Part shown: positions 1 through 64,000 of the stretch, one piece after another | Numbering within the stretch: the stretch's first letter is position 1 | How the letters are laid out: every line of letters begins with the position of its first letter | From: Flectonema sp. DT1601 | Taxonomy: Eukaryota | DNA length: 64,000 nucleotides | Direction: 5' to 3' | NCBI GenBank assembly: GCA_964019425.1 | Contig: OZ025790.1 | Location: 1,364,001 to 1,428,000, forward strand | Program-made: the position numbers and the translations under genes | Notes under the pieces: generated by a model | Seen by the model: the letters and a program-made list of their open reading frames with translations, nothing else | Told to the model about the DNA's origin: nothing | Databases searched by the model: none

Positions 1-636
1 ATCCGCAGTTGCCAACAAGTGATTAATTTCAGCTTGGAAGTGAAAATGGTTATAATTGTTTTTCTCTCTCTATTTCTTTTTTGAAAATCATAAAACAAAT
101 AACAATAGCCGTGGGGGGGGGGGGTGTAGTGACGAGAGATCTCACTATTTTTTTGTACAAATAAATTCCTTCTTTTCTTTTTTGTATTTAACAACGAGTA
201 GTTGCAATAATCTAAAAAAAAGAACGTTTGGGAACATCACGTAGACCTCCTTCAGCTTCTATCTATCCGTCGTGGGTTTCTGTTTCGTGAAACAAGCGAA
301 AAGAAGAAAACACAACCGACTCTCTGCTTACAGATAATACTATATTGTTTTTTTGTCTCTCTCTCTATTTCTGTTTAGAATCATACAGCGAGTATTAGCT
401 GCGGTTCTTGTACAGCAATCCTCTTGAGAAGTGGATACTAATGTGCTGCTGACTACCCCATAGAAGTGAACAAATTCAAAGCACTTCCAAAGGGACAAAA
501 TTAGCTAAAATACGGAAGGCTAGTCCTCCCCGATGTGTGGCTTGTGAGGAGGGTCTGCTCATCCTTTTTTTACTTTTGGAGCAGGTATGAGAATCTTTCT
601 TTTCCTCCTTTTATTTCCAATCCCGTCACCCTCGGG

Positions 637-730
637 TGATGAGAGAATAGAGGTAAGAGGAAAATAGGTTACTCTTGAAACCTAAATAGTTACTTCAAAA
701 GACTCCTCGACAGATGTTAAATTATCGGGC
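637..730 (+). repeat. Truncated, decayed copy of the repeat that carries the permuted hammerhead at 20832-20900
   Basis: TGATGAGAGAATAGAGGTAAGAGG...TTACTCTTGAAACCTAAATAGTTAC closely matches 20854-20910; 5' leader missing and cleavage-site region changed (AGGAA vs AGGTA). Confidence 0.7.
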
Positions 731-1701
731 AGTTGTTTTAATGTGATCCAAGACAGTTGGGGCATTTCTTGATTTACATTTGTGACGGCTAGATGGAGTG
801 GAGTGTAGCGAGGGAATAGCACTTTGCCACATACCAGCTGTTGGCTGTAAATGCAGGTTATCACGTTTCCTTTTTGTTTTAAAATTTTTATATCAATTTG
901 ACTTCACGGCAGTTTGTTTAGAACATGCGATTTTGTGTGGACGGAATCCAGTTATAATGATTCATGTCTAATTTGTTGAGTGTTAACCCTTGATTTATTT
1001 ATCCAAGTTCCCCCCCGCCGCTTCCTGGAGTTCGTTATAGTTTAGTTTTTTAGTTATTAATTTAAGTACTCATGAGTTTCATAAGAAAAAAACTGTTACT
1101 GGTAACATTGGCAGGTAGTGTTCAACTACTGTTCACGGCCTCCAGTGACATTATTTATTAAAAAGCATCTTCAATGATGCAATCGAGAGATTACCTTGTT
1201 CTTAATTACCCATTACAAGATGGGCTTTTCCGTTTTGGTTTTTTTTTTTTTTTTTTTTTCTCTCCATCTCGAAGACATGTTGCGTAACGTTACTTTTTAT
1301 AGTTCTGTTTTTTGATTGTCGCACAAAATGTGAGAATTTTTTTTTTTTTTTTTTTTTTGAATTTAATAAGTGTTGTAAGATCTAACAAGAACGTAAACGT
1401 CCTTGTTATCGGTTTGTTGTAAATCGGTTTCATGAACAAAACAAAACCCATGAACGAGTGTTATATGTTTTCTGTACGGTTTTGTAATTAGAGTTCAGTT
1501 CTTAAAAACTGTATTTATAAATACCATTGAGATATCAAAAATCTCCAAAAAAAAAAAAAAAAAAAAAATTGTGTTGTTTGTTTTGTATTATTTATTATTT
1601 ATTAGTTTTTTTTTTTTTTTTTGATTGATGTGACCTGGTTCTTTTTTTGTTTTCCAAGTCAACATTATCAAAAGGTTGTTGTTTTTAAACAAAATATATA
1701 T

Positions 1702-3469
1702 GAGGCGGTGCAGAAACCCCCCCCCCAATTTTTACCAGGCTATTCTGTGGGCACCTAATACCCAATCCGAGCTCACCACCCCACGAAAATACTATCCAAA
1801 AAACTCAAATCCGGTACTGGGGCATCCTCTAACTGCTCACCAGTTTCAAAATTCTATATTTTTTGACTGTTTCTGGTACTTTTGCCTTGTGTCTCTGTTG
1901 GTTGCCCTCAAAATACTCAAAAACCAGCTTAGCAGCTACATTGCAGAAATTTGTTTACACCTGGGTTCCTATGAAGACTGGAATGATAGGAACAGGAGAA
2001 GTGATGAGACAGGAGAATCATAGATCCCGTGAGAACTGCAGAGTACGATATCGGGTGGTGATTCTGAGTCACCCTTGCTGGCAGTGATGATTGAGCAATG
2101 TGAGCATGCTGTTCACAATAAGTACACCCTCAGGATTACTGGAGTTTTTCTAGAATCTATAGCCGCTTGAGGACGCTGCTACAAGCTCTATGTTCCAGTG
2201 GCTGGGGATAGCAGAAGTGAATAAGACTGGGATAGTAGTAGGAAAGGAATTGTGGAAGAATAGGGACAAGAAGGTGGAGTCAGTGGTTGCCTGTCAGTTG
2301 TAACACCTGACATGAAAAATCAGGTTCAATAAGAACTGGTAACCACTAGTGGTACCATAATATAAAACTCCTCCATGTATCAAAAAAAGGAGAGAGGCGG
2401 TTACTGTTGCTGTTGAAAACATGATGACCTCGTATCAACTAGTCGATAATAACTCCCCTCTAAAAGACACTATCTCATACACACAGTACTGTTCTCTACC
2501 TGGAGTTGAGTTCCAGCAGTTACGACGCTGTACGAATGTGTGCAACTACCGTCTCATTGACAAGAATCCATGAAAGAAGCTTACCTGCCCGGCATCTTCA
2601 GTATTCGCCACATGTATCTGTGATGTTGACAGACGTAATGGGTGGATCTCTGGGGCCTTCAACATCATCGTAACTTCCTTCTGGCGCTCATAAAGTCCGA
2701 AGCTGAGAAGCGAACAACAATGAGAGGAATTATTGAAATAGATTCTCACATTGGAGATAAGAGACATGTCAGGTGTATTGAGAAGATACATCTAATCCAT
2801 CCTGGTGACTATATCATGACTCTGGATTATAAAGAAAAGGGCTTCTAATGCCAGAAGGGACAAATTCCCCTTTCTATCAACAGGGGAAATAGTCTGCTTG
2901 GATGTGTACTACATGAGCAGTTTGGAACTGAGGTTCAGTGTGGCCATAACAACTTCCTACTCCCACACATCAACCAGAATGCGATAGTAACGTATCCGGT
3001 TATGAATAAGTTCTTCTTGATGTCTGAGAATGACAGGATGATTCACTATTGGGCTGATGCTGGTAGGCACCTTGAGAACACAACCGTCATCAGCCTGTTC
3101 TGTAAAATAAGTTAATCAGCTTGGGTTAACTTTTTCCCTAGTCGGCATGGCAAGTCCGAATGTGATCGACACTTTGGCAATATCACATCTGTGCTGACAC
3201 TCGAATCTAAATCGCAGGAAATCTGGGCCTTCAAGAAAAGCAAAATTTCAAACATAATTTCTACCAGTGCTACACAGCTTACAAGGCAAATGTTACTAGA
3301 AACAGTCAAAAAAGTGAAATTTTTAAACTGGTGGACAGTAAAAGGGTGCCCCAGTACCGGATTTGAGTTTTTTGGATACTATTTTCGTGGGGTGGTGGGC
3401 TCGGATTGGGTGTTAGGTGCCCACGGGATAGCCTGGTAAAAATTGGGGGGGGGGTTTCTGCACATCCTC
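1702..3469 (+). mobile_element. Decayed DNA transposon, Sola2-like, with ~190-bp terminal inverted repeats
   Basis: 1702-~1890 is the imperfect reverse complement of ~3280-3469; termini GAG...CTC; ATAT on both sides (1698-1701, 3470-3473); internal stop-interrupted frame with IMTLDYKEK (~2815) and IHYWADAGRH (~3041), resembling Sola2 DF(x)EN and IHYFSDG motifs. Confidence 0.75.
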
Positions 3470-3634
3470 ATATGTTTAAACCTTTGTTTACATAAGCGAG
3501 TCTATTGATACCTGTTTATTTGGTCAAATATCTGAGGACAAAAATCAATCTTTTTCAACAATAGGAATAAAAACCACCTTGAGAGAAACAACAAAAAAAA
3601 AACATGATATGATTTCCTCCATCATCGTTCCCAA

Positions 3635-4969
3635 ATGACTGATAGCTGTGAGCTTTTTATTATGATCGTCAGATCAATAATTAAAAGTGTCTCTGTTGGA
3701 CCTTTGATTACATTTCCCTTGCTTCATAAGGCTTCTGATAGAATGAAGTGGCTTGGTCTATACGGATATAGTTTTGGAATACTAACTGGAGTACTGGGGT
3801 ATTTATGTAAAGCTGAAGTGTCTGGTGTCATCCCCAACACAGATCATCCTGGTAGCACTCATATTTACCTTAGAGAAATGTATGGACATCGTACAATAGG
3901 AAGGGCGTTGGCGTTTATCTGTTGTGCTGGAGAAATACTAATAATAGTTCCTGTGGATGCAGCTATTTTATATGTGGCTGCGTCGTTGCAGCTTGGAGAT
4001 AATTATCTGATGTTGTTGATGATGGTGATAGGATCTGTGTGTGTTCGAAGACAATGGTATGTTACGGTGTTGGCTGAGGCGATTCTCATTGTGGTGTTTG
4101 CCGTTCTTGTTTATTATCAAAGCAGCGGTGATATAATTGCAAGTGACGACTTGGGAAGTTCGGTGATGTTATCTTCGAGTGAATCGTTTACTCAGATCGT
4201 AATTACTATTTTAACAACTTCTGGACTCGGTCTCTGGGATCTCAAACCACTCGATATCCTGTCATCGTATGGTGAGCTATCCCAAAACCAAACATCTATC
4301 TCACTGGCATACGTTATGTCATCAATTATATCAGGAATCCTGTTGGTTGGAAAATGTTTCTTTTTGGTAAATGCATTTCCAACGTATTCTTGGAAATGGG
4401 GATACCCTTTAGACTACATAACAGCAATGTGTTTGTGTGTTGTTTCTAGTAGTGGGTGGGATACTGCCCATCAGGGTGCTTTGTCTTGTTCTAGTATGGG
4501 TTATATTGGAAGGAGTGTTGGAGGGAATTCACTAGTGTTTCAGATTGTGATTGTAATGCTTATCGTGACTGGTAGTAGTTGTGATTCTATAAACGTCTTA
4601 ATTAGTTGTAGTGTCGGAGTTCAGATACTGACGAGTAGTATTCCTGTGAGCTTTTCTGTTGTGGTTTTTAGATTTTTTCATCCGGAAGTTTTTCGTCCGT
4701 TTGTTGTTTTGTTTAATCCCGTAGTTCCACTATTGTCATCAACGTTTTTCTTATTGGTATTCTTGTCAACACCAACCGTCCTATCGGAGTGGCCTGTTTT
4801 CGAATTCTGTCTGTTGTCTTATTTCTTGTTGATTCTTTTTTTTTTAGTGTTTGCTTTCTCAAGAGGATATTGGCCCAGTAGTGATCCCGTGAAGGAAAAA
4901 AAGTGGAGGAAATGCGATGCTCATGAAAGGTTGTATTCCTCGGTTCTCGCTCCAGGACTTTTGATTTGA
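3635..4969 (+). CDS. Multi-pass membrane protein, divergent APC-superfamily amino-acid permease
   Basis: 444-aa ORF with many hydrophobic segments; GSTHIYL...G motif and C-terminal HPEVFRPFVVLFNPVVPLLS resemble cationic amino-acid transporters. Confidence 0.6.
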   Translation: MTDSCELFIMIVRSIIKSVSVGPLITFPLLHKASDRMKWLGLYGYSFGILTGVLGYLCKAEVSGVIPNTDHPGSTHIYLREMYGHRTIGRALAFICCAGEILIIVPVDAAILYVAASLQLGDNYLMLLMMVIGSVCVRRQWYVTVLAEAILIVVFAVLVYYQSSGDIIASDDLGSSVMLSSSESFTQIVITILTTSGLGLWDLKPLDILSSYGELSQNQTSISLAYVMSSIISGILLVGKCFFLVNAFPTYSWKWGYPLDYITAMCLCVVSSSGWDTAHQGALSCSSMGYIGRSVGGNSLVFQIVIVMLIVTGSSCDSINVLISCSVGVQILTSSIPVSFSVVVFRFFHPEVFRPFVVLFNPVVPLLSSTFFLLVFLSTPTVLSEWPVFEFCLLSYFLLILFFLVFAFSRGYWPSSDPVKEKKWRKCDAHERLYSSVLAPGLLI

Positions 4970-5588
4970 TGAAGGCGGAGAAATCTTTTTTTTAATTTCT
5001 TTTTTAATGTTTAATATCCGTAACGATAAAGAAGTAACTTTTCTGACTTTGGTTTTTTGCACCGACAGGTGTTTTCTCAGGAAAACGAAAGAAAATTGTT
5101 GTACTCATATTTACACAGCGATTGTTGACTAACTTTCTAAAATCAAGTTCACCTCTCTGAAAGCAGAAGTGCACCTGACTTACTTAGAAGGGAGTCGTAG
5201 CAATTTTTTGGTTCTAAACTATTTTTTACTCTGCCGAGGTGCGATTTTTCTTTTATTTTTTAAGCTAAACTATTATACAACGCTGCCTGCTTTGTGTATG
5301 TGGGTTGTTATTTACACTACTGGTATGGGTTACTAAAATTAAATAAAGTTTTTTCTTTTTTTTTTTAAAAAGACGATGGTGTTTTCTCTTGTTTTGTTTT
5401 ATGTTTTTTCTATTATACAGTATTGAGAACACAAAAAAAAAAAAAAAAAAAATACTATAAAAACAACTGAATGATGGACATTAGTGGACATTAGTGGAGA
5501 GGAATTAATTTATTGGTTTTTTTTTTTTTAATTTTTTCCCTTCCAACTCCTCCAACAAACAGGTACAGGGTACGCTTGCGGTTATCGC

Positions 5589-7773
5589 ATGGCGTACAGC
5601 CACAATCCATATGGGGGCAACAAGGGGGCTAAGAGAGGGTCAGAAGAACCCGCAAACAGCCCTTCCAGTGTAGGATCTCCACAGAGTGTTGAACCATTTC
5701 CGACTGCTAACGGGAATGCTGATACTGCATCGACTGATCCTGACCCGAGACTGCTTGCGTTTAGACAGGCAGCTGAGAATAGTGTGACACAGTGCAATGT
5801 TCAGTCTTTTAGTGGGAATCAGTCATTCGGTGGAGGGAATTTTAGTGGTGTCAACTCACCGTATGATTCACCAACAGCATCGATGAGTGGAGAGCTTGGT
5901 TACGGTCAAAACGTACCAGTGCCGACCGCATTCCATGCAGCAAGAGTTGCTCTTGACACGACATTATCACCCGGAGGTACATTCACTTCAGTCAATGATA
6001 TGCCGTTATTGGGTACTTTTAGTGGAGCAGTTCCAGAACAGGGATCTCCTGCTAGAAGTAGTTCTCCGAATTATCGACACAATCCCTACGGTGATAAGAA
6101 TGACCCGAGTGGTACATTTGGATCAGATGCGGGTCTAAGTCCACCGTGTGGAGCTAATGCTACTTTCTGTAGTGATATGCCAGTATTAGGAACCTTTACA
6201 AGTGAGTGTAGTTTGATGAATGCTGCTCAACAAGCTGCTGCTGCAGCTGAAAATTTCGAGCATCAGACACAACCACAGCAACAACAACAACAAACACAGT
6301 CACAACAACACATTGATCCATTTGGTAGTACTGAAGGTGGTTCTGGAACAATGCAAGTTGATCCTCGTCTACTTGAGTTCCGAGCTAGGGCACAAGCCCA
6401 GATCGATGCGATTGACACAAATATGACTCTCAGTAATACACAACTACCTGCTTCAAGAGAAAGCTCTCCTTTTAACAGTTTCTCAAGTCCCGTACTTCCA
6501 ATTGCACCAGTTCTTCCTGCTAAGGTTCATTCACCTGCTGTAAGTCCTACTCACCATGATGGAATATTAAAGTTACCTGATCCGTTTCAGAGTCCCAACG
6601 AGCAGCTTGTTACGGTTTATAAAGAGCCAAATGAGAGGCTACCTGTCCGTTGGCATTCAAAATATCTTCAGGTTATTGGAGTAAAGTCTGCTGGTTCTCC
6701 GTCGGCTAAAAACTGGTCAAATCTCGAGAGGGTGAATGGAATGGTTTTAACACATGTTAATGGTGTATCAGTGCAAAATGTATGTGATAACTGTTTTTGT
6801 ATGTTACCATTAGCAATAAATGTAATAACCAAACTAACAACAGAGTAAAGACTTTTCCGCTGTCACTGCTGGCGCTACGACCCTCAAGCTTCGATTTGTG
6901 GTATGTAGTTTGCTTTGATTCTATATGTGCAATGGTGGAATGCTTGGGGAAAAAAAAAAAAAAAAAAAAACAGCAACCAAGCGGTCGGCCGAGAAAGAAG
7001 GAAGATGCTCCAATAAACCAGCCGCTTAGGGTTCCACCCGCTCCTCCTCTACCTCCGCAATTGACTGACGTTGCTCCGGCAATTGATCTTCCTACGGCAG
7101 TTATCATACAATTTAAGGTTTGTAATCTTTTTTTTGAAAAAAAACAAACTTATTTTGGAAGAAATTAACATAAAAAACACCAACAACAACAACAGTATGG
7201 TCGCAAGGCCGAATTCAGCACCAGCATGCCCCCCGAACAAATAAGGCAACACATAAACGAATATTGGATTGTGGAGGCTGCTAAGGTATGTAAATCTATT
7301 TGGGTTATTTGTGTTGATTCATCAATAATGATTATTTAAAAAAAAAACCTCGACAGGGAATCGATCTTGGGATGATATCGGGACATCGTCCAAACAACGA
7401 TGAGTCAAAGTCACCTCAATATCGTCTTGTGAGACCAGCAGAGTTGGTTGAAATTAGGACTTGGGAAACTGATCGGGTTGCTAATGAGGAAAGAGCTTTG
7501 CAGTTTATTGTTGATAAGGCAAGGAAGTTAAAGGCACCTGTGACGGTTCACCGAACTGAATTTCAGTTTGATATGTTGAAACTGACGATCCATTATAGCA
7601 GTGCAGTGGCGAAACCGGATTTTAGGCAGCTGCTTCACGATTCATTTCGGGAATTTAAGTGTAGAATTTGGATGAATAACTGCCAACCCTTACCAGGACA
7701 ACCCGGCGATACAATTGAACTTCATTCCAACGTTGTAATTCCTCGGCCTGGGGGAACGCAAACTCTAGTTTAG
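5589..7773 (+). CDS. PSP1 C-terminal-domain protein with PDZ-like segment, 5 exons (5589-6779, 6844-6900, 6974-7117, 7196-7285, 7357-7773)
   Basis: Four phase-0 GT-AG introns give one open frame; VEAAKGIDLG, EFQFDMLKLTIHY and DFRQLL...FKCRIWM match PSP1-C; VLTHVNGVSV is PDZ-like. Confidence 0.85.
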
Positions 7774-8944
7774 AAGCCGTGTTTATTTTAAACAGGCAGA
7801 ACTACCCCAACTGTTACTTTCGAACTCACTGCATCCACACAAGAAGATCAGTAGGGAAATTTTTTCGGTGGCGATCACTTCACTTGTTTGTATCCACAAA
7901 ACTTAATAAGTCTTCTTGTGGGTGAGTGTTTTTTGTGATTCTAAACCTTGAAAAAGGAGGAGGGAAAAAAAAAAAAAAAAAAAAAAAAAAACCCAGAGTG
8001 CAGACAAAAATGCGAGACCATCATTCTTGGGAAAGAAAAAAAAAAAAAAAAAAAAGGGAAGAAAAACTTCCGAGTTGGCGAAAACAAGTAAAGGAAAAAG
8101 TAAAAAACCGTAAAGCTACCCTCCTTCCAAAATATTTCCCTCATCCCCGAATTCCCATATTCGACAGCAGTAATAGGTTTTATCGATACCGACTGTTGGT
8201 TTTTGTTGACAACCAAAGTTTAGTCGAATTCCTATTTTTTAATTTATAGTCGGTTTCAAGATGTTTTTTTTTTATACTTAATTGCAGTATCAAGTTGCCC
8301 ACCCACACACCCTATCTTTGTTTCGTGTCTGCAGAGCTGTGCGTTGTGTTCATGATGCAGGGAGGATCATATTCGCTGTTCTGACTTATTCTGCTGTTTG
8401 CAAACTCATTAATTAATTTAATTTACCTAAAAGGAGGAGAGATGACTTTGATTGGGTCATCAGGAGGGGGATGAGAAGGGTTTACATCCCTTGTTCACAC
8501 ACAAAAAAAAAAAAAAAAAAAAATCGCGAATTCACCCAACCAATTTTTTTTTTTTTTTTTTTTTTTTTAATTTTCATCTTCGTGTTGCACGACAAAAAGG
8601 GTGTTGGCCAATCTTTTTTTCTTTTTTTTTTTTTTTTCTTAAAAGGGAGGTGAGAGGGAGAGCAAAATCCTCGGAACTAGCGATCCTTTTAAAACTATAA
8701 ACAATCTCAGTGCATTCTTTTTTTGATGCTTTTTTTTTTAAACACCTGTGCAGACTTTTTTCTAATACTACTATTCAGCTTTGGGTTTTGTTGGGATGAG
8801 AAAATAATGAAACAAGGTTGAAGTAACCTCTGGTTTACGTTTTCAGTTATAAAGTATGTCGTTGGTTTTAAATGCTCTTTTTTTCTTAGAGAGGATCTGG
8901 TAAAAGGTCACTCTTCGTTTTTTTTTTGTTTCTTCCTTTTATTC

Positions 8945-8975
<31 letters not shown>

Positions 8976-9167
8976 GGCAGAATATATAGTTTGTTACGGT
9001 ATCTAATTGCCACCTCCTCCTCCTCATCTTTTTTTTTTTTTTTTTTTTGTGTTGTGCAATTTCGAAGCGATTACTCATGTTGGTTCGTTTTTTCTCTCCT
9101 TTTTTTTTTTTTTTTCTCCTAGAAAGTAATTCTAATTATCATAGCGCCCTTTTATGGATTCAGCACC

Positions 9168-9203
<36 letters not shown>

Positions 9204-9436
9204 CCGTTCAAGTAACATAAATCATTATAAAATTAAACTTTTTTCTTCCTTTTTAAAGGAATATATTTTTTTTTGGTTATTTGATTTTGCAGTGAGCTAA
9301 AACAATAAGCCGAACAACAGCCGTTGGCTTGGGTTCAAAAACGTAAAAGTAAGAAATTAGTTTTACTGCAAGATCCATGTGACGAGACTGGGCTTTAATA
9401 GTTCTTCCCAAGGGGGGATTATTATTATTTGTTCTC

Positions 9437-9474
<38 letters not shown>

Positions 9475-10700
9475 ATTGGCCAATAGCTTCTTGTTTCAAT
9501 TTATATCATTTTGTTTCCTATAATACGTGCCTGTTACTTTTTTTTTTTTTTTTTCAAACAACTAAAAAAAAAAAAAAAAAAAAAAGAAAGGAAACCAGCA
9601 AGTACAAACATATGGATTAGAATAAAAATAGACCCGCATGGTTCATGCATCGATATTTTTTTTCTTTTTCTAATTTTCATTTCTCGCACCTAAGCTAAGA
9701 ACGTGAATGACAAAGTAGCTCTTCTTATGCTTCTTTTCTTTAGTTCACGAGTTCTTTTTTTTTATATCGTGTAATCAACAAGTTCCACACAAAAAAAAAA
9801 AAAAAAAAAAATGTTGATTCAGGTGTTGTTCCGTAAGTACTTTGAGTTTAGGTGTAAAAAAAAAAAAAAAAAAACATTAAAAAACACACGATTTTTTTTT
9901 TTTTCCGAAAACTTTTCTTCCCGTCCCAAATGATTTGGTTTTTTTTTTTTTTCCCCCATTCCTTTTTTTTCTTTCTTCGAAAAAACAAATTTCTTTCGTC
10001 TTGCTGTTCTTTGTTTTTTTTTTTTTTTCCCGCCTCCATCCCCCGCAGTGCGAGAAGCGTGTTGGCAAAAGTAACACTGTTGCCTTGGAAGGCCTACGGT
10101 AAGACTACTTTATTTTCCTTCTATTTTGTTTAAGAATCTAAGGCTTACATTTTTGTTTGTCAAAGAAAACTATATTTTTTTAGGCCCAATTTAGGGGGGG
10201 GGAAAAACAAAAGAGAGAGAGAGAGATGTGTGTGTTGAGAAAAGGTCGAAAAAAAAAAAAATTACACGTTCTTGTTCCCACATGGAATTGAAGGCAAAAA
10301 AGAATTCCCTAGAAGGGATGGGAAAAAAAAAAGAATTGGGGGGAAATCGTGAGTGATATTTCCAAGAACGTATGATGGATACTTTTAGGTATAAATTCAA
10401 TGCAAGAGAAGAAAAAAAAAAAAAAACAGGAAAAAAAAAAAAAAAAAGAAAATTGTTTAGGGAAGAATGAACAACGCAATCGAAGTGTTTATTCCAACCT
10501 TCGACCGCTGCTATTTGCGTTTTTTACAAATCTGTTTTTTTTTCTTTCTTTTTTTTTTTTTTTTCTCTTTTCTTTTTTTTTTTAAGTATGGCAAAAAAAA
10601 AAAAAAAAAAAAAATCAATTCAAAATCTCATTCAATATTACAATTCACTACTTTCACAGCATCGAAGTCAACTTATTTTAGTAATCTCATCATCTTACTG

Positions 10701-13202
10701 ATGGTGAATGATGATGATGATGGTTTTGAGAAATTCTACGAAGGATTGGACGAGGGAACAGCTCCAATCATCGATTTGACAGAAACTGAAACATTACAAC
10801 CTTTTGGAGAAGTAAATAAAATAAAATCAAATAGATCCTACGAAGATGAGCAGAACAGTGACGTCAGTGATGTGAGTTCCACTATAGTACTGCCCTCAAC
10901 AGATATGATTAAGGAATCTGAGTTATACGAAGAAACTACGAGCAGAATGGCTGTGGAGAAAATGGAAACGTGTGATTGGAAAACTATAACAACAACAGCA
11001 GTGGAAGAAGAACAAAATCCTTTCTTTGGAAAGTGTCGAAGACCAACCCCAACAGAAACAGATTACCCTCAACAATATCAAAGGAGGCTATCGATGGGTT
11101 TTTCAGCTTTAAGGAGGTGCTCTCTGGAACATAAAAAACATCAAATTTGTATCATCAGAAAACCATCTCTCATAACCGACAACAGAACCAAAGAAGAAGT
11201 CATCAAAACATCTGCAGCTAAACTTTTGGAACTTCATTCAATCGCTAATAAACTGAACCATTCTCTGACTGTGGAAAGGTCAGCAGCAACCAGTGCGTAT
11301 CTCATGATTGACGGATCAAAATCATCAACTCCCTCCTCTCTGGCAGAAGCGGTCGAAACGATCTCAAACGCCGGAGCTAAGGAGTTTGAGATTCATGAAA
11401 AATGGCAAGCAGCGAAGAACAGGTTCACTCTCTCTCATGAAGACAGTGTTCTCTGGAATCATCATTTACAGACAATGGACTCAGTAGATGCTGCCATTCA
11501 TCACAATAGATTCTCTCAAGTTAAAGCATTTGATAACAGAGTTAGAAATAGTACCTCGATAGTTAGAATTTCTGAGAGGGGACTCGAAGCATCTGCTAAG
11601 AACAAAATGAAATTGAAAGAAAAATTCGAAGCTGAGGCGATGCAACACAAACACTACCTTGAAAAACTTGAGTTGGAAAGGACAAAATTAAAGGAGGCAA
11701 TTGATCAATCGTATGGTGAAAAGAAGGTCTCCTCTATGAACCGATACTTGTATTTGAGTGAAGAAGTCGTTCCGTCAGTTACGTCAGAATTTCAAAAACT
11801 TCTTGAGGACGAACCTCCACAACTAACCAAAGACGAAGAACGTATCCTTCGCGGTATTGAAGCAAAAAAACGACAAGCAGCCATCTCCCGTGAGCAAAAA
11901 CAAGAGATTTCGAGGAACGTTTTGAAAGCGAAGAGGGAATACGCTCGGAACAATATCGACGACCTCAAGGAAAGACTAGTCGTAAGGGCGAAGGTTTCTC
12001 TGGAATTTCAATCTTCGATCCATTTTACCTGCAGCACCCTAATTCTAAAAGCAGAATACAAAGCACTTCAGCGAGCTATACAAGATCTCAACAGACTACT
12101 GTCATTGTACATCGGTAATGATGAATGTGAAGACCAACTAATCATCCTTCAATGGAAGCTTTCTGTAGAGGAACAGAGAGTCGAAATCGACAGACTCTTA
12201 TCGCAAGTATTAGAGTCTCGAACTGAAGATTCTTCCTTAGCAGAGCTTGAAGAGAAAGAAAGAGTTGTACATCGGACAATGGTTGCTGAAGAAAGACAGA
12301 ACCAACGAGTATCAGAAACCGCCTTCTTAGAAAACATGGCTGACATAGCATTGTTAAGCAGACGTGTCTCTCAAGTGTTATCACCACCGAATGCTGCCCC
12401 ACCTTCATACTGGATTCAACCGGACCCGTCTACTTTTGATACGAATAATATGTTACCTGGAACATGGGTTTCTGCATTAAAGTCATCCATGATAACCTCA
12501 TTTAAAAATTGTACTCCGATGCTTCAACCAAAAAAAACGAGTTTACCGATTGGGTCACCAACACCATATTATATGCTTGATCTTGAGAGGACTGGAAACA
12601 CTTATGAGTTGCTTTCAGGGATCTCACCCATTGTGAAGTCAGCTGTATACAATAGAACATTCTTATTCAGTTTGTTTGTTATATCTGCGTGTGGTGTGTT
12701 GTCTGTGACGGATAATTCTCCTGTCGTTGTTAAAAAATTATCTAATGATTTGGTAGTGTTTCCTTCAATAAGAAAACCGACCTGCAGAGTTTCAAGAAGG
12801 AATCTACGAACCCGACCGAGAGAAATAATATCGTCGATGGATGATGAGTGCAGTGATAGTGGTTGTGATTTTGTTAAGGTGAGCACTCCTAAAAAGAATA
12901 CTTCTTCGAGTCCTAAAAAACGACGACGTAAGCAAATTGTTGATGAGCCAACCAGCCCAAAAGTCTTCACGCAAGCCACCACATTCTTCAAAGATCTGAA
13001 GACATCACCACGAGAGTTGTCGAGTTCTCTAACTTCGCCAGTCAATTCAGACAATTGTCGCATCCCATCTCTTGGTCTGAACCTCTCAGATCGTCAAACA
13101 AAGGTCTGCGGGATAGCGAAGAAGCAAAGGATACTTCGTAGGAGGCAGAAAGCGTTGCTTCAGGATTTGAAAGATTCCAGAGAGGAACGATTTATGAAAT
13201 AA
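10701..13202 (+). CDS. Uncharacterised coiled-coil-rich protein (~833 aa)
   Basis: Long open frame; the first 78 codons of the ORF-track call are poly-T/poly-A, so the start was moved to ATG 10701 (MVNDDDD). Confidence 0.7.
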   Translation: MVNDDDDGFEKFYEGLDEGTAPIIDLTETETLQPFGEVNKIKSNRSYEDEQNSDVSDVSSTIVLPSTDMIKESELYEETTSRMAVEKMETCDWKTITTTAVEEEQNPFFGKCRRPTPTETDYPQQYQRRLSMGFSALRRCSLEHKKHQICIIRKPSLITDNRTKEEVIKTSAAKLLELHSIANKLNHSLTVERSAATSAYLMIDGSKSSTPSSLAEAVETISNAGAKEFEIHEKWQAAKNRFTLSHEDSVLWNHHLQTMDSVDAAIHHNRFSQVKAFDNRVRNSTSIVRISERGLEASAKNKMKLKEKFEAEAMQHKHYLEKLELERTKLKEAIDQSYGEKKVSSMNRYLYLSEEVVPSVTSEFQKLLEDEPPQLTKDEERILRGIEAKKRQAAISREQKQEISRNVLKAKREYARNNIDDLKERLVVRAKVSLEFQSSIHFTCSTLILKAEYKALQRAIQDLNRLLSLYIGNDECEDQLIILQWKLSVEEQRVEIDRLLSQVLESRTEDSSLAELEEKERVVHRTMVAEERQNQRVSETAFLENMADIALLSRRVSQVLSPPNAAPPSYWIQPDPSTFDTNNMLPGTWVSALKSSMITSFKNCTPMLQPKKTSLPIGSPTPYYMLDLERTGNTYELLSGISPIVKSAVYNRTFLFSLFVISACGVLSVTDNSPVVVKKLSNDLVVFPSIRKPTCRVSRRNLRTRPREIISSMDDECSDSGCDFVKVSTPKKNTSSSPKKRRRKQIVDEPTSPKVFTQATTFFKDLKTSPRELSSSLTSPVNSDNCRIPSLGLNLSDRQTKVCGIAKKQRILRRRQKALLQDLKDSREERFMK

Positions 13203-13423
13203 ATAAAATGATGATCATCGACACCATTGAGGGGAAACTTTGGTTGACACGGCTCATACTACTCACCTGACGGATATTGATTATCTCTGGTCAGTGATAT
13301 GCAAAACTACTTGTTTTGTTCAATTCTTTTTTTTTTTTACACATCTTTTCATTAATACTTGACTTGTTAGATTTTCGTATTCATCGCCTGCTGGTCTTCT
13401 TCTCAGTGAGCAGCCTTATTCCG

Positions 13424-13454
<31 letters not shown>

Positions 13455-14104
13455 GGTTCTTTTCGTTAGTTATTATTATTATTATTATTGTTTTTTTTTC
13501 TCTCTTTTTTTTTTCTGTGTTAGTTTTTTTTTAATGTAAGACTTACTAAGTAAACGAAGGATGGCTCACACAAAGATGGTTGTCTCTAAAATGGTATAAA
13601 TAGCCATATTGACATAATATAATGGTGGCGTGTCAGCCGTCTCTTGCACTGCCTGCTTTGTAAAATCTGGTGAACACACGTCTGTGAGTCACGCGAATAA
13701 CTGGGCTTTCCCAGGGATTTTGACTTCCCTGACTTTGAAAAAAAAAAAAAAAAAAAAAGAAACCGAGTAATCCCGTTGTTGAGAGGGCAAACGCGATGAG
13801 TAGGACAGGTCTGACACCGCAGTGTCCCGCTTACTTTATTCGCTCCGAAGAAGTATTTCTTTTTTTTTTTTCGTTGTCCTCATGAACAGAATGCTCACAT
13901 TGTTATCGCCAATCCATCAGTGTGAAAACATTGCTAAAAAGATCCTTGAGTCTCACTTAGGGAATGAAATCAATACAGTCATTTACACAGTCTTTTTTTA
14001 TTAAATACCTGACCTGTTTGGATTTCTTTGAATTCATCGCCTGAGGAGGAGGAGGTGCTATAAATTAACTATTACTTTATTATCTTTTTAGGGTTTTAAC
14101 ATAT

Positions 14105-15377
14105 ATGTCCGAGTTAGACTTCAGTGTTCTGGGAACCAGCGTGTCTTGTGATGAGCGTCGCCCAACTGATTCAGGTGGTTCTTGGTGTACTGATTTCTCA
14201 GTAGACAAAGTAATCCTCAGGTTAGAGTTTGAAGGAAGATGTTTCTTTGATACGATTCGAATAATAAATAACAACGCCTCTCATATCGAGGTCAGGGGAG
14301 GTGAGAAGTCTAATTCACCGTGGTACGATTCTAGAAAGGTAGTAGAGAAAACATTACTTCGAAACATGTGGGACCATAAAACTAATAAAAATAACAACTC
14401 TACCAACTTATTAATATGTAGTAAGGAATTCTCTTATCAAGAATTACTAATTGGACTTTATAATAATTGGGAACCCCCATCTAGAATAGGCCTCGAGTCG
14501 TTTAGTATCAGAGGACGACTCGATGGGAATCCTCAGGAATATACTGCGTATTCACCTCCTGTTAAGAATGGACCGAAAATCGTAAATTCATCGGCTGGAC
14601 CAGATCCTGTCGTTGTTTCAGAAAGTAAGATTATGTCTGCATGGTGCTCACAACCATCGGAAGCTCGTATCGAACAGAAACGAAAAAATGAAATTACGTC
14701 GGATGTGAAAGTTAGTAAAATTAATACACCCCAAAGTCTTGATCTTCCGAAACCAAAACCGAAAACAATTTCGAACCCTACGGTACCAAATGTACAACAA
14801 ATCCCACCTCCTCCTCCGGGTAAACCTCTTGCGGGAGTCACAGTATGTGTTATTATTTCAAGTGTTGAAAATAATAATAATAAAAAAAGAAGAGAAGTAA
14901 TTCGTTCCTTCTTTCATTGTCATCCTTGACCTGAAACCTTTCCGACAAACATCTTTATACTTGTGTTCGGTACAAAAAAATGAATAAATAAAATATAATC
15001 AGATATGCTTATCAGGATATAAGAATCCAGAAAGGTCTAATCTCAGAGACCAGGCATTAAAATTAGGAGCGAAATGTGCTGATGACTGGTCGAATGTATG
15101 AATCTTTTCTCCCCTTTATTACGATTTTGTACCTTGTTGCGAACAAACAAAACGAAAAGTGTTGAGTAAAAAAAATACATGAAGACATTTAGCAAAACCA
15201 TAACAGGGAGGTACTCATCTAGTATGTGCTTATGCTAATACTCCAAAATATCTGGAAGTTGAAAAGGAAGGAAACGGTCACATTGTTACAAAGGATTGGA
15301 TCGGCGTGGCAGCTGCAAGTGGTTCGCGACCTAATGAATTACTTTATCAACTTCGTAAGAAGGGAAAGCCATACTAA
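14105..15377 (+). CDS. XRCC1: XRCC1-like DNA repair scaffold (N-terminal domain + BRCT), exons 14105-14842, 15003-15095, 15207-15377
   Basis: Spliced product LAGVTICLSGYKNPERSNLRDQALKLGAKCADDWSNGGTHLVCAYANTPKY...IVTKDWI matches XRCC1 BRCT1; NNNASHIEV matches the XRCC1 N-terminal motif. Confidence 0.85.
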
Positions 15378-15517
15378 AAACAACTCGCGTTTAGTTTTTT
15401 TTTTTTTTTTTTTTTTGATTCTGTCTACACGATAACGACGTTCTTGCAAAAACCTGCAATAATAATAATAATAATAATATCCCTTTTTTTATTTGGTTAT
15501 TTAAACCATGAAAAGGG

Positions 15518-15622
15518 GAGGGGGGGTTCGAGAGACCCCCAAATTACCATTTATATGGTGCGGGCTCACCGATCACCACCTCGCGAAAACAACACCAATC
15601 CGGTACCGGGACATCCTAACTA
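15518..15622 (+). mobile_element. Solo fragment related to the left TIR of the Sola2-like element
   Basis: TCACCACCTCGCGAAAA...AATCCGGTACCGGGACATCCT aligns with TCACCACCCCACGAAAA...AATCCGGTACTGGGGCATCCT at ~1773-1829. Confidence 0.55.
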
Positions 15623-15786
15623 CCCACTAGTTTCTTTGAACAATTACCGATATGTGACTACGATGCGGAATACATAACCACAATTGTTTTTTTTTTTTTG
15701 GTTTTTTTGTTCCATAAGTTTTTTTTCCCTTGCCCTTTTCAGGAGTTGCGCTAATCACTACTAAATAGATAGCGCACACCACAAAG

Positions 15787-18700
15787 ATGGCCCCGATGGA
15801 GGCGGCGAGAGATGTGCTGCTTAAGATGGATTCTGAAGACGCTATTCAAGTTCTAATTGACGTTGTTGGAAGGGTTGCTGTTTGGGATAAATTAATTGGA
15901 AGAGGTTTGGTTGAGAAATTATGTCTTCAAGATAAACAGTGTTGGTCATCAGCTTTAGAAGGAAGGGGATGGTGTGTGGAAGAAATGATTTCAATTGGTG
16001 TGAAGAAAAGATTTTCAAGAAGAGGATCACTCAACCACAAACCAGCTTTTTCTATAACAGTAGTACCTCCTCCAAAGAAGTCGTGTTATCGAAAGTGTAG
16101 TCCTTCTCCTACCCACGGCCTTCGAAGGTTATCAAGCAGATCAAAGTCACCTCCATCAAATAGATACGCTCGTAATAGAAGTGTATCTTGTGAAGTTCCT
16201 GTACGTTTTCACCTCGACAGCATGGCATCGTGTACTCTGGCTGCGCCTGTTCCCGCAAGAAAAAGAACAACAACACCACCTCCTTCATCATCAAAAAGAG
16301 AAATTCAAGTAAAAGAAAAAATACAAATGCTCAGAGACAAATATGGAGACGCCCCTCCTGCAGTCGGTGGTAAGGCTCCTCCAAAGATATCACCTCGAGT
16401 TCCGATCAGAAGGTGTAAGTCAGAGTTGTTATCTCCAACGCATTTGAGAGAAACCAGACGATCTGTTTCTGTGTATGTACAACCGAGTAAGCAAGCTACT
16501 GGGAAGTCCACTGCCGACCCTGTTCCAGATGTCGAGAAGCATCTCGTAGGGGCAGGCTTCTCTTCTTTTAAGAAAGAAAAGCCGAGTAAAGTATCACTCA
16601 CACCCTCTCCAGTCGTCTCATCAACGTTCAGTCCGACATCAATACCGTACTACAGTGAAAGTAGTATGAGTCCTGTTCAGTTGCCTCATTCTGAGGGGGA
16701 AGAAGAAATACTGTCTCCGATATTGTCACCAACAGGCGTTCCAAATGGGATTAAAAAAATGCAGACTAGCTCTCCAGCAATCACCGGCGTACCGAAATCT
16801 GTTAAGAAATTAGCTAGTAGAGATAGGCTTCCTTCAAGTAGTCCTGTCCGTACCCCGGCCAGAACTAATCTTTCGGCAAGAAAACAACCCAGAAGAACAC
16901 CAACGTCTCCGATAATGAACGCGGCTATGGTTTCTCGTCCGCTTTCGCAGTCGTCTCCGGAAATAAGAAGTAACGGATCCGGGACTCGAACTGAACGAGT
17001 TCAGAGGAATAGTCCTCAGATGGCACCTGTTGAAGTTCAATCTGATGACGATTCTCAAGTAGTTGGTAGCAGTCAAGACACTGAACAGATTCCCGAATAT
17101 CAAATTCCTGTTAGGGCTCGAAGCCCTCCATTGCAACCTTCCGCTGCTGCAGAAAGCATTCCGCCTTACCAAACTCCAACGAAGTCTTCGCAATCAAAAT
17201 CTCTGCCTCTAAGATCGAGCCCTCCAGCAAGACCTGCACACGAACCGATTCCATCGTATCAAAGCCCAAGTAAAACCCTAAGCCCGCCATCAAAACCTTC
17301 TGATACCCGGATTCGATCTGGACAACAAAGTCCCCCAGCTGGACCAAGCAAATCACCTACAAATCAGAGCCCTCCGCTAAAACCCTCGCCGTCAGCATTC
17401 GACAGAGTAAGCCTAGCACAGAGCCCTCCATCACAACCGCAGAACTCAAAACCCAGCGATGTCGGAGCTCTAGCTGGAGCCGCAAAGCCCGTCGAGGCCA
17501 AGGCACAGCCCTCAAGAAGTCCACCATTAAAAGCATCTGACGGAGTGAACGAAATAAGTCGAGCACAGAGCCCTCCAATACAACCGCAGAAATCAAAACC
17601 CAGCGACGCCGGGACTCGAACTGGAACCGCGAAACTTGTCGAGGCCGCTTCAAGAAGCCCGCCATTAAAAGCATCTGACGGAGAGAAAGTAGTAGTAAGT
17701 CGAGCACAGAGCCCTCCAGCGCAACCGCAGAAAGCAAAGTCCAGCGACGCCGGGACTCGAACTGGAACCGCAAAATCCGTCGGGGCCAATGCACAGTCAT
17801 CAAGGCATGAAAGCCCTCCTGCGACGCGATCCGGAACCGTGCAGCCCTCAAGGCAAAACCCGTCTTTGAAATCCCCACCTTCACAGCCGGTATCCGACGG
17901 AGCGAAAGTAGCAAGTCGAGCACAGAGCCCTCCGGCACAACCACAGAAATCAAAACCTAACGACATCGGGAATCGTACTGGAACCACAAAACCCGTCGAA
18001 GTCAGAGACCAAAATTCAAGGCATCAGAGCCCTCCTGCAACTCGAACTGCAAAACCTGTCGAGCTCAAGGCACAGCCCTTAAGAAGCCCGCCATTAATAG
18101 CATCTGACGGAATGAAAGTAGTAGTAAGTCGAGCACAGAGCCCTCCAGCGCAACCGCAGAAATCAAAACCCAGCGACGCCGGGACTCGAACTGGAACCAC
18201 GAAACCCGTCGAAGTCAAAAACCAACCCTCAAGGCATCAGAGCCCTCCTGCAACTCGAACTGGAACCGCAAAACCTGTCGAGTCCGCTTCAAGAAGTCAG
18301 CCATTAAAAGCATCTGACAGAGTGAACGAAGTAAGTAGAACACGGAGCCCTCCAATACAACCGCGGAAATCAAAATCAAGTGACGTCAAAGTCAATGCGC
18401 AGCCCTCAAGCCATCCATCGCAATCAAAGTCTGAGTCGGATGTGAAAAAGATACCGACAAAGAGTGTGACCAGTCCGACTAACGAAGAGTTAGAGATTGT
18501 AATTGAATTACCGATGATGGACGGTCTGGGTGAAGCTGTTGGATCGACACCTCCGATGGCACAAACGACGGTACCAATTGGAATTAAAGAAGATGTGAAA
18601 AATATTGTTTCGCCAAAAAACTTTCCAACATCACCTACAATGACTGCAGGAAAGGTGAAAAAACCAAACTCTCCTACGGTGGTAAGAGCTAAAAGCCCAC

Positions 18701-19365
18701 CTAAAGCAGCAAGAAAAACATCACCGACAAGAAGAGCGGCTACCCCAAAACAAGTTTGTATTACTCCACCGACACTGACAAGTGTTGATGACGAAGTTGA
18801 TACTCCGATAGAGACATTTATACTACCGGAGGCGGAATTACAAGACGACGACGACGACGCAATTAGATGCGTACCTCAACAAAGTAACAAAACAGTTTGC
18901 AGCAGTGTTGCTGATGATATGGTCGACAGCTCTATAAGCGATTTCAAAATTACGTTCGTTGACACTCCCATTGAGACCGGTCTCAATGATTCAATAAAAA
19001 TGTACGACAGCAGTGAAGAAATCGGAGATTTCGCAGCAAAGTCTGGAAGCAGTAAAAAAAACACACCTCCAATGACTGCGATAAATATCAACGTTGTGAG
19101 TCAGAAGAGAAACAGTACGATTCCACCTCTCACGTTGGGTAATTTAAGTGCCGTAATGAAACCAGAAATTGATTCTGCTAACTTCCTCAACATTCCTGGT
19201 TTTGTTAAACGAAAACCATCCAGTTCAGCAGTCAGTAATTGCGACAGCGATCGCTCTCACTATGACATGCCTCCACTTTCTCCAATGCCGTCAATGATGC
19301 GTGTAGACGGTTCTGCTCCGCCGATGAGCCCACTTTTAGGACCTCTGGATTCACCTCCTCCATAA
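15787..19365 (+). CDS. Ser/Pro-rich, probably disordered protein with internal repeats (1192 aa)
   Basis: Long ORF; many SP motifs; recurring RAQSPPAQPQKSKPSDAGTRTGT / SPPLKASDG modules. Confidence 0.75.
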   Translation: MAPMEAARDVLLKMDSEDAIQVLIDVVGRVAVWDKLIGRGLVEKLCLQDKQCWSSALEGRGWCVEEMISIGVKKRFSRRGSLNHKPAFSITVVPPPKKSCYRKCSPSPTHGLRRLSSRSKSPPSNRYARNRSVSCEVPVRFHLDSMASCTLAAPVPARKRTTTPPPSSSKREIQVKEKIQMLRDKYGDAPPAVGGKAPPKISPRVPIRRCKSELLSPTHLRETRRSVSVYVQPSKQATGKSTADPVPDVEKHLVGAGFSSFKKEKPSKVSLTPSPVVSSTFSPTSIPYYSESSMSPVQLPHSEGEEEILSPILSPTGVPNGIKKMQTSSPAITGVPKSVKKLASRDRLPSSSPVRTPARTNLSARKQPRRTPTSPIMNAAMVSRPLSQSSPEIRSNGSGTRTERVQRNSPQMAPVEVQSDDDSQVVGSSQDTEQIPEYQIPVRARSPPLQPSAAAESIPPYQTPTKSSQSKSLPLRSSPPARPAHEPIPSYQSPSKTLSPPSKPSDTRIRSGQQSPPAGPSKSPTNQSPPLKPSPSAFDRVSLAQSPPSQPQNSKPSDVGALAGAAKPVEAKAQPSRSPPLKASDGVNEISRAQSPPIQPQKSKPSDAGTRTGTAKLVEAASRSPPLKASDGEKVVVSRAQSPPAQPQKAKSSDAGTRTGTAKSVGANAQSSRHESPPATRSGTVQPSRQNPSLKSPPSQPVSDGAKVASRAQSPPAQPQKSKPNDIGNRTGTTKPVEVRDQNSRHQSPPATRTAKPVELKAQPLRSPPLIASDGMKVVVSRAQSPPAQPQKSKPSDAGTRTGTTKPVEVKNQPSRHQSPPATRTGTAKPVESASRSQPLKASDRVNEVSRTRSPPIQPRKSKSSDVKVNAQPSSHPSQSKSESDVKKIPTKSVTSPTNEELEIVIELPMMDGLGEAVGSTPPMAQTTVPIGIKEDVKNIVSPKNFPTSPTMTAGKVKKPNSPTVVRAKSPPKAARKTSPTRRAATPKQVCITPPTLTSVDDEVDTPIETFILPEAELQDDDDDAIRCVPQQSNKTVCSSVADDMVDSSISDFKITFVDTPIETGLNDSIKMYDSSEEIGDFAAKSGSSKKNTPPMTAININVVSQKRNSTIPPLTLGNLSAVMKPEIDSANFLNIPGFVKRKPSSSAVSNCDSDRSHYDMPPLSPMPSMMRVDGSAPPMSPLLGPLDSPPP
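17380..18380 (+). repeat. Coding imperfect tandem repeat, about six AQSPP-containing modules
   Basis: Recurrent GCACAGAGCCCTCC...CAACCGCAGAAATCAAAACCCAGCGACGCCGGGACTCGAACTGGAACC. Confidence 0.85.
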
Positions 19366-19846
19366 AATATGGAAAATAGTAAAAGAAAGCGCACCTCCTA
19401 CAAAAGACTTCCTCAACACTTGTGGGTACTCAGTAATTGCGACAGCGATCACCCTCACTTTGCTACCTCCAATGATGTGTGGAAACAGTTCGTGTGTTTC
19501 ACCACCTCTGGATTCATCTCCTTTCTTAGGGATAACTTTGAGATCGTTTTTTTTTTTTTTTTTTTTTTTGAAAAAAAGAAGCGATATTTTACCGTCGCTA
19601 ACTACTACCACTAGTTACGCCGCAGGTAGTCAAGTTTTGAAGTGAGCTGTTTTTTTTTTTTTTTCTTTGCCTTGTGAATATTAATAACTGGTAGCCACCA
19701 ATCTAGCGATGGAAGGAGGAGGTCTTGTGATATACACTATGGTTTAACCTGAGAGTTTGTTCAAAAAAAAAAAATAGACACCCAGAAATCACACTTGCGT
19801 ACAATAGAGAATAGTGCTGGAGTGTGTATTGCAGCAAGCCTCGTCA

Positions 19847-19878
<32 letters not shown>

Positions 19879-20241
19879 TGTTTGTTTGTTTTTTCCCAAA
19901 CCGGATGTACAAAAAAAAAAAATAACTGTGTAATTGTTTTTTTTCTTCCAAAGAAAGAGAACAAAACCTCACTACTAAAGTATTTTAATTTTTTTGTAGT
20001 GATACCACATGTTTAACTAACCCTTTCACTTGTTTTTTTTTTTTTTTTTTTTTTTTGATGATGACGATGATATGTCTGAATCGATGAACCCCTGTGCCTT
20101 ATTGTAAAGGTATCGGACACGTTAGGTATATTCAAATAAAAAAAAAAAAAAAAAAAAAAACCTTAACTATTTGTTATTTTTCTTTCTTTCTTTTTTTCTT
20201 TTTCTTTCTCACCTTTTATGCTCTCGTTTAAGAGCAGCAGC

Positions 20242-20273
<32 letters not shown>

Positions 20274-20831
20274 CTTCATTGGAAATAAAGCATTCCCCCT
20301 AAGGAGGAAAAAGAAAATAAATACTACTTTTTTTTTTTTTTTTTTAAAAATATTTTTTTATTTTGTTATGTTTAGTTCTGTTGTGAAAATGTTCATAGAC
20401 TGTTTCTTGTCTGCGAACGGGTTGGCGCTTCTTGTAGTAGTTTTTCTGCCCCAGTATACATACAAAAAAAAAAAAAAAAAAAAAATAGAGGCAAAGAGAG
20501 GAGAATAGTGATACTCTGTAAACCGTAACATCACTTCACTGTATCCTTAACAGATAGTTTAAAAAAAAAAAAAAAAAATGCATCGTTTGCATCATTATAA
20601 TTATGTTAATATGATACAACACAGTTTGTATTCTTACAAAAAAAATCAAACTAATTTATCTCCCCCCTTCGCATCTTATACTTTCTACATTTATTGTAGA
20701 AGAGTGCTCCACTAGTAGTGCGCTACGAACTAGTAACAACAAGAAGAATGTTTTTATATATAAACATTATAACAAAGTAACTACATCCTAGTCTTGCTAA
20801 CTAAGATGCTTCAGTCACAACAGATGATTGA

Positions 20832-20900
20832 CTTACTTCTACACCATAACTGATGATGAGAGAATAGAGGTAAGAGGTATATGGATTACTCTCGAAACCT
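20832..20900 (+). ncRNA. Candidate hammerhead ribozyme with non-canonical strand order (family B)
   Basis: P0 CTTACTTCT 20832-40 / AGAGGTAAG 20866-74; stem I CCATA 20844-48 / TATGG 20880-84; CTGATGA 20850-56; stem II GAGAG-AAT 20858-65 / ATT-A-CTCTC 20885-93; GAAA 20894-97; stem III ACCT 20897-900 / AGGT 20875-78; GUA site at 20879; single extra bases at 20849 and 20857. Confidence 0.65.
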
Positions 20901-22068
20901 AAATAGTTACTTTAAAAGGCTAAGTTAAGCATCACACCTAGTCACTGTATCTCAGAACTAATGTTAAATTATCGTTATGTTGTCTATGATACAATGCATT
21001 TGTATTTTACGTACAAAATCAAACAGTTAACCCCCCTTCGCATGGAATTCTTACATGGCAAAGCAGGTTTTCTTTTAACCCGAACCAAATTTCTTTTTAG
21101 TTTTTTTCTTTTAGCTAGTTGTTTTTTTTTTTTTTTTTTTTTTTTGACTTACGTACCTCTACCAGTTAACTTACGAAGAAGAACCTGGGAAAAAAAAAAA
21201 AAAGAATGTCTCCGTGGTGGTTTGTGAAATCATTCAATATCTGGGCTGGTGCTGAGAAGTGCCTGTCTTTGTGGGTGTCGGTAGCCCCATGAGGACAACG
21301 TTCTCTGTGAGACACAAAAAAAAAAATCATTTTTTTCTTTTTCTCCTTTCCTTTTTTTGACAATAAATGGAGGACTTTTTTTTTTTTTTTTTTTTGCGAT
21401 GATAATCCTTTATTCACCAATCACATTGAAGTGACCTTTTCTTTTTTTATAGGTATATTTGCTTATAAAAAAAACTAACCAAAAAAAAAAAAGTCAGTAG
21501 CAAAAAGTATTTAAAAAAAAAAAAAAAGTCAGGTCTCTTCAATGAGTGACAGCTTGCCCCTGTCTGAAAACATACACGTTAGTGAACTTATTTTTATGTA
21601 GAGAATGAGAGAGGAGGGGAGGGGAAAAAAAAAAAAAAAACCCATTTGGCGGCTTGAGTCCCAATGATTTAACATGTGTTTTGTTATAAAGTATTAACTT
21701 GTTTTTTCTGTGTAGTTTTTTCGCCTTGTGTTATTTATTTTTTTTTTTTTTCATCCCTCACAAAGAAGAAAAATCATAATGTAGAGTTCCCAACGATCAT
21801 GCAGGGAGTGTGTAGCATTACCTTTAGTAAATTGTATCACAAACTTACTGATTTTTTTTTCCTCCTTTTTTTTTTTTTTTTTGATACAACCCGCCGGTCC
21901 ACCGGGCTCACGGCTATTTGAGTAATTGAATAACTTGATAACTGAATGACAACACGGAAAAAGAGATGTGTATGCAGCTAAGTTAGAAATATTAATTATA
22001 TCTGCTGTGTTTACATTCATGTTTCAGGGTGTCATTTTGTTTTTTTAAAAAAAATAAAATAAAATAAA

Positions 22069-23209
22069 ATGGTCAAATCATTAAATAAAAAGGCGAAGAG
22101 AATCCTTCTCACTCGACAGAAAATAAAGGACGCTCGTCCGCAGGGTAAGCAATCAGCTGAGAGTATGTTTTTTTTTTTGTTTTTTTTATAAATCTCCGTA
22201 ACCTTTTTTATTTTTTGCGTGACTGCCTGCGGCCATGGATTGCGTGGCCGGCAATCGCAGAGTTCCCATCCGCCACCAGGGCTCGGATGCCACCACCTCG
22301 GTCAAATTATCGCTCGTGTTTCAGCCGAGTAGGACAATAGCAGCCTGAGCCACAAGTGCTACACACATTAATTGGGGACGCTCGTCCTCTTTCAGCACCA
22401 TCCGGAGTGTTTGGGTTGACACCAAGCATTTTGTCGGGAGAAAAATAGATAACATTAAGACCTGAATAGTTTCTCCGTCTTCTTCGATGAAAAAAATGAA
22501 ATAAAATAAACTGCATCCTTTTTTTTTAAATTTTCTTTTATTTATATTATTATTATAAACCAAATCCCAATCAGCAAAAGCACTTCTAAAAGCGTCTGAA
22601 GAACTCGCTGCTAGTGGCAGTTCCAAAATCAAGTACAGAGGAAAAGCAAAAAAAGCAGCGACTAAAACCGTTGACGTCAGGGAAATATTAAAGCAAAAAC
22701 CATTAATACAGGGTGGAGGTGAGTTTGGAAAAGGGGTGGTGAATGAAAAAGTAAAAAACCTAATCAAGGAGACAACGGAGAAACAAATAATCTTAAAAAC
22801 TGCCCCGATGTCCAGATTGAAGAGAAAAGCAAAAAATGAATCAGAAATTGAACACTTTGGACATGTATTGAATTGTGATGAGTTTCAGAAGGATCCGTCT
22901 GCGGCTATCTTGCTGCACATTGAATCGACTGTCAATCCGCTAAAAATCGCAACAGGTAAGAACAGATACGACCCTGGAACCTATCGACTAGCTAAAAACA
23001 AAGAAAGAGCTGAAACACTTAAGAAAACTGGTTCCGCTGCAGCTCAGGCATCTCAACTTACATCATTCCAGTCAAATCTGATTGGGGGATCAAAACACAC
23101 ACCATACACTCCAAGAACAGCGAAAAAACCATCTTCAAAATCTAGTGGAAGAAAGGCAGGAGGAGGTGGAATAAAAATGGCAAACAAAACGTGGCTTAAA
23201 AATGATTGA
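22069..23209 (+). CDS. SLX9/FAM207A-like ribosome biogenesis protein, exons 22069-22162 and 22575-23209
   Basis: GTATGT...CAG phase-1 intron joins a basic N-terminus to the downstream frame; ESEIEHFGHVLNCDEFQKDPSAAILLHI resembles the SLX9 motif. Confidence 0.6.
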
Positions 23210-24932
23210 TAAAAACAAAAAAAACAAAAATGAACAAAATGAAATTATTTCAGTCAGCTACAGAAATCCATCTCATTCGTAGAAGCAATTGCCATGCAAA
23301 TGCCGTGAAATGTCAATCGAGGCTTTTCTTCATAAAAAGATTCATCGTTCCTTCATTTGTAATCTTACAATAACAGAAAGAGGGAGAGAGACACATTTGT
23401 AGAAATATTGAGGTAATCAGGTGTTGGTAATTGAGATGTTATCAGTCATCATTTATATTTTATTTAGGTTTTTTTAGTCATCAAATTCTAAGGTAACCAC
23501 TATCTGAATTGTTTTGGGAAATTTTTTTTTTTTAATTTTTTTTTTTTTTTAAACTTGTCAGCAATCTGCAATCCACCCCATCATGTGATGAAGTGTACTG
23601 AGGCTCTCCCTTTTGTGACAACAACTCATCATGGCCAGATGTTCCAGATAGCAATCTGAAACTGTTTTGTGTTTGAATATTTAAGTACCTGGCTGTTGAC
23701 CGTTTTCACGCAGATTATCACCTTTTCCTTTTTCTCTCTCCTAGGTTTCTTCTTTTAGTAGTAAAATGTGCTACGTTAACATATCTCGAGTGGTGATTCA
23801 CGCTCAGCGTCGGAATCTAATTAAACTGTTTTTGAGTTGAATTATATCAAATTAAAGCAACTTCATATTAATACACATGTTTATTTACAGTCGTTTGCTG
23901 CGCTGCCGCTGACAGTTAAAATTATCCAAGAGATTGTCGTTCCTTTTGAGATTGATAATACGGTTATCAGTTTTACCCAACTCGTGTGTTTTTGAGTACG
24001 TAATAGCATTATTAGTATCTCTCTCTGAGCATTTTTGACGCTCAGCAAAGGAGGTCGTTTTTGTTGCTTTTGTTAGTTGTCATCCTTGAGAAGTTAATAT
24101 CCGTAACTGTTCAAAGGAAGTGTTTTACAGGAAATCACAACCACAGAATATGTTGCACTATTCAGGAATCGAAAGCTGCTTTTCAGGGTTTTCCTTATTA
24201 CTTTACGATTGTTGCCGCCGTTTTGAACACTTCAGCAATTTTAATAAATATTTTTTGTTTTTCAGTAGATTACTAAAAAAAAGAGAAACGAATAAAGCAA
24301 CAATGCAAGTTTTTGTGACGTGTCCGGATTTGGGATTCCCTGCGGTGTCAGTCACAGTTGGTGCTGATTCTGTTGTGAGCGACGTGTTGACGACAGCGGC
24401 TGACGAGTGGGATGTCGATGCGGATAAAGTTGAACTGTCGTTCGCTGGTGATGCCCTTTGCGAAAGTAAGCGGTTAGTAGATTATGGAGTGGGTGCAAAC
24501 AGCGAGTTGGAAATACGAAAGAAGCTGGTTCGGATCTTCTGTAAAAACTGGTTTGTTGATGATAGAAAAAGGGAGAAGCTGCTTCTTTGGATGAAAGACC
24601 ACATTACGGAGGATTTATGTCTGGACACTCCCACATTCTCAGAAGATGGTTGCCTCACTATTGACAAAGGGTTGCTTCCTTCAGATGCCAAACGGATTTC
24701 CTTCCGCTATTCAAATTCCAACAGCACGCAGGTCATTTCACAAGTTACTTCTATTGGAGATATAGGTGTTTACAAATCACTTCTCTTGACCTTTCCGGTC
24801 TTAGTGGTGTCACCAGTATTGGAAGTAATTTCTTGTATAAGTGTTTACACGTCACTTCTGTTGAGTTTTCAGGTCTTAGTGGTGTTTCTAGTATTGGAGA
24901 TCATTTCTTGTCTGAGTGTTCACAAATCACTT

Positions 24933-25005
24933 GGGTAACGAAACTCGGATAGCGCGCCTCCTCGTGGTGTTGCCTGGATGCACCTTGTGTGTAACTAGAG
25001 TGCTG
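24933..25005 (+). ncRNA. HDV-like self-cleaving ribozyme
   Basis: P1 GGGTAAC 24933-39 / GTTGCCT 24969-75 with G1-U wobble; P2 AGCGC 24951-55 / GTGCT 25000-04; P3 GCC/GGT; L3 TCCTCGT; P1.1 CC / GG 24976-77; P4 TGCAC/GTGTA; candidate catalytic C24995 in J4/2 CTAGA. Confidence 0.85.
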
Positions 25006-25626
25006 ACGTATTGTTGTTGCTGTGTATTCTTTTACCCCCGTTTTATTTTCCGGTAGCCTGACCTTTAAAAAAAAAGGACAACATAGCAGAAGGTCAGGTG
25101 ATCCGGCCCGGGATACTCAGGCACCCAGAGCTCACAGGGGCCACCGGGTTTTTATTTTTTCCTTAGTGGCATGATTTCCCTTTACCCCCATTTCCTTCAA
25201 ACTTCCCCCGTTTAGTCTTTTCACGCATGGGGGGATTATAAGTTCAGGTCGCCTGAAATGTATTAACAGTATCAGCCCCGCGAGTTACTCGGGGAGCTCC
25301 CATGCAATGTGTGGAGAAAGAGGCCATCCCTCCCCCTACCTCTCTGCTTTACTACGTCGTTTTTTGTGTGTGGCATTTCTTTTCTTATATTCTTTTCTTT
25401 TCAATCTTGTTCCTTCACACGCAGTTGTTCGAGCGGTTGTGAACCACCTTGGGTCTCTTACGGTCTCCAAGCTACTGTTGTGCGAAGAAACAAATCTGTT
25501 GGTGCGGTGGCCTTCCGACGCCACCTGGACCGCAACTCGTTCACAGTGCCCTACCCGGTTCTCCACCGGACCGCCTGAGCGACGGGATCCATGGGATTCA
25601 AACCCCTAAACACTGGTTAATTTAAT
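24933..25626 (+). mobile_element. Short non-autonomous non-LTR retroposon (SIDE/RIME-like) with a 5' HDV-like ribozyme
   Basis: Absent from the paralogous locus; flanked by AATCACTT (24925-32, 25635-42), extendable to TGTTCA(CA/AC)AATCACTT; starts at the ribozyme G+1; ends in a TTAATTTAAT tail; 3' boundary uncertain (25626-25634). Confidence 0.75.
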
Positions 25627-26356
25627 TGTTCAACAATCACTTCCGTTAACCTTTCAGGTCTTAGTAGTGTTTCCAGTTCAGTTATTAAAAGACTTTCTCG
25701 GAAGTTACAAAAAAGGAACTGTTACGGTGACGTAGTCAAGTGGAGCTCAATCGGGTGTTGTAATTGAGGGGATGTGAGCAATATTATCTCATGTCATTTA
25801 TTTATTTCTCTACTCAATAATGTCAAAGTTTGTTACTGTTTTTACATTAAGAAGATCGTCACATCAATGTTTTAGAAGCAGATGCTCTCGGGGGGGCAGA
25901 CGCTTAAGAAGATTGAGAGTAGCAGATCATCACTCCACTTGGGTAGATAATACCACAGTCTGTGATGCTTTTAGATAAAAGATGTGTGTTCGCTCACACA
26001 TTCTTATCAAGTGTTTACTGGTTGCCATTGACCACCTTTTATTTTTAAAGTGTTCCCATTCCCTGGCATGGGTAATCACAAAAGCTAAACCCTGCTGATG
26101 TCCCTTCCCGAGAGGAAGTCTCCAACAGAAAGAGGCAGACAGTTTAGATACTAAGTAGTGACCTTGATAGTTTTATAATGCGAGTTAATTTACATTTTCT
26201 TTCTTCTTTGTCAAATGGCTGCATTTTTGAATCGATTCTTGATTTTTCACTTATTTTTTTTTTTTTTTCAAATATTGTAAAGAGTCTTGAGAGAAAGTTT
26301 GGACCCCATTATTTTATTTAGGAAAATTCTCCGTTGCCTACATAAAAAAAGTTGGG

Positions 26357-27746
26357 AAAACCTCTAATTCCACGTAAATGTTACTGAAATGTCCGATTTC
26401 AACATGAAAGTTTCCGAAACGGACAGCTCCACACAAAAAAGTTTCCGAAATGGACAGCTCCACACAAAATAGTTTCCGAAATGGACAGCTCCACACACGA
26501 AAGTTTCCGAAATGGACAGCAAAAAAAAATTTTTTTTTTTTTGTTGGCAAAATGAATTTTTTTTTTTTTTTTTCTCCGTTGCCTGCACCCAAAAAAACTT
26601 TTCGCTAGTGAACAACTTTTTTTTTCCCGCATAAAATTGCTATGGTAGGTAATTTCATTTTCGCTGTTCAGTAAACGGAAAGGTTTTTCTTTCGCTATTC
26701 ACTGAAAGTAATATTCGGATTTTTCGCTGTTCGGTAAGAAAACAAGGTTTTTCTTCGTTCCCAAATACACCGGGATGGCCGAGATGGGTTGGTTCTCAAT
26801 GAGGGAAGGAGTAATTTAAGGTAAAGCAAGTGCTGTAATTACAACTAATACGTGCAGGGCCTGAATCAACCTCTTAGTACTCCCTTTTCAACAGGTGACA
26901 TAATAATATATACTAGTAGCTCGCTAATCAAGTGAAAGTTAGTAGCGGAGTAGTTCGGCTGATTGAATCTTTAGAAAAGTGTTCCGTGGGCTACTTTCAC
27001 AGAAACTCCGAAAGGACAGTACTGTGTGGCTCAGTGAGGTGATCTCAGACTTGAGAACACTAAATGGTTTCGCCACTCCACAGCTATTCATGTCAAGCCC
27101 TAGGCCGCTGATCATGTATACTTGGTTTTTGCGCTCTCATACCTCATCTTGGTTGGTACGACGTGTAGCGGAGACTTGTCTCTGCGTAGGTGACCCGGCC
27201 CTGCACACATACCGAGCTGTATCACTCTTCTAAAGATTCATGATGTTGGATTTCTCTTGTCTCCTATCTGACGCTTGTGATGCACCTCTAGTATTTTAAT
27301 ACACTCTGAACTCTCATGGTTGTATGAGCTGACAAGTCGGGTGTCTCTACCCGAAATTCGTCCATCCCTATACCTGGCCCTGCACACATACCGAGCTATG
27401 CCGATCCAGGGGCGCAGTCAGGCCTAGGCCCAGGTCACACAGGTTCGGTGTATTTCACTCATCTCGTCGGATGGCCTTGCCTTACGTAGGAAAAAAATTT
27501 TTTTTTGGGAGAAAAAAAAATCCCCATGACTTTGGGCGACCCCGAAATGCACTGGCAGTAAGCTATAAAAAAAAAAAAAACAGCTGTCCATTTCGGAAAC
27601 TTTCGTGTGTGGAGCTGTCCGTTTCGGAAACTTTTTTGTGTGGAGCTGTCCATTTCGGAAACTATTTTGTGTGGAGCTGTCCATTTCGGAAACTTTCATG
27701 TTGAGATCGGACATTTCAGAAACTTTTTTGTGGAATTATAGTTTTT
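26357..27746. mobile_element. Foldback-like structure with ~165-bp inverted arms built from ~31-bp subrepeats
   Basis: 26357-26520 (AGTTTCCGAAATGGACAGCTCCACAC x4) is the reverse complement of 27583-27746; no TSD or transposase identified. Confidence 0.6.
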
Positions 27747-28785
27747 CGCTGTTGGGTACCAGCACTTTTTTTTTTTCTGAAAAAAAAAAAAAAAAAAAAA
27801 GGTTATGACCACCGAAATGGCCCAAAATGCACCAAACCTGTGGGAACTGGGGCTCCTCTTACCCGGTTTCCCAACTTGTGACCAAGTATTACTCATACAC
27901 CCATGACCGTAACTTAAAATACAAGAGGTGCATCACAAGCGTCAGACAGAAGTCAAGAGAAATCATTCTCCTAAATTTACTCGAAAGTCGGGGCAATTCG
28001 AACGTCAGCATTCACATTAGCAAGCAACCAGTCCTGAGTACTTAAAGAACCCAATCATTACGTGTATAAGCCACAGTCACACTTAGTATAACGTTAGTAC
28101 AGAGGACACGGATCTGGATCTGCTATGCAGGGAAGTGACTTGAACTCGTTCAACTAATTAATGTGTGCAGATACAAGCGCCGCGAATTGACGGGTCTGAA
28201 GTTATGCTTTCCGAAGAGAGCAACCACCCACGCGAGTATTATTTTGACGCTATAACCTGTGACTTTCAACACATAACAACCAGGGATAATTCTCAGTTAG
28301 GCCGCCGTCACCGTGAAGCTGCTACGAACATAACCCAACAAACAAGCAATTCCTCCAACTTTGTTCATATGTGCAGACACATAGTCAGCTACACACTTGG
28401 AGATTTTCTTAATCTCTTTAAGCTACTATGTTTCCGGCCATCTTAGAGATTGAGAATAAGAGTTCGTAGTAAAAGAGTAAAAGACTGGAGAGAAAAACGT
28501 TTGTGATTAGGCACCTGAACGTTTTACTGAACGAATCATCGTAGGCGAATTAATTTCAGCTATTTGCAAGAACTACAACAAACATTCTACGAAGAACATC
28601 AAAAGAAGAACCTGGCAGCAACGAGCAAAAGCCATCCCCGGATGGCTGGTTCTCTTTAACCGTGCTGGGGGTAGCAAGTAAACAAAAACTCAACAGGGAA
28701 ATCCACCAGTATGTAGATCCCAGTTCTATGGACTACCCAACAATAGCCGCATTCATTTTAAACAAAGCTGGTGCACCGCAGTGTC

Positions 28786-28859
28786 CCCCTTGCTTTCTTC
28801 GCTGAAGAGGGCTGGGTAAGGGGAATGGTCCAAAGAAAGATTGTTTTTAATCTTATCCC
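28786..28859 (+). ncRNA. Decayed compact permuted hammerhead (family A), GAAA segment lost
   Basis: P0 CCCCTTG 28786-92 / TAAGGGG 28817-23; stem I CTTTCTTCG 28793-801 / CAAAGAAAG 28831-39 (1 mismatch); CTGAAGA 28802-08; stem II GGGCTGGG / CTTATCCC (1 mismatch); TGGTC site 28826-30. Confidence 0.6.
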
Positions 28860-29271
28860 TTATCTCCTTTGATTCCATTATTGTTAGAGACATTCTCAAA
28901 GGAGCGACAGACCGGCGATTATCATTCGACCATTTTGACAGACATTTTAAACACCCAGAATATTGTTTTCACATGATTTTAAGAAAAACTCTGCAGGATA
29001 ATAATAATGATAACGACTGTACCATGGCACCCTCGAATGAAGGAATTCTATTCCTCACCAACACTAAGGAAAAGCGCAAGAAAGACGACTACAGCTCCGA
29101 TGAAGGAGAACTCGCACTCGTAATAAAACGAACAGATGTAGAAGAGATAGAACGCTGATCAAAAGCAAATATATGCTAGCCCGTCCTGGCGAGCTCCGAT
29201 GGACATTAAGGAATCAGTTCTTTTGAAATAGACCAATTGATGGATCCGATTTATTAATTAACTGGAATGAG

Positions 29272-29340
29272 GTCCCAAGGAACTTACTGATGAAGGCCTA
29301 AGAGGGACAAGTAGTATAAGATTAAGGCTCCTGAAACTAC
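29272..29340 (+). ncRNA. Candidate hammerhead ribozyme with non-canonical strand order and intact core (family C)
   Basis: P0 GTCCC 29272-76 / GGGAC 29304-08; stem I CTTA 29283-86 / TAAG 29317-20; CTGATGA 29287-93; stem II AGGCCT 29294-99 / AGG-CT-CCT 29325-32; GAAA 29333-36; stem III ACTAC 29336-40 / GTAGT 29311-15; GUA site at 29316. Confidence 0.7.
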
Positions 29341-29453
29341 GTATTCCACAGTGAATTATGGAACAGCAGAACAATGTGTTTTTATATTTCTTTCTTTTTT
29401 TATATTTTAATTTAGTGCACTTTTTTATAATAAACTCATATTCCAACTAAGAA

Positions 29454-30094
29454 CATGAGTGGAACCTTCTTATTTTTTTATAATTCATCCCCCCATGATA
29501 TATTTTATATAAGGGGACACCGCAGTGTCCCCCCTGCTTTCTTCGCTGAAGAGGGGCTGAGCATGAGTGGAACCTTGTTATTTTTTTATTATTCATCCCC
29601 CCATAAACATAACTCAGCCCCACTCATTTTGTTGGTATTCCGCGTTCACTGATATATTTTATATAAGGGGACACCGCAGTGTCCCCCCTGCTTTCTTCGC
29701 TGAAGAGGGCTGAGCATGAGTGGAACCTTGTTATTTTTTTATTATTCATCCCCCCATAAACATAACTCAGCCCCACTCATTTTGTTGGTATTCCGCGTTC
29801 ACTGATATATTTTATATAAGGGGACACCGCAGTGTCCCCCCTGCTTTCTTCGCTGAAGAGGGCTGAGCATGAGTGGAACCTTGTTATTTTTTTATTATTC
29901 ATCCCCCCATAAACATAACTCAGCCCCACTCATTTTGTTGGTATTCCGCGTTCACTGATATATTTATATAAGGGGACACCGCAGTGTCCCCCTTGCTTTC
30001 TTCGCTGAAGAGGGCTAACATGAGTGAAACCTTGTTATTTTTTTATTATTCATCCCCCCATAAACATAACTCAGCCCCACTCATTTTGTTGGTA
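29454..30094 (+). repeat. Tandem array of ~153-bp units (108, 153, 153, 151 bp and a partial unit)
   Basis: Units start CATGAGTG at 29454, 29562, 29715, 29868, 30019; each of the first four contains the hairpin GGGGACAC-CGCA-GTGTCCCC and CTTTCTTCG-CTGAAGA-GGGCT. Confidence 0.95.
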
Positions 30095-30099
30095 TACGT

Positions 30100-30600
30100 A
30101 CGTACGACACCTACGCCCAGCAGCAGCAGTCTTCCCACTACGAAGGACTACAACAGGAGCTGCAGCGCGAGAGAGAGGAGAAGAGCGAGCTACGGGATGC
30201 TCCGAACCCTCCAACAACAACTGGACGGATTGAGAGAAGAACTCAAGGCCCAACATGCTGAGGCGAAGAGGCAGCAGGAAACGGCGGGACGGGAAGCGAG
30301 AGAGATGCAAGAACGTTTCTTGCTAGAACTCGAAGCGCAACACGGAAGTGAAGCAAACGCCACCGGTGAAGCTGCCTCAAGACGGTATGAGGGAGCTGGA
30401 CGCCTCACGCAAGAAGCTGATGAAAGAAATCAATGAAGGGCAGGTAGCCGGACGATCGGCCATCCAAGAGCAGATGGTCCGAGAGGCCGGGAAACTGGCG
30501 CAGACTCAGAAGAGTTGGGAGAACGCAGCACGCAAGGAGCGATCCAGGGTGGATAACCTCTCGCTGGCACCGGAGTATTTGCCAGAGGGATCACGAAGAT
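30100..30600 (+). pseudogene. GC-rich frameshifted coiled-coil coding fragment, possibly from a mobile element
   Basis: Two overlapping helical-looking frames (LRTLQQQLDGLREELKAQH..., MRELDASRKKLMKEINE...); composition differs from the flanks. Confidence 0.4.
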
Positions 30601-30605
30601 TGCAA

Positions 30606-30646
30606 TGGTCCGAAGAAAGATTGTTTTTAATCTTAGCCCGAAACCA
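30606..30646 (+). ncRNA. Cleavage-site/GAAA half of the family A permuted hammerhead
   Basis: TGGTC 30606-10; CGAAGAAAG 30611-19 is the exact complement of CTTTCTTCG in the array; CTTAGCCC 30632-39 pairs with GGGCTGAG or GGGCTAA; GAAACCA 30640-46 pairs with TGGT. Confidence 0.7.
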
Positions 30647-31418
30647 ACTTGTTTGTTGTCCTACGAAATTTTGCTTTTTTTTTTTTGATTGACTGATAAT
30701 TATTAATACTAACTAGCTGGGTCCGGCGCAGTTATGACCTTAAACTGACTGTCATCTTACCTGATCCTTTTGGTTTTCATTTCTTGCTGAGTGATATGGC
30801 TATGTGCTGCCCAAATCTTTTGTGGTGCATTTCTAAAGCTTTTCGGTAAGCCCACAGTACACTTATAATGCTTTGGACAACTGGGGGTGAACGATCTTCG
30901 GTACTGTTCCGTGGTTTTCTATTTTCTTTCGTGGAGTGTGGGCATATGGCACATGTGGTCGTATTATAAAGAAAGATGTATATGAAAGAAAGAAGATTTT
31001 TTATTTTTTTCACCTTCCCCCCACTCCCAGATCGTTTCTCTTTTATTTTCTTTTGTTGTTTACAACCTGTTAGCCTCTGGGCAAGGTGGAGGCTGGAAGT
31101 CGATCACTTCCAGCCAATACTATGAAACTACAATCTTCGCGATTGGGTCCTTACTGATGCGGGCTACCCAGACCCCTCGTAGTCATCAGTTTGTATTTTG
31201 CTAACTAAACTAAACTAACTAATTAAACTCTACTTTTCTTATTCTCACTTTTCTGTTCTAAAATTAATGATACTAACTATTTTAAGCTGTACACGGGCTA
31301 ATAACTAAGAACGCCTTGAGTTATTTATAAGAAAAAAACCTTGTTTACGGTAAAGCAACTCATAAAAAAACCCCCCTTTTTTTAATCATCTCAGTTAATT
31401 TATTAAAAAAAAAAAAGA

Positions 31419-33056
31419 ATGCCTGACGCTGTGAGAGTAATTACCAGAATCCGACCGCTTCAAGAATCAGATGACTATCACTGTTGTGTTCCAGGTGTGT
31501 CTGGAAATAGCGTCATATTAAAAACATCTGATGGAGACCGAGAATACTCGAATGATATTGTTTTTGGTAGTTCTTCAGATCAAAGAGATGTTTTTGGATG
31601 CATAGGTCCAGACGTGATCGATTGTTTATTTGATGGAAGAAACGCATCCGTGATTGCCTACGGTCAAACTGGTAGTGGAAAGACTCATACTATGATAGGA
31701 AGTAAAAAGAATCCAGGAATCATTCCAAACCTTTTGAATAACATATTGGCAAATTGCACTGAGGGATGCTCAGTTCACATTAGAGCTGTTCAGGTTTATA
31801 ATGAACTGGTTTTGGATTTGTTTGACTGTGCTCCGTCAAACAAACGACTGCCTCTGAAGTTGAGGGAAGTGATGAAAGGAGTTTTTGTTCCGGAATCTGC
31901 GACTAGGAAGTTACTGTTACCGGGACAGGCTTTTGAAATTCTTTCGAAAACTTCTCAGAATAGAGAAGTGGCGAAGACTAACATGAATACGAACAGCAGT
32001 AGATCACACACCGTCTATATGATCGATTTGGCTCAAGAAGCACCTGAATTGTGTGGAGAATTAATATCGACGTTATATTTGGTTGACTTAGCTGGGTCTG
32101 AGAACGCTAATCGAAGTGGAGTTACAGGTCCACGTCTACAAGAGACTTCCAACATCAATCGGTCCTTAGCAGCTTTGAAAGGAGTAATGGGAGCACTTGC
32201 AGCAGGTGAAACCTTTACACCGTACAGAGATAGTGTTTTAACAAAGTTACTAAAAGATTGCATGGGTGGAAATGCAAAAACAACATTGCTGTGTTGTGTC
32301 TCTTCGTCGAAAGATGATGAAATTGAAACGAGAAGCACTCTCGAGTTTGGATTGTTGTCTCAGAAGGTAACCACGTTCGTTTCAAGAAATATTAGGAAAA
32401 GTTATCCTCAATTAAAAAACGAGATCGATCTAGTTCAGTCAATATTATTAAACCTGCGATCTGACATTTCCGTTTTAGAAAATAAATTACCCACCGAATG
32501 CAACACCATTCGAGGGATTCCTCGTACTTTTATATGTCCGCTGACTTCAGCATTGACACCTAACGTCACCGTTATGAAAGACCCGGTCATCGCCTCGAAC
32601 GGTAAGACGTATGAGTCGGAGGCTTTGAAGAGGAAATGGTTACGGAGTGACTCCAAGGGTGATATCAAACCAGTTGCAGGGATTTTGAATCTCCCTGATC
32701 CGGTCACCGATATGCTGTTTTTTAAAAATAAGAATTGTTGTTCTCAGATTGCTACCTGGAGAATAGAGAGACTTTGGCCTTCTGATGTCCTTCGTTTGGT
32801 ACTGGAATATTCAACACCTGAAATCACACTAGCTAGTAGATTAGTGTGTAGTACATGGGAAAGAGGAACCAAAGAAGAAGAGTTCTGGTCAACAATACTA
32901 CAGCGAGACTATCGTAATTACCCTCCACCATCCAATACTAAACTAGGTTGGAAGTCGTGGATGAGACAATATTTTCGCGCATGTGGATCCAGACCGAAGA
33001 GCTCCGCAGGAACAGGTCGCAGTACTGTTTTTGGTCTTCGATTGGCTGCTCCATAA
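31419..33056 (+). CDS. Kinesin motor domain fused to U-box and F-box-like domains
   Basis: AYGQTGSGKTHT, NTNSSRSH, LVDLAGSE, PYRDSVLTKLL (motor); PRTFICPLT...MKDPVIASNGKTYESEAL (U-box); WPSDVLRLVLEY...SRLVCSTW...EEFW (F-box). Confidence 0.9.
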   Translation: MPDAVRVITRIRPLQESDDYHCCVPGVSGNSVILKTSDGDREYSNDIVFGSSSDQRDVFGCIGPDVIDCLFDGRNASVIAYGQTGSGKTHTMIGSKKNPGIIPNLLNNILANCTEGCSVHIRAVQVYNELVLDLFDCAPSNKRLPLKLREVMKGVFVPESATRKLLLPGQAFEILSKTSQNREVAKTNMNTNSSRSHTVYMIDLAQEAPELCGELISTLYLVDLAGSENANRSGVTGPRLQETSNINRSLAALKGVMGALAAGETFTPYRDSVLTKLLKDCMGGNAKTTLLCCVSSSKDDEIETRSTLEFGLLSQKVTTFVSRNIRKSYPQLKNEIDLVQSILLNLRSDISVLENKLPTECNTIRGIPRTFICPLTSALTPNVTVMKDPVIASNGKTYESEALKRKWLRSDSKGDIKPVAGILNLPDPVTDMLFFKNKNCCSQIATWRIERLWPSDVLRLVLEYSTPEITLASRLVCSTWERGTKEEEFWSTILQRDYRNYPPPSNTKLGWKSWMRQYFRACGSRPKSSAGTGRSTVFGLRLAAP

Positions 33057-33074
33057 AGCAGTAGTTGTTAAGAT

Positions 33075-33244
33075 TGCCTAGATAGGACGAAGCCGAGGGA
33101 AGCCATTGCGGTGTTGACGTGCAAATCGCTCGTCAAAGCTGGGTATAGGGGCGAAAGACCCATCGAACCATCTAGTAGCTGGTTCACTCCGAAGTTTCCC
33201 TCAGGATAGCTGGAACCATAAAAGGAGTTACGCCTAATGATTAC
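33075..33244 (+). rRNA. Isolated, internally deleted fragment of cytosolic LSU rRNA (pseudogene)
   Basis: TGACGTGCAAATCG...TGGGTATAGGGGCGAAAGACCCATCGAACCATCTAGTAGCTGGTTC...CCGAAGTTTCCCTCAGGATAGCTGG is conserved eukaryotic 28S sequence; no other rDNA nearby. Confidence 0.9.
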
Positions 33245-34277
33245 TGGAAGGTGGCTCCTGTTTCCAAAAGAAGAGGACGGCAAGACTTTCATTGCCGTCG
33301 ATCCGATTGGCTGCTCCGCAAGTTTACGTTTTGTGCCAAAACTCTGTTGAAACAAGCAATTGAAAACTCGTATTTGACGAGTTTTTTTTTTCTTTTCTTT
33401 TTCTGTCATATTTGTTCGTTCAGATTTACTCTGTCTCTCTCTTTTTTTTTTTTTTTTTTTTTTTCCCTAGCCTAAAAAAAACCGGTGGCCAACCAACCAG
33501 CCAACAGCAAAAAAAAAAAAAAAAACTAATTTTATGGTGGCTGCTTTCCCTCTCACACGACTAGCTTGATGTTTTCTTTTTTTTTTTTAAATTTTGACAA
33601 ACCCTTTACTTGATAATACGTTATCAATTTAACCCTACCCGGTGGTGTTTTTTTCTCCTTTTTTTTTTTTTTTTTAGTCACCCACTACACTCTGTGATGT
33701 TATAATTTTGCTTAATCAAGCTATTCGTATTTGTCGTTCATTTTTCGGAATTATTTTATTCGGGTTATTTCTGATTGCTGATGTTTTTTTTTTAAAATTT
33801 AGACAACAACAACAACAAAACAATAGCACAATGTATGTAATGGAACTTTACGAAATGGTAATGAACATTCTAACCTTTTCGCATAAACATGTTTCTTCTT
33901 CTTCTTCTACTACTACAAATCGGTTTCATTGTTAATTTCGAATCACAAGGATCGTATTTTTTTTTTTTTTTTTGTCCGTGAAAGTGACCATCACTTCATT
34001 ATAAAAAAAAAAAGAAATGTTCATGACACTTGGGTTTGATTGCCAGCTTTCTTCTGTTTCGTTTTTATGATGTAAGAATTATTTTTTTTTCTTCAGATAA
34101 TGAAGTTGTTGACAGCGGTGTACCGTGATGCAGGTACAGACACAAAGGTGTCGACATGGAGACTGGCGCGTAAGGCGGCGGATACATAATTGTGTTTATG
34201 ACTCACTGTCTATATGCATAATAACCACATTAAAAAAAAAAAAAAAAACTTCAGAACACAACAGATGACATCATCGA

Positions 34278-35906
34278 ATGAAACGGTCAGTCCTCCCTCT
34301 GTTGGAACAGTTTGCGAATGAAGTTGTAACAGCGGTGTACCACGCAGGTCAAGGGGGGTATCAAAAATTACGATGGTCAACAGACACCAATTATCGGGAA
34401 TTAGTAAAGAAAGCAGGTACTTGGCAGAATATGAAGCTACTACTGGAGACGCAAGACTGCCCAACCCCTTTACAGATTAGTAGGGATACTGCTAAACTTA
34501 AGATTCGTCTTGAAGACAAGGCAGTGGCTAATTTAATATCGGAAGTTAGACTGAATATCAAGGAAGAGTTAAATCAAGTGAAGAGACGGAAGATGTTGCA
34601 CACGGAGGGAATCCAACTCCAATGGCATGCCAGACAATATCATATTTTTGGTCAATCGAGTGTTACTTCTTTCATTGCGTGTTGTTCAGAGGTGCCTGAT
34701 ATGGAACTTGCTCTGAATACTGCTGATCTTCTAGGGAGATATCCAGTTTCTGTTTCAGTTTGGAGATCGTTGTTAGTCACAGCAAGGGAATCAAAAGATT
34801 TCACTGAAGCAACCAACATAATTGCTAACTTGTCACAACCGAATTCAAAGCTTTTAAAAGTTTACTTGCAATGTGCAGTTGCGACTAATCAGTGTGAGAA
34901 AACGATACTAGAAATTTTACAAAATATACCTCAGTCAACCTTCACTATCGAACATGCGGAAATAGCCCTGAAGGGAACCAATTCGTTGGAAAACTTTAGA
35001 TTGGTCCAGCAATTTATTTATGATAATAATCAGAAAGCTTCATCAAAAATTGACAAACACGCGATTCGAATTCTTTTAAAGTTTGGTAAGGTTTCCGAAT
35101 GTGAAGAAATAGCAGCCCTTCAACGTGTTATAAGTAACGAAGTCCACGGTCAGTTGAGAATGATGGTACCTAAAGGGATGACATGGATAAATAGAGTTCT
35201 CAGTGAGTCAGGCTTAAAAATAAATTATGGAAAAGGAAGTGTTGTTGAGAACAAACAAGAAGAAGTTGTCGATCAAAATCAATTTGAAGATAAAAAGATG
35301 TTAGCAACTGTCAGTGTTGGTCAAGGTGCTTTCGCAACAGCACTGGCGATGAAAGCATCACCAGCAGCGGTAACTGTTCCATTCGCAGCACCAGTTGCAA
35401 TGTGCAGTGCAGTTGCAGGATCTGGTCCGAACAGGGATAAGTCAACGATAACAACAGCTTCACTAATCGGTTCTGCAGCTTGGGCAGGTGCAGCCCTAGC
35501 AGGAACACCACCAGTAGCTGCTGGTGTTGTTGGTTCTCTTATTTCGTATTCAACAGCCAGAATGCTTTCGTTAAAACGCCCAACAGATTCTCCTCCTTCA
35601 GTCATTCAAAAAATATTGAAATTCGGTAACACAGTTTATGAAGGTCGTTTTCGGGATGTGGTTTCGATTCTCACTTCATCACCAATTCCTTTATATATCA
35701 AACTTATCTCAGATTTTCAAAAAGATCTTACAAAGTCTGACAGCAAGTACTCAATCTCTGTTGAAGAACCCGCCCTCAGTAAGACAAAGCTTCTCAGAAT
35801 ATCTGATGACGTGTTAGATAAAACCTTAGAGTGGATTAAAGAAAAGACATTCAAAGTTGTTAAGGATAGAGACGTGTTTGTATTTACAGTTTATTTTGTG
35901 AAGTAG
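34278..35906 (+). CDS. Uncharacterised protein with possible PPR-like helical repeats and an Ala/Gly-rich hydrophobic segment
   Basis: 542-aa ORF; VSVWRSLLVTARESKDFTEATNII resembles a PPR motif (weak). Confidence 0.65.
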   Translation: MKRSVLPLLEQFANEVVTAVYHAGQGGYQKLRWSTDTNYRELVKKAGTWQNMKLLLETQDCPTPLQISRDTAKLKIRLEDKAVANLISEVRLNIKEELNQVKRRKMLHTEGIQLQWHARQYHIFGQSSVTSFIACCSEVPDMELALNTADLLGRYPVSVSVWRSLLVTARESKDFTEATNIIANLSQPNSKLLKVYLQCAVATNQCEKTILEILQNIPQSTFTIEHAEIALKGTNSLENFRLVQQFIYDNNQKASSKIDKHAIRILLKFGKVSECEEIAALQRVISNEVHGQLRMMVPKGMTWINRVLSESGLKINYGKGSVVENKQEEVVDQNQFEDKKMLATVSVGQGAFATALAMKASPAAVTVPFAAPVAMCSAVAGSGPNRDKSTITTASLIGSAAWAGAALAGTPPVAAGVVGSLISYSTARMLSLKRPTDSPPSVIQKILKFGNTVYEGRFRDVVSILTSSPIPLYIKLISDFQKDLTKSDSKYSISVEEPALSKTKLLRISDDVLDKTLEWIKEKTFKVVKDRDVFVFTVYFVK

Positions 35907-36060
35907 CGAAGATTTTTTGTTATTTGATAATTTAGGTTTTCTGTCAAAAACCCTTTTTTTTTTTTAAAAGTTACTTCGTATGACAGCTCCAATCAGATAT
36001 TGAGAAGCGAGTCATGCTGAATTTAATTTTCCAAAATCAGGTCACCCCCTGTCACCATCA

Positions 36061-39000
36061 ATGTGTATGGAATCTGATGACGTCATCGTATCGTATCGTG
36101 ATATAGTCTTGCCTTCGTTTGACAAAGTTGATCAAATTTCTGTTGTTCATAGTTCGATAATCGATTTATGGCCGAAAGGAGGAAAGAAAAATGATCTCAA
36201 AGTTAAATACGAAATCACCGGCAATCTGATAAATGAGATCATAACAACCTCATGTGGATTGCTGTGTGGGATTGAGAACTCTACGTGGGATGTGGTAGTC
36301 AGACTTCAGTCTGAAAAAAAACCACGAGACGAATTCATTTCAGCAGCTGGTATTATTCAAAACCTCCTAACAAGTTACATGTCCAACAGTAAAGGTTCAT
36401 ACCAAAACTGGATGCTGTCTCCTGGATTGCCAGGAGGTATAAGCAACATTTGTGTCACCATCATTATAAAGAAAGCAACTGGAATGTCAGCCATCAGTGA
36501 TGTTGATGTTATTCATAAAAAGTGTATCGAGTTGCTTCCACTCAACTGTGATTTCAATACTTTGGTGTTGGTTTGGTGTAGGGCAACGGAAATTAAATTA
36601 ACGTGTGCTGAACTTGAAAAACTGTCGTCATCGGATGAGGTAAGGCAAATTATTAAGAATGTAAAAATGATCAACATCCCAAACAGAAATCACTGCTGGA
36701 AAAATCAGTTTTTTTTAGATGAAATATTCAGACTTACAATAACTGAATGTCCAGCATCGGGGTTGCATGCGATTCTGTGTGGAGAAGAGAATGTTCTTCT
36801 TTCACAAGATTACTTAATTGAAAGGCCAAGACTCTTGTTTAAAAAGGGACTCATCCGGAATCGAACCCACGTTTCTTGGTTTCAAATTTTCAGTAATTTC
36901 CCTCCGCACTATTGTATTCCTGAGAAGGTACAACTTAAATTGGTTAAAGCAGTTTCTGATGACGACAACAACTCCGAAACCTCCCCAACAGAAGAGCATT
37001 TTATGAAAATACTGGAACTCTTATCCAAGTGTTATGAATCATTTTTCGAACACAACGCTGACAAATTCCGACCTGACATAATTTTTGACTCCACCGAGAA
37101 TCGAACTGGATATAAATTTTTTACTAATAAGTTATTATTGAAGTGTGGGTGTAAAATTGAGAATAAAGTGTTTCTGGATGTTCTAAAATTGATTAGAAGG
37201 CAACAGCTTTGTGTGTATTGTTTTTCAGATTTGATCGATCTTATATGTGAATTAGAAATCGTAAAAAGATTATTACGACCGAATAGCCTACTCAACAAGG
37301 ATGTCTTCAGCAATCAATTAGAAATTCCTTGCAGTAACACAGAAATTTTTCAACTTCTTGAAAAGAATTCTATAAACGGAAAAGCAACTTGCAATCTAAG
37401 TTCGTATTTTAAAATAAAAATATCACTAAACAGCGTTCCGACGTTGGTGTGGTTATCGACGGCCAGACTCAGCAACATGGTTTCTAACGGGGGAGTGTGT
37501 TTTATTGAAGCGATGACAATGGCAAATAGTGTACTGAATAACTTCGATGATGATGAAATAAAAAACGGAATTTTTTCATCGTTGAGAAGGATATGTTGTT
37601 TTACAGATATCAAAAAAGTAACAACCCCAGAGCAAGTTTCAGTGATTGGTGAGGTGCTGTTGTCTATATCAAATTTAAAAAACTTATTATATGAAAAAGA
37701 ATCATCTATTTCCCTTTGGAGTTGTCTGAAAGAAATTTCAAACCCAAGCCATCCGTTGTCGATAATTGAATGCTGGAACATCTTAAAAAAAAATCTAATC
37801 TCAGTTGTAATTGAAAAAGGTCTTCATTTGAACATCAACTCTGTACTGGAACGACCTAAATTTAATCAGGTGTTGTTCATTTATAGTGAAATATGCTATG
37901 CTGATAATTTATTCAGCAAAGTTTCAAGGGGAGGTGCTGTAACTCCTGAACTTTGGAAGCAGTACACGAACATCAGTTACTTTAATAGGAAGGAAATGGG
38001 AATCGTAAAGTATCCTGAGTTCACTTCAGCAATATATAATTTATCTAAGATGGTGTCGGTGAAGTATCCCGTTGGTGATTATTCAGACGGAATACGTCTT
38101 TATCACTCTGGTCAATTGAAGGGTATCGGATTGTTATCTAACTCAGAATTTTTTGACTACTCAGAACCTCACGTGAGAGAAATTCAAATTGCGATAAATA
38201 GCAATTCGATGATGTCACTAGATGGTAAACATAAATGGAAAATAATACACAAAGAGGGATCAACAGTCAGTGAGATCCAGTCGGTGTTGGACGAAATTGG
38301 AGGGCAATCTACGAAAAGAGTTATGAAATTAGTAATTCCGATATCATCGATGCCGCAAACTATCGACCAACTCATCAGAGTTATTGGGTTCAGTAAAATG
38401 TTAAATAACAACTCGTTAGTTTTAAAGTATGCATCACACCATCCGAGTGTGTTGGGTCTTTCAAAGGGTTTCAACGATGATTATTTGACCTCAATTTGTA
38501 ACGTTATTTCTGATGAGATAAACACCTCCAACTCAGTCAGTCTTAATAATTGTAATACTCCAGAAGAGAAATGGTTTCTGTTGTGTAGATTACTTCTCAC
38601 GTCCTACGCGGAGAATGATTTTCACGGATGTCATTCACAGATGGAAACTATTTTTAAATCAGTTGATAAAAAACAATTTGATATTTACACGATGAGTAGT
38701 AGATGGCTTGGGATGGTTTATGATGTCGAATTATTTTATTCTATACTAGTAAAGGTAATGATGGATTGTTATGGGTTTTCAACTAGAGAAATCGAACCAA
38801 AAGAAATCCCGACAGACATTGGACAAAAACAATTTTTTAAAAATAAAAAAATATCAAAATCGACTCGTTCAGTAAAAAGAAGCACAATTTCTATGCCCAC
38901 GCCACCAACAGAAACAATGCCATCTCTGACTCCAATTGTCGGGAGGGGTGCTTCGTTTTTAATAAGAATATCGTATTTAGAGCTCTGCTGGCATCTACAA

Positions 39001-39552
39001 CCATCATCAGTCATTGAGTCGCCACTCTTATGGATCGATCCACTCACTCTTATCCCGTCATTAGAAGAAGTGGAATTGTCAATATCACTTTTTAGAAAGG
39101 TACAACAAAACTATCAAACGTACTTTAATGAGATCAACTGTTTGGGTGGAATGTTTGACGTAGTTTGCATATCAAAGTTTATTGCGACCACATTCGGATC
39201 TGATGAGACTGAAGCGTCGGTTTTTTTTAACGACAAGAGAACTGGTTTAACTCAAACTGATTACCTGTTGTATCGTTCCTGGATTGATTTAGTTAGTTTT
39301 GTATTCGATTTGATAGACGTCACTCACGTTGGGGAGTTGAGTAGTACGGTACTTTGTAGGTATCTTCTTGATCACCAACTTGGTGAAATTATTTCAAATT
39401 TTGGATCAGTCTCGGATAAGCCGACGTGCCATTATCAAATTCCTTTCTTAGACCACCACCTGCCGGGGTTTTTGACGAAATCAGACTTCTCGTTGTTTCT
39501 GACGACGGTTGCTTTTAAGAATGGAAATCCTCTTTTAGAAGAACAGCCTTGA
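36061..39552 (+). CDS. Uncharacterised protein (1163 aa)
   Basis: Long uninterrupted ORF, no motif recognised. Confidence 0.75.
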   Translation: MCMESDDVIVSYRDIVLPSFDKVDQISVVHSSIIDLWPKGGKKNDLKVKYEITGNLINEIITTSCGLLCGIENSTWDVVVRLQSEKKPRDEFISAAGIIQNLLTSYMSNSKGSYQNWMLSPGLPGGISNICVTIIIKKATGMSAISDVDVIHKKCIELLPLNCDFNTLVLVWCRATEIKLTCAELEKLSSSDEVRQIIKNVKMINIPNRNHCWKNQFFLDEIFRLTITECPASGLHAILCGEENVLLSQDYLIERPRLLFKKGLIRNRTHVSWFQIFSNFPPHYCIPEKVQLKLVKAVSDDDNNSETSPTEEHFMKILELLSKCYESFFEHNADKFRPDIIFDSTENRTGYKFFTNKLLLKCGCKIENKVFLDVLKLIRRQQLCVYCFSDLIDLICELEIVKRLLRPNSLLNKDVFSNQLEIPCSNTEIFQLLEKNSINGKATCNLSSYFKIKISLNSVPTLVWLSTARLSNMVSNGGVCFIEAMTMANSVLNNFDDDEIKNGIFSSLRRICCFTDIKKVTTPEQVSVIGEVLLSISNLKNLLYEKESSISLWSCLKEISNPSHPLSIIECWNILKKNLISVVIEKGLHLNINSVLERPKFNQVLFIYSEICYADNLFSKVSRGGAVTPELWKQYTNISYFNRKEMGIVKYPEFTSAIYNLSKMVSVKYPVGDYSDGIRLYHSGQLKGIGLLSNSEFFDYSEPHVREIQIAINSNSMMSLDGKHKWKIIHKEGSTVSEIQSVLDEIGGQSTKRVMKLVIPISSMPQTIDQLIRVIGFSKMLNNNSLVLKYASHHPSVLGLSKGFNDDYLTSICNVISDEINTSNSVSLNNCNTPEEKWFLLCRLLLTSYAENDFHGCHSQMETIFKSVDKKQFDIYTMSSRWLGMVYDVELFYSILVKVMMDCYGFSTREIEPKEIPTDIGQKQFFKNKKISKSTRSVKRSTISMPTPPTETMPSLTPIVGRGASFLIRISYLELCWHLQPSSVIESPLLWIDPLTLIPSLEEVELSISLFRKVQQNYQTYFNEINCLGGMFDVVCISKFIATTFGSDETEASVFFNDKRTGLTQTDYLLYRSWIDLVSFVFDLIDVTHVGELSSTVLCRYLLDHQLGEIISNFGSVSDKPTCHYQIPFLDHHLPGFLTKSDFSLFLTTVAFKNGNPLLEEQP

Positions 39553-39812
39553 TGAGATTTTCATTTCTCGATTTGATACATTTTTTGTTATTCATTTACA
39601 CACCGTTTAGAGAGAAGAGATGTGGTCAATTTGAGATCATTTTATATAAATTTTCCTCCATCCAGATCTGTAGTACGTGGCCCCTGAAACCCATATTCGA
39701 AAGCATTTAAACAACTGTTGGTCGTTTTATCCAGTTTCAAAGTTTTACTTTATATTTAGTAAGTTACCTTCCTTTAACCTTTTTCATCATCACAACCAAA
39801 CCAGAGCATGAA

Positions 39813-40760
39813 ATGAACGGATTTGTTCTGTTGGAGACGACGACAGGGTCACCTGTTCATTTTTCTGTTTGGAAGGAAGGTTTTGGTGTCAATGGCTTGC
39901 GGTCACACGTTGATCCAAGAATAACAGCAATTAGTATAGCTGGTCTGTTATCTGGAATGAGAATCAAAGAGCAATTCGCTTTTGGAGATGACATAGCAGG
40001 TGATCAGTTGGAATTCTGTGGTGGAGGTGTTCGGGTGGTTCAGAAATCATTTCCATCTGCGAACATGATGAGCATCGTCTCGGCTTCGGATGAGATTCCA
40101 ACAGAAGTAGCGCAGATGTTGGCGAAATCGATTGGTGAAAAATTTCTAGAAAAACATGAAGATGCGATCGAAAATGCTGCCAAAGGAGTCATCAAATCGT
40201 ATAAGAAATCAATGCGTCCCCTCGTAGCGACAACCATTTGGGATTCTATACAAACACTTAACAATAACCTACTCGCTGTAAGTAATCCCATTGCGGATAC
40301 TCCTTGGATAGCTACAGTTTATTCACCTGATTTATCATCTTCAATAAGAAAGTCATCTTGTATATCTTACACTAAAAGTGATACGTCCATTGTGATGAGG
40401 GATATTGTAGCATCTTCGGTTCTAAGTCAGACAAACGAGTCGATCGATATTTCGTATCCACTTCCTTGGATGCAACCAACCGTTTTAGAAGTTTTTATGC
40501 CAAAAGTATTACAGGTGGCGTTGACGGCTTTACGTTTAAATTCAACGTCGTTGCCATTAACCCCGTGTACCGCTTGTATCAAAGTATCTGAGAATATGGC
40601 GCTTGTTATTTTTACTCTCGGGGATTTTTATTTTATATTGCCGACGATGTCGTCGCAGTTCGATTCTACGCTCTTAAGCCACGTCATTGATGCAGAGGGC
40701 GGGGCTTTGCGGGAGATGCTGAAATTTGCGTCTGAAAATACCATACCCGCGGAACAATAA
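39813..40760 (+). CDS. Uncharacterised protein, N-terminus possibly longin-like
   Basis: 315-aa ORF; FVLLETTTGSPVHF...IAGLLSGM...AKSIGEKFLEKH pattern only loosely suggests a longin fold. Confidence 0.65.
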   Translation: MNGFVLLETTTGSPVHFSVWKEGFGVNGLRSHVDPRITAISIAGLLSGMRIKEQFAFGDDIAGDQLEFCGGGVRVVQKSFPSANMMSIVSASDEIPTEVAQMLAKSIGEKFLEKHEDAIENAAKGVIKSYKKSMRPLVATTIWDSIQTLNNNLLAVSNPIADTPWIATVYSPDLSSSIRKSSCISYTKSDTSIVMRDIVASSVLSQTNESIDISYPLPWMQPTVLEVFMPKVLQVALTALRLNSTSLPLTPCTACIKVSENMALVIFTLGDFYFILPTMSSQFDSTLLSHVIDAEGGALREMLKFASENTIPAEQ

Positions 40761-41403
40761 TCATAGTTGAGATTCACGTGGCGAAGAAAAAAAAAAAAAA
40801 AAAAAAAAAGGCTACTTCAGAGCCTATGATCAATAACCCGAAGGTAGCAATAATAAGTTAAAGTCTTGTAAATGTTACATGGCAAAGTCGGAGAAATAAG
40901 CTATTCAGATTAAAAAACGAGGGCCTGTGATCCGAATGGCTTATTTATTTTGTTTTATTTTGATCCGTTTCTTTACGTGTTATATTCTTTCTGCTGCAAT
41001 AGCGGGGTTTTTTATTTTTTTTATTTTTTTTTCGATCCCCCTTCTTCCTCTACTCTCAGGTACTTTATGATTATAAGTTGCAGTATTTGTATTTAAAAAA
41101 AAAAAAAATGAAAAAAAAAATAATTACTTTTTTTGTTGTTGTTTTTCTAAAATAGTAGTAATTAGCTAACAAATGTGACTGGACTGCGTGGTGCGCTGTG
41201 ATGAATTTGACAGACAAAACCAAAATAACAAAAACTTCTTCAAAACACGTTATTTCAATTACAGTAATCGCAATCCCTCCTACAGAGAATGTTATCTACT
41301 CGGGTTCTTCTTTTGTGTGACAACCGAAAAAACAAAACTATGAAAGTAAAAGTGTTTAACGTTGCGCTGCCGCAATTCTCTTTCAGCAACAGGTACAGCA
41401 ATA

Positions 41404-42969
41404 ATGAGAGTGGCAAAGCTTGCGATCCCTCCAACGGAGAATGAGCATAAGATTTTTCGAACTCTTATTGGTGTGAATGACACTTTTGGATTGAAATGTA
41501 CCCTGAGAGTAGCAGGCGGGTGGGTAAGAGATCGTCTTCTGGGACATGAAAGCAACGACATCGACATCGCTCTCGAAGGTGTTCATGAAGGAATTCCGAT
41601 GACTGGATCTGTGTACTCTAATTTCGTAGCTCGTTATCAAACTCAACATGGTTTAGAAGCCTCACACATAGGAACAATAAAGGCTAATCCTGATCAGTCG
41701 AAACATTTAGAAACAGCAACGATGCAAATCTGTGGAATTGATATTGACTTTGTTAACCTTCGTTGTGAAGAGTACGCCACCAGCAGAATACCTATCATGA
41801 GACCAGGTACACCAGCTGAGGATGCAAGTCGTAGAGATTTGACGATAAACTCGTTATTTTATAACATTCACACGAGTTCTGTTGAGGACTTCACGAGTGG
41901 TCTTACGGACTTGGAAGATCATGTAATTAGGACACCTCTGCCCCCGTTGATGACTTTCTTTGATGACCCTCTGAGATTGCTGCGTTGTGTTCGTTTTGCA
42001 TGTCGTTTTCAGTTTGAGATCCACCCGGCAATCCTTGAGGCTTCGAAAGATGAAAAAATTCATCGGGCGTTGCGAGACAAAGTTTCTCGTTCTCGCGTCG
42101 GCATTGAAATCACGAAAATACTTTCATCTCGCAGCGCCGTACGAGCATTGGAGTTATTTCATGAATTTGGTATCGAAAAAATCGTTTTTGAGGAATGCTC
42201 ATTCTCCAAAAAGGGACAACTGATTTCCTCAAAACCAGTTGATTTCACTCCATCACAGTGGGTTGAATCTCTCAAGATAATTAAAAACTTAAACAGCGAT
42301 GATCTGGAATTGAACTTGACAGCAATTGTTGCTCCATATTTGTCTGAAATTGCAACTGGTGAGTTAGATAAGAAACTTCAAGGGATTCTTACGAATGGAC
42401 TTTCGATTTCTTCGCAATACGCAAGTTTTAGTTTTGTGATCTTGAGAGCTATAAGAATTCTACCTAACGACTTTTGGGACTCTCCAATAGAACTGGACAT
42501 TCCACACACTGTTGACAACTACCCGAAAGACATTGCTTCCGTCAACCCGAAGAGATTAGCACTTTGTGAAATGATGCAATTAGCTATTGAAAAAGTAGAC
42601 AAAAACAAGACGAGAGAACTTTGGGAACAGTCGCTTCTGATATCTGCTGCCCTGAATGACGTTGACATCGATGATGCACATCTTTTGATTACCAGAATTA
42701 AGAAGGATAAATATCTTTCGACTGTTCCCACACTCACTCCCATTCACAGAGGTAATGAATTGACTGTATGTGTTTTATTATTATTAATTTTTTTTATTGG
42801 GAGAGTGAGAATAAAACGAACCAAAAAGGCAACACCAACAACACAGAAATTGCTTAACCTACCGGTAGGACCAACCATCAAGACGTACCTTCAGAGGCAA
42901 TTTATATTTCAAAGTCAAGTAAAGAGTCCTTCAGGTGATGACGTGCTTGCTTTCTTAAAAGCTCATTGA
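41404..42969 (+). CDS. CCA1: Class II tRNA nucleotidyltransferase (CCA-adding enzyme), probable intron 42766-42846
   Basis: LRVAGGWVRDRLLG, DIDIAL, DFVNLR, EDASRRDLTINSLFY, DDPLRLLR motifs. Confidence 0.92.
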   Translation: MRVAKLAIPPTENEHKIFRTLIGVNDTFGLKCTLRVAGGWVRDRLLGHESNDIDIALEGVHEGIPMTGSVYSNFVARYQTQHGLEASHIGTIKANPDQSKHLETATMQICGIDIDFVNLRCEEYATSRIPIMRPGTPAEDASRRDLTINSLFYNIHTSSVEDFTSGLTDLEDHVIRTPLPPLMTFFDDPLRLLRCVRFACRFQFEIHPAILEASKDEKIHRALRDKVSRSRVGIEITKILSSRSAVRALELFHEFGIEKIVFEECSFSKKGQLISSKPVDFTPSQWVESLKIIKNLNSDDLELNLTAIVAPYLSEIATGELDKKLQGILTNGLSISSQYASFSFVILRAIRILPNDFWDSPIELDIPHTVDNYPKDIASVNPKRLALCEMMQLAIEKVDKNKTRELWEQSLLISAALNDVDIDDAHLLITRIKKDKYLSTVPTLTPIHRGNELTVCVLLLLIFFIGRVRIKRTKKATPTTQKLLNLPVGPTIKTYLQRQFIFQSQVKSPSGDDVLAFLKAH

Positions 42970-43090
42970 TACACTAACCTTCCTCAATGACGACCACGTT
43001 GCTTTCTCACACGAAAAGGACAGCTGTATCCTCTCTTTAATAATTATATGTTCACAACAGAGACAAACAGACAAGAAAAAGAAAAAAAAA

Positions 43091-43758
43091 ATGGGGAGAA
43101 AAGCCATGCATGCGGTCAGGAAAAAGATATTAAACAAAGTATGTTAATAGTTATTGGAAAGGAGCTGTTGTTGTCAGAAATAACAAACAAACAACAAAAA
43201 CAGGATAAAGAAGATAAGAAGTTAAAAAAAAATGAAGCAACCACCGAAAGACGTTCTCGTTTTAATGATTTAGGTGCGGCAGAGTTTCATGAAAAAAGTG
43301 TGAAGAGAGTGACCCAAGTTCACAGTCAGATGTACCTCAGACATAATGAAGCCTTAGGACCTCCGTACAGAGTTCTTGTTGATACGAATTTTATAAATTT
43401 TTCAATGCAAAATAAAATGGACATGATTCAGGGTATTATGGACTGTTTATATGCGAAAGTTGATATATTTGTGTGTGGATGCGTCTTTGCTGAATTACAA
43501 AAACTTGGAGATCGTTTTAAAGTCGCTCTGAAATTAACAACCGATCCCCGATTCAAGCGTCTGGTTTGCGATAATACATACGCTGATGATTGTATTGTAA
43601 ACAGAGTAACTGAGAATCCAATTTATATTGTCGGAACGGCAGATAAAGATCTGAAAAGACGACTTCGTAAGATACCCGGAGTGCCTATTATGTACATATC
43701 AAAACACAGATACACTGTTGAGAGACTGCCTGATGCATACGGTGCTCCGAGAGAATAG
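43091..43758 (+). CDS. FCF1: rRNA-processing PIN nuclease FCF1/Utp24, exons 43091-43138 and 43204-43758
   Basis: NEALGPPYRVLVDTNFINFS, TYADDCIV, DLKRRLRKIPGVPIMY. Confidence 0.93.
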
Positions 43759-43953
43759 GTTTTGGTTTGGTTTTGTGTTTCATCAAACGATTTTTTTGAG
43801 GCTTTTTTTTATTTTTTTTATCATATTTTACGAAAATAAAAAGTAATATTTTTGTTTTGTCAACAACTCTCTATCCTTATTGTCAGTTTATCAGAGAGGA
43901 GAAAAAAAAGTAGTAAAAGGATGTTACGTTATCGCTATTTCAAGCAGTTATTA

Positions 43954-43984
<31 letters not shown>

Positions 43985-44235
43985 CTCCTTCCCAGATTAA
44001 AATGAAGAGATGCCGGGGGAGAATCGAGACATGAGAGTGAATTCACATTTCGACGTTCTATTGCGGATAGTATTTCATTCTCTTTTTTTCCTTTTTTATA
44101 CAAAGTTGTTACAAAGTAGGCAGATAAGATTTGAAAGAGAAGAATCCGTAAGATATCCGAAGTACCTCTAAATTATATTTATTTATAATTTTTTTTTTTT
44201 TTTTCATTGCAGAGTTTCTCAACAGAACAATAACA

Positions 44236-45225
44236 ATGGTTTGGACTTCAGACCCGGCAGCATATTCTAAAATAATATTGCATTCAATAAGGTATCCTTC
44301 TCAGAGTGTGTCAGGGTTCCTTATTGGAGAGAGCGTTAAGAAAGACGGAGAATCAGTTCTTCACATTTCAGATGTGTTACCACTTTGCCATACCAACGTT
44401 CAGCTCTTACCAAATGCAGAAGTAGGATTTTCCGTTGCGAAGGCAGTTGCTAAGGAGAAGAAGATGAGAGTTGTATGTTTTTTTTTTATTTTGCATTTAA
44501 CAAGTATTGTAAGAACGAAAAAAAGAATGTTGGGCAGCACACGTAAACTTCCTGTAGCTTTATCAGTTTAAAGTCGGTTTGCGGGTTTTCGTGACACAAA
44601 CAAAGCATCAACAAGTGTTATATTGCTATTTTCTGTATGGTATAAGATAAAGCCAATTCTTTTTTTTTTTTTTTTTTTAATCCAACATCACAAACACAGA
44701 TTGGGTACTACTACGCTCCTCAACTCCTTGAAGAGCGGACCACCAGCATGACTCCTTTCGCTGAGAAGATTATGAAAATGTTTGTGTTTTTTATTTCGTT
44801 TTTTGGTTCAAACAAAAACAAAATAATTCACTGTGTTTTCCTAAGAGTGACAACGAAAGAAATTTTCCATTTTATCTTCCCCGAAAAAAACAAAAAAAAA
44901 AAATAAAAAAAAAATTAGGATCACTGACGGAGCTGGAAAACAATCCACGATGGCAATTCAAATAGTAAACAACCGAGTCAGTGTATCCGGAAAAGAATGC
45001 CCACTGAAGTTCTTTGATGGAAACGATTTAAAGGGTGGAAGAACCAACGAATCTGGTTGCTTCAAATTATTCAGCAAAGGCGAAGAAATACAATACTCCT
45101 CTTTCGCTCCTATTCTAGAGAGTCACATAAAGAAGGGATTGGTGTCAAAATTGATCGACTTTGAAGCGCATTTGGATAATCCGAAATTAGACTTTACTAA
45201 CGACAGCATTAATAAAGTTTTTTAA
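44236..45225 (+). CDS. EMC8: ER membrane complex subunit EMC8/9 (UPF0172), exons 44236-44472, 44700-44779, 44919-45225
   Basis: AYSKIILHSIRYP...VSGFLIG...DVLPLCH, IGYYYA, LIDFEAHLDN...N motifs; two introns restore the frame. Confidence 0.85.
44493..44660 (+). repeat. Dispersed ~170-bp repeat, here intronic; other copies at 48067-48229 and 62451-62542, diverged copies near 190-300 and 1365-1480
   Basis: TTAACAAGTATTGTAAGAACGAAAAAGAATGTTGGGCAGCACACGTAAAC...AGCTTTATCAGTTTAAAGTCGGTT shared by the three main copies. Confidence 0.85.
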
Positions 45226-45504
45226 TAATTTAGTTAAAAAACGGTAGTTAGGTTTCGTAAATTGGTGGACATCTGTTTCTGTGTTTGATCATGCAGGAGG
45301 TCCTTTTTTAGAAAGGCTAAAAATAAAAGAGATGTAGTTTTTTTTAAAATTTAAAAAAAAAAAAAAAATGGAAGTGTGTGTCTGTTTGAGAAAAGTTTTT
45401 TTTTTTTATATTTTTTTTCTGAGACCGTTTTTTTTTCCTCCAATTTTTATTTATATTTTCAGTAGGAGAAAAAGACGGAGAAAAAAAAACAAAAACCCCC
45501 AATA

Positions 45505-47067
45505 ATGGAAGCTCTTGACCTTTCGGTATCGGATACCAAGTTAGAAGAAACACTGCTGGATAGATTTGATACAGCAACAGAAGGGTTGGTACTCAATGAC
45601 GAAGGAGACTTCGAATCAAATGCTAACTTTCTTCAAACAATGATGAAGAAACAATACTGCAACGTCGACGCGTTAAATGAAGATGGTATGAAAAGGTTTT
45701 TCGCATCCCACAGAGTGTTGGCTGCGAGAATGTCTCGTGAAGTTGGATCGCTCTCTGTGAGATTCACCGTCCAGTACAACCTGTTCTCGGGTACTGTTAA
45801 CGCTCTCGGATCCCCTGATCAAATTAAATGGTTGAGAGAGAGTCACAACAAAGGAGAGTTAGGATGCTTCCTACTCACAGAAAAGGCTGCTGGTGTCCTT
45901 TCTGGACTCATCGTTGAGACCACTGCCGAATACACAAAAGACGGTTTTATCATCAACACACCAAATGACGACGCTGTTAAAGTCTGGATCAGTCAGGGAC
46001 TACTTGCAAAATGGGGAGTTGTAATCGCAAAATTAATCATAGACGGAATCGAACATGGCATTCACGGATTCATCGTTGACATGACTGACGGTAATATTGT
46101 AAAGGAAGACATGGGTAGGAAAACTGCATACAATTCACTCGATAATGCAAATGTGACGTTTAACAATGTTGTTGTGCCTCACAAGAACATGTTGACGAAG
46201 TTTGCGAGGATCAGCCAAGATGGAAAGTTTGAGTTCGACGGAGAAAAGCCGCCTTCTTTTATTAAAATAGCACAGAGACTGTTGAGCGGGAGGCTATGCA
46301 TCGCAGACAGCGCTGTTAAATTCTTTAGTGAATGTGTTTCAACGACTCAGAAGTACACTTCAACTAGAAAGGTTTGGGTAGAACCAACAAAACAAATAAC
46401 AATATCTGAACTCCCTTATGTGAAACAACTTTTTAACGAAGCCACTCAGTGCGCATCAGTTCACTCAAAATATCTATTACACCTGCAGAATGAATTTGCT
46501 CAAACTGCAAAGGCTGGAACAGAGCCAAGCAGAAAACTTCAGAATATGATCGCCGCAGCTAAGTCTGAGGCAGTTGACTTTGCGACTACCTGGTTGAGTA
46601 GAATTCGTTGTAAGGTTGGAAGCTATTCTTTAATGAAAGAATCACCATTTGGAACCAGCAGTGATATCTTATACTGCATGCGGTTTGCTGAAGGCGACAC
46701 GCATATTTTACAACAATCACTTGTGAGAGAAGTCATTAAAGAAAAGACAACACCGTTTGGGTTTGTTTCTCTTCTTCTTCAAGTATTCAAAGGATTTTTG
46801 ATAAGACACACCGGAATGATGTCCCCAGCAGGTCAACTTGCTCACAAAATGAATGTCTCTATATTATCGTTATTGATTTACATGAAATTAAACAGCCGTC
46901 GACTCGGACGTGTCGGGGCCTGGTATGCTGCTGGAGAACGTGTTTACAGCGTAGCAAAACTTGTGTCACTCAATTTGATTTATAAAACAGTCGTTCAAAG
47001 ATACGGTCATTCTGCGGAAACTGCGCAATTCGCGAGGGTATCAGTGAGAGATTGTGCAGCTCTGTAA
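45505..47067 (+). CDS. Acyl-CoA oxidase/dehydrogenase family flavoprotein
   Basis: FTVQYNLFSGTV, GCFLLTE, ETTAEY...FIINTP...KVWISQG, LDNA...F, RLLSGRLCIA, FAEGDTHILQQ. Confidence 0.9.
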   Translation: MEALDLSVSDTKLEETLLDRFDTATEGLVLNDEGDFESNANFLQTMMKKQYCNVDALNEDGMKRFFASHRVLAARMSREVGSLSVRFTVQYNLFSGTVNALGSPDQIKWLRESHNKGELGCFLLTEKAAGVLSGLIVETTAEYTKDGFIINTPNDDAVKVWISQGLLAKWGVVIAKLIIDGIEHGIHGFIVDMTDGNIVKEDMGRKTAYNSLDNANVTFNNVVVPHKNMLTKFARISQDGKFEFDGEKPPSFIKIAQRLLSGRLCIADSAVKFFSECVSTTQKYTSTRKVWVEPTKQITISELPYVKQLFNEATQCASVHSKYLLHLQNEFAQTAKAGTEPSRKLQNMIAAAKSEAVDFATTWLSRIRCKVGSYSLMKESPFGTSSDILYCMRFAEGDTHILQQSLVREVIKEKTTPFGFVSLLLQVFKGFLIRHTGMMSPAGQLAHKMNVSILSLLIYMKLNSRRLGRVGAWYAAGERVYSVAKLVSLNLIYKTVVQRYGHSAETAQFARVSVRDCAAL

Positions 47068-48959
47068 GATTGTTTTTTGAGTCGCCTCAAACGAAACTCC
47101 CTTTTTACTAACTAATGTTTATGTTGACATCTTGATAGTGTCCAAGTCTCTGCTGTTTTCGGCGAACACTTGTGTGACGCTTCACCTGTCTTACTGGCCA
47201 CGTGACTTCTTTCTTCATTTCTCCCCCTGTTTTCTTTGATTAACAACTACAAATATTTTCTCAGTCGGGTACTTGATATTAATTTTGTTTCTTAATACCA
47301 AAGTCAAAGTTTCACCCCCTTCTTCTTTCTTGAAAGACTAAAATGGAAACCTATAGTTGTTATTCCTCATGTTGATCGCTTGTGGGCTGGGCTGCGAAGC
47401 CGAATTTTCTTTTCTTTTTTTGTTGTTTCCACCACAACACGGTTTTATAAGGAGGTTAATAATCTATTTTTTTTTTTTTTTTTTCTCCTTCCTCCTGTGC
47501 AGTTATCTCCTTGTTAGGGATCGCCAAGTTTTTTTTTTTTTTTTTTTTAGGGAAAAAGGAAGTTTCTGAATTCGAATGTTTAAAAGCGTTTATTCAACAA
47601 AACCCCACGAACACTTAGACGTAAATACTTTTTGTTCGCATTGAGACGACGTGAAGGACGTTGCAAGTATTGTTTGATGGGCAGTGAATGCGTTTTTTTT
47701 TCTTTTTCTGTTTCTTTTCTTTTTTTCTTATTTTTTTTGAATAGGGAATTTTCGTGTTCAGTAATACTGTCGCGATCAACAAAAAAAAAGGCTTTTTATC
47801 TGAATAGTTTTTTCCTATGGGATCCGTTTTTTTTTTCCTCTTTTTTTGCAAACGTCTACGATGAGAACTGGTGGGCTCTACCTTTGCAAAAAACGTCTGG
47901 TTATTTATTTTGAGACTTTTTTATCTTTTTTTTTCTTCTTGTGAAGTGTGTTGTATTGGGGGACAATTAAAAATATAAAAAGGGTGGTTTTTTTTTTTTA
48001 TTCTTAATGAGGTAGATTTAATCGTGGTTTTTTTTTCTTCTTTTTGTTTATTTTTTTTATTATTTTGCATTTAACAAGTATTGTAAGAACGAAAAAGAAT
48101 GTTGGGCAGCACACGTAAACCTCCTTTAGCTTTATCAGTTTAAAGTCGGTTCACGAGTTTCGTGACACAAACAAAAAATCACAGTTGTCATATTATTATT
48201 TTCTGTATAGTCGAAGATAAAGCCAATTCTTTTTTTTTTTTTTTGGGAATTCCTGCTTGGCAAAAAAAAAAAAAAATATAAACGAAATAAAATAAAATAA
48301 AATAAAGCAATTATCAACTGTTGAGATCTAAGAAGGAAAAAAAACCTTTTATCCCCCAACTCTGCTGTCCCATACCAAACCAATACGAGGATTTCTTTTT
48401 TGTGTTTGTTTTAAGTTACTTCTTGTCTTCTTAATGTTCTCCTTTACTGTAAAACTTTGTTCTTTTTTTTTTCAAAGTTTCGGGGAGATAATTTTTTTTT
48501 TTTTTTTTTGTTCTTCCAACAATAAGTTTTTTTTTTTTTTTTTTGTACCCACAAAAAACCTATTGTTCGGTTGAAAGAGCAACTGACTCTATATTAATAT
48601 TAACTGTTGCGTGCCAACAAAAAGTGTGTTGTTGAATAAAAAAAAAATATCATTTCATTTCATTTCATTTCTTTTAATTTTTTTTTTGCACCGACACAAA
48701 AAGTCGGAGAAGAAACTATTCAGATTAAGAGCCGTTTTATTTATTATATCAAAATTTTATCTATTTTTTCCCCTGAACTTTTTCATGTATTTCTGTCCGC
48801 GATCAACAAAAAAAAAAAAAATGACTGGTGTTGACCTGCATATAAAAGTAGACCCCCCTGAGCCAGTTAACCCTTAAGGCTGCTGCTGTTTCTTATTTTA
48901 TTTTATATGTTTTTTTTAAATCTCAGTAACAAAAATATAGCAAAAAAAGAAAAAAAAAA

Positions 48960-50024
48960 ATGACTGAAGCCCTCCCGATTAGAGTAGCTGAGTTCTACAG
49001 TGGAATTGGTGGTGCCCGTACTGGAGTTGAGAAATGGGCAGCTGAAAGTAACACCGAGATTGTAGTAGTTGCCAGCTACGACATGAATGACCAGGCAAAC
49101 AGAGTTTACGAATCAGTGTTCAAACACAAAGTCAGATCTAAGGGGATTGAACATTTAAAAATTGAGGAAATAAAAAAATGCAAAGCCGACATGTGGCTGT
49201 TAAGCCCTCCATGTCAACCTTTTACCTTAGGAGGAGGAAGACGTTCAGCTACTGGCGATAGTGATAACCGATGCAAGTCTTTCACTCACATTGTAAAAAT
49301 ACTTTCTGATCTCTCTGAGGAGTCTCAACCACGCTGGATAATAATTGAAAATGTGAGTCAGTTTGCTGAATCTGAGACGGTTTTGGCATTCAAAAATGTC
49401 CTCGTCGCTGCTCACTATAATCATAAAGAAGTAATTACGTCTCCCATATCTGTGGGGATTCCGTACCAGAGAAAAAGGTATTATTTATTATGTTCAAAAA
49501 CATCTGAAATTGAAGATTTTTCGAATTTCTTAAGCCGAACTCGTCCAGACCTTTCAAAACCACCATCCCTCAGCAGCTTTTTAAAATCTCGTCAGGTTGA
49601 CATCGAGATTGGTCATAAAGATGAAAAATTACTTGTCCCGGAATCGATCTTCAATGATCATAAAACTTTCATGTTTGACGTAGTATCTGGTAACAGTACG
49701 TCGTGTTCATGTTTTACTAAGGGATACTCAAAGAACTATAAAGGTTCAGGAAGCCTTTTGCTACTACCAAACCCAACCTCATCACTGAAACGATCAAAAC
49801 CAGACGAAGAGTCGATGTGGATATCTGGAGCAGAAATCATTTCATCTGGTGCGCTAATTAGATACTTCTCTCCTGATGAGTTGTTGGCTCTGCATGGTTT
49901 TCATGACTTGTTTAGATTCCCAGAAGGGATGACAAACATTCAGAAATATCGATTGATTGGTAACTCTCTCTCATGTGATGTTCATCAAATGCTTACAAAG
50001 TGTCTGATAGAAGGAAAGGAATAG
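48960..50024 (+). CDS. DNMT2: DNMT2/TRDMT1 tRNA cytosine-38 methyltransferase
   Basis: EFYSGIGG, SPPCQPFT, IENV, QRKRYY, DNMT2-type CFTKGY...GSGS, RYFSPDE, YRLIGNSL. Confidence 0.92.
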   Translation: MTEALPIRVAEFYSGIGGARTGVEKWAAESNTEIVVVASYDMNDQANRVYESVFKHKVRSKGIEHLKIEEIKKCKADMWLLSPPCQPFTLGGGRRSATGDSDNRCKSFTHIVKILSDLSEESQPRWIIIENVSQFAESETVLAFKNVLVAAHYNHKEVITSPISVGIPYQRKRYYLLCSKTSEIEDFSNFLSRTRPDLSKPPSLSSFLKSRQVDIEIGHKDEKLLVPESIFNDHKTFMFDVVSGNSTSCSCFTKGYSKNYKGSGSLLLLPNPTSSLKRSKPDEESMWISGAEIISSGALIRYFSPDELLALHGFHDLFRFPEGMTNIQKYRLIGNSLSCDVHQMLTKCLIEGKE

Positions 50025-50297
50025 AAACCCTTTTATGTTTGGGGGACTATTCCTTTTCTTCAACGTGGTATACTAGGAAGCCTTGTACTAACCTCGACAC
50101 AAGATACTTCTCTTCTGACTCTGATTACCAGACGGGAAGGCAACTGGAATCGATTAATTAAGGGAATCTCTCTTTATTTGGCGCGATTTCTTTTTTTGTT
50201 TTTTTTCTGCGCTGCCGTGTTTTTGTTGTCGTCTCTTCAGCTTGAATTTCTTTTTTTTTTTTTTTCCCGCAGTTAGTTCCATTTTTTTTTTTTTGTA

Positions 50298-51751
50298 ATG
50301 ACGTTTTCTGAGCTTTATGAGAAGTGGGTTGCCGCGAATAAGTGTTTGGCCTTAGCTGATGAAGAAGCAGAAATGATTGGAAAATACAGAAGGTGTTCGA
50401 AGGGAGTTCACAGCCTTCCGAAACTACCGATTGAAGCGTATAATTGCCTGCTGCCATACTTGGAAATATATAATTCAGAATGGAAGGATAATTTATTTGA
50501 ATCATTAAAACTGTTACAAACTAAGAAAGATGATCATAATTACTTTGATGAATCTGATACGATACTCGACAGACTACAAGAAGTTAAAAAACACATTTTG
50601 ACTAAACACGCTGACAGGTTTGTTTTGTTATTTTCACTTGACTTTCATTATTCGAATTAATTAAAAAGAACAAAAAAAAAAACAGATTTGCTAGCTTTGC
50701 AGTCTACAGAAGGTGTTTTGGTTTACCTCATTCCAAGAACGATGACTCAAAGATATGCCTTCCTGAAGAGGAAGTTGTAAGAAAACTTCTATTAAAAGTT
50801 ACTCAGGAACTGCAACTTCAGCATCACCGATGGTCTTTTGCATCAAAGTGGTTGAAACTAAACGATAAAATAATTCACACGTCATGTTTTGAATTAGCAA
50901 ATACTGTCAAGCAACTGTTGACACCTGTTGAAGATGAAGCGGCTTCTTTTGCTGTTAGGCACCCAGACGATCCTCTTGTGACAAGAATAATAACTGAATT
51001 AACATTTATATCAACACGTTACAAACTAATAGCGAATTTGGGATCTCCTTCTGTGACAAAATCTGACTGTAAGCACATGTTCCTCTCTCTTGGACTTCCT
51101 TTTGACAGTACTGTTTCTGATGATTACGCTCAGTCTGTTACCTTTCACCAAGCAATTACTCTTGGATTATTTAAAACAAGTAGAATGCGTGGATACATTT
51201 GGGAGGACAACTCAATTGACGACACAGCATCGGCGATAGAAGCAGCTGAAAAGGTTGTTGAGAAGTGGAGACAGCAAAAGATTGAACAAGAACGACAGGA
51301 AGCTGCAGAGAAAGAGCTCCGAGAGAAGATCGGAAGAGAAACAGGATGTGAAAAGATTAAATCTCTTCTTCAATGTGCCACTCACGAAGTGGGCCAGCGA
51401 ATGGGACAGAGACTCTGGACAATTGCAGAAAGAGAATCAGCAATGACGGAACACAGATGGGCTGGCTGTGAATTATGCAACGCAAATCACATGCACTTTG
51501 TAGCCGTCCCACTAACGAAGGGAAGCACGCCTGCTCTTATCTTATGTGAAGCATGTCTTCCTGAGTACCAATCTCCTGTAATTGCAAGGAATTATGTGTG
51601 GCTCAGTATCACAGATGTCATTGACAGAAATTTAGAGTCGTCAATCACAGTCAAGGAGCTGGCAGCTGCTGCTGCAAAGTCTACGCCACTCCTGTTACAA
51701 ATGAATGCTACAATCTTAAAAGAATCAGTCTCAGAAAGTATTGTAGCTTAA
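50298..51751 (+). CDS. Uncharacterised protein with C-terminal CxxC...CxxC, exons 50298-50617 and 50686-51751
   Basis: GTTTGT...AACAG phase-2 intron joins two ORFs in frame; CELC and CEAC motifs. Confidence 0.7.
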
Positions 51752-52895
51752 TGTTATATTTACACACATTTTTCACTTGATTTTGTTTGAGTGTAATATG
51801 ATCAAGATTACATTTCCCCCCGACAGCACATATGGCAATTTTTCAGCACGTAGGTGAAACCTACACTCTGTCATTGAATAACTCGATTACTGAATGACAA
51901 CACAGATGTGTATGCAGCTAAGTTAGAAACATTTACTGTAACCATAAATAACACGGTGTATAAAAAATTTGGAGTATAACAACTTTGGATATAATAAAGA
52001 TGGTGGATTTGGCCATTTTTTGGCGATTTGGAGACTTTTTATACGCCATGATATTTATAGTTACAGTATTATAATGTTAAGTATTTACATCAATTACAGA
52101 GTGTTTACCAATACTAACATTACCTTAGTCACACACATAAGCGTGAATTGAATAGCCCAAAAAAGGACAACATATCCACAAATAACGTTGTTTAGCTGGT
52201 TGCACACCAGTCTCTAGAGATGGCTGTTGATGCAGTCTAAACGAGAACTAGGGAGTTCCCTTCTCCAATCTTTGTAACAGCCTAGCCATACTTAACTTCA
52301 GTTACAGTTGGCAATTCAAGTTTTGGGTTCTTTATCATAAGCTGTTCTTGCACACAAAAAACCAGCCATGATAGCATTTTTGTAATGCTACTATCCACGC
52401 TTCAAAAGCTCCAACAAGTCCCAGCAAGTCTAACTGAGTATCATGTTCATCATGTCAAGTTCGAATCCCGGTGAAGGCTATAAGTGACTCTCTTTTAGTG
52501 ATAGGCAGCCCCCTGAACGAAGCTGTGAGGGAGTTTTAGAGATTAAGACTGTACTCTACACAGGATCTGTTTTTGAGTACATTCGTGTTGGAGTTTACAT
52601 AACCCAGCACAGGCCAAAGCTGGATGATGACGTAGACCAGCACTGTGCCGCATGAGCATTGCGATGATTGCATACGATGCGTCAAGTTTCACCTTGACAA
52701 GCACAGTCTGGTCACTTACAGCTTTTTTAATAATCAGGTGGGTCTTCCTTTGAAAGTTGACTTTTCAAATTTTATGATTTGAATTAAAATAAAGTAAATT
52801 ACTCGTCCAGTTCGATTCCCCGTGAAGTATAGTTTTCTTCCTAGAATAAAGGATCCGACGTCTGCGGGGTAAGTGAAGTTGTCCTTTTCAAGTTC

Positions 52896-53085
52896 ATACC
52901 TTCTCGGCCTTTTGGCTAAGATCAAGTGTAGTATCTGTTCTTATCAGCTTAATATCTGATATGACACCTTGTGTGTCAACGATATTATAGTAATTTCTTG
53001 TTGGGGTGTCGGGTAGCTTGGGGCAACTCAGGTCCGGCACAAGTGTTGCCCTGGAGCTGCACCACATCCAGGAGTGGCACACCCA
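52896..53085 (+). ncRNA. U2: U2 spliceosomal snRNA
   Basis: ATACCTTCTCGGCCTTTTGGCTAAGATCAAGTGTAGTATCTGTTCTTATCAG 5' end; stems IIa/IIb; Sm-like AATTTCTTG; 3' stem-loop CCTGGA-GCTGCACCACA-TCCAGG; followed by TTTTT. Confidence 0.95.
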
Positions 53086-53456
53086 TTTTTAATTAAAGTA
53101 GAAGACAAAGTCTCTTTTGAAATTTGAGAAGTTTCAGCACCGTGAAGAAGAAAAATCTCTTCTTCACATAGTACTGAATGCTGTGTTTCCCAATTAATTG
53201 TGAGGGAAATTTCCCAGATTTGGTTCCGTTGGAGTCACAATGAATGTGATTCGACGCAACTGTTGATCGAGAGTTCTGGTCAGTCGTTCTCTCGAGTTCT
53301 GATCAATCTACTGCACTATTCAAGAATCGAAAGCTGCTTTTCAGTTTTTCCTTATTACTTTACGATTGTTGCCGCCGTTTTGAACACTTCAGCAATTTTA
53401 ATAAATATTTTTGTCTTTCAGTAGATTACTAAAAAAAAGAAGCAAATAAAACAACA

Positions 53457-54599
53457 ATGCAAGTTTTTGTGACGTGTCCGGATTTAGGACTCCCTGCGGT
53501 GTCAGTCACAGTTGGTGCTGATTCTGTTGTGAGCGACGTGTTGACGACAGCGGCTGACGAGTGGGATGTCGATGCGGATGAAGTTGAACTGTCGTTCGCT
53601 GGTGATGCCCTTTGCGAAAATGAGCGGTTAGTAGATTATGGAGTGGGTGCAAACAGCGAGTTGGAAATGCGGAAGAAGCTGGTTCGGATCTTCGGTAAAA
53701 ACTGGTTTGTTGATGATAGAAAAAGGGAGAAGCTGCTTCTTTGGATGAAAGACCACATTACGGAGGATTTATGTCTGGACACTCCCACATTCTCAGAAGA
53801 TGGTTGCCTCACTATAGACAAAGGGTTGCTTCCTTCAGATGCCAAACGGATTTCCTTCCGCTATTCAAACTCCAACAGCAAGGTCATCTCACAAGTTGCT
53901 TTTATTGGAGATAATTTCTTGTCTCGTTGTTCACAAATAAGTTTTGTTGACCTTTCCGGTCTTAATAGTGTTTCTAGTATTGGACATGATTTTTTGGCTC
54001 TCTGTTTACACATCACTTCTGTTGACCTTTCCGGTCTTAGTGGTGTCACCAGTATTGGAAGTAGCTTTTTAGCTCACTGTATACAAATAAGTTTTATTGA
54101 CCTTTCAGGTCTTAGTAGTGTCACCAGTATTGGAAGTGATTTTTTGTCTAATTGTTCACACATCACTTCTCTTGACTTTTCAGGTCTTAGTAGTGTCACC
54201 AGTATTGGGAATTATTTTTTGTATTGTTCACATATCACTTCTCTTGACCTTTCCGGTCTTAGTGGTGTCACCAGTATTGGAAATACTTTTTTAGCTAACT
54301 GTAAACAAATTAATTTTGTTAGCCTTTCAGGTCTTAGTGGTGTCACCAGTATTGGAAATCATTTCTTGTCTAAGTCTTCAGAAATCACTTCACTTGACCT
54401 TTCGGGTCTTAGTAGTGTCACCAGTATTGGAGATGATTTTTTGTTTCGTTGTTCAAGAATCACTTCTCTTGACCTTTCCGGTCTTAGTAGTGTTTCCAGT
54501 TCAGTTATTAAAAGAAGTACTTGGGAGTTACAAAAAAAAACTGTTACGGTGACACAGTCAAGTGGAGCTCAATCGGGTGTTGTAATTGAGGGGATGTGA
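53457..54599 (+). CDS. Ubiquitin-like N-terminal domain + BspA-type leucine-rich repeats
   Basis: About eight ~24-aa repeats LSGLSSVTSIGxxFLxxCxxITSLD; N-terminal LSFAGDAL...LVDYGV UBL-like pattern. Confidence 0.85.
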   Translation: MQVFVTCPDLGLPAVSVTVGADSVVSDVLTTAADEWDVDADEVELSFAGDALCENERLVDYGVGANSELEMRKKLVRIFGKNWFVDDRKREKLLLWMKDHITEDLCLDTPTFSEDGCLTIDKGLLPSDAKRISFRYSNSNSKVISQVAFIGDNFLSRCSQISFVDLSGLNSVSSIGHDFLALCLHITSVDLSGLSGVTSIGSSFLAHCIQISFIDLSGLSSVTSIGSDFLSNCSHITSLDFSGLSSVTSIGNYFLYCSHITSLDLSGLSGVTSIGNTFLANCKQINFVSLSGLSGVTSIGNHFLSKSSEITSLDLSGLSSVTSIGDDFLFRCSRITSLDLSGLSSVSSSVIKRSTWELQKKTVTVTQSSGAQSGVVIEGM

Positions 54600-55242
54600 G
54601 CAATATTATCTCATGTCATTTATTTATTTCTCTACTCAATAATGTCAAAGTTTATTTCTGTTTTTACATTAAGAAGATCGTCACATCAATGTTTTAGAAG
54701 CAGATGCTCTCGGGGGGCAGACGCTTAAGAAGATTGAGAGGAGCAGATCATCACTCCACTTGGGTAGATAATACCACAGTCTGTGATGCTTTTAGATAAA
54801 AGATGTGTGTTCGCTCACACATTCTTATCAAGTGTTTACTGGTTGCCATTGACTACCTTTTATTTTTAAAGTGTTCCCATTCCCTGACATGGGTAATCAC
54901 AAAAGCTAAACCCTGCTGATGTCCCTTCCCGAGAGGAAGTCTCCAACAGAAAGAGGCAGACAGTTTAGATACTACGAAGTAGTGACCTCGATAGTTTTAT
55001 AATGCGAGTTAACTTACTTATATTTTCTCTCTTCTTTGCCAGGTGCATACAACGATAGAATGCTAATTATTATTTTTTTTTAATTAGAGATTTCATGCAC
55101 CAGTTAATATGAATTTCCTTTTGAAATTTGGGTTTGCATTTAAGAAAGAAGGCTGACAAAGGAAAGAGAGTTTTAATGCGACGAGTTATCACTTCTGTTC
55201 GTCCAGTTAGATTTCTACCTGGTTTTCTTCCTTTTCAAGTTC

Positions 55243-55347
55243 ATACCTTCTCGGCCTTTTGGCTAAGATCAAGTGTAGTATCTGTTCTTATCAGCTTAAT
55301 ATCTGATATGACACCTTGTGTGTCATATCAGATATTATAGTAATTTC
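55243..55347 (+). pseudogene. 3'-truncated U2 snRNA copy
   Basis: Identical to U2 for the first ~83 nt, ends within the Sm site; upstream flank partly shared with that of the full gene. Confidence 0.9.
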
Positions 55348-55727
55348 ATAAGTCTTACTTTGCAACAGGTATTGTCGAGTGAGGAAAGTATCAATTAACG
55401 TCACTGTAACAGATGCAAAGATGATTAGGTCGATTCAAAAAAATGTATGTCGTTCGGGCACAGCAGGTCACTATGTCTGTTTTCCTTAGAAAAATATTGC
55501 AGGGACTCAACGTTCAATCAGTCCTGCGCGTACGTTCTAACGCAAAAGGGATGTTATCGCTGCTCCACACATTACAATTTAACGACTCATGGCCTCTAAT
55601 AATGTAAAAAAAAAAAGTAGCCCTGCTTCTTTCACCTTTTGATGTTATTATTGTTTTTAAAGTTTTTAGGTTTATTTATTTATTTATTTTATATTTTTTT
55701 AAATTCGTATAAAACAGGCACAAAAAG

Positions 55728-56879
55728 ATGACGCGTCGCCTAAGTGGGCGATGGAAGATTGTAATTGTGGTATGCTTGCTTGTCTTACTTCAGCAACCAA
55801 TAATGGATGAGCTTGATGATGGGCTTCTGGATCAAAGTGTCACAGGTAAGATTATGGTTATATATTCAATGAAAGAATTCCCTTTATTTGACTTACGAGT
55901 TCAAGGGATGTTCGCTGATGTAATGCATGTCGTTGGTGCAATACGATACGGACAAAAAGAAGGGGCGTTAGGTGTTCGAGTATACTTCGATACTGAAATG
56001 TATACAAACAAGACTGGAGACAACTATTGGTCGTACTATTTCGATCCGGAGATAAGACTTCAAAATTTTACAGATGCTCAACTTATAGAAGAAGTCCACT
56101 TTAATAGATACCTCGCTCGTTTTGGAAAATTTGGAACTTTTTCGAACGTTGCTCAGGGAAAACGGAAATTATCATCGACCCCTTTCCCATTGCCTTCAAA
56201 GCAATGTGGAAAACCTTGCGGTGTTGAGGCTCTAAGTCGGGTTGTTAGGAAATATATAAAACCCCGTTCTGTGGTGTTGGAGAAGGTTGACGCTTTTAAA
56301 ATTCGTAAGAAATTTAATAACAAATTTGTCATTGGCGTCCACTACAGGGGAACTGACATGAAATTAAAGAGAAATACGAATCCTTCTTACGAATTCTTTG
56401 CATCGGAAATCGACAGGGTTATCTCGACCTTAGCAGGCAGGGAATACTTAATATTCCTCGCCAGTGATGAGGCTGAAATCGTACCTTGGATGGTAAAAAG
56501 GTACGGCTCTACAGTAGTCTTTAACGACGAGTACAACACTAGACTAAATAAAGAAGAGGTAGTAGCTTCAGGGGATATACAAGGAGCACATATGAGTGAG
56601 AAATTTACACCTTACGAAAAAGGGATATCCGTATGTTAGTTAATATTAAAATTTTTATGATGAGGAAAAAAAAAAAACAAAAACAAAACAAACCAGGTTG
56701 TTACTGACTGCTTTCTTCTAGCGAGTGCCGACTATATAATAAAGGGGAGGTCAAGTGTATCGGATATCGCCTTGTTGCTTAATAAAGATGAGAAAGTTAA
56801 TTTTACGTTCATCTTGAGTGATAAGGAAATATGGCAATTCTCAGGTGACAAACTCTTGCATTCGGGTCCTTATACATAA
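55728..56879 (+). CDS. NodZ/GT23-like fucosyltransferase with N-terminal membrane anchor, exons 55728-56630 and 56697-56879
   Basis: IGVHYRGTD, IFLASDE, and after splicing DCFLLASADYIIKGRSSVS; GDNYWSYYF. Confidence 0.8.
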
Positions 56880-57829
56880 GAAAGGCGTCGATTCTATTGA
56901 TGTTACTATCTTACTGAAATTGCTAAGCCTGACTCTGGAAAAAAAAAAAAAAGGCTAAAAAAGGTTGTTTTCTGTTGCTCGTCTAGCGTCGGTTTAGAAC
57001 TAGAGCAACAACTAACCCCACGATTTCCGTTTTTTTTGTTTTTGTTTTTTGTTTTTGTTTTTGCACTTAACTTTGTTGTGGTTTATTGTTCTTCGGTAAT
57101 CCTCTGTTTTTCTGGGAAGAAGAAAAAAAAAATAATTTATTTTAAAACTAACTCTGTAAAGTAAAAATGGGGGGATCGTTTCGTTTCCTCAAGTCCGTTT
57201 TTTTTTTTTTTTTTTTATATCAAATTATTATTTTTTATTTTTATTAAATTTAATTGGTGATGATCATTGGACGAAATACATATTGCTATGGAGGAAAAAA
57301 AAAAAAAAAAAAAAAAAACGCTAACTGTTTGTTTCTGGCGCAGAGAGTTTTTTTTCCCCTGTTTTTTTTTTTTTTTTTGTTCACCTGTAAGTATTATTTG
57401 CATGTAAAGTCTTACAGTCTTTCAGAAGGAGACAAAAAAAAAAAAAAAAAAAAAGGGAAAAGGATCGAAAAGAAGGGAAAAAAAAAAAAAAAGAAAAATT
57501 AAAATGAAAGAATAATTATATAATTATGAAAAAAAAAAAGGTTTGTTTTTTTTAAAACTCTGTTATTGTCCTCTATGGTTTTATTTTTTATTTTTTATTT
57601 TTCAAGACCTTCACCAAATTAAAAAAAAGAAAGATATGGTGGGTCTTATCACTTGTTTTTCGTTGGCCGTCGTCGCCCTACTGTACTTTTTTTTCTTTAT
57701 TTTATGTTACTTTTTGTTTATGGCAAAAAGAAAACTTGTACATGAGCGAGTTTAGGGGAATTCAGTACTAATGAATAACCAGCCTCTGCGCGGGGATGAA
57801 AAAAACAAAACAAAAAACACAGTAGTTTT

Positions 57830-57864
<35 letters not shown>

Positions 57865-58756
57865 CGTAAGCATTATGTATGTATTATGTATTGTATCTAA
57901 AAAAAATAAGACAAAATTTTTCTTTTTTTTTAATTTTTGGTAATAAGGAAGAAAGAAAACCCTCTAACTAACCAAACCAATCAAGATCGATTCTCTGTTT
58001 AATAACTTCTGTAAGCTGAAAATGGCTGTGTTCGATGCCTATACTCTATCGATACTACTTTTTTGTAGCGTCTTTTCAAGTTCCGAGAGAGAGACATGGT
58101 CGCGAGTTGTAATCAACTTTCTGAGAGACTTGACAAGCCAACAACTAAAATTATTGCTCTGTTTGATATAATTTAATAAATGAAACTTTTCCAAAGGCCT
58201 AAGACTTTTGCCACTGTGCGTTAACTAGGACTGCTATATGTTGTTGGCTTTAGTTCATGTGTGTTTTTTTTTTTAAAAAAAAAAAAAAAAAAGGAAGGAA
58301 AGAGGAGAGGGAGGGGGGAAACGAAACAACAGAAAAAGAAAATAAATTATCTTTTCCCTTACTACAATAAGTGAACTAATCATCAAAAACTTAACTTTTT
58401 TCCTGCCACCAACGGGCACGCGTGAAGACACTCGTTTATTGGTGTAGTACTTACAGACAGTTGGTTGTGAAGTTTTCCCTTCCGAGGACACCACACGTGG
58501 TAGTACTTTCCAGTGGAAATTCTACAGTAGTTTGGTTCAGTCATGCGCTTCAACTTTCTTCATTTTTACAGGAAGGAAAATAACAATTAATATAATGAGA
58601 AGCTAGGTAGGTGGGGTAGCTTTGATTTTCACTCGAATGCGGTTTTTTTTTTTTTTTACTGCCATAGTTTTCCATTACCGCTCTGTGCATTCTAGTTTTT
58701 CACTTTCAGAGGTGTAAATTTTTCCTAAAGAAACCAGAGTTTAAAAAAAAAAAAAA

Positions 58757-60799
58757 ATGGAAACGGAAAGCAAAGATGCAAAACAAAAACAAGGATACTG
58801 GGTAGGTGATAACTGTGCGAGTGCTGTCTCTAGCATGGCTACATCAGTTCCTACAGGCTATCACATGCCTATCTTACCACATAGTGAATTCGTTGTTCTT
58901 TCCTTCGTAGAGGAACTATTTAAATTCATTATCAGTATTGTCTGGGCTTGGAAGACAAACACGGCGGTGCTTTGTGTTTTCTTGTACCAAGTAGCGAGGT
59001 CGTGGAGTACCCTGCTTAGATTAGTCTCTGTTATTCTTCTTGGAAAATCATTTCCTGAAAAAATTACGAAAATTCCTCAAATTATAGCGCTGCTGACGAC
59101 CCTAGCCTTTATTGGTCTTCTTAGTATTATGCAGGGATGTTCTACAAGAGAAGGTTGGACTGATATTAAATTTAATGGTTCTTGTGAAAAGAAATGTGAA
59201 GCAACATGCCCAAGTCGTCATCCATACGAGGCAAAATATTTTGGAAAAAGTTGTGATGATTTAGTGCTGCTTCAAGAATTGAGACCAGGATTCCTCTCAT
59301 TTAATGACGAAACCAGCACTTGTACATCAGACCTGACTGCGGGATGTGATTGCACAGGATGCTCGTGTAGTAGTCGGTATTCGTACTTTCACAATGGTGG
59401 TGATCCTGAGAACCCAGGACCGCATTCATTCCGTTCCTCATGTCCAGAGGTTTGGGAAATAACTGATGAGAAACTATGTTTCGATTCCAGTCTTAAGAAG
59501 ACTCCCTCCGCTGAATTTGTTAAGATATCAATTCCTACAGATGACGGAAGTCCTCGATGTCATATTAACAGTACAGGTGTTTACTTTAACAGCAACGCTT
59601 CAACTGGAAGGAATTGTACTCTTCCGACAGAATGTGTTTGCCTTCCAAGATACTTTTCCATGTCGTCAGGCTATTGTAGAACTCCAACTCCATTAAGTCG
59701 ATGCGCTGATGCTTTTAGAGAGATCAGCGGAGTGTCGAAAGATGTTGAGATCGTCATTGATGAGACTTTTGATAGACAGATTCCTGTTGGGTGTTCCTTC
59801 AGTGATGACTTTCATCCTCTCGAACAGTTGGACGTCGTTAAAATATTTTATCGCGCCCTCGATGATCGTCACACATTAGCTCCGTGCAACCCAAGAGCTA
59901 AATGTGTTTGTCAGTCTGGAACTGATTTGAACCTTCCTCCGATTTCGAGAAGTTCAGTAGACTTAAGTGACGTCGTAGACAGCGCTAATCTTATGATTTG
60001 TTTATTAGTAATGATCGCAGTGTTTACTGCTTTGGAAATATTCGATGAAAGGATCTTAAAAGGAGTTGAAAAACCAAGGAACCCCAACAATGTCCCCGAC
60101 AGCTGTGACGGAACTGAAAGTTCTGTTGTTCCGATGAGTGTGGAGGATACTAAGGAAGAGGAAGACGATGAGAACCCAAAAGAAAACAACATCATCTTTT
60201 GGATATATCTCGTGGCAATCTTCTTAGCAATAGTGTTGCCTCTAATTGTCGGGTTGAGCACTACTCAACTTAATCTCCGAGTTGAAGAAGGATACGCAAG
60301 CAGTACTTCTAAAGGAAGTGATGTGGTTTTTCAGCTTTTCGTAGGTCTTGATATCATATTGTCTACTTCTGACAGGCTGTTCACGATATTCGGTGACGCC
60401 ATTGCCGTTCGTCAGTTCGCGATTTCTTGTTGTATCTGTGTTGCTATTCCCGGTATGCTAATCGTTTCAGTTCTGGATTACTCATCGACTTATGGTTTGG
60501 GTGGAGGAACAATCATCGAAAGCATAAATGGAAACAGTGAAACTATTTTGTTGTTCTCGTTGTTTACTGCTGTCTGGTCTGGGGTGACTTTTCTGAAATA
60601 CATGTTCGTTACTCTGACTATTTATAAAGACGACGACGATGAAGATGACGATTCAGAACCAAAACTTGAGAGACCGCTACTGTCAAAGCTTCCTGCGTTT
60701 CTACGTTACGGTTTCAAGTTCTGCAACGATGTCGATCCGGAAGCTGTGGGATGCACGCAATTTGGATTTTCGGTAACTAAAAATAAGAGGACGAAATAA
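58757..60799 (+). CDS. Multi-pass membrane protein with a large Cys-rich extracellular region
   Basis: 680-aa ORF; hydrophobic helices flank a ~260-aa Cys-rich segment. Confidence 0.75.
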   Translation: METESKDAKQKQGYWVGDNCASAVSSMATSVPTGYHMPILPHSEFVVLSFVEELFKFIISIVWAWKTNTAVLCVFLYQVARSWSTLLRLVSVILLGKSFPEKITKIPQIIALLTTLAFIGLLSIMQGCSTREGWTDIKFNGSCEKKCEATCPSRHPYEAKYFGKSCDDLVLLQELRPGFLSFNDETSTCTSDLTAGCDCTGCSCSSRYSYFHNGGDPENPGPHSFRSSCPEVWEITDEKLCFDSSLKKTPSAEFVKISIPTDDGSPRCHINSTGVYFNSNASTGRNCTLPTECVCLPRYFSMSSGYCRTPTPLSRCADAFREISGVSKDVEIVIDETFDRQIPVGCSFSDDFHPLEQLDVVKIFYRALDDRHTLAPCNPRAKCVCQSGTDLNLPPISRSSVDLSDVVDSANLMICLLVMIAVFTALEIFDERILKGVEKPRNPNNVPDSCDGTESSVVPMSVEDTKEEEDDENPKENNIIFWIYLVAIFLAIVLPLIVGLSTTQLNLRVEEGYASSTSKGSDVVFQLFVGLDIILSTSDRLFTIFGDAIAVRQFAISCCICVAIPGMLIVSVLDYSSTYGLGGGTIIESINGNSETILLFSLFTAVWSGVTFLKYMFVTLTIYKDDDDEDDDSEPKLERPLLSKLPAFLRYGFKFCNDVDPEAVGCTQFGFSVTKNKRTK

Positions 60800-60916
60800 G
60801 AGGACGTCAATTGGCTAACTTTGCTGCGAATAATGTTATTTTCGTAAGTTGCCATCCATATTTTGAAAACAATTTTTTTTTTTATTAGAACCCCTTTTTT
60901 CTCTAGTTGCGGGGGG

Positions 60917-61480
60917 GATGAAACTATTCAGATTGAAAAGCCTGTTGTTTATTATGATAATGACTTATCTTCCCCCCTCTTCACAGTGCGACAGGATTCT
61001 GTCTGCGTTCAGCTAAATATAAGGCTAATCAGAATGGTTTTTTTTCACCTATGCTTTTTGAAAAGAATGAAATATGTAATCCGAACGAATTTAGATCGTA
61101 ATACACGATTCCGATTTCTTCTTTTTTTATCGGTCGTGTTGTTTATTTTTTTTTTTTTTATATGAACCTGTTGTTTGTTTCTTCACCGAAAAAAAAAAAA
61201 AAAAAAAAGAAAATTCACCTTTAGGTTAAATCGCTCTCAGTGAGCTACTGCGAAAGTTTTCGTAAATATTAATCTGATATTTCATTCTCACTACCTGTCG
61301 TTATCGGTACTGCAACTAAGTGAATGATTTTCTTCTCCCCCTTTTTTTCTTCTCGTACCGAAACGTTTTCAGATTAAGAGCCGTTTTATTGTGGTCAAAA
61401 TGTGATCTATTTTCCCTGTGCGCTCAGTAATACTGTCTGCGATCAACAACATGTATAAGGCTTTTATCTGAATTTGGTTT
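60917..61480. repeat. Two copies of a decayed ~120-bp MITE-like repeat (60917-61048, 61358-61480); partial copies near 40887, 47755-47812, 48706-48810
   Basis: Ends AAACTATTCAGATT...AGCC and GGCT...ATCTGAATAGTTT are inverted; shared internal CTGTC(T)GCGATCAACAA. Confidence 0.5.
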
Positions 61481-62877
61481 TTTTTTTTTTTTGTTTCTCT
61501 TTTAAAATCGAAACGCTCAAGCGATCCTTTGCGGTATGTAATTTCCCTGCGTCCTAACAAGGCACTTTGTTTATTTAGTTTTTTTTTTTTTTATAACATT
61601 CTGCTGTTGTTGTTTGAATTTATTATATTTAAGCGATGACATAATTATTTTCAATGTAGTGGACTTTTTATTTTTATTTTTACTTATCTTTTTTTTTTTT
61701 TTTTTTATTATAACGTCACACAAAAAAAAATAAAAAAATAAAACACAAATCTCAGCACTCTCATTTTTGTTTTAATTCTCGCGTTTCATTTTTTAATATT
61801 TTTTATTATAAAATAAATAATCCATACTTGTTTACATTTGATACTAATTCAACAATCCATGCTGAGTCTTCGGATAGCCACGGATTAGGTACTCTGTTAC
61901 TGTGAGTTACCCTCCTTAGAGCACTCATAATATACAGTAACGTTTTGGATTATATAACTGACTAAGTTGCAATGTGTTTTTATATTTTTCTTTTTTTTTT
62001 ATATTTTAATTTAGCCCTCAAAAGTATAACTACATTTGGTACCTTTTTTAAATTAAGAAGGTTAAACGCGATGAGTAGGACAGAGGTTTGGAAAAAATAT
62101 TTATATTAATTGATGTCACGTAGTCTCCTGCTGCTGTACTTGGACAAGGTGGAAAGTTATCTCTTGATGTAGTATGCCCCCCCCACTGTGCTGAAACTAA
62201 TAAAATAATCCTCTACGGGATTACGTTCATCTTCCTATCGCAGTATTGTAGACCTCTTTGAGTAGTCTACCAATACTACGGGTGGTCTGATGGACTTGCT
62301 AACTAGTTATTTATTAATTTTGTAATGACTTCTCTAAAATGTCAACCGAAAAACGGAATGTGACTTCTGCTTGTTTTGATTGGCATCTTGTCACACTCAT
62401 ATAGTCTTTCCTCCGGGTTTCGGTGGCGTCTTTTTTTTTTTTTTTTTTTTGCACTTAACAAGTATTGTAAGAACGAAAAAAGAATGTTGGGCAGCACACG
62501 TAAACCTCCTTTAGCTTTATCAGTTTAAAGTCGGTTCACGAGGTGCACAAGCAACAGATCCCTCCTCAATCCATACCACCCCCAAAAAAAAGAAAAAAAA
62601 AAAAACGATCGCTGTATTTTATTGTCTTAATCTTGTACCCCCCCATATTTGGTATTTTTTTTCCCCATCGGATGTGATGTGTGTTAATTATTATTTTTGT
62701 TCCTTCCCTCAGCATCTTCGACAGCACGTATGGGACTTTAGCAACTGTTCTCTCTTTTCATTGTAACTAAGTTTGGCCGAACCCTATATTCCGGTTTAAG
62801 TTACTTTATATTTCATCGCGATATCAAATAGATTATAATGTCTCCCCCCGCAGTTAAATTCCCCCCCTCAATGCTCA

Positions 62878-64000
62878 ATGCACAGATCTGTTTGGATTGT
62901 ATTGCTGAGTCTATTCACGGATCGAGTACTTAGTCAGACGTGTCTAATTGCAACAGGTGCGTCTCTGTCATCTGCTAACGGGAAATATATTTACAACGAC
63001 GCTGAGGGATATTGGCAGCTTCAGAATTCTTATTTCTATCTACTCCGCGACAAGAAGAAGTGGTACGTCTATTATGGTAATAAGAAATATTACAAATACG
63101 ACGATGACGGTGGAGATGATAAGAAGAAGAGTTGTTCTACTACAGATCCAGAACAGATAGCAGAGTGTTGCAATCAGGGGAAAAAAGAAAAGAAGTTGGG
63201 GGGCGAGAATTGTCCGGCTTTCGAAGACTGTCCTCAACCAACTGCAGTTCCAACGGCAATCCCAACGGCGGTGCCGACAGCAATTCCAACAGCGATTCCA
63301 ACGGCAATCCCAACGGCGATTCCAACAGCGATCCCAACAGCGATTCCGACAGCGGTGCCGACAGCGATTCCAACAGCAATCCCAACAGCGATTCCAACGG
63401 CGATCCCAACGGCGGTGCCGACAGCAATTCCAACAGCGATTCCAACTGCAATTCCAACGGCAATCCCAACGGCGATCCCAACAGCGATCCCAACAGCAAT
63501 TCCGACAGCGGTGCCGACAGCGATTCCAACAGCAATCCCAACAGCGATCCCAACTGCAATTCCAACGGCAATCCCAACAGCGATTCCGACAGCGGTGCCG
63601 ACAGCAATCCCAACAGCGGTGCCGACAGCGATTCCAACAGCAATTCCAACAGCGATTCCAACTGCAATTCCAACGGCAATCCCAACGGCGATCCCAACAG
63701 CGATCCCAACAGCAATTCCGACAGCGGTGCCGACAGCGATTCCAACAGCAATCCCAACAGTGATTCCAACAGCGATCCCAACTGCAATTCCAACGGCAAT
63801 CCCAACGGCGATCCCAACAGCGATCCCAACAGCAATTCCGACAGCGGTGCCGACAGCGATTCCAACAGCAATCCCAACAGCGATTCCAACAGCGATCCCA
63901 ACTGCAATTCCAACGGCAATCCCAACAGCGATTCCGACAGCGGTGCCGACAGCAATCCCAACAGCGGTGCCGACAGCGATTCCAACAGCAATTCCAACAG
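62878..64000 (+). CDS. Secreted or surface mucin-like protein with (PTA[I/V])n repeats, runs off the window end
   Basis: Open frame from ATG 62878 (MHRSVWIVLLSLF..., signal-peptide-like), a Cys-containing domain, then 12-bp repeats from 63238 encoding PTAVPTAI; absent from the ORF track because there is no stop in the window. Confidence 0.85.
   Translation, partial: MHRSVWIVLLSLFTDRVLSQTCLIATGASLSSANGKYIYNDAEGYWQLQNSYFYLLRDKKKWYVYYGNKKYYKYDDDGGDDKKKSCSTTDPEQIAECCNQGKKEKKLGGENCPAFEDCPQPTAVPTAIPTAVPTAIPTAIPTAIPTAIPTAIPTAIPTAVPTAIPTAIPTAIPTAIPTAVPTAIPTAIPTAIPTAIPTAIPTAIPTAIPTAVPTAIPTAIPTAIPTAIPTAIPTAIPTAVPTAIPTAVPTAIPTAIPTAIPTAIPTAIPTAIPTAIPTAIPTAVPTAIPTAIPTVIPTAIPTAIPTAIPTAIPTAIPTAIPTAVPTAIPTAIPTAIPTAIPTAIPTAIPTAIPTAVPTAIPTAVPTAIPTAIPT

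Follow-up and report, generated by a model that had tools for sequence, protein, structure and literature searches.

The stretch of DNA analysed here, a window of 64 kb, looks like diplonemid nuclear DNA, since its Fcf1 is 99% identical to a Flectonema neradi protein; its source is likely a marine protist. Judged by their sequence, two of its intervals are complete hammerhead motifs of type CSG as that type is set out by Eckert et al. (2023; PMC10085705), one belonging to what we call family 1 (locus 1) and one to family 2 (locus 2). The first-pass annotation had counted three such sequences; two of these stand as complete motifs, while the third, family 3, has no contiguous complete copy in the window and is represented by broken and nested pieces (28786-28859 and 30606-30646 in that annotation). 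A type-CSG origin is very likely. The features are collected in Table 1.

Table 1. Type-CSG motifs, their fragments and associated repeats in the window.
Feature	Position	Strand	Details
Family 1 complete CSG motif (locus 1)	20832..20900	+	P0, I, CUGAUGA, II, P0', III', GUA, I', AUUA, II', GAAA, III
Left copy of ~80-nt imperfect direct repeat around family 1 motif	20594..20674	+	score 66 vs best 35 in 1000 shuffles
Right copy of ~80-nt direct repeat	20968..21043	+	alignment with left copy
Second family 1 copy, 90% identical	637..704	+	5'-truncated within CUGAUGA; A in place of U16.1
Family 2 complete CSG motif (locus 2)	29272..29340	+	A10.1-U11.1, AA linker, GUA, AUUA after stem I'
Family 3 copy	28786..28859	+	P0, CUGAAGA, P0', AA linker, GUC; without GAAA and stem III
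Tandem array	29496..30095	+	153-nt unit x 3.9, 98% matches
Last-unit family 3 CUGAAGA block	29996..30018	+	perfect complement of 30611-30639, ~590 nt away
Frameshifted internal fragment of multi-copy coiled-coil ORF (P0122-P0127)	30076..30590	+	between two family 3 halves
Family 3 site and GAAA half	30604..30646	+	AA linker, III', GUC, I', AUUG and U-rich spacer, II', GAAA, III
Decayed 5' family 3 piece	13813..13851	+	sequence match

Both complete loci carry the conserved blocks in the 5'-3' order CUGAnGA, cleavage site, GAAA, which confirms the earlier observation of a strand order outside any circular permutation; in family 3 this order is found only across broken pieces. The core (CUGAnGA, GAAA, the U16.1-A15.1 pair and H17) is intact in loci 1 and 2 and not in the copies at 637 and 28786. 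Stems I, II and III adjoin the core in both loci when an insertion of up to 1-2 nt is tolerated, and stem I is imperfect in both. The extra helix P0, described earlier as the pairing of a 5' leader with the linker that follows stem II, is likewise present, with 10, 5 and 7 bp in families 1, 2 and 3 and a linker to stem III of 0, 2 and 2 nt, respectively.

Locus 1 has one G-U pair within P0 (20832-20841/20865-20874) and a bulged A20848 in stem I (20844-20849/20880-20884), which otherwise forms five Watson-Crick (WC) pairs. Its CUGAUGA (20850-20856) is followed by an inserted U20857; stem II (20858-20862/20889-20893) has five WC pairs, stem III (20875-20878/20897-20900) has four, U16.1-A15.1 included, and GAAA lies at 20894-20897. 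P0 and stem III of locus 2 each consist of five WC pairs. Its stem I has four WC pairs, an A.A mismatch and two further pairs, and stem II has three WC pairs on either side of a 2-nt bulge (CUGAUGA at 29287-29293, GAAA at 29333-29336). Cleavage is predicted after 20879 and 29316, at GUA sites, and after 30610 in the detached family 3 half, the same positions as proposed in the first-pass annotation. By eye, the sequence after stem I' is AUUA in families 1 and 2, as in both published CSG sequences, and AUUG in family 3; stem III' is preceded by AA or CA.

The copies differ considerably in their state. The second family 1 copy is predicted to be inactive, as is the family 3 copy at 28786-28859, which has one mismatch in stem I and one in stem II. 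Each 153-nt unit of the tandem array holds a GC-rich hairpin followed by a family 3 CUGAAGA block (29546, 29700, 29853, 30005) and lacks the GAAA block; six CUGAAGA-block pieces of this family occur in the window. The block folds on itself at -10.2 kcal/mol, and the one in the last unit could form nine WC pairs of stem I and seven of stem II with the distant half, which has no CUGAnGA block adjoining it. Family 3 copies do not end at cut sites: the copy at 28774 extends 29 nt beyond the site, and the piece at 30604 begins 7 nt before it. The direct repeats flanking locus 1 have a period of ~370 nt, and their copies have diverged. Around family 2, which is single in the window, a search for a terminal repeat gave a score reached by 711 of 1000 shuffles, and comparison of the flanks of families 1 and 2 found no common sequence.

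The first-pass annotation considered this architecture new and without a published example. It is type CSG, P0 and 2-nt linker included, and the present finds are further members of a very rare known kind (Eckert et al., 2023). New relative to the literature searched are the occurrence of CSG motifs in an identifiable eukaryote, the existence of three versions without mutual sequence relation, the AUUR motif common to them after stem I', and the observation that the published descriptors, as re-implemented here, overlook both complete motifs. A search for type-CSG hammerheads and one for permuted hammerheads from 2023 on, with most subscription papers outside their coverage, both returned Eckert et al. 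(2023) alone, and titles and abstract openings of the diplonemid literature (few subscription papers covered) contained no report of a natural hammerhead or a Penelope-like element. Standard models also miss the order, as had been anticipated: an Rfam search of the window gave no hammerhead among its 24 matches at E ≤ 5.

Pairing is kept in all four helices though their sequences differ between families. Pairwise alignment scores of the three versions were reached by 329, 347 and 506 of 1000 shuffles, indicating nothing in common beyond the core; the helices are replaced wholesale between families, which thus form no alignable set for a covariation statistic. Variation within families is mixed, with compatible changes alongside changes that break pairing. 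Nested folding recovered P0 and stem III in both complete loci; over the whole motif it was no better than for shuffled sequences (z of -1.0 for locus 1 and +0.1 for locus 2), and the stem I duplex is weak in both (-4.0 and -0.8 kcal/mol, respectively).

The check proposed in the first-pass annotation, a descriptor run against shuffled sequence and other strand orders, favours the motifs. The CSG+P0 descriptor matched the window twice and the other five block orders never, among them the circularly permuted CGS, GSC and SCG of types I-III. Locally shuffled windows gave a mean of 0.024 matches (at least two in 1 of 975; 1 of 963 in a second shuffle set) or, with P0 left out of the descriptor, 0.19 (at least two in 18 of 975), figures that are optimistic because the descriptor was tuned on these loci, having been loosened once its first version had missed locus 1. 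Permitting one substitution in the core in a relaxed search brought up no additional complete motif in the window. When G-U-rich coding DNA was preselected for the core words, 9 of 20 loci satisfied the descriptor stems, all nine in open frames.

How such a topology might fold can be read in part from the helices. P0 would close a first hairpin whose loop comprises the 5' strand of stem I, CUGAnGA and the 5' strand of stem II; stem III would close a second, with UH, stem I', the short AUUR linker, stem II' and GAA in its loop. The two loops may then pair through stems I and II, restoring the normal hammerhead core, with P0 perhaps substituting for the contact between loops I and II. It is more likely than not that one or both of the complete copies would cleave in vitro.

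As to their setting, copies of two families all lie on the gene-sense strand, the strand of all 18 ATG ORFs of at least 230 aa, and diplonemid genes have been described as likely co-transcribed (PMC10161547). Signs of repetition comprise the two family 1 copies, the 153-nt tandem array and the direct repeat at locus 1. Non-LTR retrozymes form tandem units of 150-450 bp and are expressed as circles (PMC7229834). Copies that are scattered, cut short, arranged in tandem or bordered by direct repeats, and all in gene sense, suggest that families 1 and 3 are retrozyme-like mobile repeats. Loci 1 and 2 are, we think, probably type-CSG ribozymes with a predicted capacity for self-cutting, likely placed in short non-coding mobile repeats and freeing RNA from a multi-gene transcript; a retrozyme-like role as such falls a little short of an even prospect. 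Read-through transcription would produce the repeat RNA, which would be cut at the ribozyme and probably circularised; a reverse transcriptase (RT) acting in trans might then copy it back into DNA, by analogy with non-LTR retrozymes. Family 3 would be a third version that survives only in pieces. More tentatively still, diplonemids may host several independent type-CSG retrozyme-like families of mobile RNA, the hallmark of the topology being a conserved AUUR linker and an A-rich joint between P0 and stem III, both engaged in tertiary contacts.

Several other explanations have to be weighed. Chance matches in AT-rich intergenic DNA are barely credible: the descriptor was tuned with the loci already known and coding DNA is able to satisfy it, but shuffled windows almost never held two matches, the helices are rich in WC pairs, and details outside the core agree with published type CSG. 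A fold that works only as a dimer or over long range, for instance between the last-unit CUGAAGA block and the detached half, is very improbable. The linker of just 0-2 nt between P0 and stem III, which had led the first-pass annotation to propose a dimer or tandem partner, would favour it, as would the perfect complementarity of family 3 halves across ~590 nt, the palindromic 5' strand of stem II in locus 2 and the dimeric action known for some animal hammerheads. Yet single type-CSG constructs of 77-78 nt with an equally short linker (CSG-1 and CSG-2) cleave during transcription, at 0.004 and 0.026 per min (PMC10085705), and a separately encoded partner is therefore not needed; descent from one interrupted copy accounts for the complementarity, given that 28786-28859 has the two halves side by side. 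It is also rather improbable that the motifs are dead relics, once-active ribozymes of old insertions that now neither fold nor cut. Most copies are indeed broken (637, 13813, 28786 and four tandem units), stem I of the complete loci has a bulge or mismatch and a weak energy, and divergence is seen between the direct repeats flanking locus 1. Even so, loci 1 and 2 have lost no core nucleotide and none of the four helices, and natural hammerheads tolerate 1-nt insertions beside CUGAnGA, with the published descriptor allowing a U insertion (PMC10085705).

An unlikely alternative, though one with known parallels, places the motifs in the untranslated ends of a Penelope-like or LINE-like protein-coding retroelement, its ORF decayed or located elsewhere and the pieces being truncated ends. 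Penelope-like elements carry hammerheads in pseudo-LTRs, with partial tandems and a 30-40-bp tail (PMC8557442, PMC11167929), and the trypanosome L1Tc/ingi ribozyme occupies the 5' 77 nt of its element (PMC12278014). Here, ~1.3 kb of broken frames precedes locus 2, and a fragment of the multi-copy ORF separates the two halves of family 3. Against this, a Pfam search of 25 long and 81 short frames of the window gave no RT or GIY-YIG domain, nor did the broken frames upstream of locus 2 (27800-29160), searched as separate pieces; there was no endonuclease match in the frames searched. A decayed Penelope GIY-YIG at 28162-28540, suggested by a resemblance seen by eye, gained no support, its sole match being a low-complexity repeat protein. 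No Pfam family or named relative came to light for the multi-copy ORF (for P0123 there were three relatives, together with an Atlas lead that is weak at 0.76), and the insertion at 24933-25620 in a leucine-rich repeat (LRR) gene has no sequence in common with the ribozyme families.

Beyond the window, word scans gave no matches for family 3 in viral contigs or for family 1 in metagenomes. Generic CSG patterns matched at least 120, 18 and 2 loci in viral contigs, 11 in metagenomes and 8 in prokaryote genomes. Among the 159 matches listed, three passed the stem test, one of them (L075) also with a P0-like helix; L075 was rejected as a CSG member, its stem I having two WC pairs and its motif lying within a frame open over the whole locus. 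No outside homologue of the families was thus found in viral contigs, metagenomes or prokaryote genomes, a weak negative because a metagenome pattern that by our reading fits CSG-1 did not return CSG-1.

The presence of three unrelated versions within 64 kb of a single genome would supply the independent helix replacement that type CSG has been missing, and would put its topology in a named eukaryotic lineage that could be a source of many further copies. The AUUR linker is a concrete candidate for how a short-linker topology folds. Self-cleaving RNA in sense orientation within a multi-gene transcription unit could, in addition, help to shape the ends of neighbouring mRNAs. If diplonemids do host several such families, this topology would gain its first biological setting, and strict descriptors together with unsearched protist genomes would account for how rare type CSG seems.

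Type CSG in print consists of two similar, unique soil-metagenome sequences without a known organism, and its authors rate the evidence for their biological relevance as weaker than that for type SGC (PMC10085705). CSG-1 and CSG-2 share with loci 1 and 2 the C-S-G order, all core nucleotides, the AUUA after stem I', a P0 placed just after the 5' strand of stem II, a short stem III linker, a length of ~66-69 nt and their discovery in DNA. Their helix sequences are unrelated by eye to those in the window, which come from a eukaryote nuclear genome, and their P0 has 7-8 bp with a 2-nt linker. Locus 1 departs from them in its bulged stem I, U insertion and 0-nt linker, and locus 2 in A10.1-U11.1 and its bulged stem II. 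The published pair cleaves in vitro at the analogous site; cleavage of loci 1 and 2 is predicted. Type-SGC hammerheads (HRIMA-1 and variants), known from 583 metatranscriptome sequences linked to hairpin-ribozyme RNAs, have a different block order (PMC10085705). Penelope-like hammerheads (PMC8557442, PMC11167929) are similar as self-cleaving motifs in eukaryote mobile elements and differ in topology; the HDV-like Pr77 of L1Tc/ingi (PMC12278014) also belongs to a euglenozoan mobile element, but is another class of ribozyme. Both differ from the window motifs, to which the frame searches linked no RT or endonuclease. Non-LTR retrozymes (PMC7229834; bioRxiv 10.64898/2026.07.22.740005), carry complete type I hammerheads in consecutive units and have been described in animals, whereas the motifs here are type CSG and the 153-nt units hold the CUGAAGA block only. 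Like the window repeats, they are short, AT-rich, non-coding hammerhead repeats, both dispersed and tandem, a pattern seen in families 1 and 3 and not in the single family 2, and the units of 153 and ~370 nt fall within their reported size range.

Hammerhead ribozymes have been divided into three blocks, C (CUGAnGA), G (GAAA) and S (the cleavage site), for which six orders were named (Eckert et al., 2023; PMC10085705, as far as available to us). We found two complete motifs in which these blocks run C-S-G and a 5' leader pairs with the segment just after the 5' strand of stem II to form an extra helix, P0 (loci 1 and 2, representing families 1 and 2; see table). Stems I, II and III comprise 5 bp with a bulged A, 5 bp and 4 bp at locus 1. 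At locus 2, stem I has four Watson-Crick (WC) pairs, a mismatch and two further pairs, stem II has 3+3 bp around a 2-nt bulge, and stem III has 5 bp.

Hammerhead motifs and fragments in the window
Feature	Position	Strand	Description
Locus 1	20832-20900	+	10-bp P0, CUGAUGA with inserted U, GUA site, GAAA
Locus 2	29272-29340	+	5-bp P0, AA linker, GUA site, GAAA
Family 3 copy	28786-28859	+	mismatches in stems I and II; ends before GAAA
Tandem array (family 3)	29496-30095	+	153-nt unit x 3.9; four CUGAAGA blocks
Family 3 half	30604-30646	+	only site and GAAA blocks
Decayed family 3 piece	13813		

The non-circular order with an extra helix described in the first-pass annotation was confirmed at both loci by block reading and by a descriptor scan covering all six orders, in which only these two sites matched, both as C-S-G and both with P0. 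A shuffle and alternative-order control bore this out: the two matches compare with a mean of 0.024 CSG matches with P0 in 975 locally shuffled windows (at least two in 1/975), and none of the other five orders matched, although these odds are optimistic because the first descriptor overlooked locus 1 and was then loosened on these loci. When P0 was not required, 18 of the 975 shuffles gave two or more matches, and permitting one core substitution yielded no extra locus in the window (963 shuffles, mean 0.051). Nested folding recovered P0 and stem III at both loci; fold energies were no better than those of shuffles (z of -1.0 for locus 1 and +0.1 for locus 2), the pseudoknotted stems I and II falling outside the nested model. 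No hammerhead appeared among the Rfam matches in the window, as expected from the earlier claim that standard models miss these motifs. Every sequence feature of type CSG is present at both loci, and, judged from sequence, they are real motifs of a known, very rare kind, with self-cleavage predicted.

Specificity was also examined outside the window. Pattern scans of viral, metagenome and prokaryote collections revealed no homologue among the matches listed, nor were the published CSG sequences among them. Of at least 159 pattern-matched loci listed, three passed the stems and one also had P0; the latter was rejected, as it lies inside an open frame and its stem I has only two WC pairs. In a follow-up set, 9/20 loci passed the stems, all nine in open frames, so the descriptor alone is not proof. 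In contrast to these, loci 1 and 2 are WC-rich and lie outside long ORFs.

The annotation had counted three unrelated sequences. Families 1 to 3 indeed share no sequence beyond the core (pairwise scores reached by 329, 347 and 506 of 1000 shuffles), but only two motifs are complete: the third exists in broken pieces, with no complete copy anywhere in the window. The half at 30604 and the last array unit match as perfect complements (9 WC pairs in stem I, 7 in stem II), and because a multi-copy ORF fragment separates them, this suggests a single interrupted copy. The family 3 CUGAAGA block folds on itself (-10.2 kcal/mol). The 153-nt unit (29650-29802; fold z -2.8), which lacks the GAAA and site blocks, contains two perfect 7-8-nt complementary pairs that cross each other (order a, b ... 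a', b'), strand a being the family 3 stem II strand, and a 10-bp GC-rich hairpin in which the P0 leader would be sequestered.

Flectonema is a diplonemid. On sequence evidence the window is read as diplonemid nuclear DNA, because its Rfam matches (two U2 above the cut-off, a U3-like RNA below it and one LSU rRNA fragment) and its genes (kinesin, Fcf1, acyl-CoA dehydrogenase, BspA-LRR) are eukaryotic, all 18 of its 18 ATG ORFs of at least 230 aa lie on the + strand, and its Fcf1 shares 99% identity, at 73% query coverage, with a Flectonema neradi EukProt protein, followed by Diplonema ambulator and Rhynchopus euleeides (80%), Namystynia (73%) and Artemidia (72%). Same-strand gene clusters, likely co-transcribed, are described for diplonemids in the available text of PMC10161547, as are scattered 28S pieces in Diplonema papillatum. 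The LSU rRNA fragment here (116 nt, 33063-33178) is isolated and directly follows the kinesin ORF. At 52545-53087 and 55229-55437, the U3-like RNA (under the Rfam gathering score) adjoins a full U2 gene, and the other U2 copy keeps only its 5' half. A C-5 cytosine methyltransferase gene (PF00145) lies at 48960-50024.

Several other repeats were observed. One BspA-LRR gene (24305-25700), with a close paralogue free of such an insertion at 53312-55041, is broken by ~690 nt (24933-25620) at the 75-bp LRR repeat position ('...ITW') at which LRR sequence also gives way to a long multi-copy coiled-coil ORF in two window proteins, P0122 and P0127. The identical position suggests an element that targets the LRR repeat. 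Two MITE- or MULE-like elements (1698-3473 and 26356-27747, the latter with 31-bp subrepeats) carry long terminal inverted repeats of ~190 bp, 89-90% identical. A short dispersed family beginning with a T-run (170-263, 1331-1394, 44471-44674, 48044-48244, 62431-62560) gave no hammerhead with the descriptor. A 12-bp tandem repeat of ~63 copies runs off the window end (63142-64000) and is open when read on the minus strand.

Block order, core and helices are read directly from the motifs. By analogy with the published type, P0 and stem III would each close a hairpin, and these two hairpins would kiss via stems I and II, with cleavage after H17. From their context, the motifs appear to be carried within short mobile repeats, possibly retrozyme-like: family 1 has a second, 5'-truncated copy with a broken core (637-704), a direct repeat of ~80 nt, its copies ~370 nt apart, brackets locus 1 (score 66 against a best of 35 in 1000 shuffles), and family 3 copies are dispersed, tandem and nested. 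All motif copies share the gene-sense orientation. Some 48 nt of the motif precede the cut and would be lost from an element RNA starting there, so that their retention favors a template that is circular or tandem, like that of non-LTR retrozymes (PMC7229834 and bioRxiv 10.64898/2026.07.22.740005, in the parts available). Against a retrozyme-like origin, copy ends do not coincide with cut sites, family 2 is single in the window and has no terminal repeat, no array carries a whole ribozyme per unit, and no RT or GIY-YIG was detected in the window frames searched. Upstream of locus 2, 27800-29160 holds broken reading frames; by eye, 28162-28540 resembles the C-terminal half of a Penelope-type GIY-YIG split over two frames, a candidate that searches did not support. 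The motifs may be linked to a Penelope-like element (compare the available portions of PMC8557442 and PMC11167929).

The first-pass annotation had put the architecture forward as a candidate new one, which was not borne out: its order A, C, B is the type CSG of Eckert et al. (2023; PMC10085705), in print with P0 since 2023. In the sections of that paper available to us, Fig. S10 depicts a 5' leader that, as at the window loci, pairs directly after stem II; a linker of 2 nt leads on to stem III in the figure, and the legend of Fig. S18 already raises the short-linker problem; architecture, extra helix and short-linker puzzle are all previously published. The same sections describe two unique sequences obtained from soil metagenome DNA (CSG-1 and CSG-2; the table has five), both of which cleaved where predicted, at rates of 0.004 and 0.026 per min, state that the type was found in no known organism, and grade its evidence weaker than that for type SGC. 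In the literature searched, covering listings and the openings of abstracts together with passages of PMC13725137 and PMC10761166, we found no later type-CSG report and no natural diplonemid hammerhead. The two published CSG descriptors, re-implemented, gave 0 matches on either strand of the window, and the variants here would therefore have escaped them. In a by-eye comparison with Fig. S10, stem I' is followed by AUUA in CSG-1, CSG-2 and families 1 and 2, and by AUUG in family 3. Stem III' is preceded by AA in families 2 and 3 as in CSG-1, and by CA in CSG-2; family 1 has its AA at equal distance, but there it is predicted to be paired. This likeness, spotted post hoc and carrying no formal statistic, points to a possible type-specific contact or common descent. 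The advance over the published type is its extension to a eukaryotic genome.

Follow-up and report, generated by a model that had tools for sequence, protein, structure and literature searches.

A probable non-autonomous retroposon headed by a predicted HDV-like ribozyme and likely targeted to LRR coding repeats in a marine diplonemid

Non-LTR elements headed by an HDV-like ribozyme are well known, and taken alone the ribozyme described here adds a member from a new lineage. Trypanosomatids and animals have the closest described systems. The NARTc, RIME and SIDER elements of the L1Tc-ingi group in trypanosomatids are short and non-coding, and they reside in Euglenozoan hosts with polycistronic transcription (PMC4035085, PMC3185411, PMC12278014, in the parts cited here); the element of this study shares these traits. 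As in their Pr77 region, it begins with an HDV-like ribozyme whose predicted cut site is at the first base of the element (PMC4035085, text cited). The R2 SIDEs, as well as the R2/R1 hybrid SIDEs, likewise are non-autonomous and site-specific, carry a 5' HDV-like ribozyme and are freed from a host co-transcript (PMC3414825, PMC3774820, in the sections cited), and the diplonemid element resembles them in these points, its cleavage being predicted. Repeated insertion at one site of a protein-coding multigene family, accompanied by pseudogenes and recombination, is a feature that it has in common with ingi/RIME in RHS genes and TcTREZO in MASP genes (PMC7563717, PMC5814959, passages cited). In the portions of the literature surveyed, site-specific elements aim at rDNA, at spliced-leader genes, or at one RHS or MASP site.

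According to the text cited for Diplonema, its transposable elements have so far been without a rigorous catalogue, TATE-like and DNA transposon ORFs are present, and there are clusters of genes that are likely co-transcribed (PMC10161547). Here, we analyzed one window, that is, a whole stretch of 64,000 nucleotides. It is eukaryotic DNA, with U2 and U3 RNA genes and an Fcf1 gene, and the host of the element is a marine diplonemid protist. The product of this Fcf1 gene is closest to a EukProt protein labelled Flectonema neradi (99% identity, 83% of the query covered), followed by four matches at 72-80% from Diplonema, Rhynchopus, Namystynia and Artemidia, which places the host among the diplonemids, near F. 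neradi. The long genes with Pfam matches are on the + strand, the same as the element, so the element is co-oriented with the gene cluster, as the first-pass annotation of this DNA had proposed. Parts of the region were also present in two public runs, X1 and X2 (the latter a marine metatranscriptome), and in two gene calls, P0122 on a 421-kb and P0123 on a 20-kb ENA contig; the gene call that matches the Fcf1 of the window is on an ENA contig of 410 kb. The element, its host gene and the paralog of the host gene are arranged as follows.

24303-24932, + strand: 5' part of the host pseudogene, with a ubiquitin-like domain and BspA LRR, aligned to the paralog
24914-24932, + strand: left 19-nt target register, from the codon before Cys to the T after Ile-Thr
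24933-25623, + strand: retroposon-like non-autonomous element of ~690 bp
25611-25623, + strand: 3' end motif and short T run, present in the window, at the loose end of X1 at 25623, and in P0122 and P0123 as read back from protein
25624-25642, + strand: right 19-nt target register, differing from the left one at 4 of 19 positions
25624-26213, + strand: 3' part of the host gene (last LRR unit, C-terminal tail and 3' flank), 94.8% identical to 54449-55041
53457-54599, + strand: intact paralog without insertion, an ORF with a ubiquitin-like domain and 8 BspA-type LRR units (Pfam LRR_5, E 6e-29)

The 5' part of the host gene is 97.6% identical to the paralog, and Pfam matched Rad60-SLD and LRR_5 in it, both under the curated cut-off. 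The host gene also has a 10-nt deletion of its own near 24761, upstream of the insertion. The paralog had been put forward as an insertion-free comparison. It does lack the insertion, but with 8 LRR units, against 4 in the host gene, and without the 10-nt deletion of the latter, it is not an exact empty site. No empty allele of the insertion site was found in the sequences compared.

The rest of the window contains other repeats and RNA genes. An element at 26356-27747, ~140 bp past the duplicated LRR-gene block, has terminal inverted repeats of 165-190 nt built of 31-nt units; a second inverted pair of 51 nt (27249-27299/27914-27964) overlaps it, and Pfam was blank in the two frames tested. 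Another element (1698-3473), with inverted ends of 166-194 nt, gave no Pfam match and contains a short ORF (3116-3439) with an HGK..CD motif, which we take to be transposase-like. Each unit of a 153-nt tandem repeat at 29496-30095 (3.9 copies, 98% identical, with a partial copy near 28775-28815) has a GC-rich hairpin and then CTGA 12 nt later, which resembles a Helitron 3' end. There is also a dispersed ~200-nt repeat in three copies (44471-44674, 48044-48244, 62431-62560) with 89-95% identity. The U3 gene (52545-52724, below the gathering score) and the U2 gene (52896-53087) are located upstream of the intact LRR paralog; behind this paralog there is another copy of U2, whose 3' half is diverged (55243-55437). 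A gene at 31419-33056 joins a kinesin motor with a U-box, and also with a weak F-box-like domain, and an isolated 116-nt LSU rRNA fragment (33063-33178) lies directly after the kinesin gene stop codon; scattered 28S pieces are reported for Diplonema in the text cited (PMC10161547).

The limits of the element were determined from the LRR sequence around it. Since the LRR sequence ceases to match the paralog after 24932, and matches it again from about 25624-25626, we place the element at about 24933-25623. The exact 5' end at G24933, which had been proposed before, is the same in an X1 contig with an identical 5' junction. The proposed 3' end at 25642 has to be moved to near 25623, in a short T run, and lies at 25620-25623 according to how the T run is assigned. 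Copies running 5' of G24933 as parts of LTRs had been named as the observation that would speak against this 5' end; the one other 5' junction that we could inspect enters LRR sequence and not an LTR. No second copy of the element was found in the window, and both ends of the element are seen together only in the window copy.

The target-site duplication that had been named was not confirmed as a clean one. The exact match covers 8 nt only, and the 4 mismatches between the two 19-nt sides are all inside two variable codons of the LRR repeat. The 8-nt match is not diagnostic, because 3 of 28 ordinary unit pairs of the paralog likewise share an exact end of at least 8 nt. Across the same 28 pairs, the register differs at 2-9 positions (mean 5.8). 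At a divergence of 2-6%, the probability of at least 4 changes in 19 is 0.0005-0.024. From these sequence comparisons, a derivation of the flanks from two separate LRR units is more likely than the decay of a single duplication.

We then have four 3' junctions (window, X1, P0122 and P0123) and two 5' junctions (window and X1), two of the 3' junctions being read from gene calls without DNA. The two 5' junctions are at one register, and all four 3' junctions are located just before an LRR Cys codon. The distance from the end motif to this codon is 4 nt in the window, 5 nt in X1, 6 nt in P0122 and 10 nt in P0123. In X1, a contig matches 25568-25623 exactly and then enters another LRR unit. P0122 and P0123 came from a protein search with an element-only query (2 matches among 43 candidates), and a second protein search gave 1 match among 4 candidates, which was P0123 again. 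Both read through the 3' half of the element and then into LRR, and each is identical at 104 of 105 residues, across a 1-nt shift. P0122 enters the LRR in frame (Pfam LRR_5), whereas P0123 enters it in a shifted frame that matches the units of the window. Thus the earlier suggestion of a family with several copies holds, with further copies in X1, X2, P0122 and P0123.

The three outside 3' junctions all lead into LRR, and the coding DNA of LRRs accounts for 1.3% of the window. If these three were independent, the chance that they land within 10 of 75 bases of one register would be about 0.002, and it is their independence that we infer. In the intact LRR units, the 9 nt that precede the register are rich in T, and some of the tail Ts could derive from the target. 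The most unusual feature of the element, which the first reading of this locus had missed, is its apparently repeated insertion at the same LRR register, together with a T tail of variable length.

The same distribution could be produced without any target preference, if a single ancestral insertion in an LRR gene had been spread by duplication and gene conversion while the T run slipped. The gene family is indeed duplicating, as the near identity of the two paralogs in their 5' parts indicates; the left and right flanks resemble two different LRR units, which points to recombination, and all flanks seen are LRR. However, the window and P0122 share 104 of 105 element residues, yet in its LRR flank P0122 agrees with the window at only 8 of 23 residues (with the paralog, 72 of 122 agree). 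Next to the 3' junction, X1 has other bases than the window, and P0122 and P0123 have flanking residues that differ, although conversion should carry the bases near the junction along. We consider this explanation unlikely. Since near-identical elements are found in diverged LRR genes, each with its own junction, separate insertions are the best explanation.

The features inside the element are as follows.

24933-25005, + strand: HDV-like ribozyme fold (P1, P1.1, P2, P3 and P4), with a predicted cut 5' of G24933, recognized from a descriptor match, null controls and outside variants
24994-24999, + strand: J4/2 (CUAGA), with the predicted catalytic C24995, then G24998-A24999 (purine-A) before P2
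25050-25106, + strand: stable hairpin behind the ribozyme, with an 11-bp stem
25379-25424, + strand: pyrimidine tract ending in CAG

A complete nested double pseudoknot starting at G24933 had been described from the letters of this DNA, and we found all HDV-like parts at that place. P1 has 7 pairs (24933-39/24969-75) and begins with the G1.U pair G24933.U24975. J1/2 has 10 nt and is followed by P2 with 6 pairs (24950-55/25000-05) and P3 with 3 pairs (24956-58/24966-68, closed by C-G). L3 is the 7-nt UCCUCGU, in which U, CC and CG are in their conserved places (U24959, C24963 and G24964). P1.1 consists of two C-G pairs (C24960-61/G24976-77), and P4 has 5 pairs (24979-83/24989-93). The fixed positions of the published HDV descriptor are all present, namely G1-Y, two P1.1 C-G pairs, the L3 U..CG and the catalytic C (PMC6326823, as given in the text cited). 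In the L1TcRz ribozyme of the trypanosomatid group, P1.1 has a single pair in the description cited, in contrast to two in the diplonemid element. J4/2 is one base longer than usual, in agreement with the first reading of this locus: it has 5 nt from the C, against 4 in the CRRA descriptor, and it is unchanged in the X2 copy.

When both strands were searched, this was the only descriptor match in the window. No match occurred in resampled windows, either with the strict descriptor (0 of 60) or with a looser one (0 of 25). When the descriptor was relaxed much further, matches appeared in 10 of 300 resampled windows, or in 2 of 300 if P2 had to be at least 6 bp. An HDV family was reported by Rfam neither for the window (E up to 1) nor for the region alone (E up to 10). 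The folding z-scores were not unusual for the whole element (-0.39), the ribozyme (0.02) or the 3' part (-0.41 and 0.00); programs without pseudoknots see only part of the ribozyme fold.

Variants of the ribozyme were obtained from the two public runs. One 314-nt contig of X2 spans 24939-25247, showing no flank, with 8 other letters and 5 gap letters. G24972A, found in both X1 and X2, changes the U.G pair of P1 into U-A. In X2, a 2-nt insertion after 24982 together with T24988A lengthens P4 from 5 to 7 bp (paired by hand). The homologs, which are only two outside copies, thus show one one-sided change in P1 and a pairing-consistent extension of P4, without a two-sided compensatory change in P1-P3. 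The X1 contigs have a depth of about 2. The X1 5' contig leads out of LRR sequence and passes into the element, without an indel, at the same junction as the window copy; it has 7 differing letters, 5 of which are unplaced and may adjoin the junction. Stretches of 157, 252 and 56 nt inside the element are free of other letters in X1, the one of 252 nt having 1 gap. The start of the X2 contig, 6 nt past the predicted cut, was considered as a sign of cleavage or expression and rejected, because there is a single contig from a single study, a start does not follow from a contig, and the library may contain DNA.

We regard the modelled fold at 24933-25005 as real and its cleavage as a prediction. 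In two-dimensional folding without pseudoknots, P1 is present in the minimum-energy fold of the isolated 73 nt, and its probability is 0.27-0.44 with 0-20 nt of the native upstream flank. With 30-60 nt of this flank, the 5' strand of P1 is instead paired in a rival hairpin, and the probability falls to 0.00. Judged from these models, the window copy may be a weak cutter.

This would accord with a retroposon whose ribozyme fold is inactive or unimportant, with the RNA's 5' end coming from an internal promoter or from splicing. The extra J4/2 base, the four wobbles in P1 and P2 and the rival hairpin in the native flank could all be signs of inactivity, and an 11-nt deletion from 24989 takes the catalytic C out of the X1 copy. 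In the text cited, the Pr77 of L1Tc doubles as a promoter, and its cleavage was reduced by upstream flanks (PMC3185411). For splicing, there is the acceptor-like site at 25424. However, neither the window copy nor the X2 copy has lost any catalytic-core position, and pairing is preserved by the changes in X2. When 10 other LRR units were used as the left flank in the two-dimensional fold, the mean P1 probability was 0.47-0.76 for 6 of them and at most 0.21 for 4. Moreover, an elongated J4/2 does not prevent activity in theta ribozyme 0046, an HDV-like ribozyme which was active in vitro and was the fastest of the four theta ribozymes tested (PMC10879173, text cited). An inactive or unimportant fold is quite unlikely in our judgment.

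Theta ribozyme 0046 is described in that text as a minimal phage ribozyme beside a tRNA, with the extra base at the last J4/2 position (PMC10879173). Unlike this, the extra base in the diplonemid CUAGA is probably best read next to the bulged position. An Rfam scan gave no tRNA. A core pattern with CTAGA occurred at 15 viral loci, none of which had a perfect P1, so that no second ribozyme with such a J4/2 was obtained from them.

Behind the ribozyme, the fold of 25040-25150 around the stable hairpin has a z-score of -2.84, and 2 of 200 shuffles were as good. The tract at 25379-25424 is a possible trans- or cis-splice acceptor, and 26 of the 1635 YAG sites in the window are as pyrimidine-rich. 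We rejected the idea that the element is removed as an intron, with a GT near 24935 as donor and the AG at 25424 as acceptor, for this would leave a stop within few codons.

The 3' part (25430-25609) had been suggested to be a remnant of the parent LINE, and we found no protein evidence for it with Pfam, Atlas or phmmer. Pfam matched none of the nine frames scanned; there are 15 stop-free frames of at least 30 aa, and the six outside the scan are 30-46 aa long. For two frames, the best Atlas scores were 0.77 and 0.83, below the useful level (under 0.9). The 144-aa frame, one of three + frames, was compared with 1.84 billion proteins by phmmer and gave 3 matches without RT or endonuclease families, that is, the element copy in P0123 and two weak repeat-inflated proteins. 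The word-index protein searches likewise covered one of the three + frames. This 3' part may be a non-coding LINE 3' UTR. P0124, a gene call on an ENA contig of 244 kb, has six tandem 54-aa units weakly like the translated sequence at ~25256-25324 (10 of 23 residues identical), by chance or as a related repeat.

DNA pattern scans for copies of the element gave none in metagenome contigs, prokaryote genomes or viral contigs. Blastn gave none in plasmids and one 36-nt match (E 0.2) in phages. No autonomous partner LINE was found in these sequences or in the protein searches. At 25429-25468, nine of ten X2 contigs fit in part and, among those listed, seven match only 35-37 nt here. These seven have 2-5 other letters and unrelated flanks; plasmid blastn and the viral pattern scan were blank for this segment.

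The element might instead belong to another class than the non-LTR retroposons, as a solo LTR, as part of a tyrosine-recombinase element, or as a DNA transposon. It has neither a poly(A) tail nor a clean target-site duplication, and Diplonema has the TATE-like and DNA transposon ORFs mentioned above (PMC10161547, in the part cited). Against this, terminal inverted or direct repeats of the element were not found, and a fixed 5' end at the ribozyme with variable 3' spacing fits reverse transcription of an RNA. We judge such a class assignment highly improbable.

The explanation that we favor, and hold with fair confidence, is that the element is a young, multi-copy, non-coding, T-tailed and non-autonomous non-LTR retroposon, headed by an HDV-like ribozyme fold and likely targeted to BspA-type LRR coding repeats. 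Its mobility may be pictured by analogy with L1Tc/NARTc (PMC4035085, PMC3185411) and the R2 SIDEs (PMC3414825, PMC3774820), as far as the cited sections describe them. Host polycistronic transcription would pass through the element, and the ribozyme would cut before G24933 to give an RNA with a defined 5' end, freed from the host transcript. The protein of a partner LINE would nick the bottom strand behind the T-rich stretch, immediately in front of the Cys codon of the LRR. The RNA would then be copied from its U-rich 3' end by target-primed reverse transcription, and about 19 nt would be duplicated. The 4 mismatches of the window copy would arise because its flanks come from two different LRR units, either by recombination between element-bearing units or by a staggered 5' join in another unit. 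Recombination at the insertion site is described for RHS pseudogenes in the text cited (PMC7563717).

Compared with the systems introduced at the beginning, the element would work like NARTc/RIME and the R2 SIDEs, and we file it under neither, as it has no poly(A) tail and no rDNA target. Members of the ingi clade have a poly(A) tail (PMC12278014, part cited), whereas the diplonemid element has a short T run. The R2 SIDEs are targeted to 28S rDNA in animals according to the passages cited, while the diplonemid flanks seen are all LRR coding DNA. The RHS and MASP targets differ from the diplonemid target, which is a repeated unit of an LRR array, and the diplonemid element is T-tailed. One gene can therefore offer several targets, because the site is a repeated unit of the array. 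For TcTREZO, no ribozyme is described in the text cited (PMC7563717, PMC5814959).

EhSINE1 and EhLINE1 of Entamoeba have in common with the diplonemid element a T-rich 3' tail, T-rich DNA before the insertion point and a duplication of ~20 bp (22 bp at the site shown in a figure) (PMC1635306, in the part cited). However, the same text describes EhSINE1 as being without targeted insertion and not found in genes, and the likeness to the diplonemid element is by description (PMC1635306). As a lead, the T tail, the T-rich DNA before the site and the ~19-nt duplication, which recall EhSINE1, would point to a restriction-like-endonuclease partner.

A further-reaching version of this explanation, which we put forward tentatively and at somewhat below an even chance, is that the family has the LRR-array unit as its fixed target and is driven by an undescribed site-specific diplonemid LINE. 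Because every LRR unit would be a target, the copies would serve as recombination points that delete or shuffle units in an expanding ubiquitin-like/BspA-LRR family.

We found no report of HDV-like retroposon ribozymes in diplonemids, nor of non-LTR elements targeting LRR, in the literature covered, which mostly did not extend to subscription papers. The LRR targeting is the more interesting part of this finding than the ribozyme. If it is true, there would be an endonuclease that recognizes a coding motif of a protein repeat. Among natural HDV-like ribozymes, this one would offer a case of a 5-nt J4/2 and could be assayed simply. For the diplonemid host, the element would be a natural mutagen and a source of recombination for its LRR families.

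What the first reader, a model, noticed from the sequence alone, without database searches (positions are those of the whole stretch)
28786..30646. Split hammerhead: five catalytic-strand copies amplified mostly in a tandem array, one intact cleavage-site module
Seen: CTTTCTTCG-CTGAAGA-GGGCT occurs at 28793, 29537, 29691, 29844 and 29996. The module at 30606-30646 (TGGTC, CGAAGAAAG, CTTAGCCC-GAAACCA) completes a canonical core with them: 9-bp perfect stem I, 7-8 bp stem II, 4-bp stem III, GUC site. A 32-bp direct repeat (28824-55 / 30604-35) shows the compact A-C-B form predates the expansion. Inference: either a discontinuous ribozyme with a ~590-nt insert or a trans-acting arrangement; the array may come from slippage or rolling-circle copying.
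Basis: partly seen in the sequence, partly recalled or inferred. Interest (0 to 1): 0.8.

Follow-up and report, generated by a model that had tools for sequence, protein, structure and literature searches.

The report
Knotted hammerhead ribozymes in protist repeats
This stretch of a single-celled eukaryote's genome carries two unrelated versions of a rare, knotted wiring of the hammerhead self-cutting RNA, published so far from only two environmental sequences: one is intact and predicted to cut itself, and the other was likely broken apart by rearrangement of a mobile repeat rather than built to work in two pieces.

Summary
The block order (CUGAnGA, cleavage site, GAAA) is the non-circular type-CSG hammerhead of Eckert et al. 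2023, published from two soil-metagenome sequences. HHR2 and the decayed compact HHR1 copy at 28786 both carry the extra stem I-II helix and AA linker of the published pair. A marine metatranscriptome contig places the 5' half of HHR1 next to the intact cleavage-site half, very probably directly. The split form lacks the extra helix, and its insert is a broken piece of a multicopy, LINE-ORF1-like gene. Array units stop 16 nt before the cut and hold no cleavage site, so they are not rolling-circle monomers. Verdict: new members of a very rare known kind, in a new setting (nuclear repeats of a likely euglenozoan). Cleavage and the mobilising enzyme are untested.

The parts
29272..29340 (+). HHR2: intact compact type-CSG hammerhead. 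Extra helix P0 29272-76/29304-08; stem I 29283-86/29317-20; core CUGAUGA 29287-93; stem II 29294-96/29330-32 plus 29297-99/29325-27; stem III 29311-15/29336-40; GAAA 29333-36; predicted cut after GUA, 29316/29317
   Evidence: relatives in runs X1 and X2
28786..28859 (+). HHR1, decayed compact copy: P0 28786-92/28817-23, stem I 5' strand 28793-801, core CUGAAGA 28802-08, stem II 5' strand, AA linker, GUC site; one mismatch in stem I (28832), one in stem II (28856), and it stops just before the GAAA block
29451..30095 (+). 153-bp tandem array; each full unit ends with an 8-bp hairpin and the HHR1 catalytic strand (copies at 29537, 29691, 29844, 29996); no cleavage-site or GAAA block, no P0 3' strand
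30096..30603 (+). Insert: frameshifted internal piece (about residues 450-643 of P0121, about 26 residues missing) of a multicopy Q-rich coiled-coil ORF family that is likely LINE ORF1
   Evidence: X1 contig 3
30604..30715 (+). HHR1 3' half: intact cleavage-site block (GUC, predicted cut 30610/30611), stem I 3' strand 30611-19, stem II 3' strand 30633-39, GAAA 30640-43, stem III strand 30643-46, then about 70 nt to a module boundary near 30715
   Evidence: boundary from loose ends
29172..29450 (+). Repeat module that carries HHR2; in some relatives it ends about 6 nt after the ribozyme (29346-47)
   Evidence: tables 5, 7, 8 (X1 contigs 1 and 2, X2 contig 8)
30720..31220 (+). Adjacent conserved repeat module with a sharp 5' edge near 30720 and a short CTAA-type tail (31201-31219); holds the unexplained structured motif 31121-31195
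13813..13851 (+). Dispersed, degenerate partial copy of the HHR1 5' part (hairpin and stem I strand; core lost)

Best explanation
The locus holds hammerhead elements in the non-circular C-S-G order in two sequence-unrelated families: HHR2 (29272-29340) is complete and predicted to cut itself after GUA at 29316, and HHR1 is a likely rearranged copy of a once compact ribozyme in a multicopy repeat that is likely moved through RNA. Mechanism: in a transcript of the + strand the four helices (stems I, II, III and a helix P0 that ties the base of stem I to the end of stem II) would fold into a double pseudoknot with the normal hammerhead core and cleave in cis, giving a defined end about 30-100 nt inside the 3' edge of the repeat module. 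Shown: block order, all core nucleotides, all four helices, relatives with other flanks. Inferred: cleavage; movement by a reverse transcriptase, most likely that of an APE-type LINE; origin of the array and of the 590-nt gap by repeated jumps (template switching or slippage) from the point just after the stem II strand, three to four times back to the module start and once into a LINE-ORF1-like sequence, before returning 10 nt further on and so deleting the P0 3' strand.
For: HHR2 is the only compact hammerhead of any order on either strand of 64 kb; 3 of 1000 shuffles give one at 4/3/3 pairs and 1 of 1000 at 4/3/4, before counting P0. P0 is 5 of 5 pairs in HHR2 (pairing probability 0.95-0.96, stem III 0.86-0.91) and 6 Watson-Crick plus 1 G-U in the 28786 copy; both are followed by AA and then stem III, the layout of published CSG-1 and CSG-2, which cleave in vitro. 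A 389-nt contig of RNA run X5 joins 28774-28823 to 30604-30714; 28823 is exactly the last base before the direct repeat, as a direct join would give. The differences listed for relatives across HHR2 (29271, 29277, 29279, 29323, 29328) all fall outside the core, P0, stem III and the core-side pairs of stems I and II (69 substitution and 39 indel rows not shown). A 105-nt X5 contig ends exactly at 29317, the first base after the predicted HHR2 cut; chance about 0.8-2% for the 14 listed ends, a hint only. The insert's family has a 28%-identical domain in a 2834-aa protein with OTU, APE endonuclease and reverse transcriptase domains.
Against: No cleavage experiment. No compensatory base changes seen within either family. 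HHR2 has a short stem I (4 pairs, about -3.8 kcal/mol) and A-U instead of the usual G-C closing stem II. 84 letters of the X5 contig are unplaced, so the compact HHR1 join is probable, not proven. That contig spans the HHR1 cut site, and an X2 contig spans the HHR2 cut by 6 nt (uncleaved RNA or DNA). Contigs cannot show RNA ends, and the one at 29317 has depth 3. No target-site duplications found for seven flank pairs tested, apart from CTAA-type words in one. No reverse transcriptase among 22 window ORFs scanned; only 1 of 21 distant relatives of the insert protein scanned carries one. No genome was held, so copy number in this organism is unknown. No relatives in JGI metagenomes, IMG/VR or GTDB.
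Confidence: 0.72

Rival explanations
1. The window's split HHR1 works as it stands: a discontinuous cis ribozyme across 590 nt, or the array RNA supplies catalytic strands in trans to the 30604 module.
For: Stems I, II, III are perfect and strong between copy 29996 and the module (about -14.1, -13.8 and -6.6 kcal/mol); catalytic-strand copies are intact in four of five places; two-strand hammerheads cleave in vitro (established knowledge, recalled).
Against: P0 3' strand is deleted; long-range stems at probability 0.02 or less in a nested ensemble of 29960-30660 (pseudoknots not modelled); insert is a frameshifted gene piece; none of the listed contigs of four runs shows the split junctions, while one shows the halves together; array copies are 98% identical, so their intactness may only reflect youth.
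Confidence: 0.08
2. The modules are pseudo-LTR pieces of a Penelope-like element or non-LTR retrozyme units, amplified through an RNA circle.
For: Hammerheads near 3' ends, partial tandems, shuffled module order and a boundary about 30 nt after the HHR2 cut resemble PLE structure; a neighbouring 332-nt module shows a head-to-tail joint in X4.
Against: Retrozyme units each carry a complete type I hammerhead; these array units carry one block only and do not break at the cut site. No PLE RT or GIY-YIG ORF in the window; the captured fragment points to an APE-type LINE.
Confidence: 0.2
3. In tandem transcripts the blocks pair between neighbouring copies in a canonical (circular) order, and the C-S-G order is only how units are laid out.
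For: Dimeric folding is described for PLE and satellite hammerheads.
Against: P0 locks the catalytic strand to the cleavage-site strand of the same copy in both families; HHR2 is a single copy with no second partner in the window; published CSG monomers cleave.
Confidence: 0.07
4. All motifs here are dead remnants or chance matches in repeat debris.
For: The locus is a nest of broken modules; three HHR1 pieces are decayed or cut short; Rfam finds nothing.
Against: Shuffle frequencies 1-3 in 1000 for each of two independent motifs with the same rare order, each with a fourth helix; Rfam models cannot represent this pseudoknotted order. This copy of HHR2 may be silent even if the family is active.
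Confidence: 0.08

Closest known systems
Type-CSG hammerhead ribozymes CSG-1 and CSG-2 (Eckert, Friedrich, Weinberg, Weinberg 2023, PMC10085705)
   Same: [quoted passage not shown]
   Different: Published: two similar 66-nt sequences from soil metagenome contigs, no host, no context. Here: two unrelated families in nuclear repeats of a eukaryote; HHR1 has A at core position 7 and a 15-nt linker; HHR2 has A-U closing stem II, a bulged stem II, a 6-nt spacer between P0 and stem I and a GUA site. Both fall outside the two RNAmotif CSG patterns shown in the supplement (CUGAUGA then G or UG, C before GAAA, linkers up to 10 and 8 nt).
Type-SGC hammerheads (HRIMA-1), same paper
   Same: Non-circular permutation with a stem I-II helix.
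   Different: Other block order; 583 sequences, all from metatranscriptomes, tied to viroid-like circular RNAs.
Hammerheads of Penelope-like elements and non-LTR retrozymes (PMC4209133; bioRxiv 10.64898/2026.07.22.740005)
   Same: Hammerheads in eukaryotic mobile repeats and tandems.
   Different: Those are type I (circular order) and complete in each unit; here non-circular, and array units lack the cut site.
HDV-like ribozyme in Pr77 of trypanosomatid ingi/L1Tc (cited in PMC12278014)
   Same: Self-cleaving RNA in a retroposon of a euglenozoan genome with co-oriented gene arrays.
   Different: Different ribozyme class, at the 5' end; no HDV-like fold found in 27800-31420.
Discontinuous hammerheads in rodent Clec2 3' UTRs (recalled, not checked)
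   Same: Core halves hundreds of nucleotides apart.
   Different: Those keep their tertiary contact and are conserved across species; here the split deletes the P0 strand and is seen only in this window.

Membership tests
Type-CSG hammerhead | Blocks in 5'-3' order C (CUGAnGA), S (cleavage site), G (GAAA) | tested here: met
   HHR2: 29287, 29315, 29333; HHR1: 28802 or 30005, 30609, 30640
Type-CSG hammerhead | All conserved core nucleotides (CUGAnGA, GAAA, UH) | tested here: met
   HHR2 CUGAUGA/GAAA/GUA; HHR1 CUGAAGA/GAAA/GUC; the 28786 copy lacks GAAA
Type-CSG hammerhead | Stems I, II, III abutting the core | tested here: met
   HHR2 4, 3(+3), 5 pairs; HHR1 9, 5-7, 4 pairs
Type-CSG hammerhead | [quoted passage not shown] | tested here: met
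   Present in HHR2 and the 28786 copy; absent from the split 29996+30604 form
Type-CSG hammerhead | Covariation in the stems | tested here: inconclusive
   No compensatory change among listed differences of relatives (rows cut); support is at the level of two unrelated sequences sharing four helices
Type-CSG hammerhead | Self-cleavage at the predicted site | not testable with these tools
   Only a hint: one RNA-run contig end at 29317
Hammerhead types I, II, III | Circular block order without pseudoknot in the core | tested here: not met
   No CGS, GSC or SCG hit in the window
Non-LTR retrozyme | Tandem units each with a complete type I hammerhead | tested here: not met
   153-bp units hold block C only (definition)
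Non-LTR retrozyme | Circular RNA monomers joined at the cut site | not testable with these tools
   Unit junctions lie 16 nt upstream of the cut; no raw RNA reads available
Penelope-like element pseudo-LTR | Linked RT with or without GIY-YIG ORF | tested here: inconclusive
   None among 22 window ORFs; no genome held
LINE-mobilised non-autonomous retroposon | Dispersed copies with different flanks | tested here: met
   Four runs carry modules with other flanks and in other orders; partial copy at 13813
LINE-mobilised non-autonomous retroposon | Target-site duplication and 3' tail | tested here: inconclusive
   No TSD in seven flank pairs; CTAA-type tail only at 31201-31219
LINE-mobilised non-autonomous retroposon | 3' end shared with an autonomous LINE | not testable with these tools
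   Full LINE sequence not retrievable; only the ORF1-like fragment links them
Natural discontinuous hammerhead | Split form keeps the stem I-II contact and recurs in relatives | tested here: not met
   P0 3' strand missing; split junctions not among listed joints; family definition recalled

The most novel reading that the evidence does not exclude
Type-CSG, so far two orphan soil sequences, is the working terminal ribozyme of retroposons in a euglenozoan nuclear genome, recruited at least twice independently; it cuts element RNA out of polycistronic host transcripts for copying by an APE-type LINE enzyme, and the conserved motif at 31121-31195, which has the same words in G-C-S order, is a third, undescribed wiring or a switch.
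Probability: 0.3. Interest if true: 0.75.

Novelty: new member of a known kind. Interest (0 to 1): 0.55.

Why it matters
Eckert et al. call the evidence for biological relevance of type-CSG weaker, since it rests on two similar sequences with no host and no context, and report no CSG example from genomes of known organisms. Two further, unrelated families with the same four-helix layout would double the independent examples, give the type a host and a likely role (processing of mobile-repeat RNA), and show which pattern limits hid it. HHR2 is 69 nt and can be tested in one transcription gel. In a genome where 18 of 18 long ORFs of the window lie on one strand, an active intergenic ribozyme on that strand would also cut polycistronic pre-mRNA.

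Tried and rejected
Rfam: no ribozyme family at gathering score in the window or at E<=10 in 27800-31420 (one chance antitoxin row). HDV-like descriptor (recalled consensus): 2 loose hits in the window, none in the locus; core-split hammerhead test in 27800-31420: 3 candidates, one is HHR2, none explains motif 31121-31195. Nested folding is uninformative for these pseudoknots (z -0.4 and -0.5). Sigma-70 promoter scan irrelevant for a eukaryote. Insert protein: no Pfam, no PDB sequence match, atlas scores 0.77-0.81 (lead only), model pLDDT 58.5 with no Foldseek match at E<=0.001. Earlier-findings look-ups by sequence and place returned nothing.

Full report
Setting. The window is eukaryotic and intron-poor: two U2 snRNA matches and an LSU rRNA fragment, kinesin, Fcf1, poly(A) polymerase-type, DNA methylase and BspA-type LRR genes among 22 ORFs scanned, and 18 of 18 ATG ORFs of 230 aa or more on the + strand. 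Its Fcf1 is 99% identical to an unnamed EukProt protein and 72-80% to four more; trypanosomatids are among the next named hits. Co-oriented gene arrays are described for Diplonema and trypanosomes. I infer a euglenozoan, probably diplonemid, host; this is not shown. No genome was held. The finding lies in a 3.6-kb intergenic stretch upstream of the kinesin gene.

Observation. The long-range arrangement appeared in 1 of 1000 shuffles.

What the order means. Eckert et al. 2023 (PMC10085705; read: parts 1-6 of 8 of the text, covering abstract to discussion, and all 28 supplement passages with 'CSG'; figures not seen) divide the hammerhead into blocks C (CUGAnGA), S (site) and G (GAAA). Types I-III are circular orders; SGC, CSG and GCS are non-circular and pseudoknotted. 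Their layout is: helix strand, stem I strand, core, stem II strand, helix partner, 2 nt, stem III strand, site, stem I partner, short linker, stem II partner, GAAA, stem III partner.

A missed intact ribozyme. A descriptor for all six orders on both strands found one compact hit in 64 kb, type CSG at 29287/29315/29333 (the same single hit with G-U allowed). 3 of 1000 shuffles gave any compact hit at 4/3/3 pairs, 1 of 1000 at 4/3/4. P0 was not part of the descriptor. So two independent sequences at one locus repeat the published four-helix layout.

Relatives. Seven public runs share a small part (0.05-0.13) of the words of 27900-31400; four of the seven were laid as contigs at 80% likeness. They cover discrete modules: 27990-28331, 29172-29450, 30100-30590, 30604-30715 and 30720-31208, with other flanks and in other orders (for example 30889-31208 followed after 50 letters by 29184-29346 in X1). 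In the marine metatranscriptome X5, a 389-nt contig (depth 25.5) runs 29863-29977, 28774-28823, 30604-30714. The piece ending at 28823 stops exactly before the direct repeat, as expected if it is joined directly to 30604, which would be a complete compact HHR1. However 84 letters of the contig are not placed and the tool marks both joints 'between: not known'; a closer view was not obtained, so this stays probable. Listed differences across HHR2 avoid the core and the core-side pairs, but 69 substitution rows, 39 indel rows and 54 pieces were not shown and no compensatory pair was seen. One X5 contig (105 nt, depth 3) ends at 29317, the first base after the predicted cut; for the 14 listed X5 ends and two sites this has a chance of about 0.8-2%. 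Contigs cannot show RNA ends, and two other contigs span a cut site, so this is a hint only.

The split form. Each array unit ends right after the stem II strand, 16 nt upstream of where the compact form is cut, and restarts at the module's beginning. Units therefore are not cleavage-defined monomers. The fifth copy is followed by a partial unit and then by about 500 nt that match, at 84-98% in two main frames, residues 476-643 of P0121 with a deletion and a frameshift; P0121 and P0122 head clusters of 6 and 2 members on different long contigs. Of 71 representatives found, 21 were scanned; one, 2834 aa, carries the shared domain (28% over 283 aa) ahead of OTU, APE endonuclease and reverse transcriptase domains, 17 had no Pfam family and 3 carried unrelated host domains. 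The insert is thus likely a LINE ORF1 piece. The element resumes at 30604, 10 nt past the jump point, and these 10 nt include the P0 3' strand. In a nested ensemble of 29960-30660 the three long-range stems have probability 0.02 or less (pseudoknots are not modelled, so this is only a sign of strong competition). The two halves could still cleave in a tube at high Mg2+, but nothing here shows selection for the split.

Mechanism, shown and inferred. Shown: order, core, four helices, modular relatives, nature of the insert. Inferred: cis cleavage by the compact forms (about 0.8); movement through RNA (about 0.65); an APE-type LINE as the enzyme source (about 0.45, resting on one captured fragment; a Penelope-like partner remains possible); template switching or slippage as the source of array and gap.

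Comparison and novelty. Membership in type-CSG is met on order, core, stems and the extra helix; covariation is inconclusive and cleavage untested. It is not type I-III, not a retrozyme array, not HDV-like. Literature searches: 'hammerhead + non-circular permutation' 8 papers, 6 listed; 'hammerhead + type-CSG' 1, the Eckert paper; 'hammerhead + diplonemid' 4, none on this by title; 'Diplonema + retrotransposon + ribozyme' 3; 'hammerhead + Penelope-like + protist' 12, 11 listed; five-term search from 2023 on, 5. None of the listings shows a CSG ribozyme in a eukaryotic genome; subscription journals are largely outside the library. Also seen: passages of PMC8557442 (Naiads lack canonical hammerheads; some have half cores 35-50 nt apart), PMC11167929, PMC4209133, PMC13725137, PMC12278014, PMC10161547 (no occurrence of 'ribozyme' in the main text; supplements not read and may bear on repeat content), and part 1 of 5 of bioRxiv 10.64898/2026.07.22.740005. 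Earlier AI notes of this scan report permuted hammerheads in animal retroelements and one CSG case in another genome; they are unchecked, are not used as support, and suggest that such motifs may be commoner in eukaryotic repeats than print shows, which lowers the surprise somewhat.

Verdict. Interest 0.55.

Noticed in passing
window 31121-31195 (+), within module 30720-31220: Structured motif with three words resembling the HHR2 blocks in G-C-S order, a paired stem III and a P0-like helix, but core position 9 is C and stems I and II do not pair; the strand after the site pairs with the core itself. 0 differences over 31056-31208 in contigs of X2 and X4. No Rfam, HDV-like or core-split match. 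Unexplained.
   Followed up: partly
window 27990-28331: About 340-nt repeat module; run X4 shows a head-to-tail joint (28328 back to 27997) and RNA run X5 has a contig covering just this module. No ribozyme found, folding no better than shuffles (z +1.2). Tandem or circular form possible.
   Followed up: partly
window 24120-25680 and proteins P0121, P0127, P0128, P0131: SUMO-like plus BspA-LRR genes are interrupted at the same position of an LRR repeat: about 690 nt inserted near 24932 in the window, and in-frame fusions to the LINE-ORF1-like protein in several database proteins. Suggests sequence-specific insertion into LRR repeats.
   Followed up: partly
window 26356-26542 / 27568-27747: Inverted repeats of about 187 bp (89%) built from 31-bp units, enclosing about 1 kb; looks like a foldback or MITE-type DNA element. 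A 51-bp piece of its interior recurs inverted at 27914-27964.
   Followed up: no
window 52896-53087 and 55243-55437: One full U2 snRNA gene and a second copy with only the 5' 115 nt conserved, flanking an LRR gene.
   Followed up: no
window 33063-33178: Isolated 116-nt LSU rRNA fragment directly after the kinesin stop codon; scattered 28S pieces are reported for Diplonema.
   Followed up: no
run X5, joint 30715 back to 30649: The 32 letters between include a short hairpin and another CUGAAGA word (table 5c); may belong to a further ribozyme family.
   Followed up: no

Follow-up and report, generated by a model that had tools for sequence, protein, structure and literature searches.

Type-CSG hammerheads, in which the blocks run in the order C, S, G, were defined from two similar, unique sequences obtained solely as soil metagenome DNA (Eckert, Friedrich, Weinberg and Weinberg, 2023; PMC10085705). 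According to the accessible part of that paper, CSG-1 and CSG-2 cleave at the predicted site at 0.004 and 0.026 per min, respectively, and the authors rate the evidence for the type below that for type SGC, there being two similar sequences and no host. A full-text literature search on type-CSG hammerheads returned this paper alone, and the literature on diplonemids and ribozymes, judged by title and abstract opening, yielded none on CSG hammerheads (subscription journals lay mostly outside the coverage of both searches). The accessible text of PMC2837043, PMC544870, PMC13725137 and bioRxiv 10.64898/2026.07.22.740005 adds nothing on CSG.

Three further systems bear a likeness to the locus described here. 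Type-SGC hammerheads (HRIMA-1 and variants, 583 sequences from metatranscriptomes of virus-like RNAs) share its non-circular permutation, its crossing helices and a helix that connects stem I with stem II, but have another block order (PMC10085705, accessible part). The hammerheads of Penelope-like elements and retrozymes also lie in repeats of eukaryotic genomes, protists included, but are of types I and III and occupy paired terminal repeats or tandem units (accessible parts of PMC4209133 and bioRxiv 10.64898/2026.07.22.740005), whereas the order here is CSG. Finally, the HDV-like ribozymes of trypanosomatid L1Tc/ingi/SIDER elements are likewise self-cleaving RNAs in a euglenozoan mobile repeat and a polycistronic genome, where they free L1Tc/ingi RNAs from co-transcripts; they belong to another class and sit at the 5' end of the element (PMC4035085, accessible part), whereas the ribozyme studied here lies at an apparent 3' end and would be cut in its middle.

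In the window, by which we mean the whole analysed stretch of 64 000 nt of contig OZ025790.1, we found three sequence families of CSG hammerheads, named A, B and C (Table 1). Our preferred reading, to which we assign a probability of roughly 0.6, is that family A is a type-CSG hammerhead that likely cleaves itself slowly after A29316 and likely marks where the RNA of a short repeat, non-coding and retroelement-like, is processed at its 3' terminus, the host being a euglenozoan and likely a diplonemid. The ribozyme type is a known and very rare one that is already published; within the literature searched, the eukaryotic host lineage, the three sequence families and the repeat context are new.

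Table 1. Features of the CSG hammerhead families and their surroundings in the window (positions are those of the window; cut sites are predicted)
Feature	Positions	Strand	Details and basis
Type-CSG non-circularly permuted hammerhead, family A	29272–29340	+	Sequence, pair checks, descriptor; type after PMC10085705 (accessible part)
Family A, P0 5' strand	29272–29276	+	5/5 pairs; pair probability 0.95–1.0 in nested folding
Family A, block C	29283–29299	+	Stem I strand 29283–86, CUGAUGA 29287–93, stem II strand 29294–99 (palindromic AGGCCU)
Family A, P0 3' strand	29304–29308	+	Pair check
Family A, block S	29311–29320	+	Stem III strand 29311–15, A17 = 29316, stem I strand 29317–20
Family A, AUUA linker after stem I	29321–29324	+	Sequence; supplement Fig. 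S10 text of PMC10085705 (accessible part)
Family A, block G	29325–29340	+	Stem II strand 29325–32 with 2-nt bulge, GAAA 29333–36, stem III strand 29337–40
Outer 7-bp helix 29263–69/29342–48	29263–29348	+	7/7 pairs; in MFE and centroid
Likely short dispersed repeat unit, ribozyme at 3' end	29172–29346	+	Related contigs
T-rich tract ending in AG	29372–29414	+	55 nt below predicted cut; also at 61970 without ribozyme
Second intact CSG hammerhead, family B	20833–20900	+	23/23 pairs; CUGAUGA followed by U; cleavage predicted after 20879
Decayed family B copy, core and cut site altered	628–704 (about)	+	90% over 68 nt; alignment
Family C CSG hammerhead without GAAA/stem III end	28786–28859	+	Holds blocks C and S; 8-bp P0; 8/9 pairs in stem I
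3' half of family C, with its S and G blocks	30604–30646	+	20/20 pairs with C block at 30005
153-bp tandem array, 3.9 units	29496–30095	+	Every unit carries family C block C alone

The first-pass annotation had described family A as a permuted hammerhead with an uninterrupted core, which proved correct and corresponds to the published type: the blocks follow in the order C, S, G, and stems I and II cross P0 and stem III. Types I, II and III, which are circular permutations of one another (CGS, GSC, SCG) with a nested three-way junction, were rejected on the basis of this order, and there was no Rfam hammerhead match. Reading the sequence bore out the earlier placement of CTGATGA, GAAA and a GUA site (29314–29316) with no inserted bases, and a pair-by-pair check recovered all 20 of the pairs proposed beforehand, every one of them standard: stem I (4/4), stem II (6/6, with 29328–29 bulged), stem III (5/5 between 29311–15 and 29336–40, A15.1–U16.1 counted in) and P0 (5/5). 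The three stems are paired directly at the core, and the hammerhead core as defined in the accessible part of PMC3088659 (C3-U4-G5-A6-N7-G8-A9, G12-A13-A14, A15.1-U16.1, H17) is complete. We regard the assignment of family A to the type-CSG hammerheads as very probable. The cut itself, between 29316 and 29317, is predicted by analogy with other hammerheads.

The one core deviation noted previously, A–U in place of G–C at 10.1–11.1, was also found (A29294–U29332), and families B and C have G10.1–C11.1. The G10.1–C11.1 pair has been termed highly conserved, and a conserved extra base after A9 noted, in the accessible part of PMC4209133, while that of PMC3088659 states that pairing at this position is required but not G–C identity, and reports a natural U–U there as well as very short natural stems II. 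The published RNAmotif pattern demands G10.1–C11.1 and would therefore miss the family A copy (PMC10085705, accessible part).

As far as the accessible part of PMC10085705 describes them, CSG-1 and CSG-2 share with family A the C–S–G order, four helices including the P0 helix that joins stems I and II, a length of about 66–69 nt, a two-nucleotide linker between P0 and stem III, AUUA after stem I and a cleavage site some 45 nt in from the 5' end. Stem III differs by one swapped pair (GUAG/CUAC in family A versus GUUG/CAAC). Family A further departs from the published pair in having GUA instead of GUC, A–U at 10.1–11.1, a shorter stem I (4 bp), a bulge in stem II and linkers of greater length. 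Its outer helix, which the first-pass annotation had not included and which is absent from the drawings of CSG in the accessible part of the same paper, would on the folding model enclose P0 and stem III, giving a three-way junction. The published sequences have neither known host nor context (PMC10085705, accessible part), whereas here the ribozyme comes in three sequence families on a nuclear contig of a eukaryote, and in a repeat setting.

Nested folding of family A yielded P0 and stem III alone (MFE −13.5 kcal/mol, z −0.21); this is expected where stems I and II cross these two helices, and the result neither supports nor refutes the two crossing stems. Rfam gave no match at 29272–29340; window-wide, three matches reached gathering score (two to U2 and one to an LSU piece), and seven weak ones fell between 27700 and 31420, none to a ribozyme. 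A strict descriptor, applied to both strands of the window in all six block orders, matched once, at 29272–29340; among 3589 block-wise dinucleotide shuffles it matched 111 in any order, 17 in the order CSG and nine as CSG with a P0 of at least 5 bp. Taken alone, family A is thus only modestly above chance, which would not settle the matter when many windows are scanned. With a looser descriptor there were two matches in the window (29287 and 20850), both with AUU after stem I, and among 3951 shuffles it gave one match in 111 and two in three, or one match in 17 and two in none when the AUU linker was included; both descriptors were defined once the copies had been seen. Recurrence of CSG within the window is a stronger argument against chance than the single-copy statistics. 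The idea that the family A motifs are a chance arrangement of short pieces could appeal to the nine of 3589 shuffles, the unremarkable fold z-score, the missing Rfam match and the descriptors tuned afterwards, but it would have to accommodate two intact families and one broken family in one window, two AUU-bearing matches in 0 of 3951 shuffles and a layout that agrees with the tested CSG-1 and CSG-2 (PMC10085705, accessible part), and we consider it very improbable.

Searches of wider collections with a core plus stem III pattern gave 61 viral matches, none of which reached a stem I of 4 and a stem II of 3, and 57 metagenomic matches, one of which did (L108). As the contigs of CSG-1 and CSG-2 did not turn up in these matches, the scan lacked a positive control, and its outcome carries little weight as to absence. 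The stem III of L108 fails, and it was rejected as a CSG candidate. An exact 26-nt pattern taken from the window matched no viral contig.

Family B differs in sequence from family A and combines a 9-bp P0 and a G10.1–C11.1 pair with one bulged A in stem I; the extra base that it has between positions 9 and 10.1 is also found in hammerheads of Penelope-like elements and retrozymes (accessible parts of PMC4209133 and bioRxiv 10.64898/2026.07.22.740005). P0 measures 5, 9 and 8 bp in families A, B and C, respectively. Family C is broken in the window. One RNA contig from run X5 passes from 28774–28823 to 30604–30714, the letters between being not known, and this probably represents the intact family C order. 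Between the two family C halves lies a frameshifted, coiled-coil-like coding fragment (30100–30600) with no Pfam family at threshold, and a similar stretch opens a 6.3-kb contig of run X1. Besides block C, each 153-bp unit of the tandem array has a hairpin of 8 bp that lies over the P0 strand of family C, as well as two complementary stretches of 7–8 bp that cross.

Pairs are kept despite differing stems in all families (27/27 in A, 23/23 in B, 20/22 and 20/20 in C), and the AUU linker after stem I is common to all three and to the published CSG pair (for the latter, PMC10085705, accessible part). The three families are not alignable by sequence, and such apparent covariation among them may be convergence. 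Within family A, no two-sided stem change was seen among the 40 differences listed, of 109, from related contigs. Every CSG copy in the window is intergenic and on the + strand, and for two of the three families what the window contains is either broken or includes a decayed copy.

Related contigs were taken from four of the six sequencing runs found, a small share of each. Pieces similar to the family A unit occur in contigs of runs X1 and X2 with flanks unlike those of the window. Their starts vary among the matches listed (29172, 29184, 29213 and 29303). Of the five listed pieces that reach 29346, three leave at 29346–29347 into other flanks and two continue as the window does. Such boundaries would fit a non-autonomous, SINE-like retroelement, for which one expects, besides a target-site duplication, scattered copies that begin variably and end at one point. 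In one of the X2 contigs (record 8, 29213–29322), three letters and one gap differ, none of them in the core or in stems I and III, and one of them adds a P0 pair. In run X1 a family A unit stands after an element that ends at 31208 and before an 8-nt motif; in run X5 the end at 31208 is followed by a short run and then by the same motif, with no family A unit present. The two contigs come from different samples at 80% likeness, and their resemblance to a filled and an empty site is no more than suggestive.

In the window no target-site duplication was found, the single 6-nt match between the unit flanks lying off the boundaries. The 40 translated window frames (26 plus 14) include no reverse transcriptase or endonuclease family, and neither an RT nor a GIY-YIG gene of the Penelope-like kind was found among them. 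A second copy of 29317–29346 is absent upstream in the window, which counts against copying from a ligated circle, because such copying would tend to leave one. These three results speak against a retroelement of the usual kind. The layout of Penelope-like elements and retrozymes was rejected as well: the window holds one family A copy without a paired repeat, and the 153-bp tandem carries C blocks alone.

The element at 30720–31208, which contigs of all four runs compared cover, ends in a pseudoknot-like stretch (31145–31189, + strand) that has 10 nt (CUUACUGAUG), a P0-like 5-bp helix and GUAGUC in common with family A. It lacks both a partner for stem I and a G block, its CUGAUG is hidden in a 6-bp helix, and its GAAA at 31124 is AAAA in related contigs. 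When compared by eye with consensus features, this stretch fitted neither a GCS hammerhead nor an HDV-like, twister or pistol ribozyme.

The window is eukaryotic, with a U2 snRNA, a kinesin and Fcf1. In a tree of the window Fcf1 protein with 35 homologues, hand-chosen from 120 listed, the protein fell in a clade with one from a euglenid and those of trypanosomatids (100/98) and, inside that clade, in a separate group of transcriptome proteins (99/99). Seventeen of the 18 ORFs of at least 250 aa lie on the + strand. A 116-nt fragment of 28S rRNA (33063–33178) directly follows the kinesin/U-box ORF, between genes. One-strand gene runs and scattered pieces of 28S rRNA are also found in Diplonema papillatum (PMC10161547, accessible part), and the host, a euglenozoan, is likely a diplonemid. 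Being intergenic and on the gene strand, the CSG copies would be read as part of a polycistronic precursor, and the T-rich tract below family A is a possible trans-splice acceptor.

This setting also invites another explanation, in which the host has adopted CSG ribozymes as cis cut sites in its polycistronic pre-mRNA, with the cut governing upstream 3' ends or turnover and the downstream piece being re-capped by spliced-leader trans-splicing. The intergenic, gene-strand position of all copies and the T-rich tract with its AG after family A would suit such a role, as would the ribozyme-bearing retroposons in Leishmania 3' UTRs that have been linked to mRNA down-regulation (PMC4035085, accessible part). 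Yet a common strand carries little weight with three separate loci only (1 in 4), the flanks change between related contigs so that the position relative to genes is not fixed, the T-rich tract occurs without a ribozyme too (at 61970), and the nearest long downstream ORF starts 2.1 kb away. We therefore consider host adoption improbable and favour a processing site that belongs to the repeat, although this mobile-element role is less certain than the identity of the ribozyme and, as a prediction, stands slightly below even odds.

On our preferred reading, P0 and stem III are predicted to fold first as local helices, after which stems I and II would cross between the P0 and stem III loops and build an ordinary hammerhead core, with P0 taking over the job of the loop I–loop II contact. 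Established hammerhead chemistry assigns the part of the base to G12 and that of the acid to G8. Promoted by these two residues, attack by the 2'-O at A17 would leave a 2',3'-cyclic phosphate and a 5'-OH. The repeat would be transcribed passively inside the host + strand polycistronic precursor, the cut would free or define the repeat RNA, as HDV-like ribozymes do for L1Tc/ingi in the trypanosomatid sister group (PMC4035085, accessible part), and a reverse transcriptase encoded elsewhere in the genome would then copy this RNA in trans.

How well the window copy of family A performs is a separate matter. It is the sole copy in the window without an inserted base at the core, and it had been proposed as the best single test construct, a ranking that we found poorly supported. 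Neither of the other families has so weak a stem I (−3.8 versus −8.1 and −14.1 kcal/mol), a slipped register of stem II is favoured over the active one by 2.9 kcal/mol (−6.5 versus −3.6 kcal/mol), and a decoy pairing of AGG 29278–80 with CCU 29297–99 is present in the MFE structure. The related contigs, moreover, have T at 29277 in all three cases that cover it, which extends P0 to six pairs, and two of the three are one G short at 29279, which removes the decoy; by this comparison the window copy looks slightly drifted. The concern about dimers raised at the outset is borne out by calculation, since the stem II strand AGGCCU is self-complementary, with a modelled energy of −9.1 kcal/mol. Family A is probably not the best construct by itself, and the intact family B copy is at least as good: it offers G10.1–C11.1, a longer P0 and complete pairing (23/23) at the cost of the U after CUGAUGA and the bulged A in stem I.

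Such drift could go further, leaving family A a true CSG descendant but a (nearly) inactive relic trapped in the slipped stem II and the decoy hairpin. The computed energies, the differences at 29277 and 29279 from related contigs and the decayed or broken state of neighbouring copies all point that way; the core and all four helices are nevertheless intact, crossing helices and tertiary contacts are not scorable by nested folding, and natural hammerheads function with one or two stem II pairs (PMC3088659, accessible part). We judge the relic unlikely, if less so than host adoption, and expect that the family A copy would probably show measurable cleavage. One 105-nt RNA contig (X5 record 23) begins exactly at 29317, the first base past the predicted cut, in a run without cover at 29257–29279. 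This start is a possible in vivo hint of cutting, but it comes from a single study, is the end of a contig and would arise likewise from a branch at position 17, which is variable, so that it was not counted as evidence.

More tentatively, and with the odds rather against it, CSG hammerheads could mark an undescribed class of short mobile repeats, comprising several families, that cut themselves from polycistronic transcripts in diplonemid-like euglenozoans. If true, this reading would supply CSG, so far an orphan permutation, with a first host and a biological role, and would place self-cleaving sites between the genes of co-transcribed clusters. On a single eukaryotic contig, three stem sequences unrelated to one another supply structural variation that is missing from the published pair (PMC10085705, accessible part); the common AUU linker emerges from them, and the genomic setting allows tests of the role.

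Other repeats and genes were also observed in the window. Two elements have long terminal inverted repeats of about 190 bp that are 89–90% alike (1698–1890/3281–3473 and 26356–26542/27568–27747), the second being made of 31-bp subrepeats, and both are likely non-autonomous DNA transposons. A dispersed repeat of about 200 bp is present in three copies that are 89–95% alike (44471–44674, 48044–48244 and 62431–62560), and a 12-bp tandem array of about 63 copies (63238–64000) runs past the window end. The U2 snRNA gene (52896–53087) has a second copy at 55243–55437 with a 96% identical 5' part (119 nt) and a diverged 3' part. A gene of ubiquitin-like plus BspA-type LRR make-up, containing 75-bp repeats, is likewise duplicated (24120–26213 and 53312–55041), its first copy being broken, and a gene of the C-5 cytosine methyltransferase family (PF00145) lies at 48960–50024.

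Follow-up and report, generated by a model that had tools for sequence, protein, structure and literature searches.

The kinesin–U-box–F-box protein of Flectonema sp. DT1601 belongs to a family spread over at least two distantly related groups of protists

The fusion of a kinesin motor to both a U-box and an F-box is real. Within the window analysed here (64,000 nucleotides of contig OZ025790.1 from Flectonema sp. DT1601, with zero N), the open reading frame at 31419..33056 (+ strand) runs unbroken from an ATG at 31419 to a TAA at 33056 and encodes 545 amino acids, in which Pfam places Kinesin, U-box and F-box-like domains in that order. In a full-length search, four proteins outranked all ordinary kinesins, with 34–39% identity over 88–99% of the protein; they include proteins of Diplonema japonicum and Namystynia karyoxenos and a record labelled 'Hpha', which we read as Hemistasia phaeocysticola. 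The same domain order and spacing recur in eight other diplonemid-type and 20 dinoflagellate-type proteins. An assembly or gene-calling artefact can be ruled out, because the same fusion is found in independent genomes and transcriptomes. A sequence-only reading of this locus had described a motor with intact motifs, a short coil and both boxes in one uninterrupted frame, and each of these elements was recovered. A pyrimidine tract with a terminal AG, read from the sequence at 31371..31394 (+), lies 24 bases 5' of the ATG and is likely a spliced-leader acceptor.

The N-terminal motor (residues 4–318; 31428..32372, +) is a strong match to Pfam Kinesin (PF00225, 266 bits, E 5e-79), and its catalytic motifs are intact, with a canonical P-loop (31662–31685), switch I (31992–32009) and switch II (32085–32102). 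It is followed by a neck linker and short coil of about three heptads (residues 319–358; 32373..32492, +), which align with the kinesin-1 neck and for which AlphaFold predicts a helix at residues 336–356 (pLDDT above 90). From the N-terminal position of the motor and its kinesin-1-like neck we infer plus-end movement. Kinesin-1 (KIF5/KHC; PDB 4hna, 1goj) provides the best sequence matches of both motor and neck, including the best PDB matches of the motor, but the remainder of the protein is different. The end of the motor is 49 residues from the U-box, and the long coiled-coil stalk and light-chain/cargo tail of kinesin-1 are absent; in their place are a coil of ~20–40 residues and the U-box/F-box tail.

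The U-box (residues 366–452; 32514..32774, +) had been placed correctly, at about 32520–32755, from the letters alone. It scores 23.2 bits against PF04564, over the cut-off of 21.4. We modelled the tail (residues 335–545) with AlphaFold from a 30-sequence alignment, at a mean pLDDT of 83.7, and compared the model with 48,161 solved chains. Residues 366–452 match the U-box of OsCIE1 (7xed; Z 8.9, rmsd 2.1 over 67 residues) and that of CHIP (Z 8.4), and nearly all of the first 50 matches of this comparison are U-box/RING or F-box chains. A Foldseek search returned nothing at E <= 0.001, its top rows being U-boxes or RINGs and F-boxes, and a profile of the family tail matched U-boxes in the PDB at E 1e-11 to 1e-14. 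The domain therefore has both features used to assign the class, a PF04564 score over the cut-off and a U-box fold without zinc ligands. It shares this fold and the core motif with the U-box E3 ligases CHIP, plant PUB12/13/14 and Ufd2/E4B. CHIP, plant PUBs and Ufd2/E4B bear TPR or ARM substrate domains; unlike the window protein, no solved structure among them includes a motor or an F-box directly next to the U-box.

Equivalents of the CHIP contact residues in the kinesin family, mapped by way of alignments to plant U-boxes, are presumed ones. In CHIP, the E2 docks at I235, H260, V264 and P269, the last being the proline of loop 2 (available text of PMC2396629). The window protein keeps the D-P-V / G-x-T-Y core and a loop-1 leucine (Leu375). 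Its helix contact position is occupied by Lys406, and its loop 2, modelled at a pLDDT of 57–65, is out of register. In a pairwise alignment with a one-residue gap, Trp407 falls opposite the U-box Trp of plants. Given this alignment, the retention of Leu375 and the Pfam score, the window U-box may be less worn than we read it here.

The F-box (residues 453–524; 32775..32990, +) directly continues the last helix of the U-box, starting with W-P-S-D-V-L and including the subsequent helices up to Tyr518. The earlier placement at about 32770–32920 was accurate, and the unit extends slightly further, to ~32990. Profile searches treated the two boxes differently: whereas the U-box passes its Pfam cut-off, the window F-box falls under its own (PF12937, 16.2 bits, or 16.2–19.6 across scans, against 24.3), and a single-sequence PDB search with it was not significant (E 0.058). 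We nevertheless uphold the F-box because of its relatives, the family tail profile against the PDB (FBXW8 at E 1.6e-6, Skp2 at 1e-5) and the fold, in which residues 452–525 match FBXO31 (Z 8.4, rmsd 2.5 over 72 residues), Fbs2 (Z 8.1) and Cdc4 (7.9). The three-helix fold and the P-x-E/D start that mark the class are both present, as they are in the SCF receptors Skp2, Fbw7, beta-TrCP and FBXO31, which share the fold and the P-x-acidic start. In contrast to these receptors, the F-box here is near the C-terminus and fused to a U-box, and no substrate domain can be recognised C-terminal to it. Pfam scans found no substrate-binding domain (WD40, LRR or kelch) after the F-box, which is followed by a short tail only; F-box and C-terminus are 50–60 residues apart in most family members. 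The tail ends in a G-L-x-L motif (residues 538–542; 33030..33044, +) that is common to both lineages.

We tentatively favour, at slightly less than an even chance, a motor-driven ubiquitin-ligase receptor. Its F-box would bind Skp1 and so recruit Cul1–Rbx1 (SCF), and its motor would carry the ligase along microtubules or hold it there. Skp1 binding is suggested by the P-x-D start, which is kept in 9/9 diplonemid-type proteins; a change of the F-box proline has been used elsewhere to weaken Skp1 binding (available text of PMC5029927). Since no WD40, LRR or kelch domain stands behind the F-box, substrates would be picked by their position on microtubules, perhaps also by the G-L-x-L end. The sub-cut-off score of the window F-box and its Ser where most relatives have Leu count against this reading.

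The lack of a substrate-binding domain would also suit two other arrangements. The F-box and Skp1 might act outside SCF, or an E2 or SCF might itself be cargo, with the motor delivering it (to the feeding apparatus or flagellar base, for example) and no substrate being chosen. F-box–Skp1 complexes of this non-SCF kind take part in centromere assembly and endosome recycling (available text of PMC3814724), and the dinoflagellate-type F-boxes are without the P/acidic pair. However, the F-box start is canonical in 9/9 diplonemid-type proteins and the neighbouring, retained U-box suggests ubiquitin transfer; we consider such a cargo or scaffold role rather unlikely. We think it less likely still that the boxes mainly ubiquitinate their own motor, as a built-in off switch that removes it at the end of the track or at a cell-cycle step. 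F-box proteins can be turned over in their own SCF, and SconB is stabilised by the proline change (available text of PMC5029927). Either box could suffice for such a switch, which would fit the reciprocal wear described below, but the motor would be left without a cargo domain and the conserved end motif without an explanation.

The range of the family was determined by several searches. A search with the tail against 1.84 billion representatives gave 25 matches, of which eight were kinesins with the tail (the query, three known and four new, Lacrimia lanifica among the latter); the others were mostly unrelated U-box proteins. Searching longer proteins with a tail profile gave 27 matches; apart from the query, 20 of them were kinesins carrying the tail and six were unrelated U-box proteins. 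As this search scored 7,990 candidates only and missed known diplonemid orthologues, the family range is incomplete. Named members of the dinoflagellate type come from Polarella glacialis, Polykrikos kofoidii and strain TGD, with cluster mates from Breviolum and Cladocopium; the group's name rests on a look-up of 10 of the 20 proteins, all named ones being dinoflagellate. Four diplonemid-type members are transcriptome-derived (D. japonicum, N. karyoxenos, L. lanifica and 'Hpha'). In total, transcriptome assemblies supplied seven named members, and in those species the fusion is therefore a single mRNA.

All 29 aligned proteins have the order motor, coil, U-box, F-box, with 111–130 residues between the U-box Cys and the F-box Trp (29/29). 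The G-L-x-L motif occurs near the C-terminus of 26 of 28 members, compared to a mean of 0.9 and a maximum of 5 in shuffles, for a pattern that was chosen after viewing the alignment and with one truncated protein excluded. With a profile built from diplonemid F-boxes alone, 19/20 dinoflagellate-type tails outscored every one of 400 shuffles, and we conclude that this group also has an F-box-like unit. Other searches added little. A word-based tail search recovered the query alone, and one of 80 metagenome kinesin loci carried the tail, of the dinoflagellate type. None of 17 viral kinesin loci had it, and a viral fold library contained separate U-box or F-box proteins only, none at E <= 0.001. 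The ESM Atlas search yielded only leads under 0.9, and NCBIfam had no match for the three proteins submitted. It should also be noted that one ESM Atlas cluster, with 51 proteins and a representative of 1099 aa, combines a kinesin and a U-box in 98% of its members, and is possibly another kinesin–U-box family. Two ENA proteins of 190 and 242 aa combine both boxes with an end resembling that of the family, but lack a motor; they are either truncated members from a third lineage or free U-box–F-box proteins.

Comparison of the two groups reveals that the boxes look reciprocally worn. In a 13-residue register, the F-box signature P and D are present in 9/9 diplonemid-type proteins, whereas among the dinoflagellate-type proteins P is found in 2/20 and an acidic residue in 0/20. 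Conversely, all 20 dinoflagellate-type U-boxes have S-P-x-T/S/C in loop 2 at one spacing, compared to 0/9 diplonemid-type proteins at that place; a similar word occurs elsewhere in the loop of two of the latter, the window's included. At the helix contact position, 14/20 dinoflagellate-type proteins have His and the others a hydrophobic residue, whereas 4/9 diplonemid-type proteins have K, R or Q, the residue of the window protein being Lys. Pfam scores follow the same division, although reporting thresholds varied between scans from E 0.05 to 10: the U-box is over its cut-off in 20/20 dinoflagellate-type versus 4/9 diplonemid-type proteins (unreported in 3/9 full-length scans), and F-box-like is reported in 4/20 versus 9/9 and over its cut-off in 1/20 versus 3/9. 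The U-box core residues C, P, G and Y are invariant (29/29), and a loop-1 hydrophobic residue is present in 29/29.

This pattern modifies what had been claimed for the window protein. The idea of a motor-tethered ligase or adaptor stands as far as a motor-linked ligase part is concerned, given the profiles, the fold and the conservation; judged from residue patterns, however, it is improbable that both boxes are fully functional in this protein. In diplonemids the F-box keeps its signature, whereas the U-box retains its fold but has an apparently worn E2-binding surface and is likely to dock an E2 only weakly or as an accessory. For the dinoflagellate type the roles would be reversed, with the U-box the likely active E3 and the F-box non-canonical. 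A dual ligase, in which the U-box would also be an active E3/E4 beside SCF on the same motor (for instance with priming by one and chain extension by the other), is unlikely in our view, although it has several points in its favour: the window U-box exceeds the Pfam cut-off, its fold equals that of E2-bound U-boxes, the core and the loop-1 residue are universal in the family, and Trp407 is a possible contact. The diplonemid-type proteins argue against it, with K, R, R or Q at the helix contact position in four of nine, a variable loop 2 that has no in-register motif, and the U-box missing from the Pfam reports of three. Least probable of all, we think, is a purely structural role, in which the boxes would be modules for folding, dimerisation or autoinhibition and would recruit no ubiquitin machinery. 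The coil is short, U-boxes such as that of CHIP dimerise (according to the titles of the structure matches) and each box is worn in one lineage; yet in each lineage one box retains precisely its partner-facing signature residues. The reciprocal wear offers a ready natural comparison of the two boxes.

Motor trees were built with FastTree (115 rows) and with mixture models (39 and 28 rows picked from these), against a background of 79 unlabelled metagenome kinesins and animal kinesin-1. Each group formed one clade, and the two were not joined. Dinoflagellate-type motors were placed within kinesin-1 and diplonemid motors outside it in three trees, which have long branches and unlabelled outgroups. 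In the 28-row tree, where only two slow diplonemid motors were retained, the kinesin-1 clade without diplonemid motors had support of 97/96, and the diplonemid motors were weakly placed (84/76) beside a clade containing a kinesin-3. Nonetheless, the best pairwise matches of diplonemid motors are kinesin-1, and a tree with both groups forced into one motor clade is worse by 5.5 log units but not rejected (p-AU 0.20). Against a diplonemid motor profile, dinoflagellate-type motors (median 309) scored much the same as those of animal kinesin-1 (median 312), and with a dinoflagellate U-box profile, 21 unrelated U-boxes outscored the nine diplonemid-type ones (medians 50 and 24). Profile scores thus give no sign that the motors or U-boxes of the two groups are specially related, and the case for a single origin therefore rests on domain order, spacing and the end motif. 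On these grounds one origin of the architecture is fairly probable, the alternative being a tail swap or convergence. It is possible, but doubtful, that the whole picture holds, namely an undescribed family of motorised ligases from one ancestor, spread by ancient descent or eukaryote-to-eukaryote transfer, that relies on SCF in diplonemids, ligates directly through the U-box in dinoflagellates, and finds its substrates by walking on microtubules instead of through a binding domain.

The surroundings of the gene were also annotated. Eighteen of the 19 open reading frames of >=200 aa in the window are on the + strand, the remaining one being nested antisense. Unidirectional gene arrays have been described for Diplonema papillatum (available text of PMC10161547), and the nearest relatives of the window kinesin are diplonemid proteins; together these features point to a diplonemid host. 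Seven bases past the kinesin stop codon begins a fragment of LSU rRNA (33063–33178, +, likely to ~33215; Rfam RF02543, 66 bits, model positions 821–950), the sole such match in the window and probably a relic of rDNA lying in the 3' region. Further along are a U3 snoRNA (52545–52724, +) and two U2 snRNAs, the first complete (52896–53087, +) and the second diverged in its 3' half (55243–55437, +). B-box-like words upstream of U3 and U2 (52459–52469 and 52810–52819) recall the tRNA-linked snRNA promoters of trypanosomes, although ARAGORN found no tRNA. Two genes (53457–54599 and 24150–24938, +) encode proteins with a weak ubiquitin/SUMO-like domain, followed in the former by BspA-type leucine-rich repeats. 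Others encode a poly(A) polymerase/CCA-type nucleotidyltransferase (41404–42969, +), Fcf1 (43048–43758, +), an acyl-CoA dehydrogenase (45505–47067, +) and a C5 cytosine methyltransferase (48960–50024, +). The long open reading frames 10467–13202, 15787–19365 and 36061–39552 had no Pfam match.

The sequence-only reading had not recognised this architecture from characterised kinesin families. We likewise found no paper describing such a kinesin in the full-text literature searched, most subscription papers lying outside it. The protein is not a one-off: the family spans two or more groups of protists that are far apart. A survey of 1,624 kinesins from 45 eukaryotes, with no diplonemid or dinoflagellate among its species, lists KISc-RING, F-box-KISc, FBOX-WD40-KISc and HECT-KISc architectures, and includes no U-box kinesin (Wickstead et al. 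2010, PMC2867816). According to the same source, the plant kinesin-7 KISc-RING proteins (Arabidopsis AT2G21380) resemble the window protein in combining an N-terminal motor with an E2-binding-type tail domain, but they have a zinc RING, lack an F-box and are classed as kinesin-7. Gene models that also join a motor to a ubiquitin-system domain, of the F-box-kinesin, FBOX-WD40-kinesin and HECT-kinesin types, are scattered through the survey; unlike here, their ligase part is N-terminal to the motor (PMC2867816). The available parts of PMC12816148, PMC13615690, PMC4327156 and a 2026 kinesin-2 preprint make no mention of the combination, and their supplementary trees or tables may include members. 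In databases, the members are called 'kinesin-like', 'KIF5' or 'unnamed'; two carry an automatic Pfam domain string and there is no family name. We conclude that this is a conserved kinesin architecture made from known parts and apparently undescribed.

Diplonemids are now amenable to tagging and imaging (available text of PMC13615690). Localisation and a Skp1 pull-down are thus within reach, provided that an orthologue exists in the model species. Diplonemids and dinoflagellates abound among marine protists and have unusual microtubule structures, and ligases usually get to microtubules via separate adaptors. If confirmed, a conserved single chain with a motor and two ligase-recruiting boxes would place protein destruction directly on the cytoskeleton.
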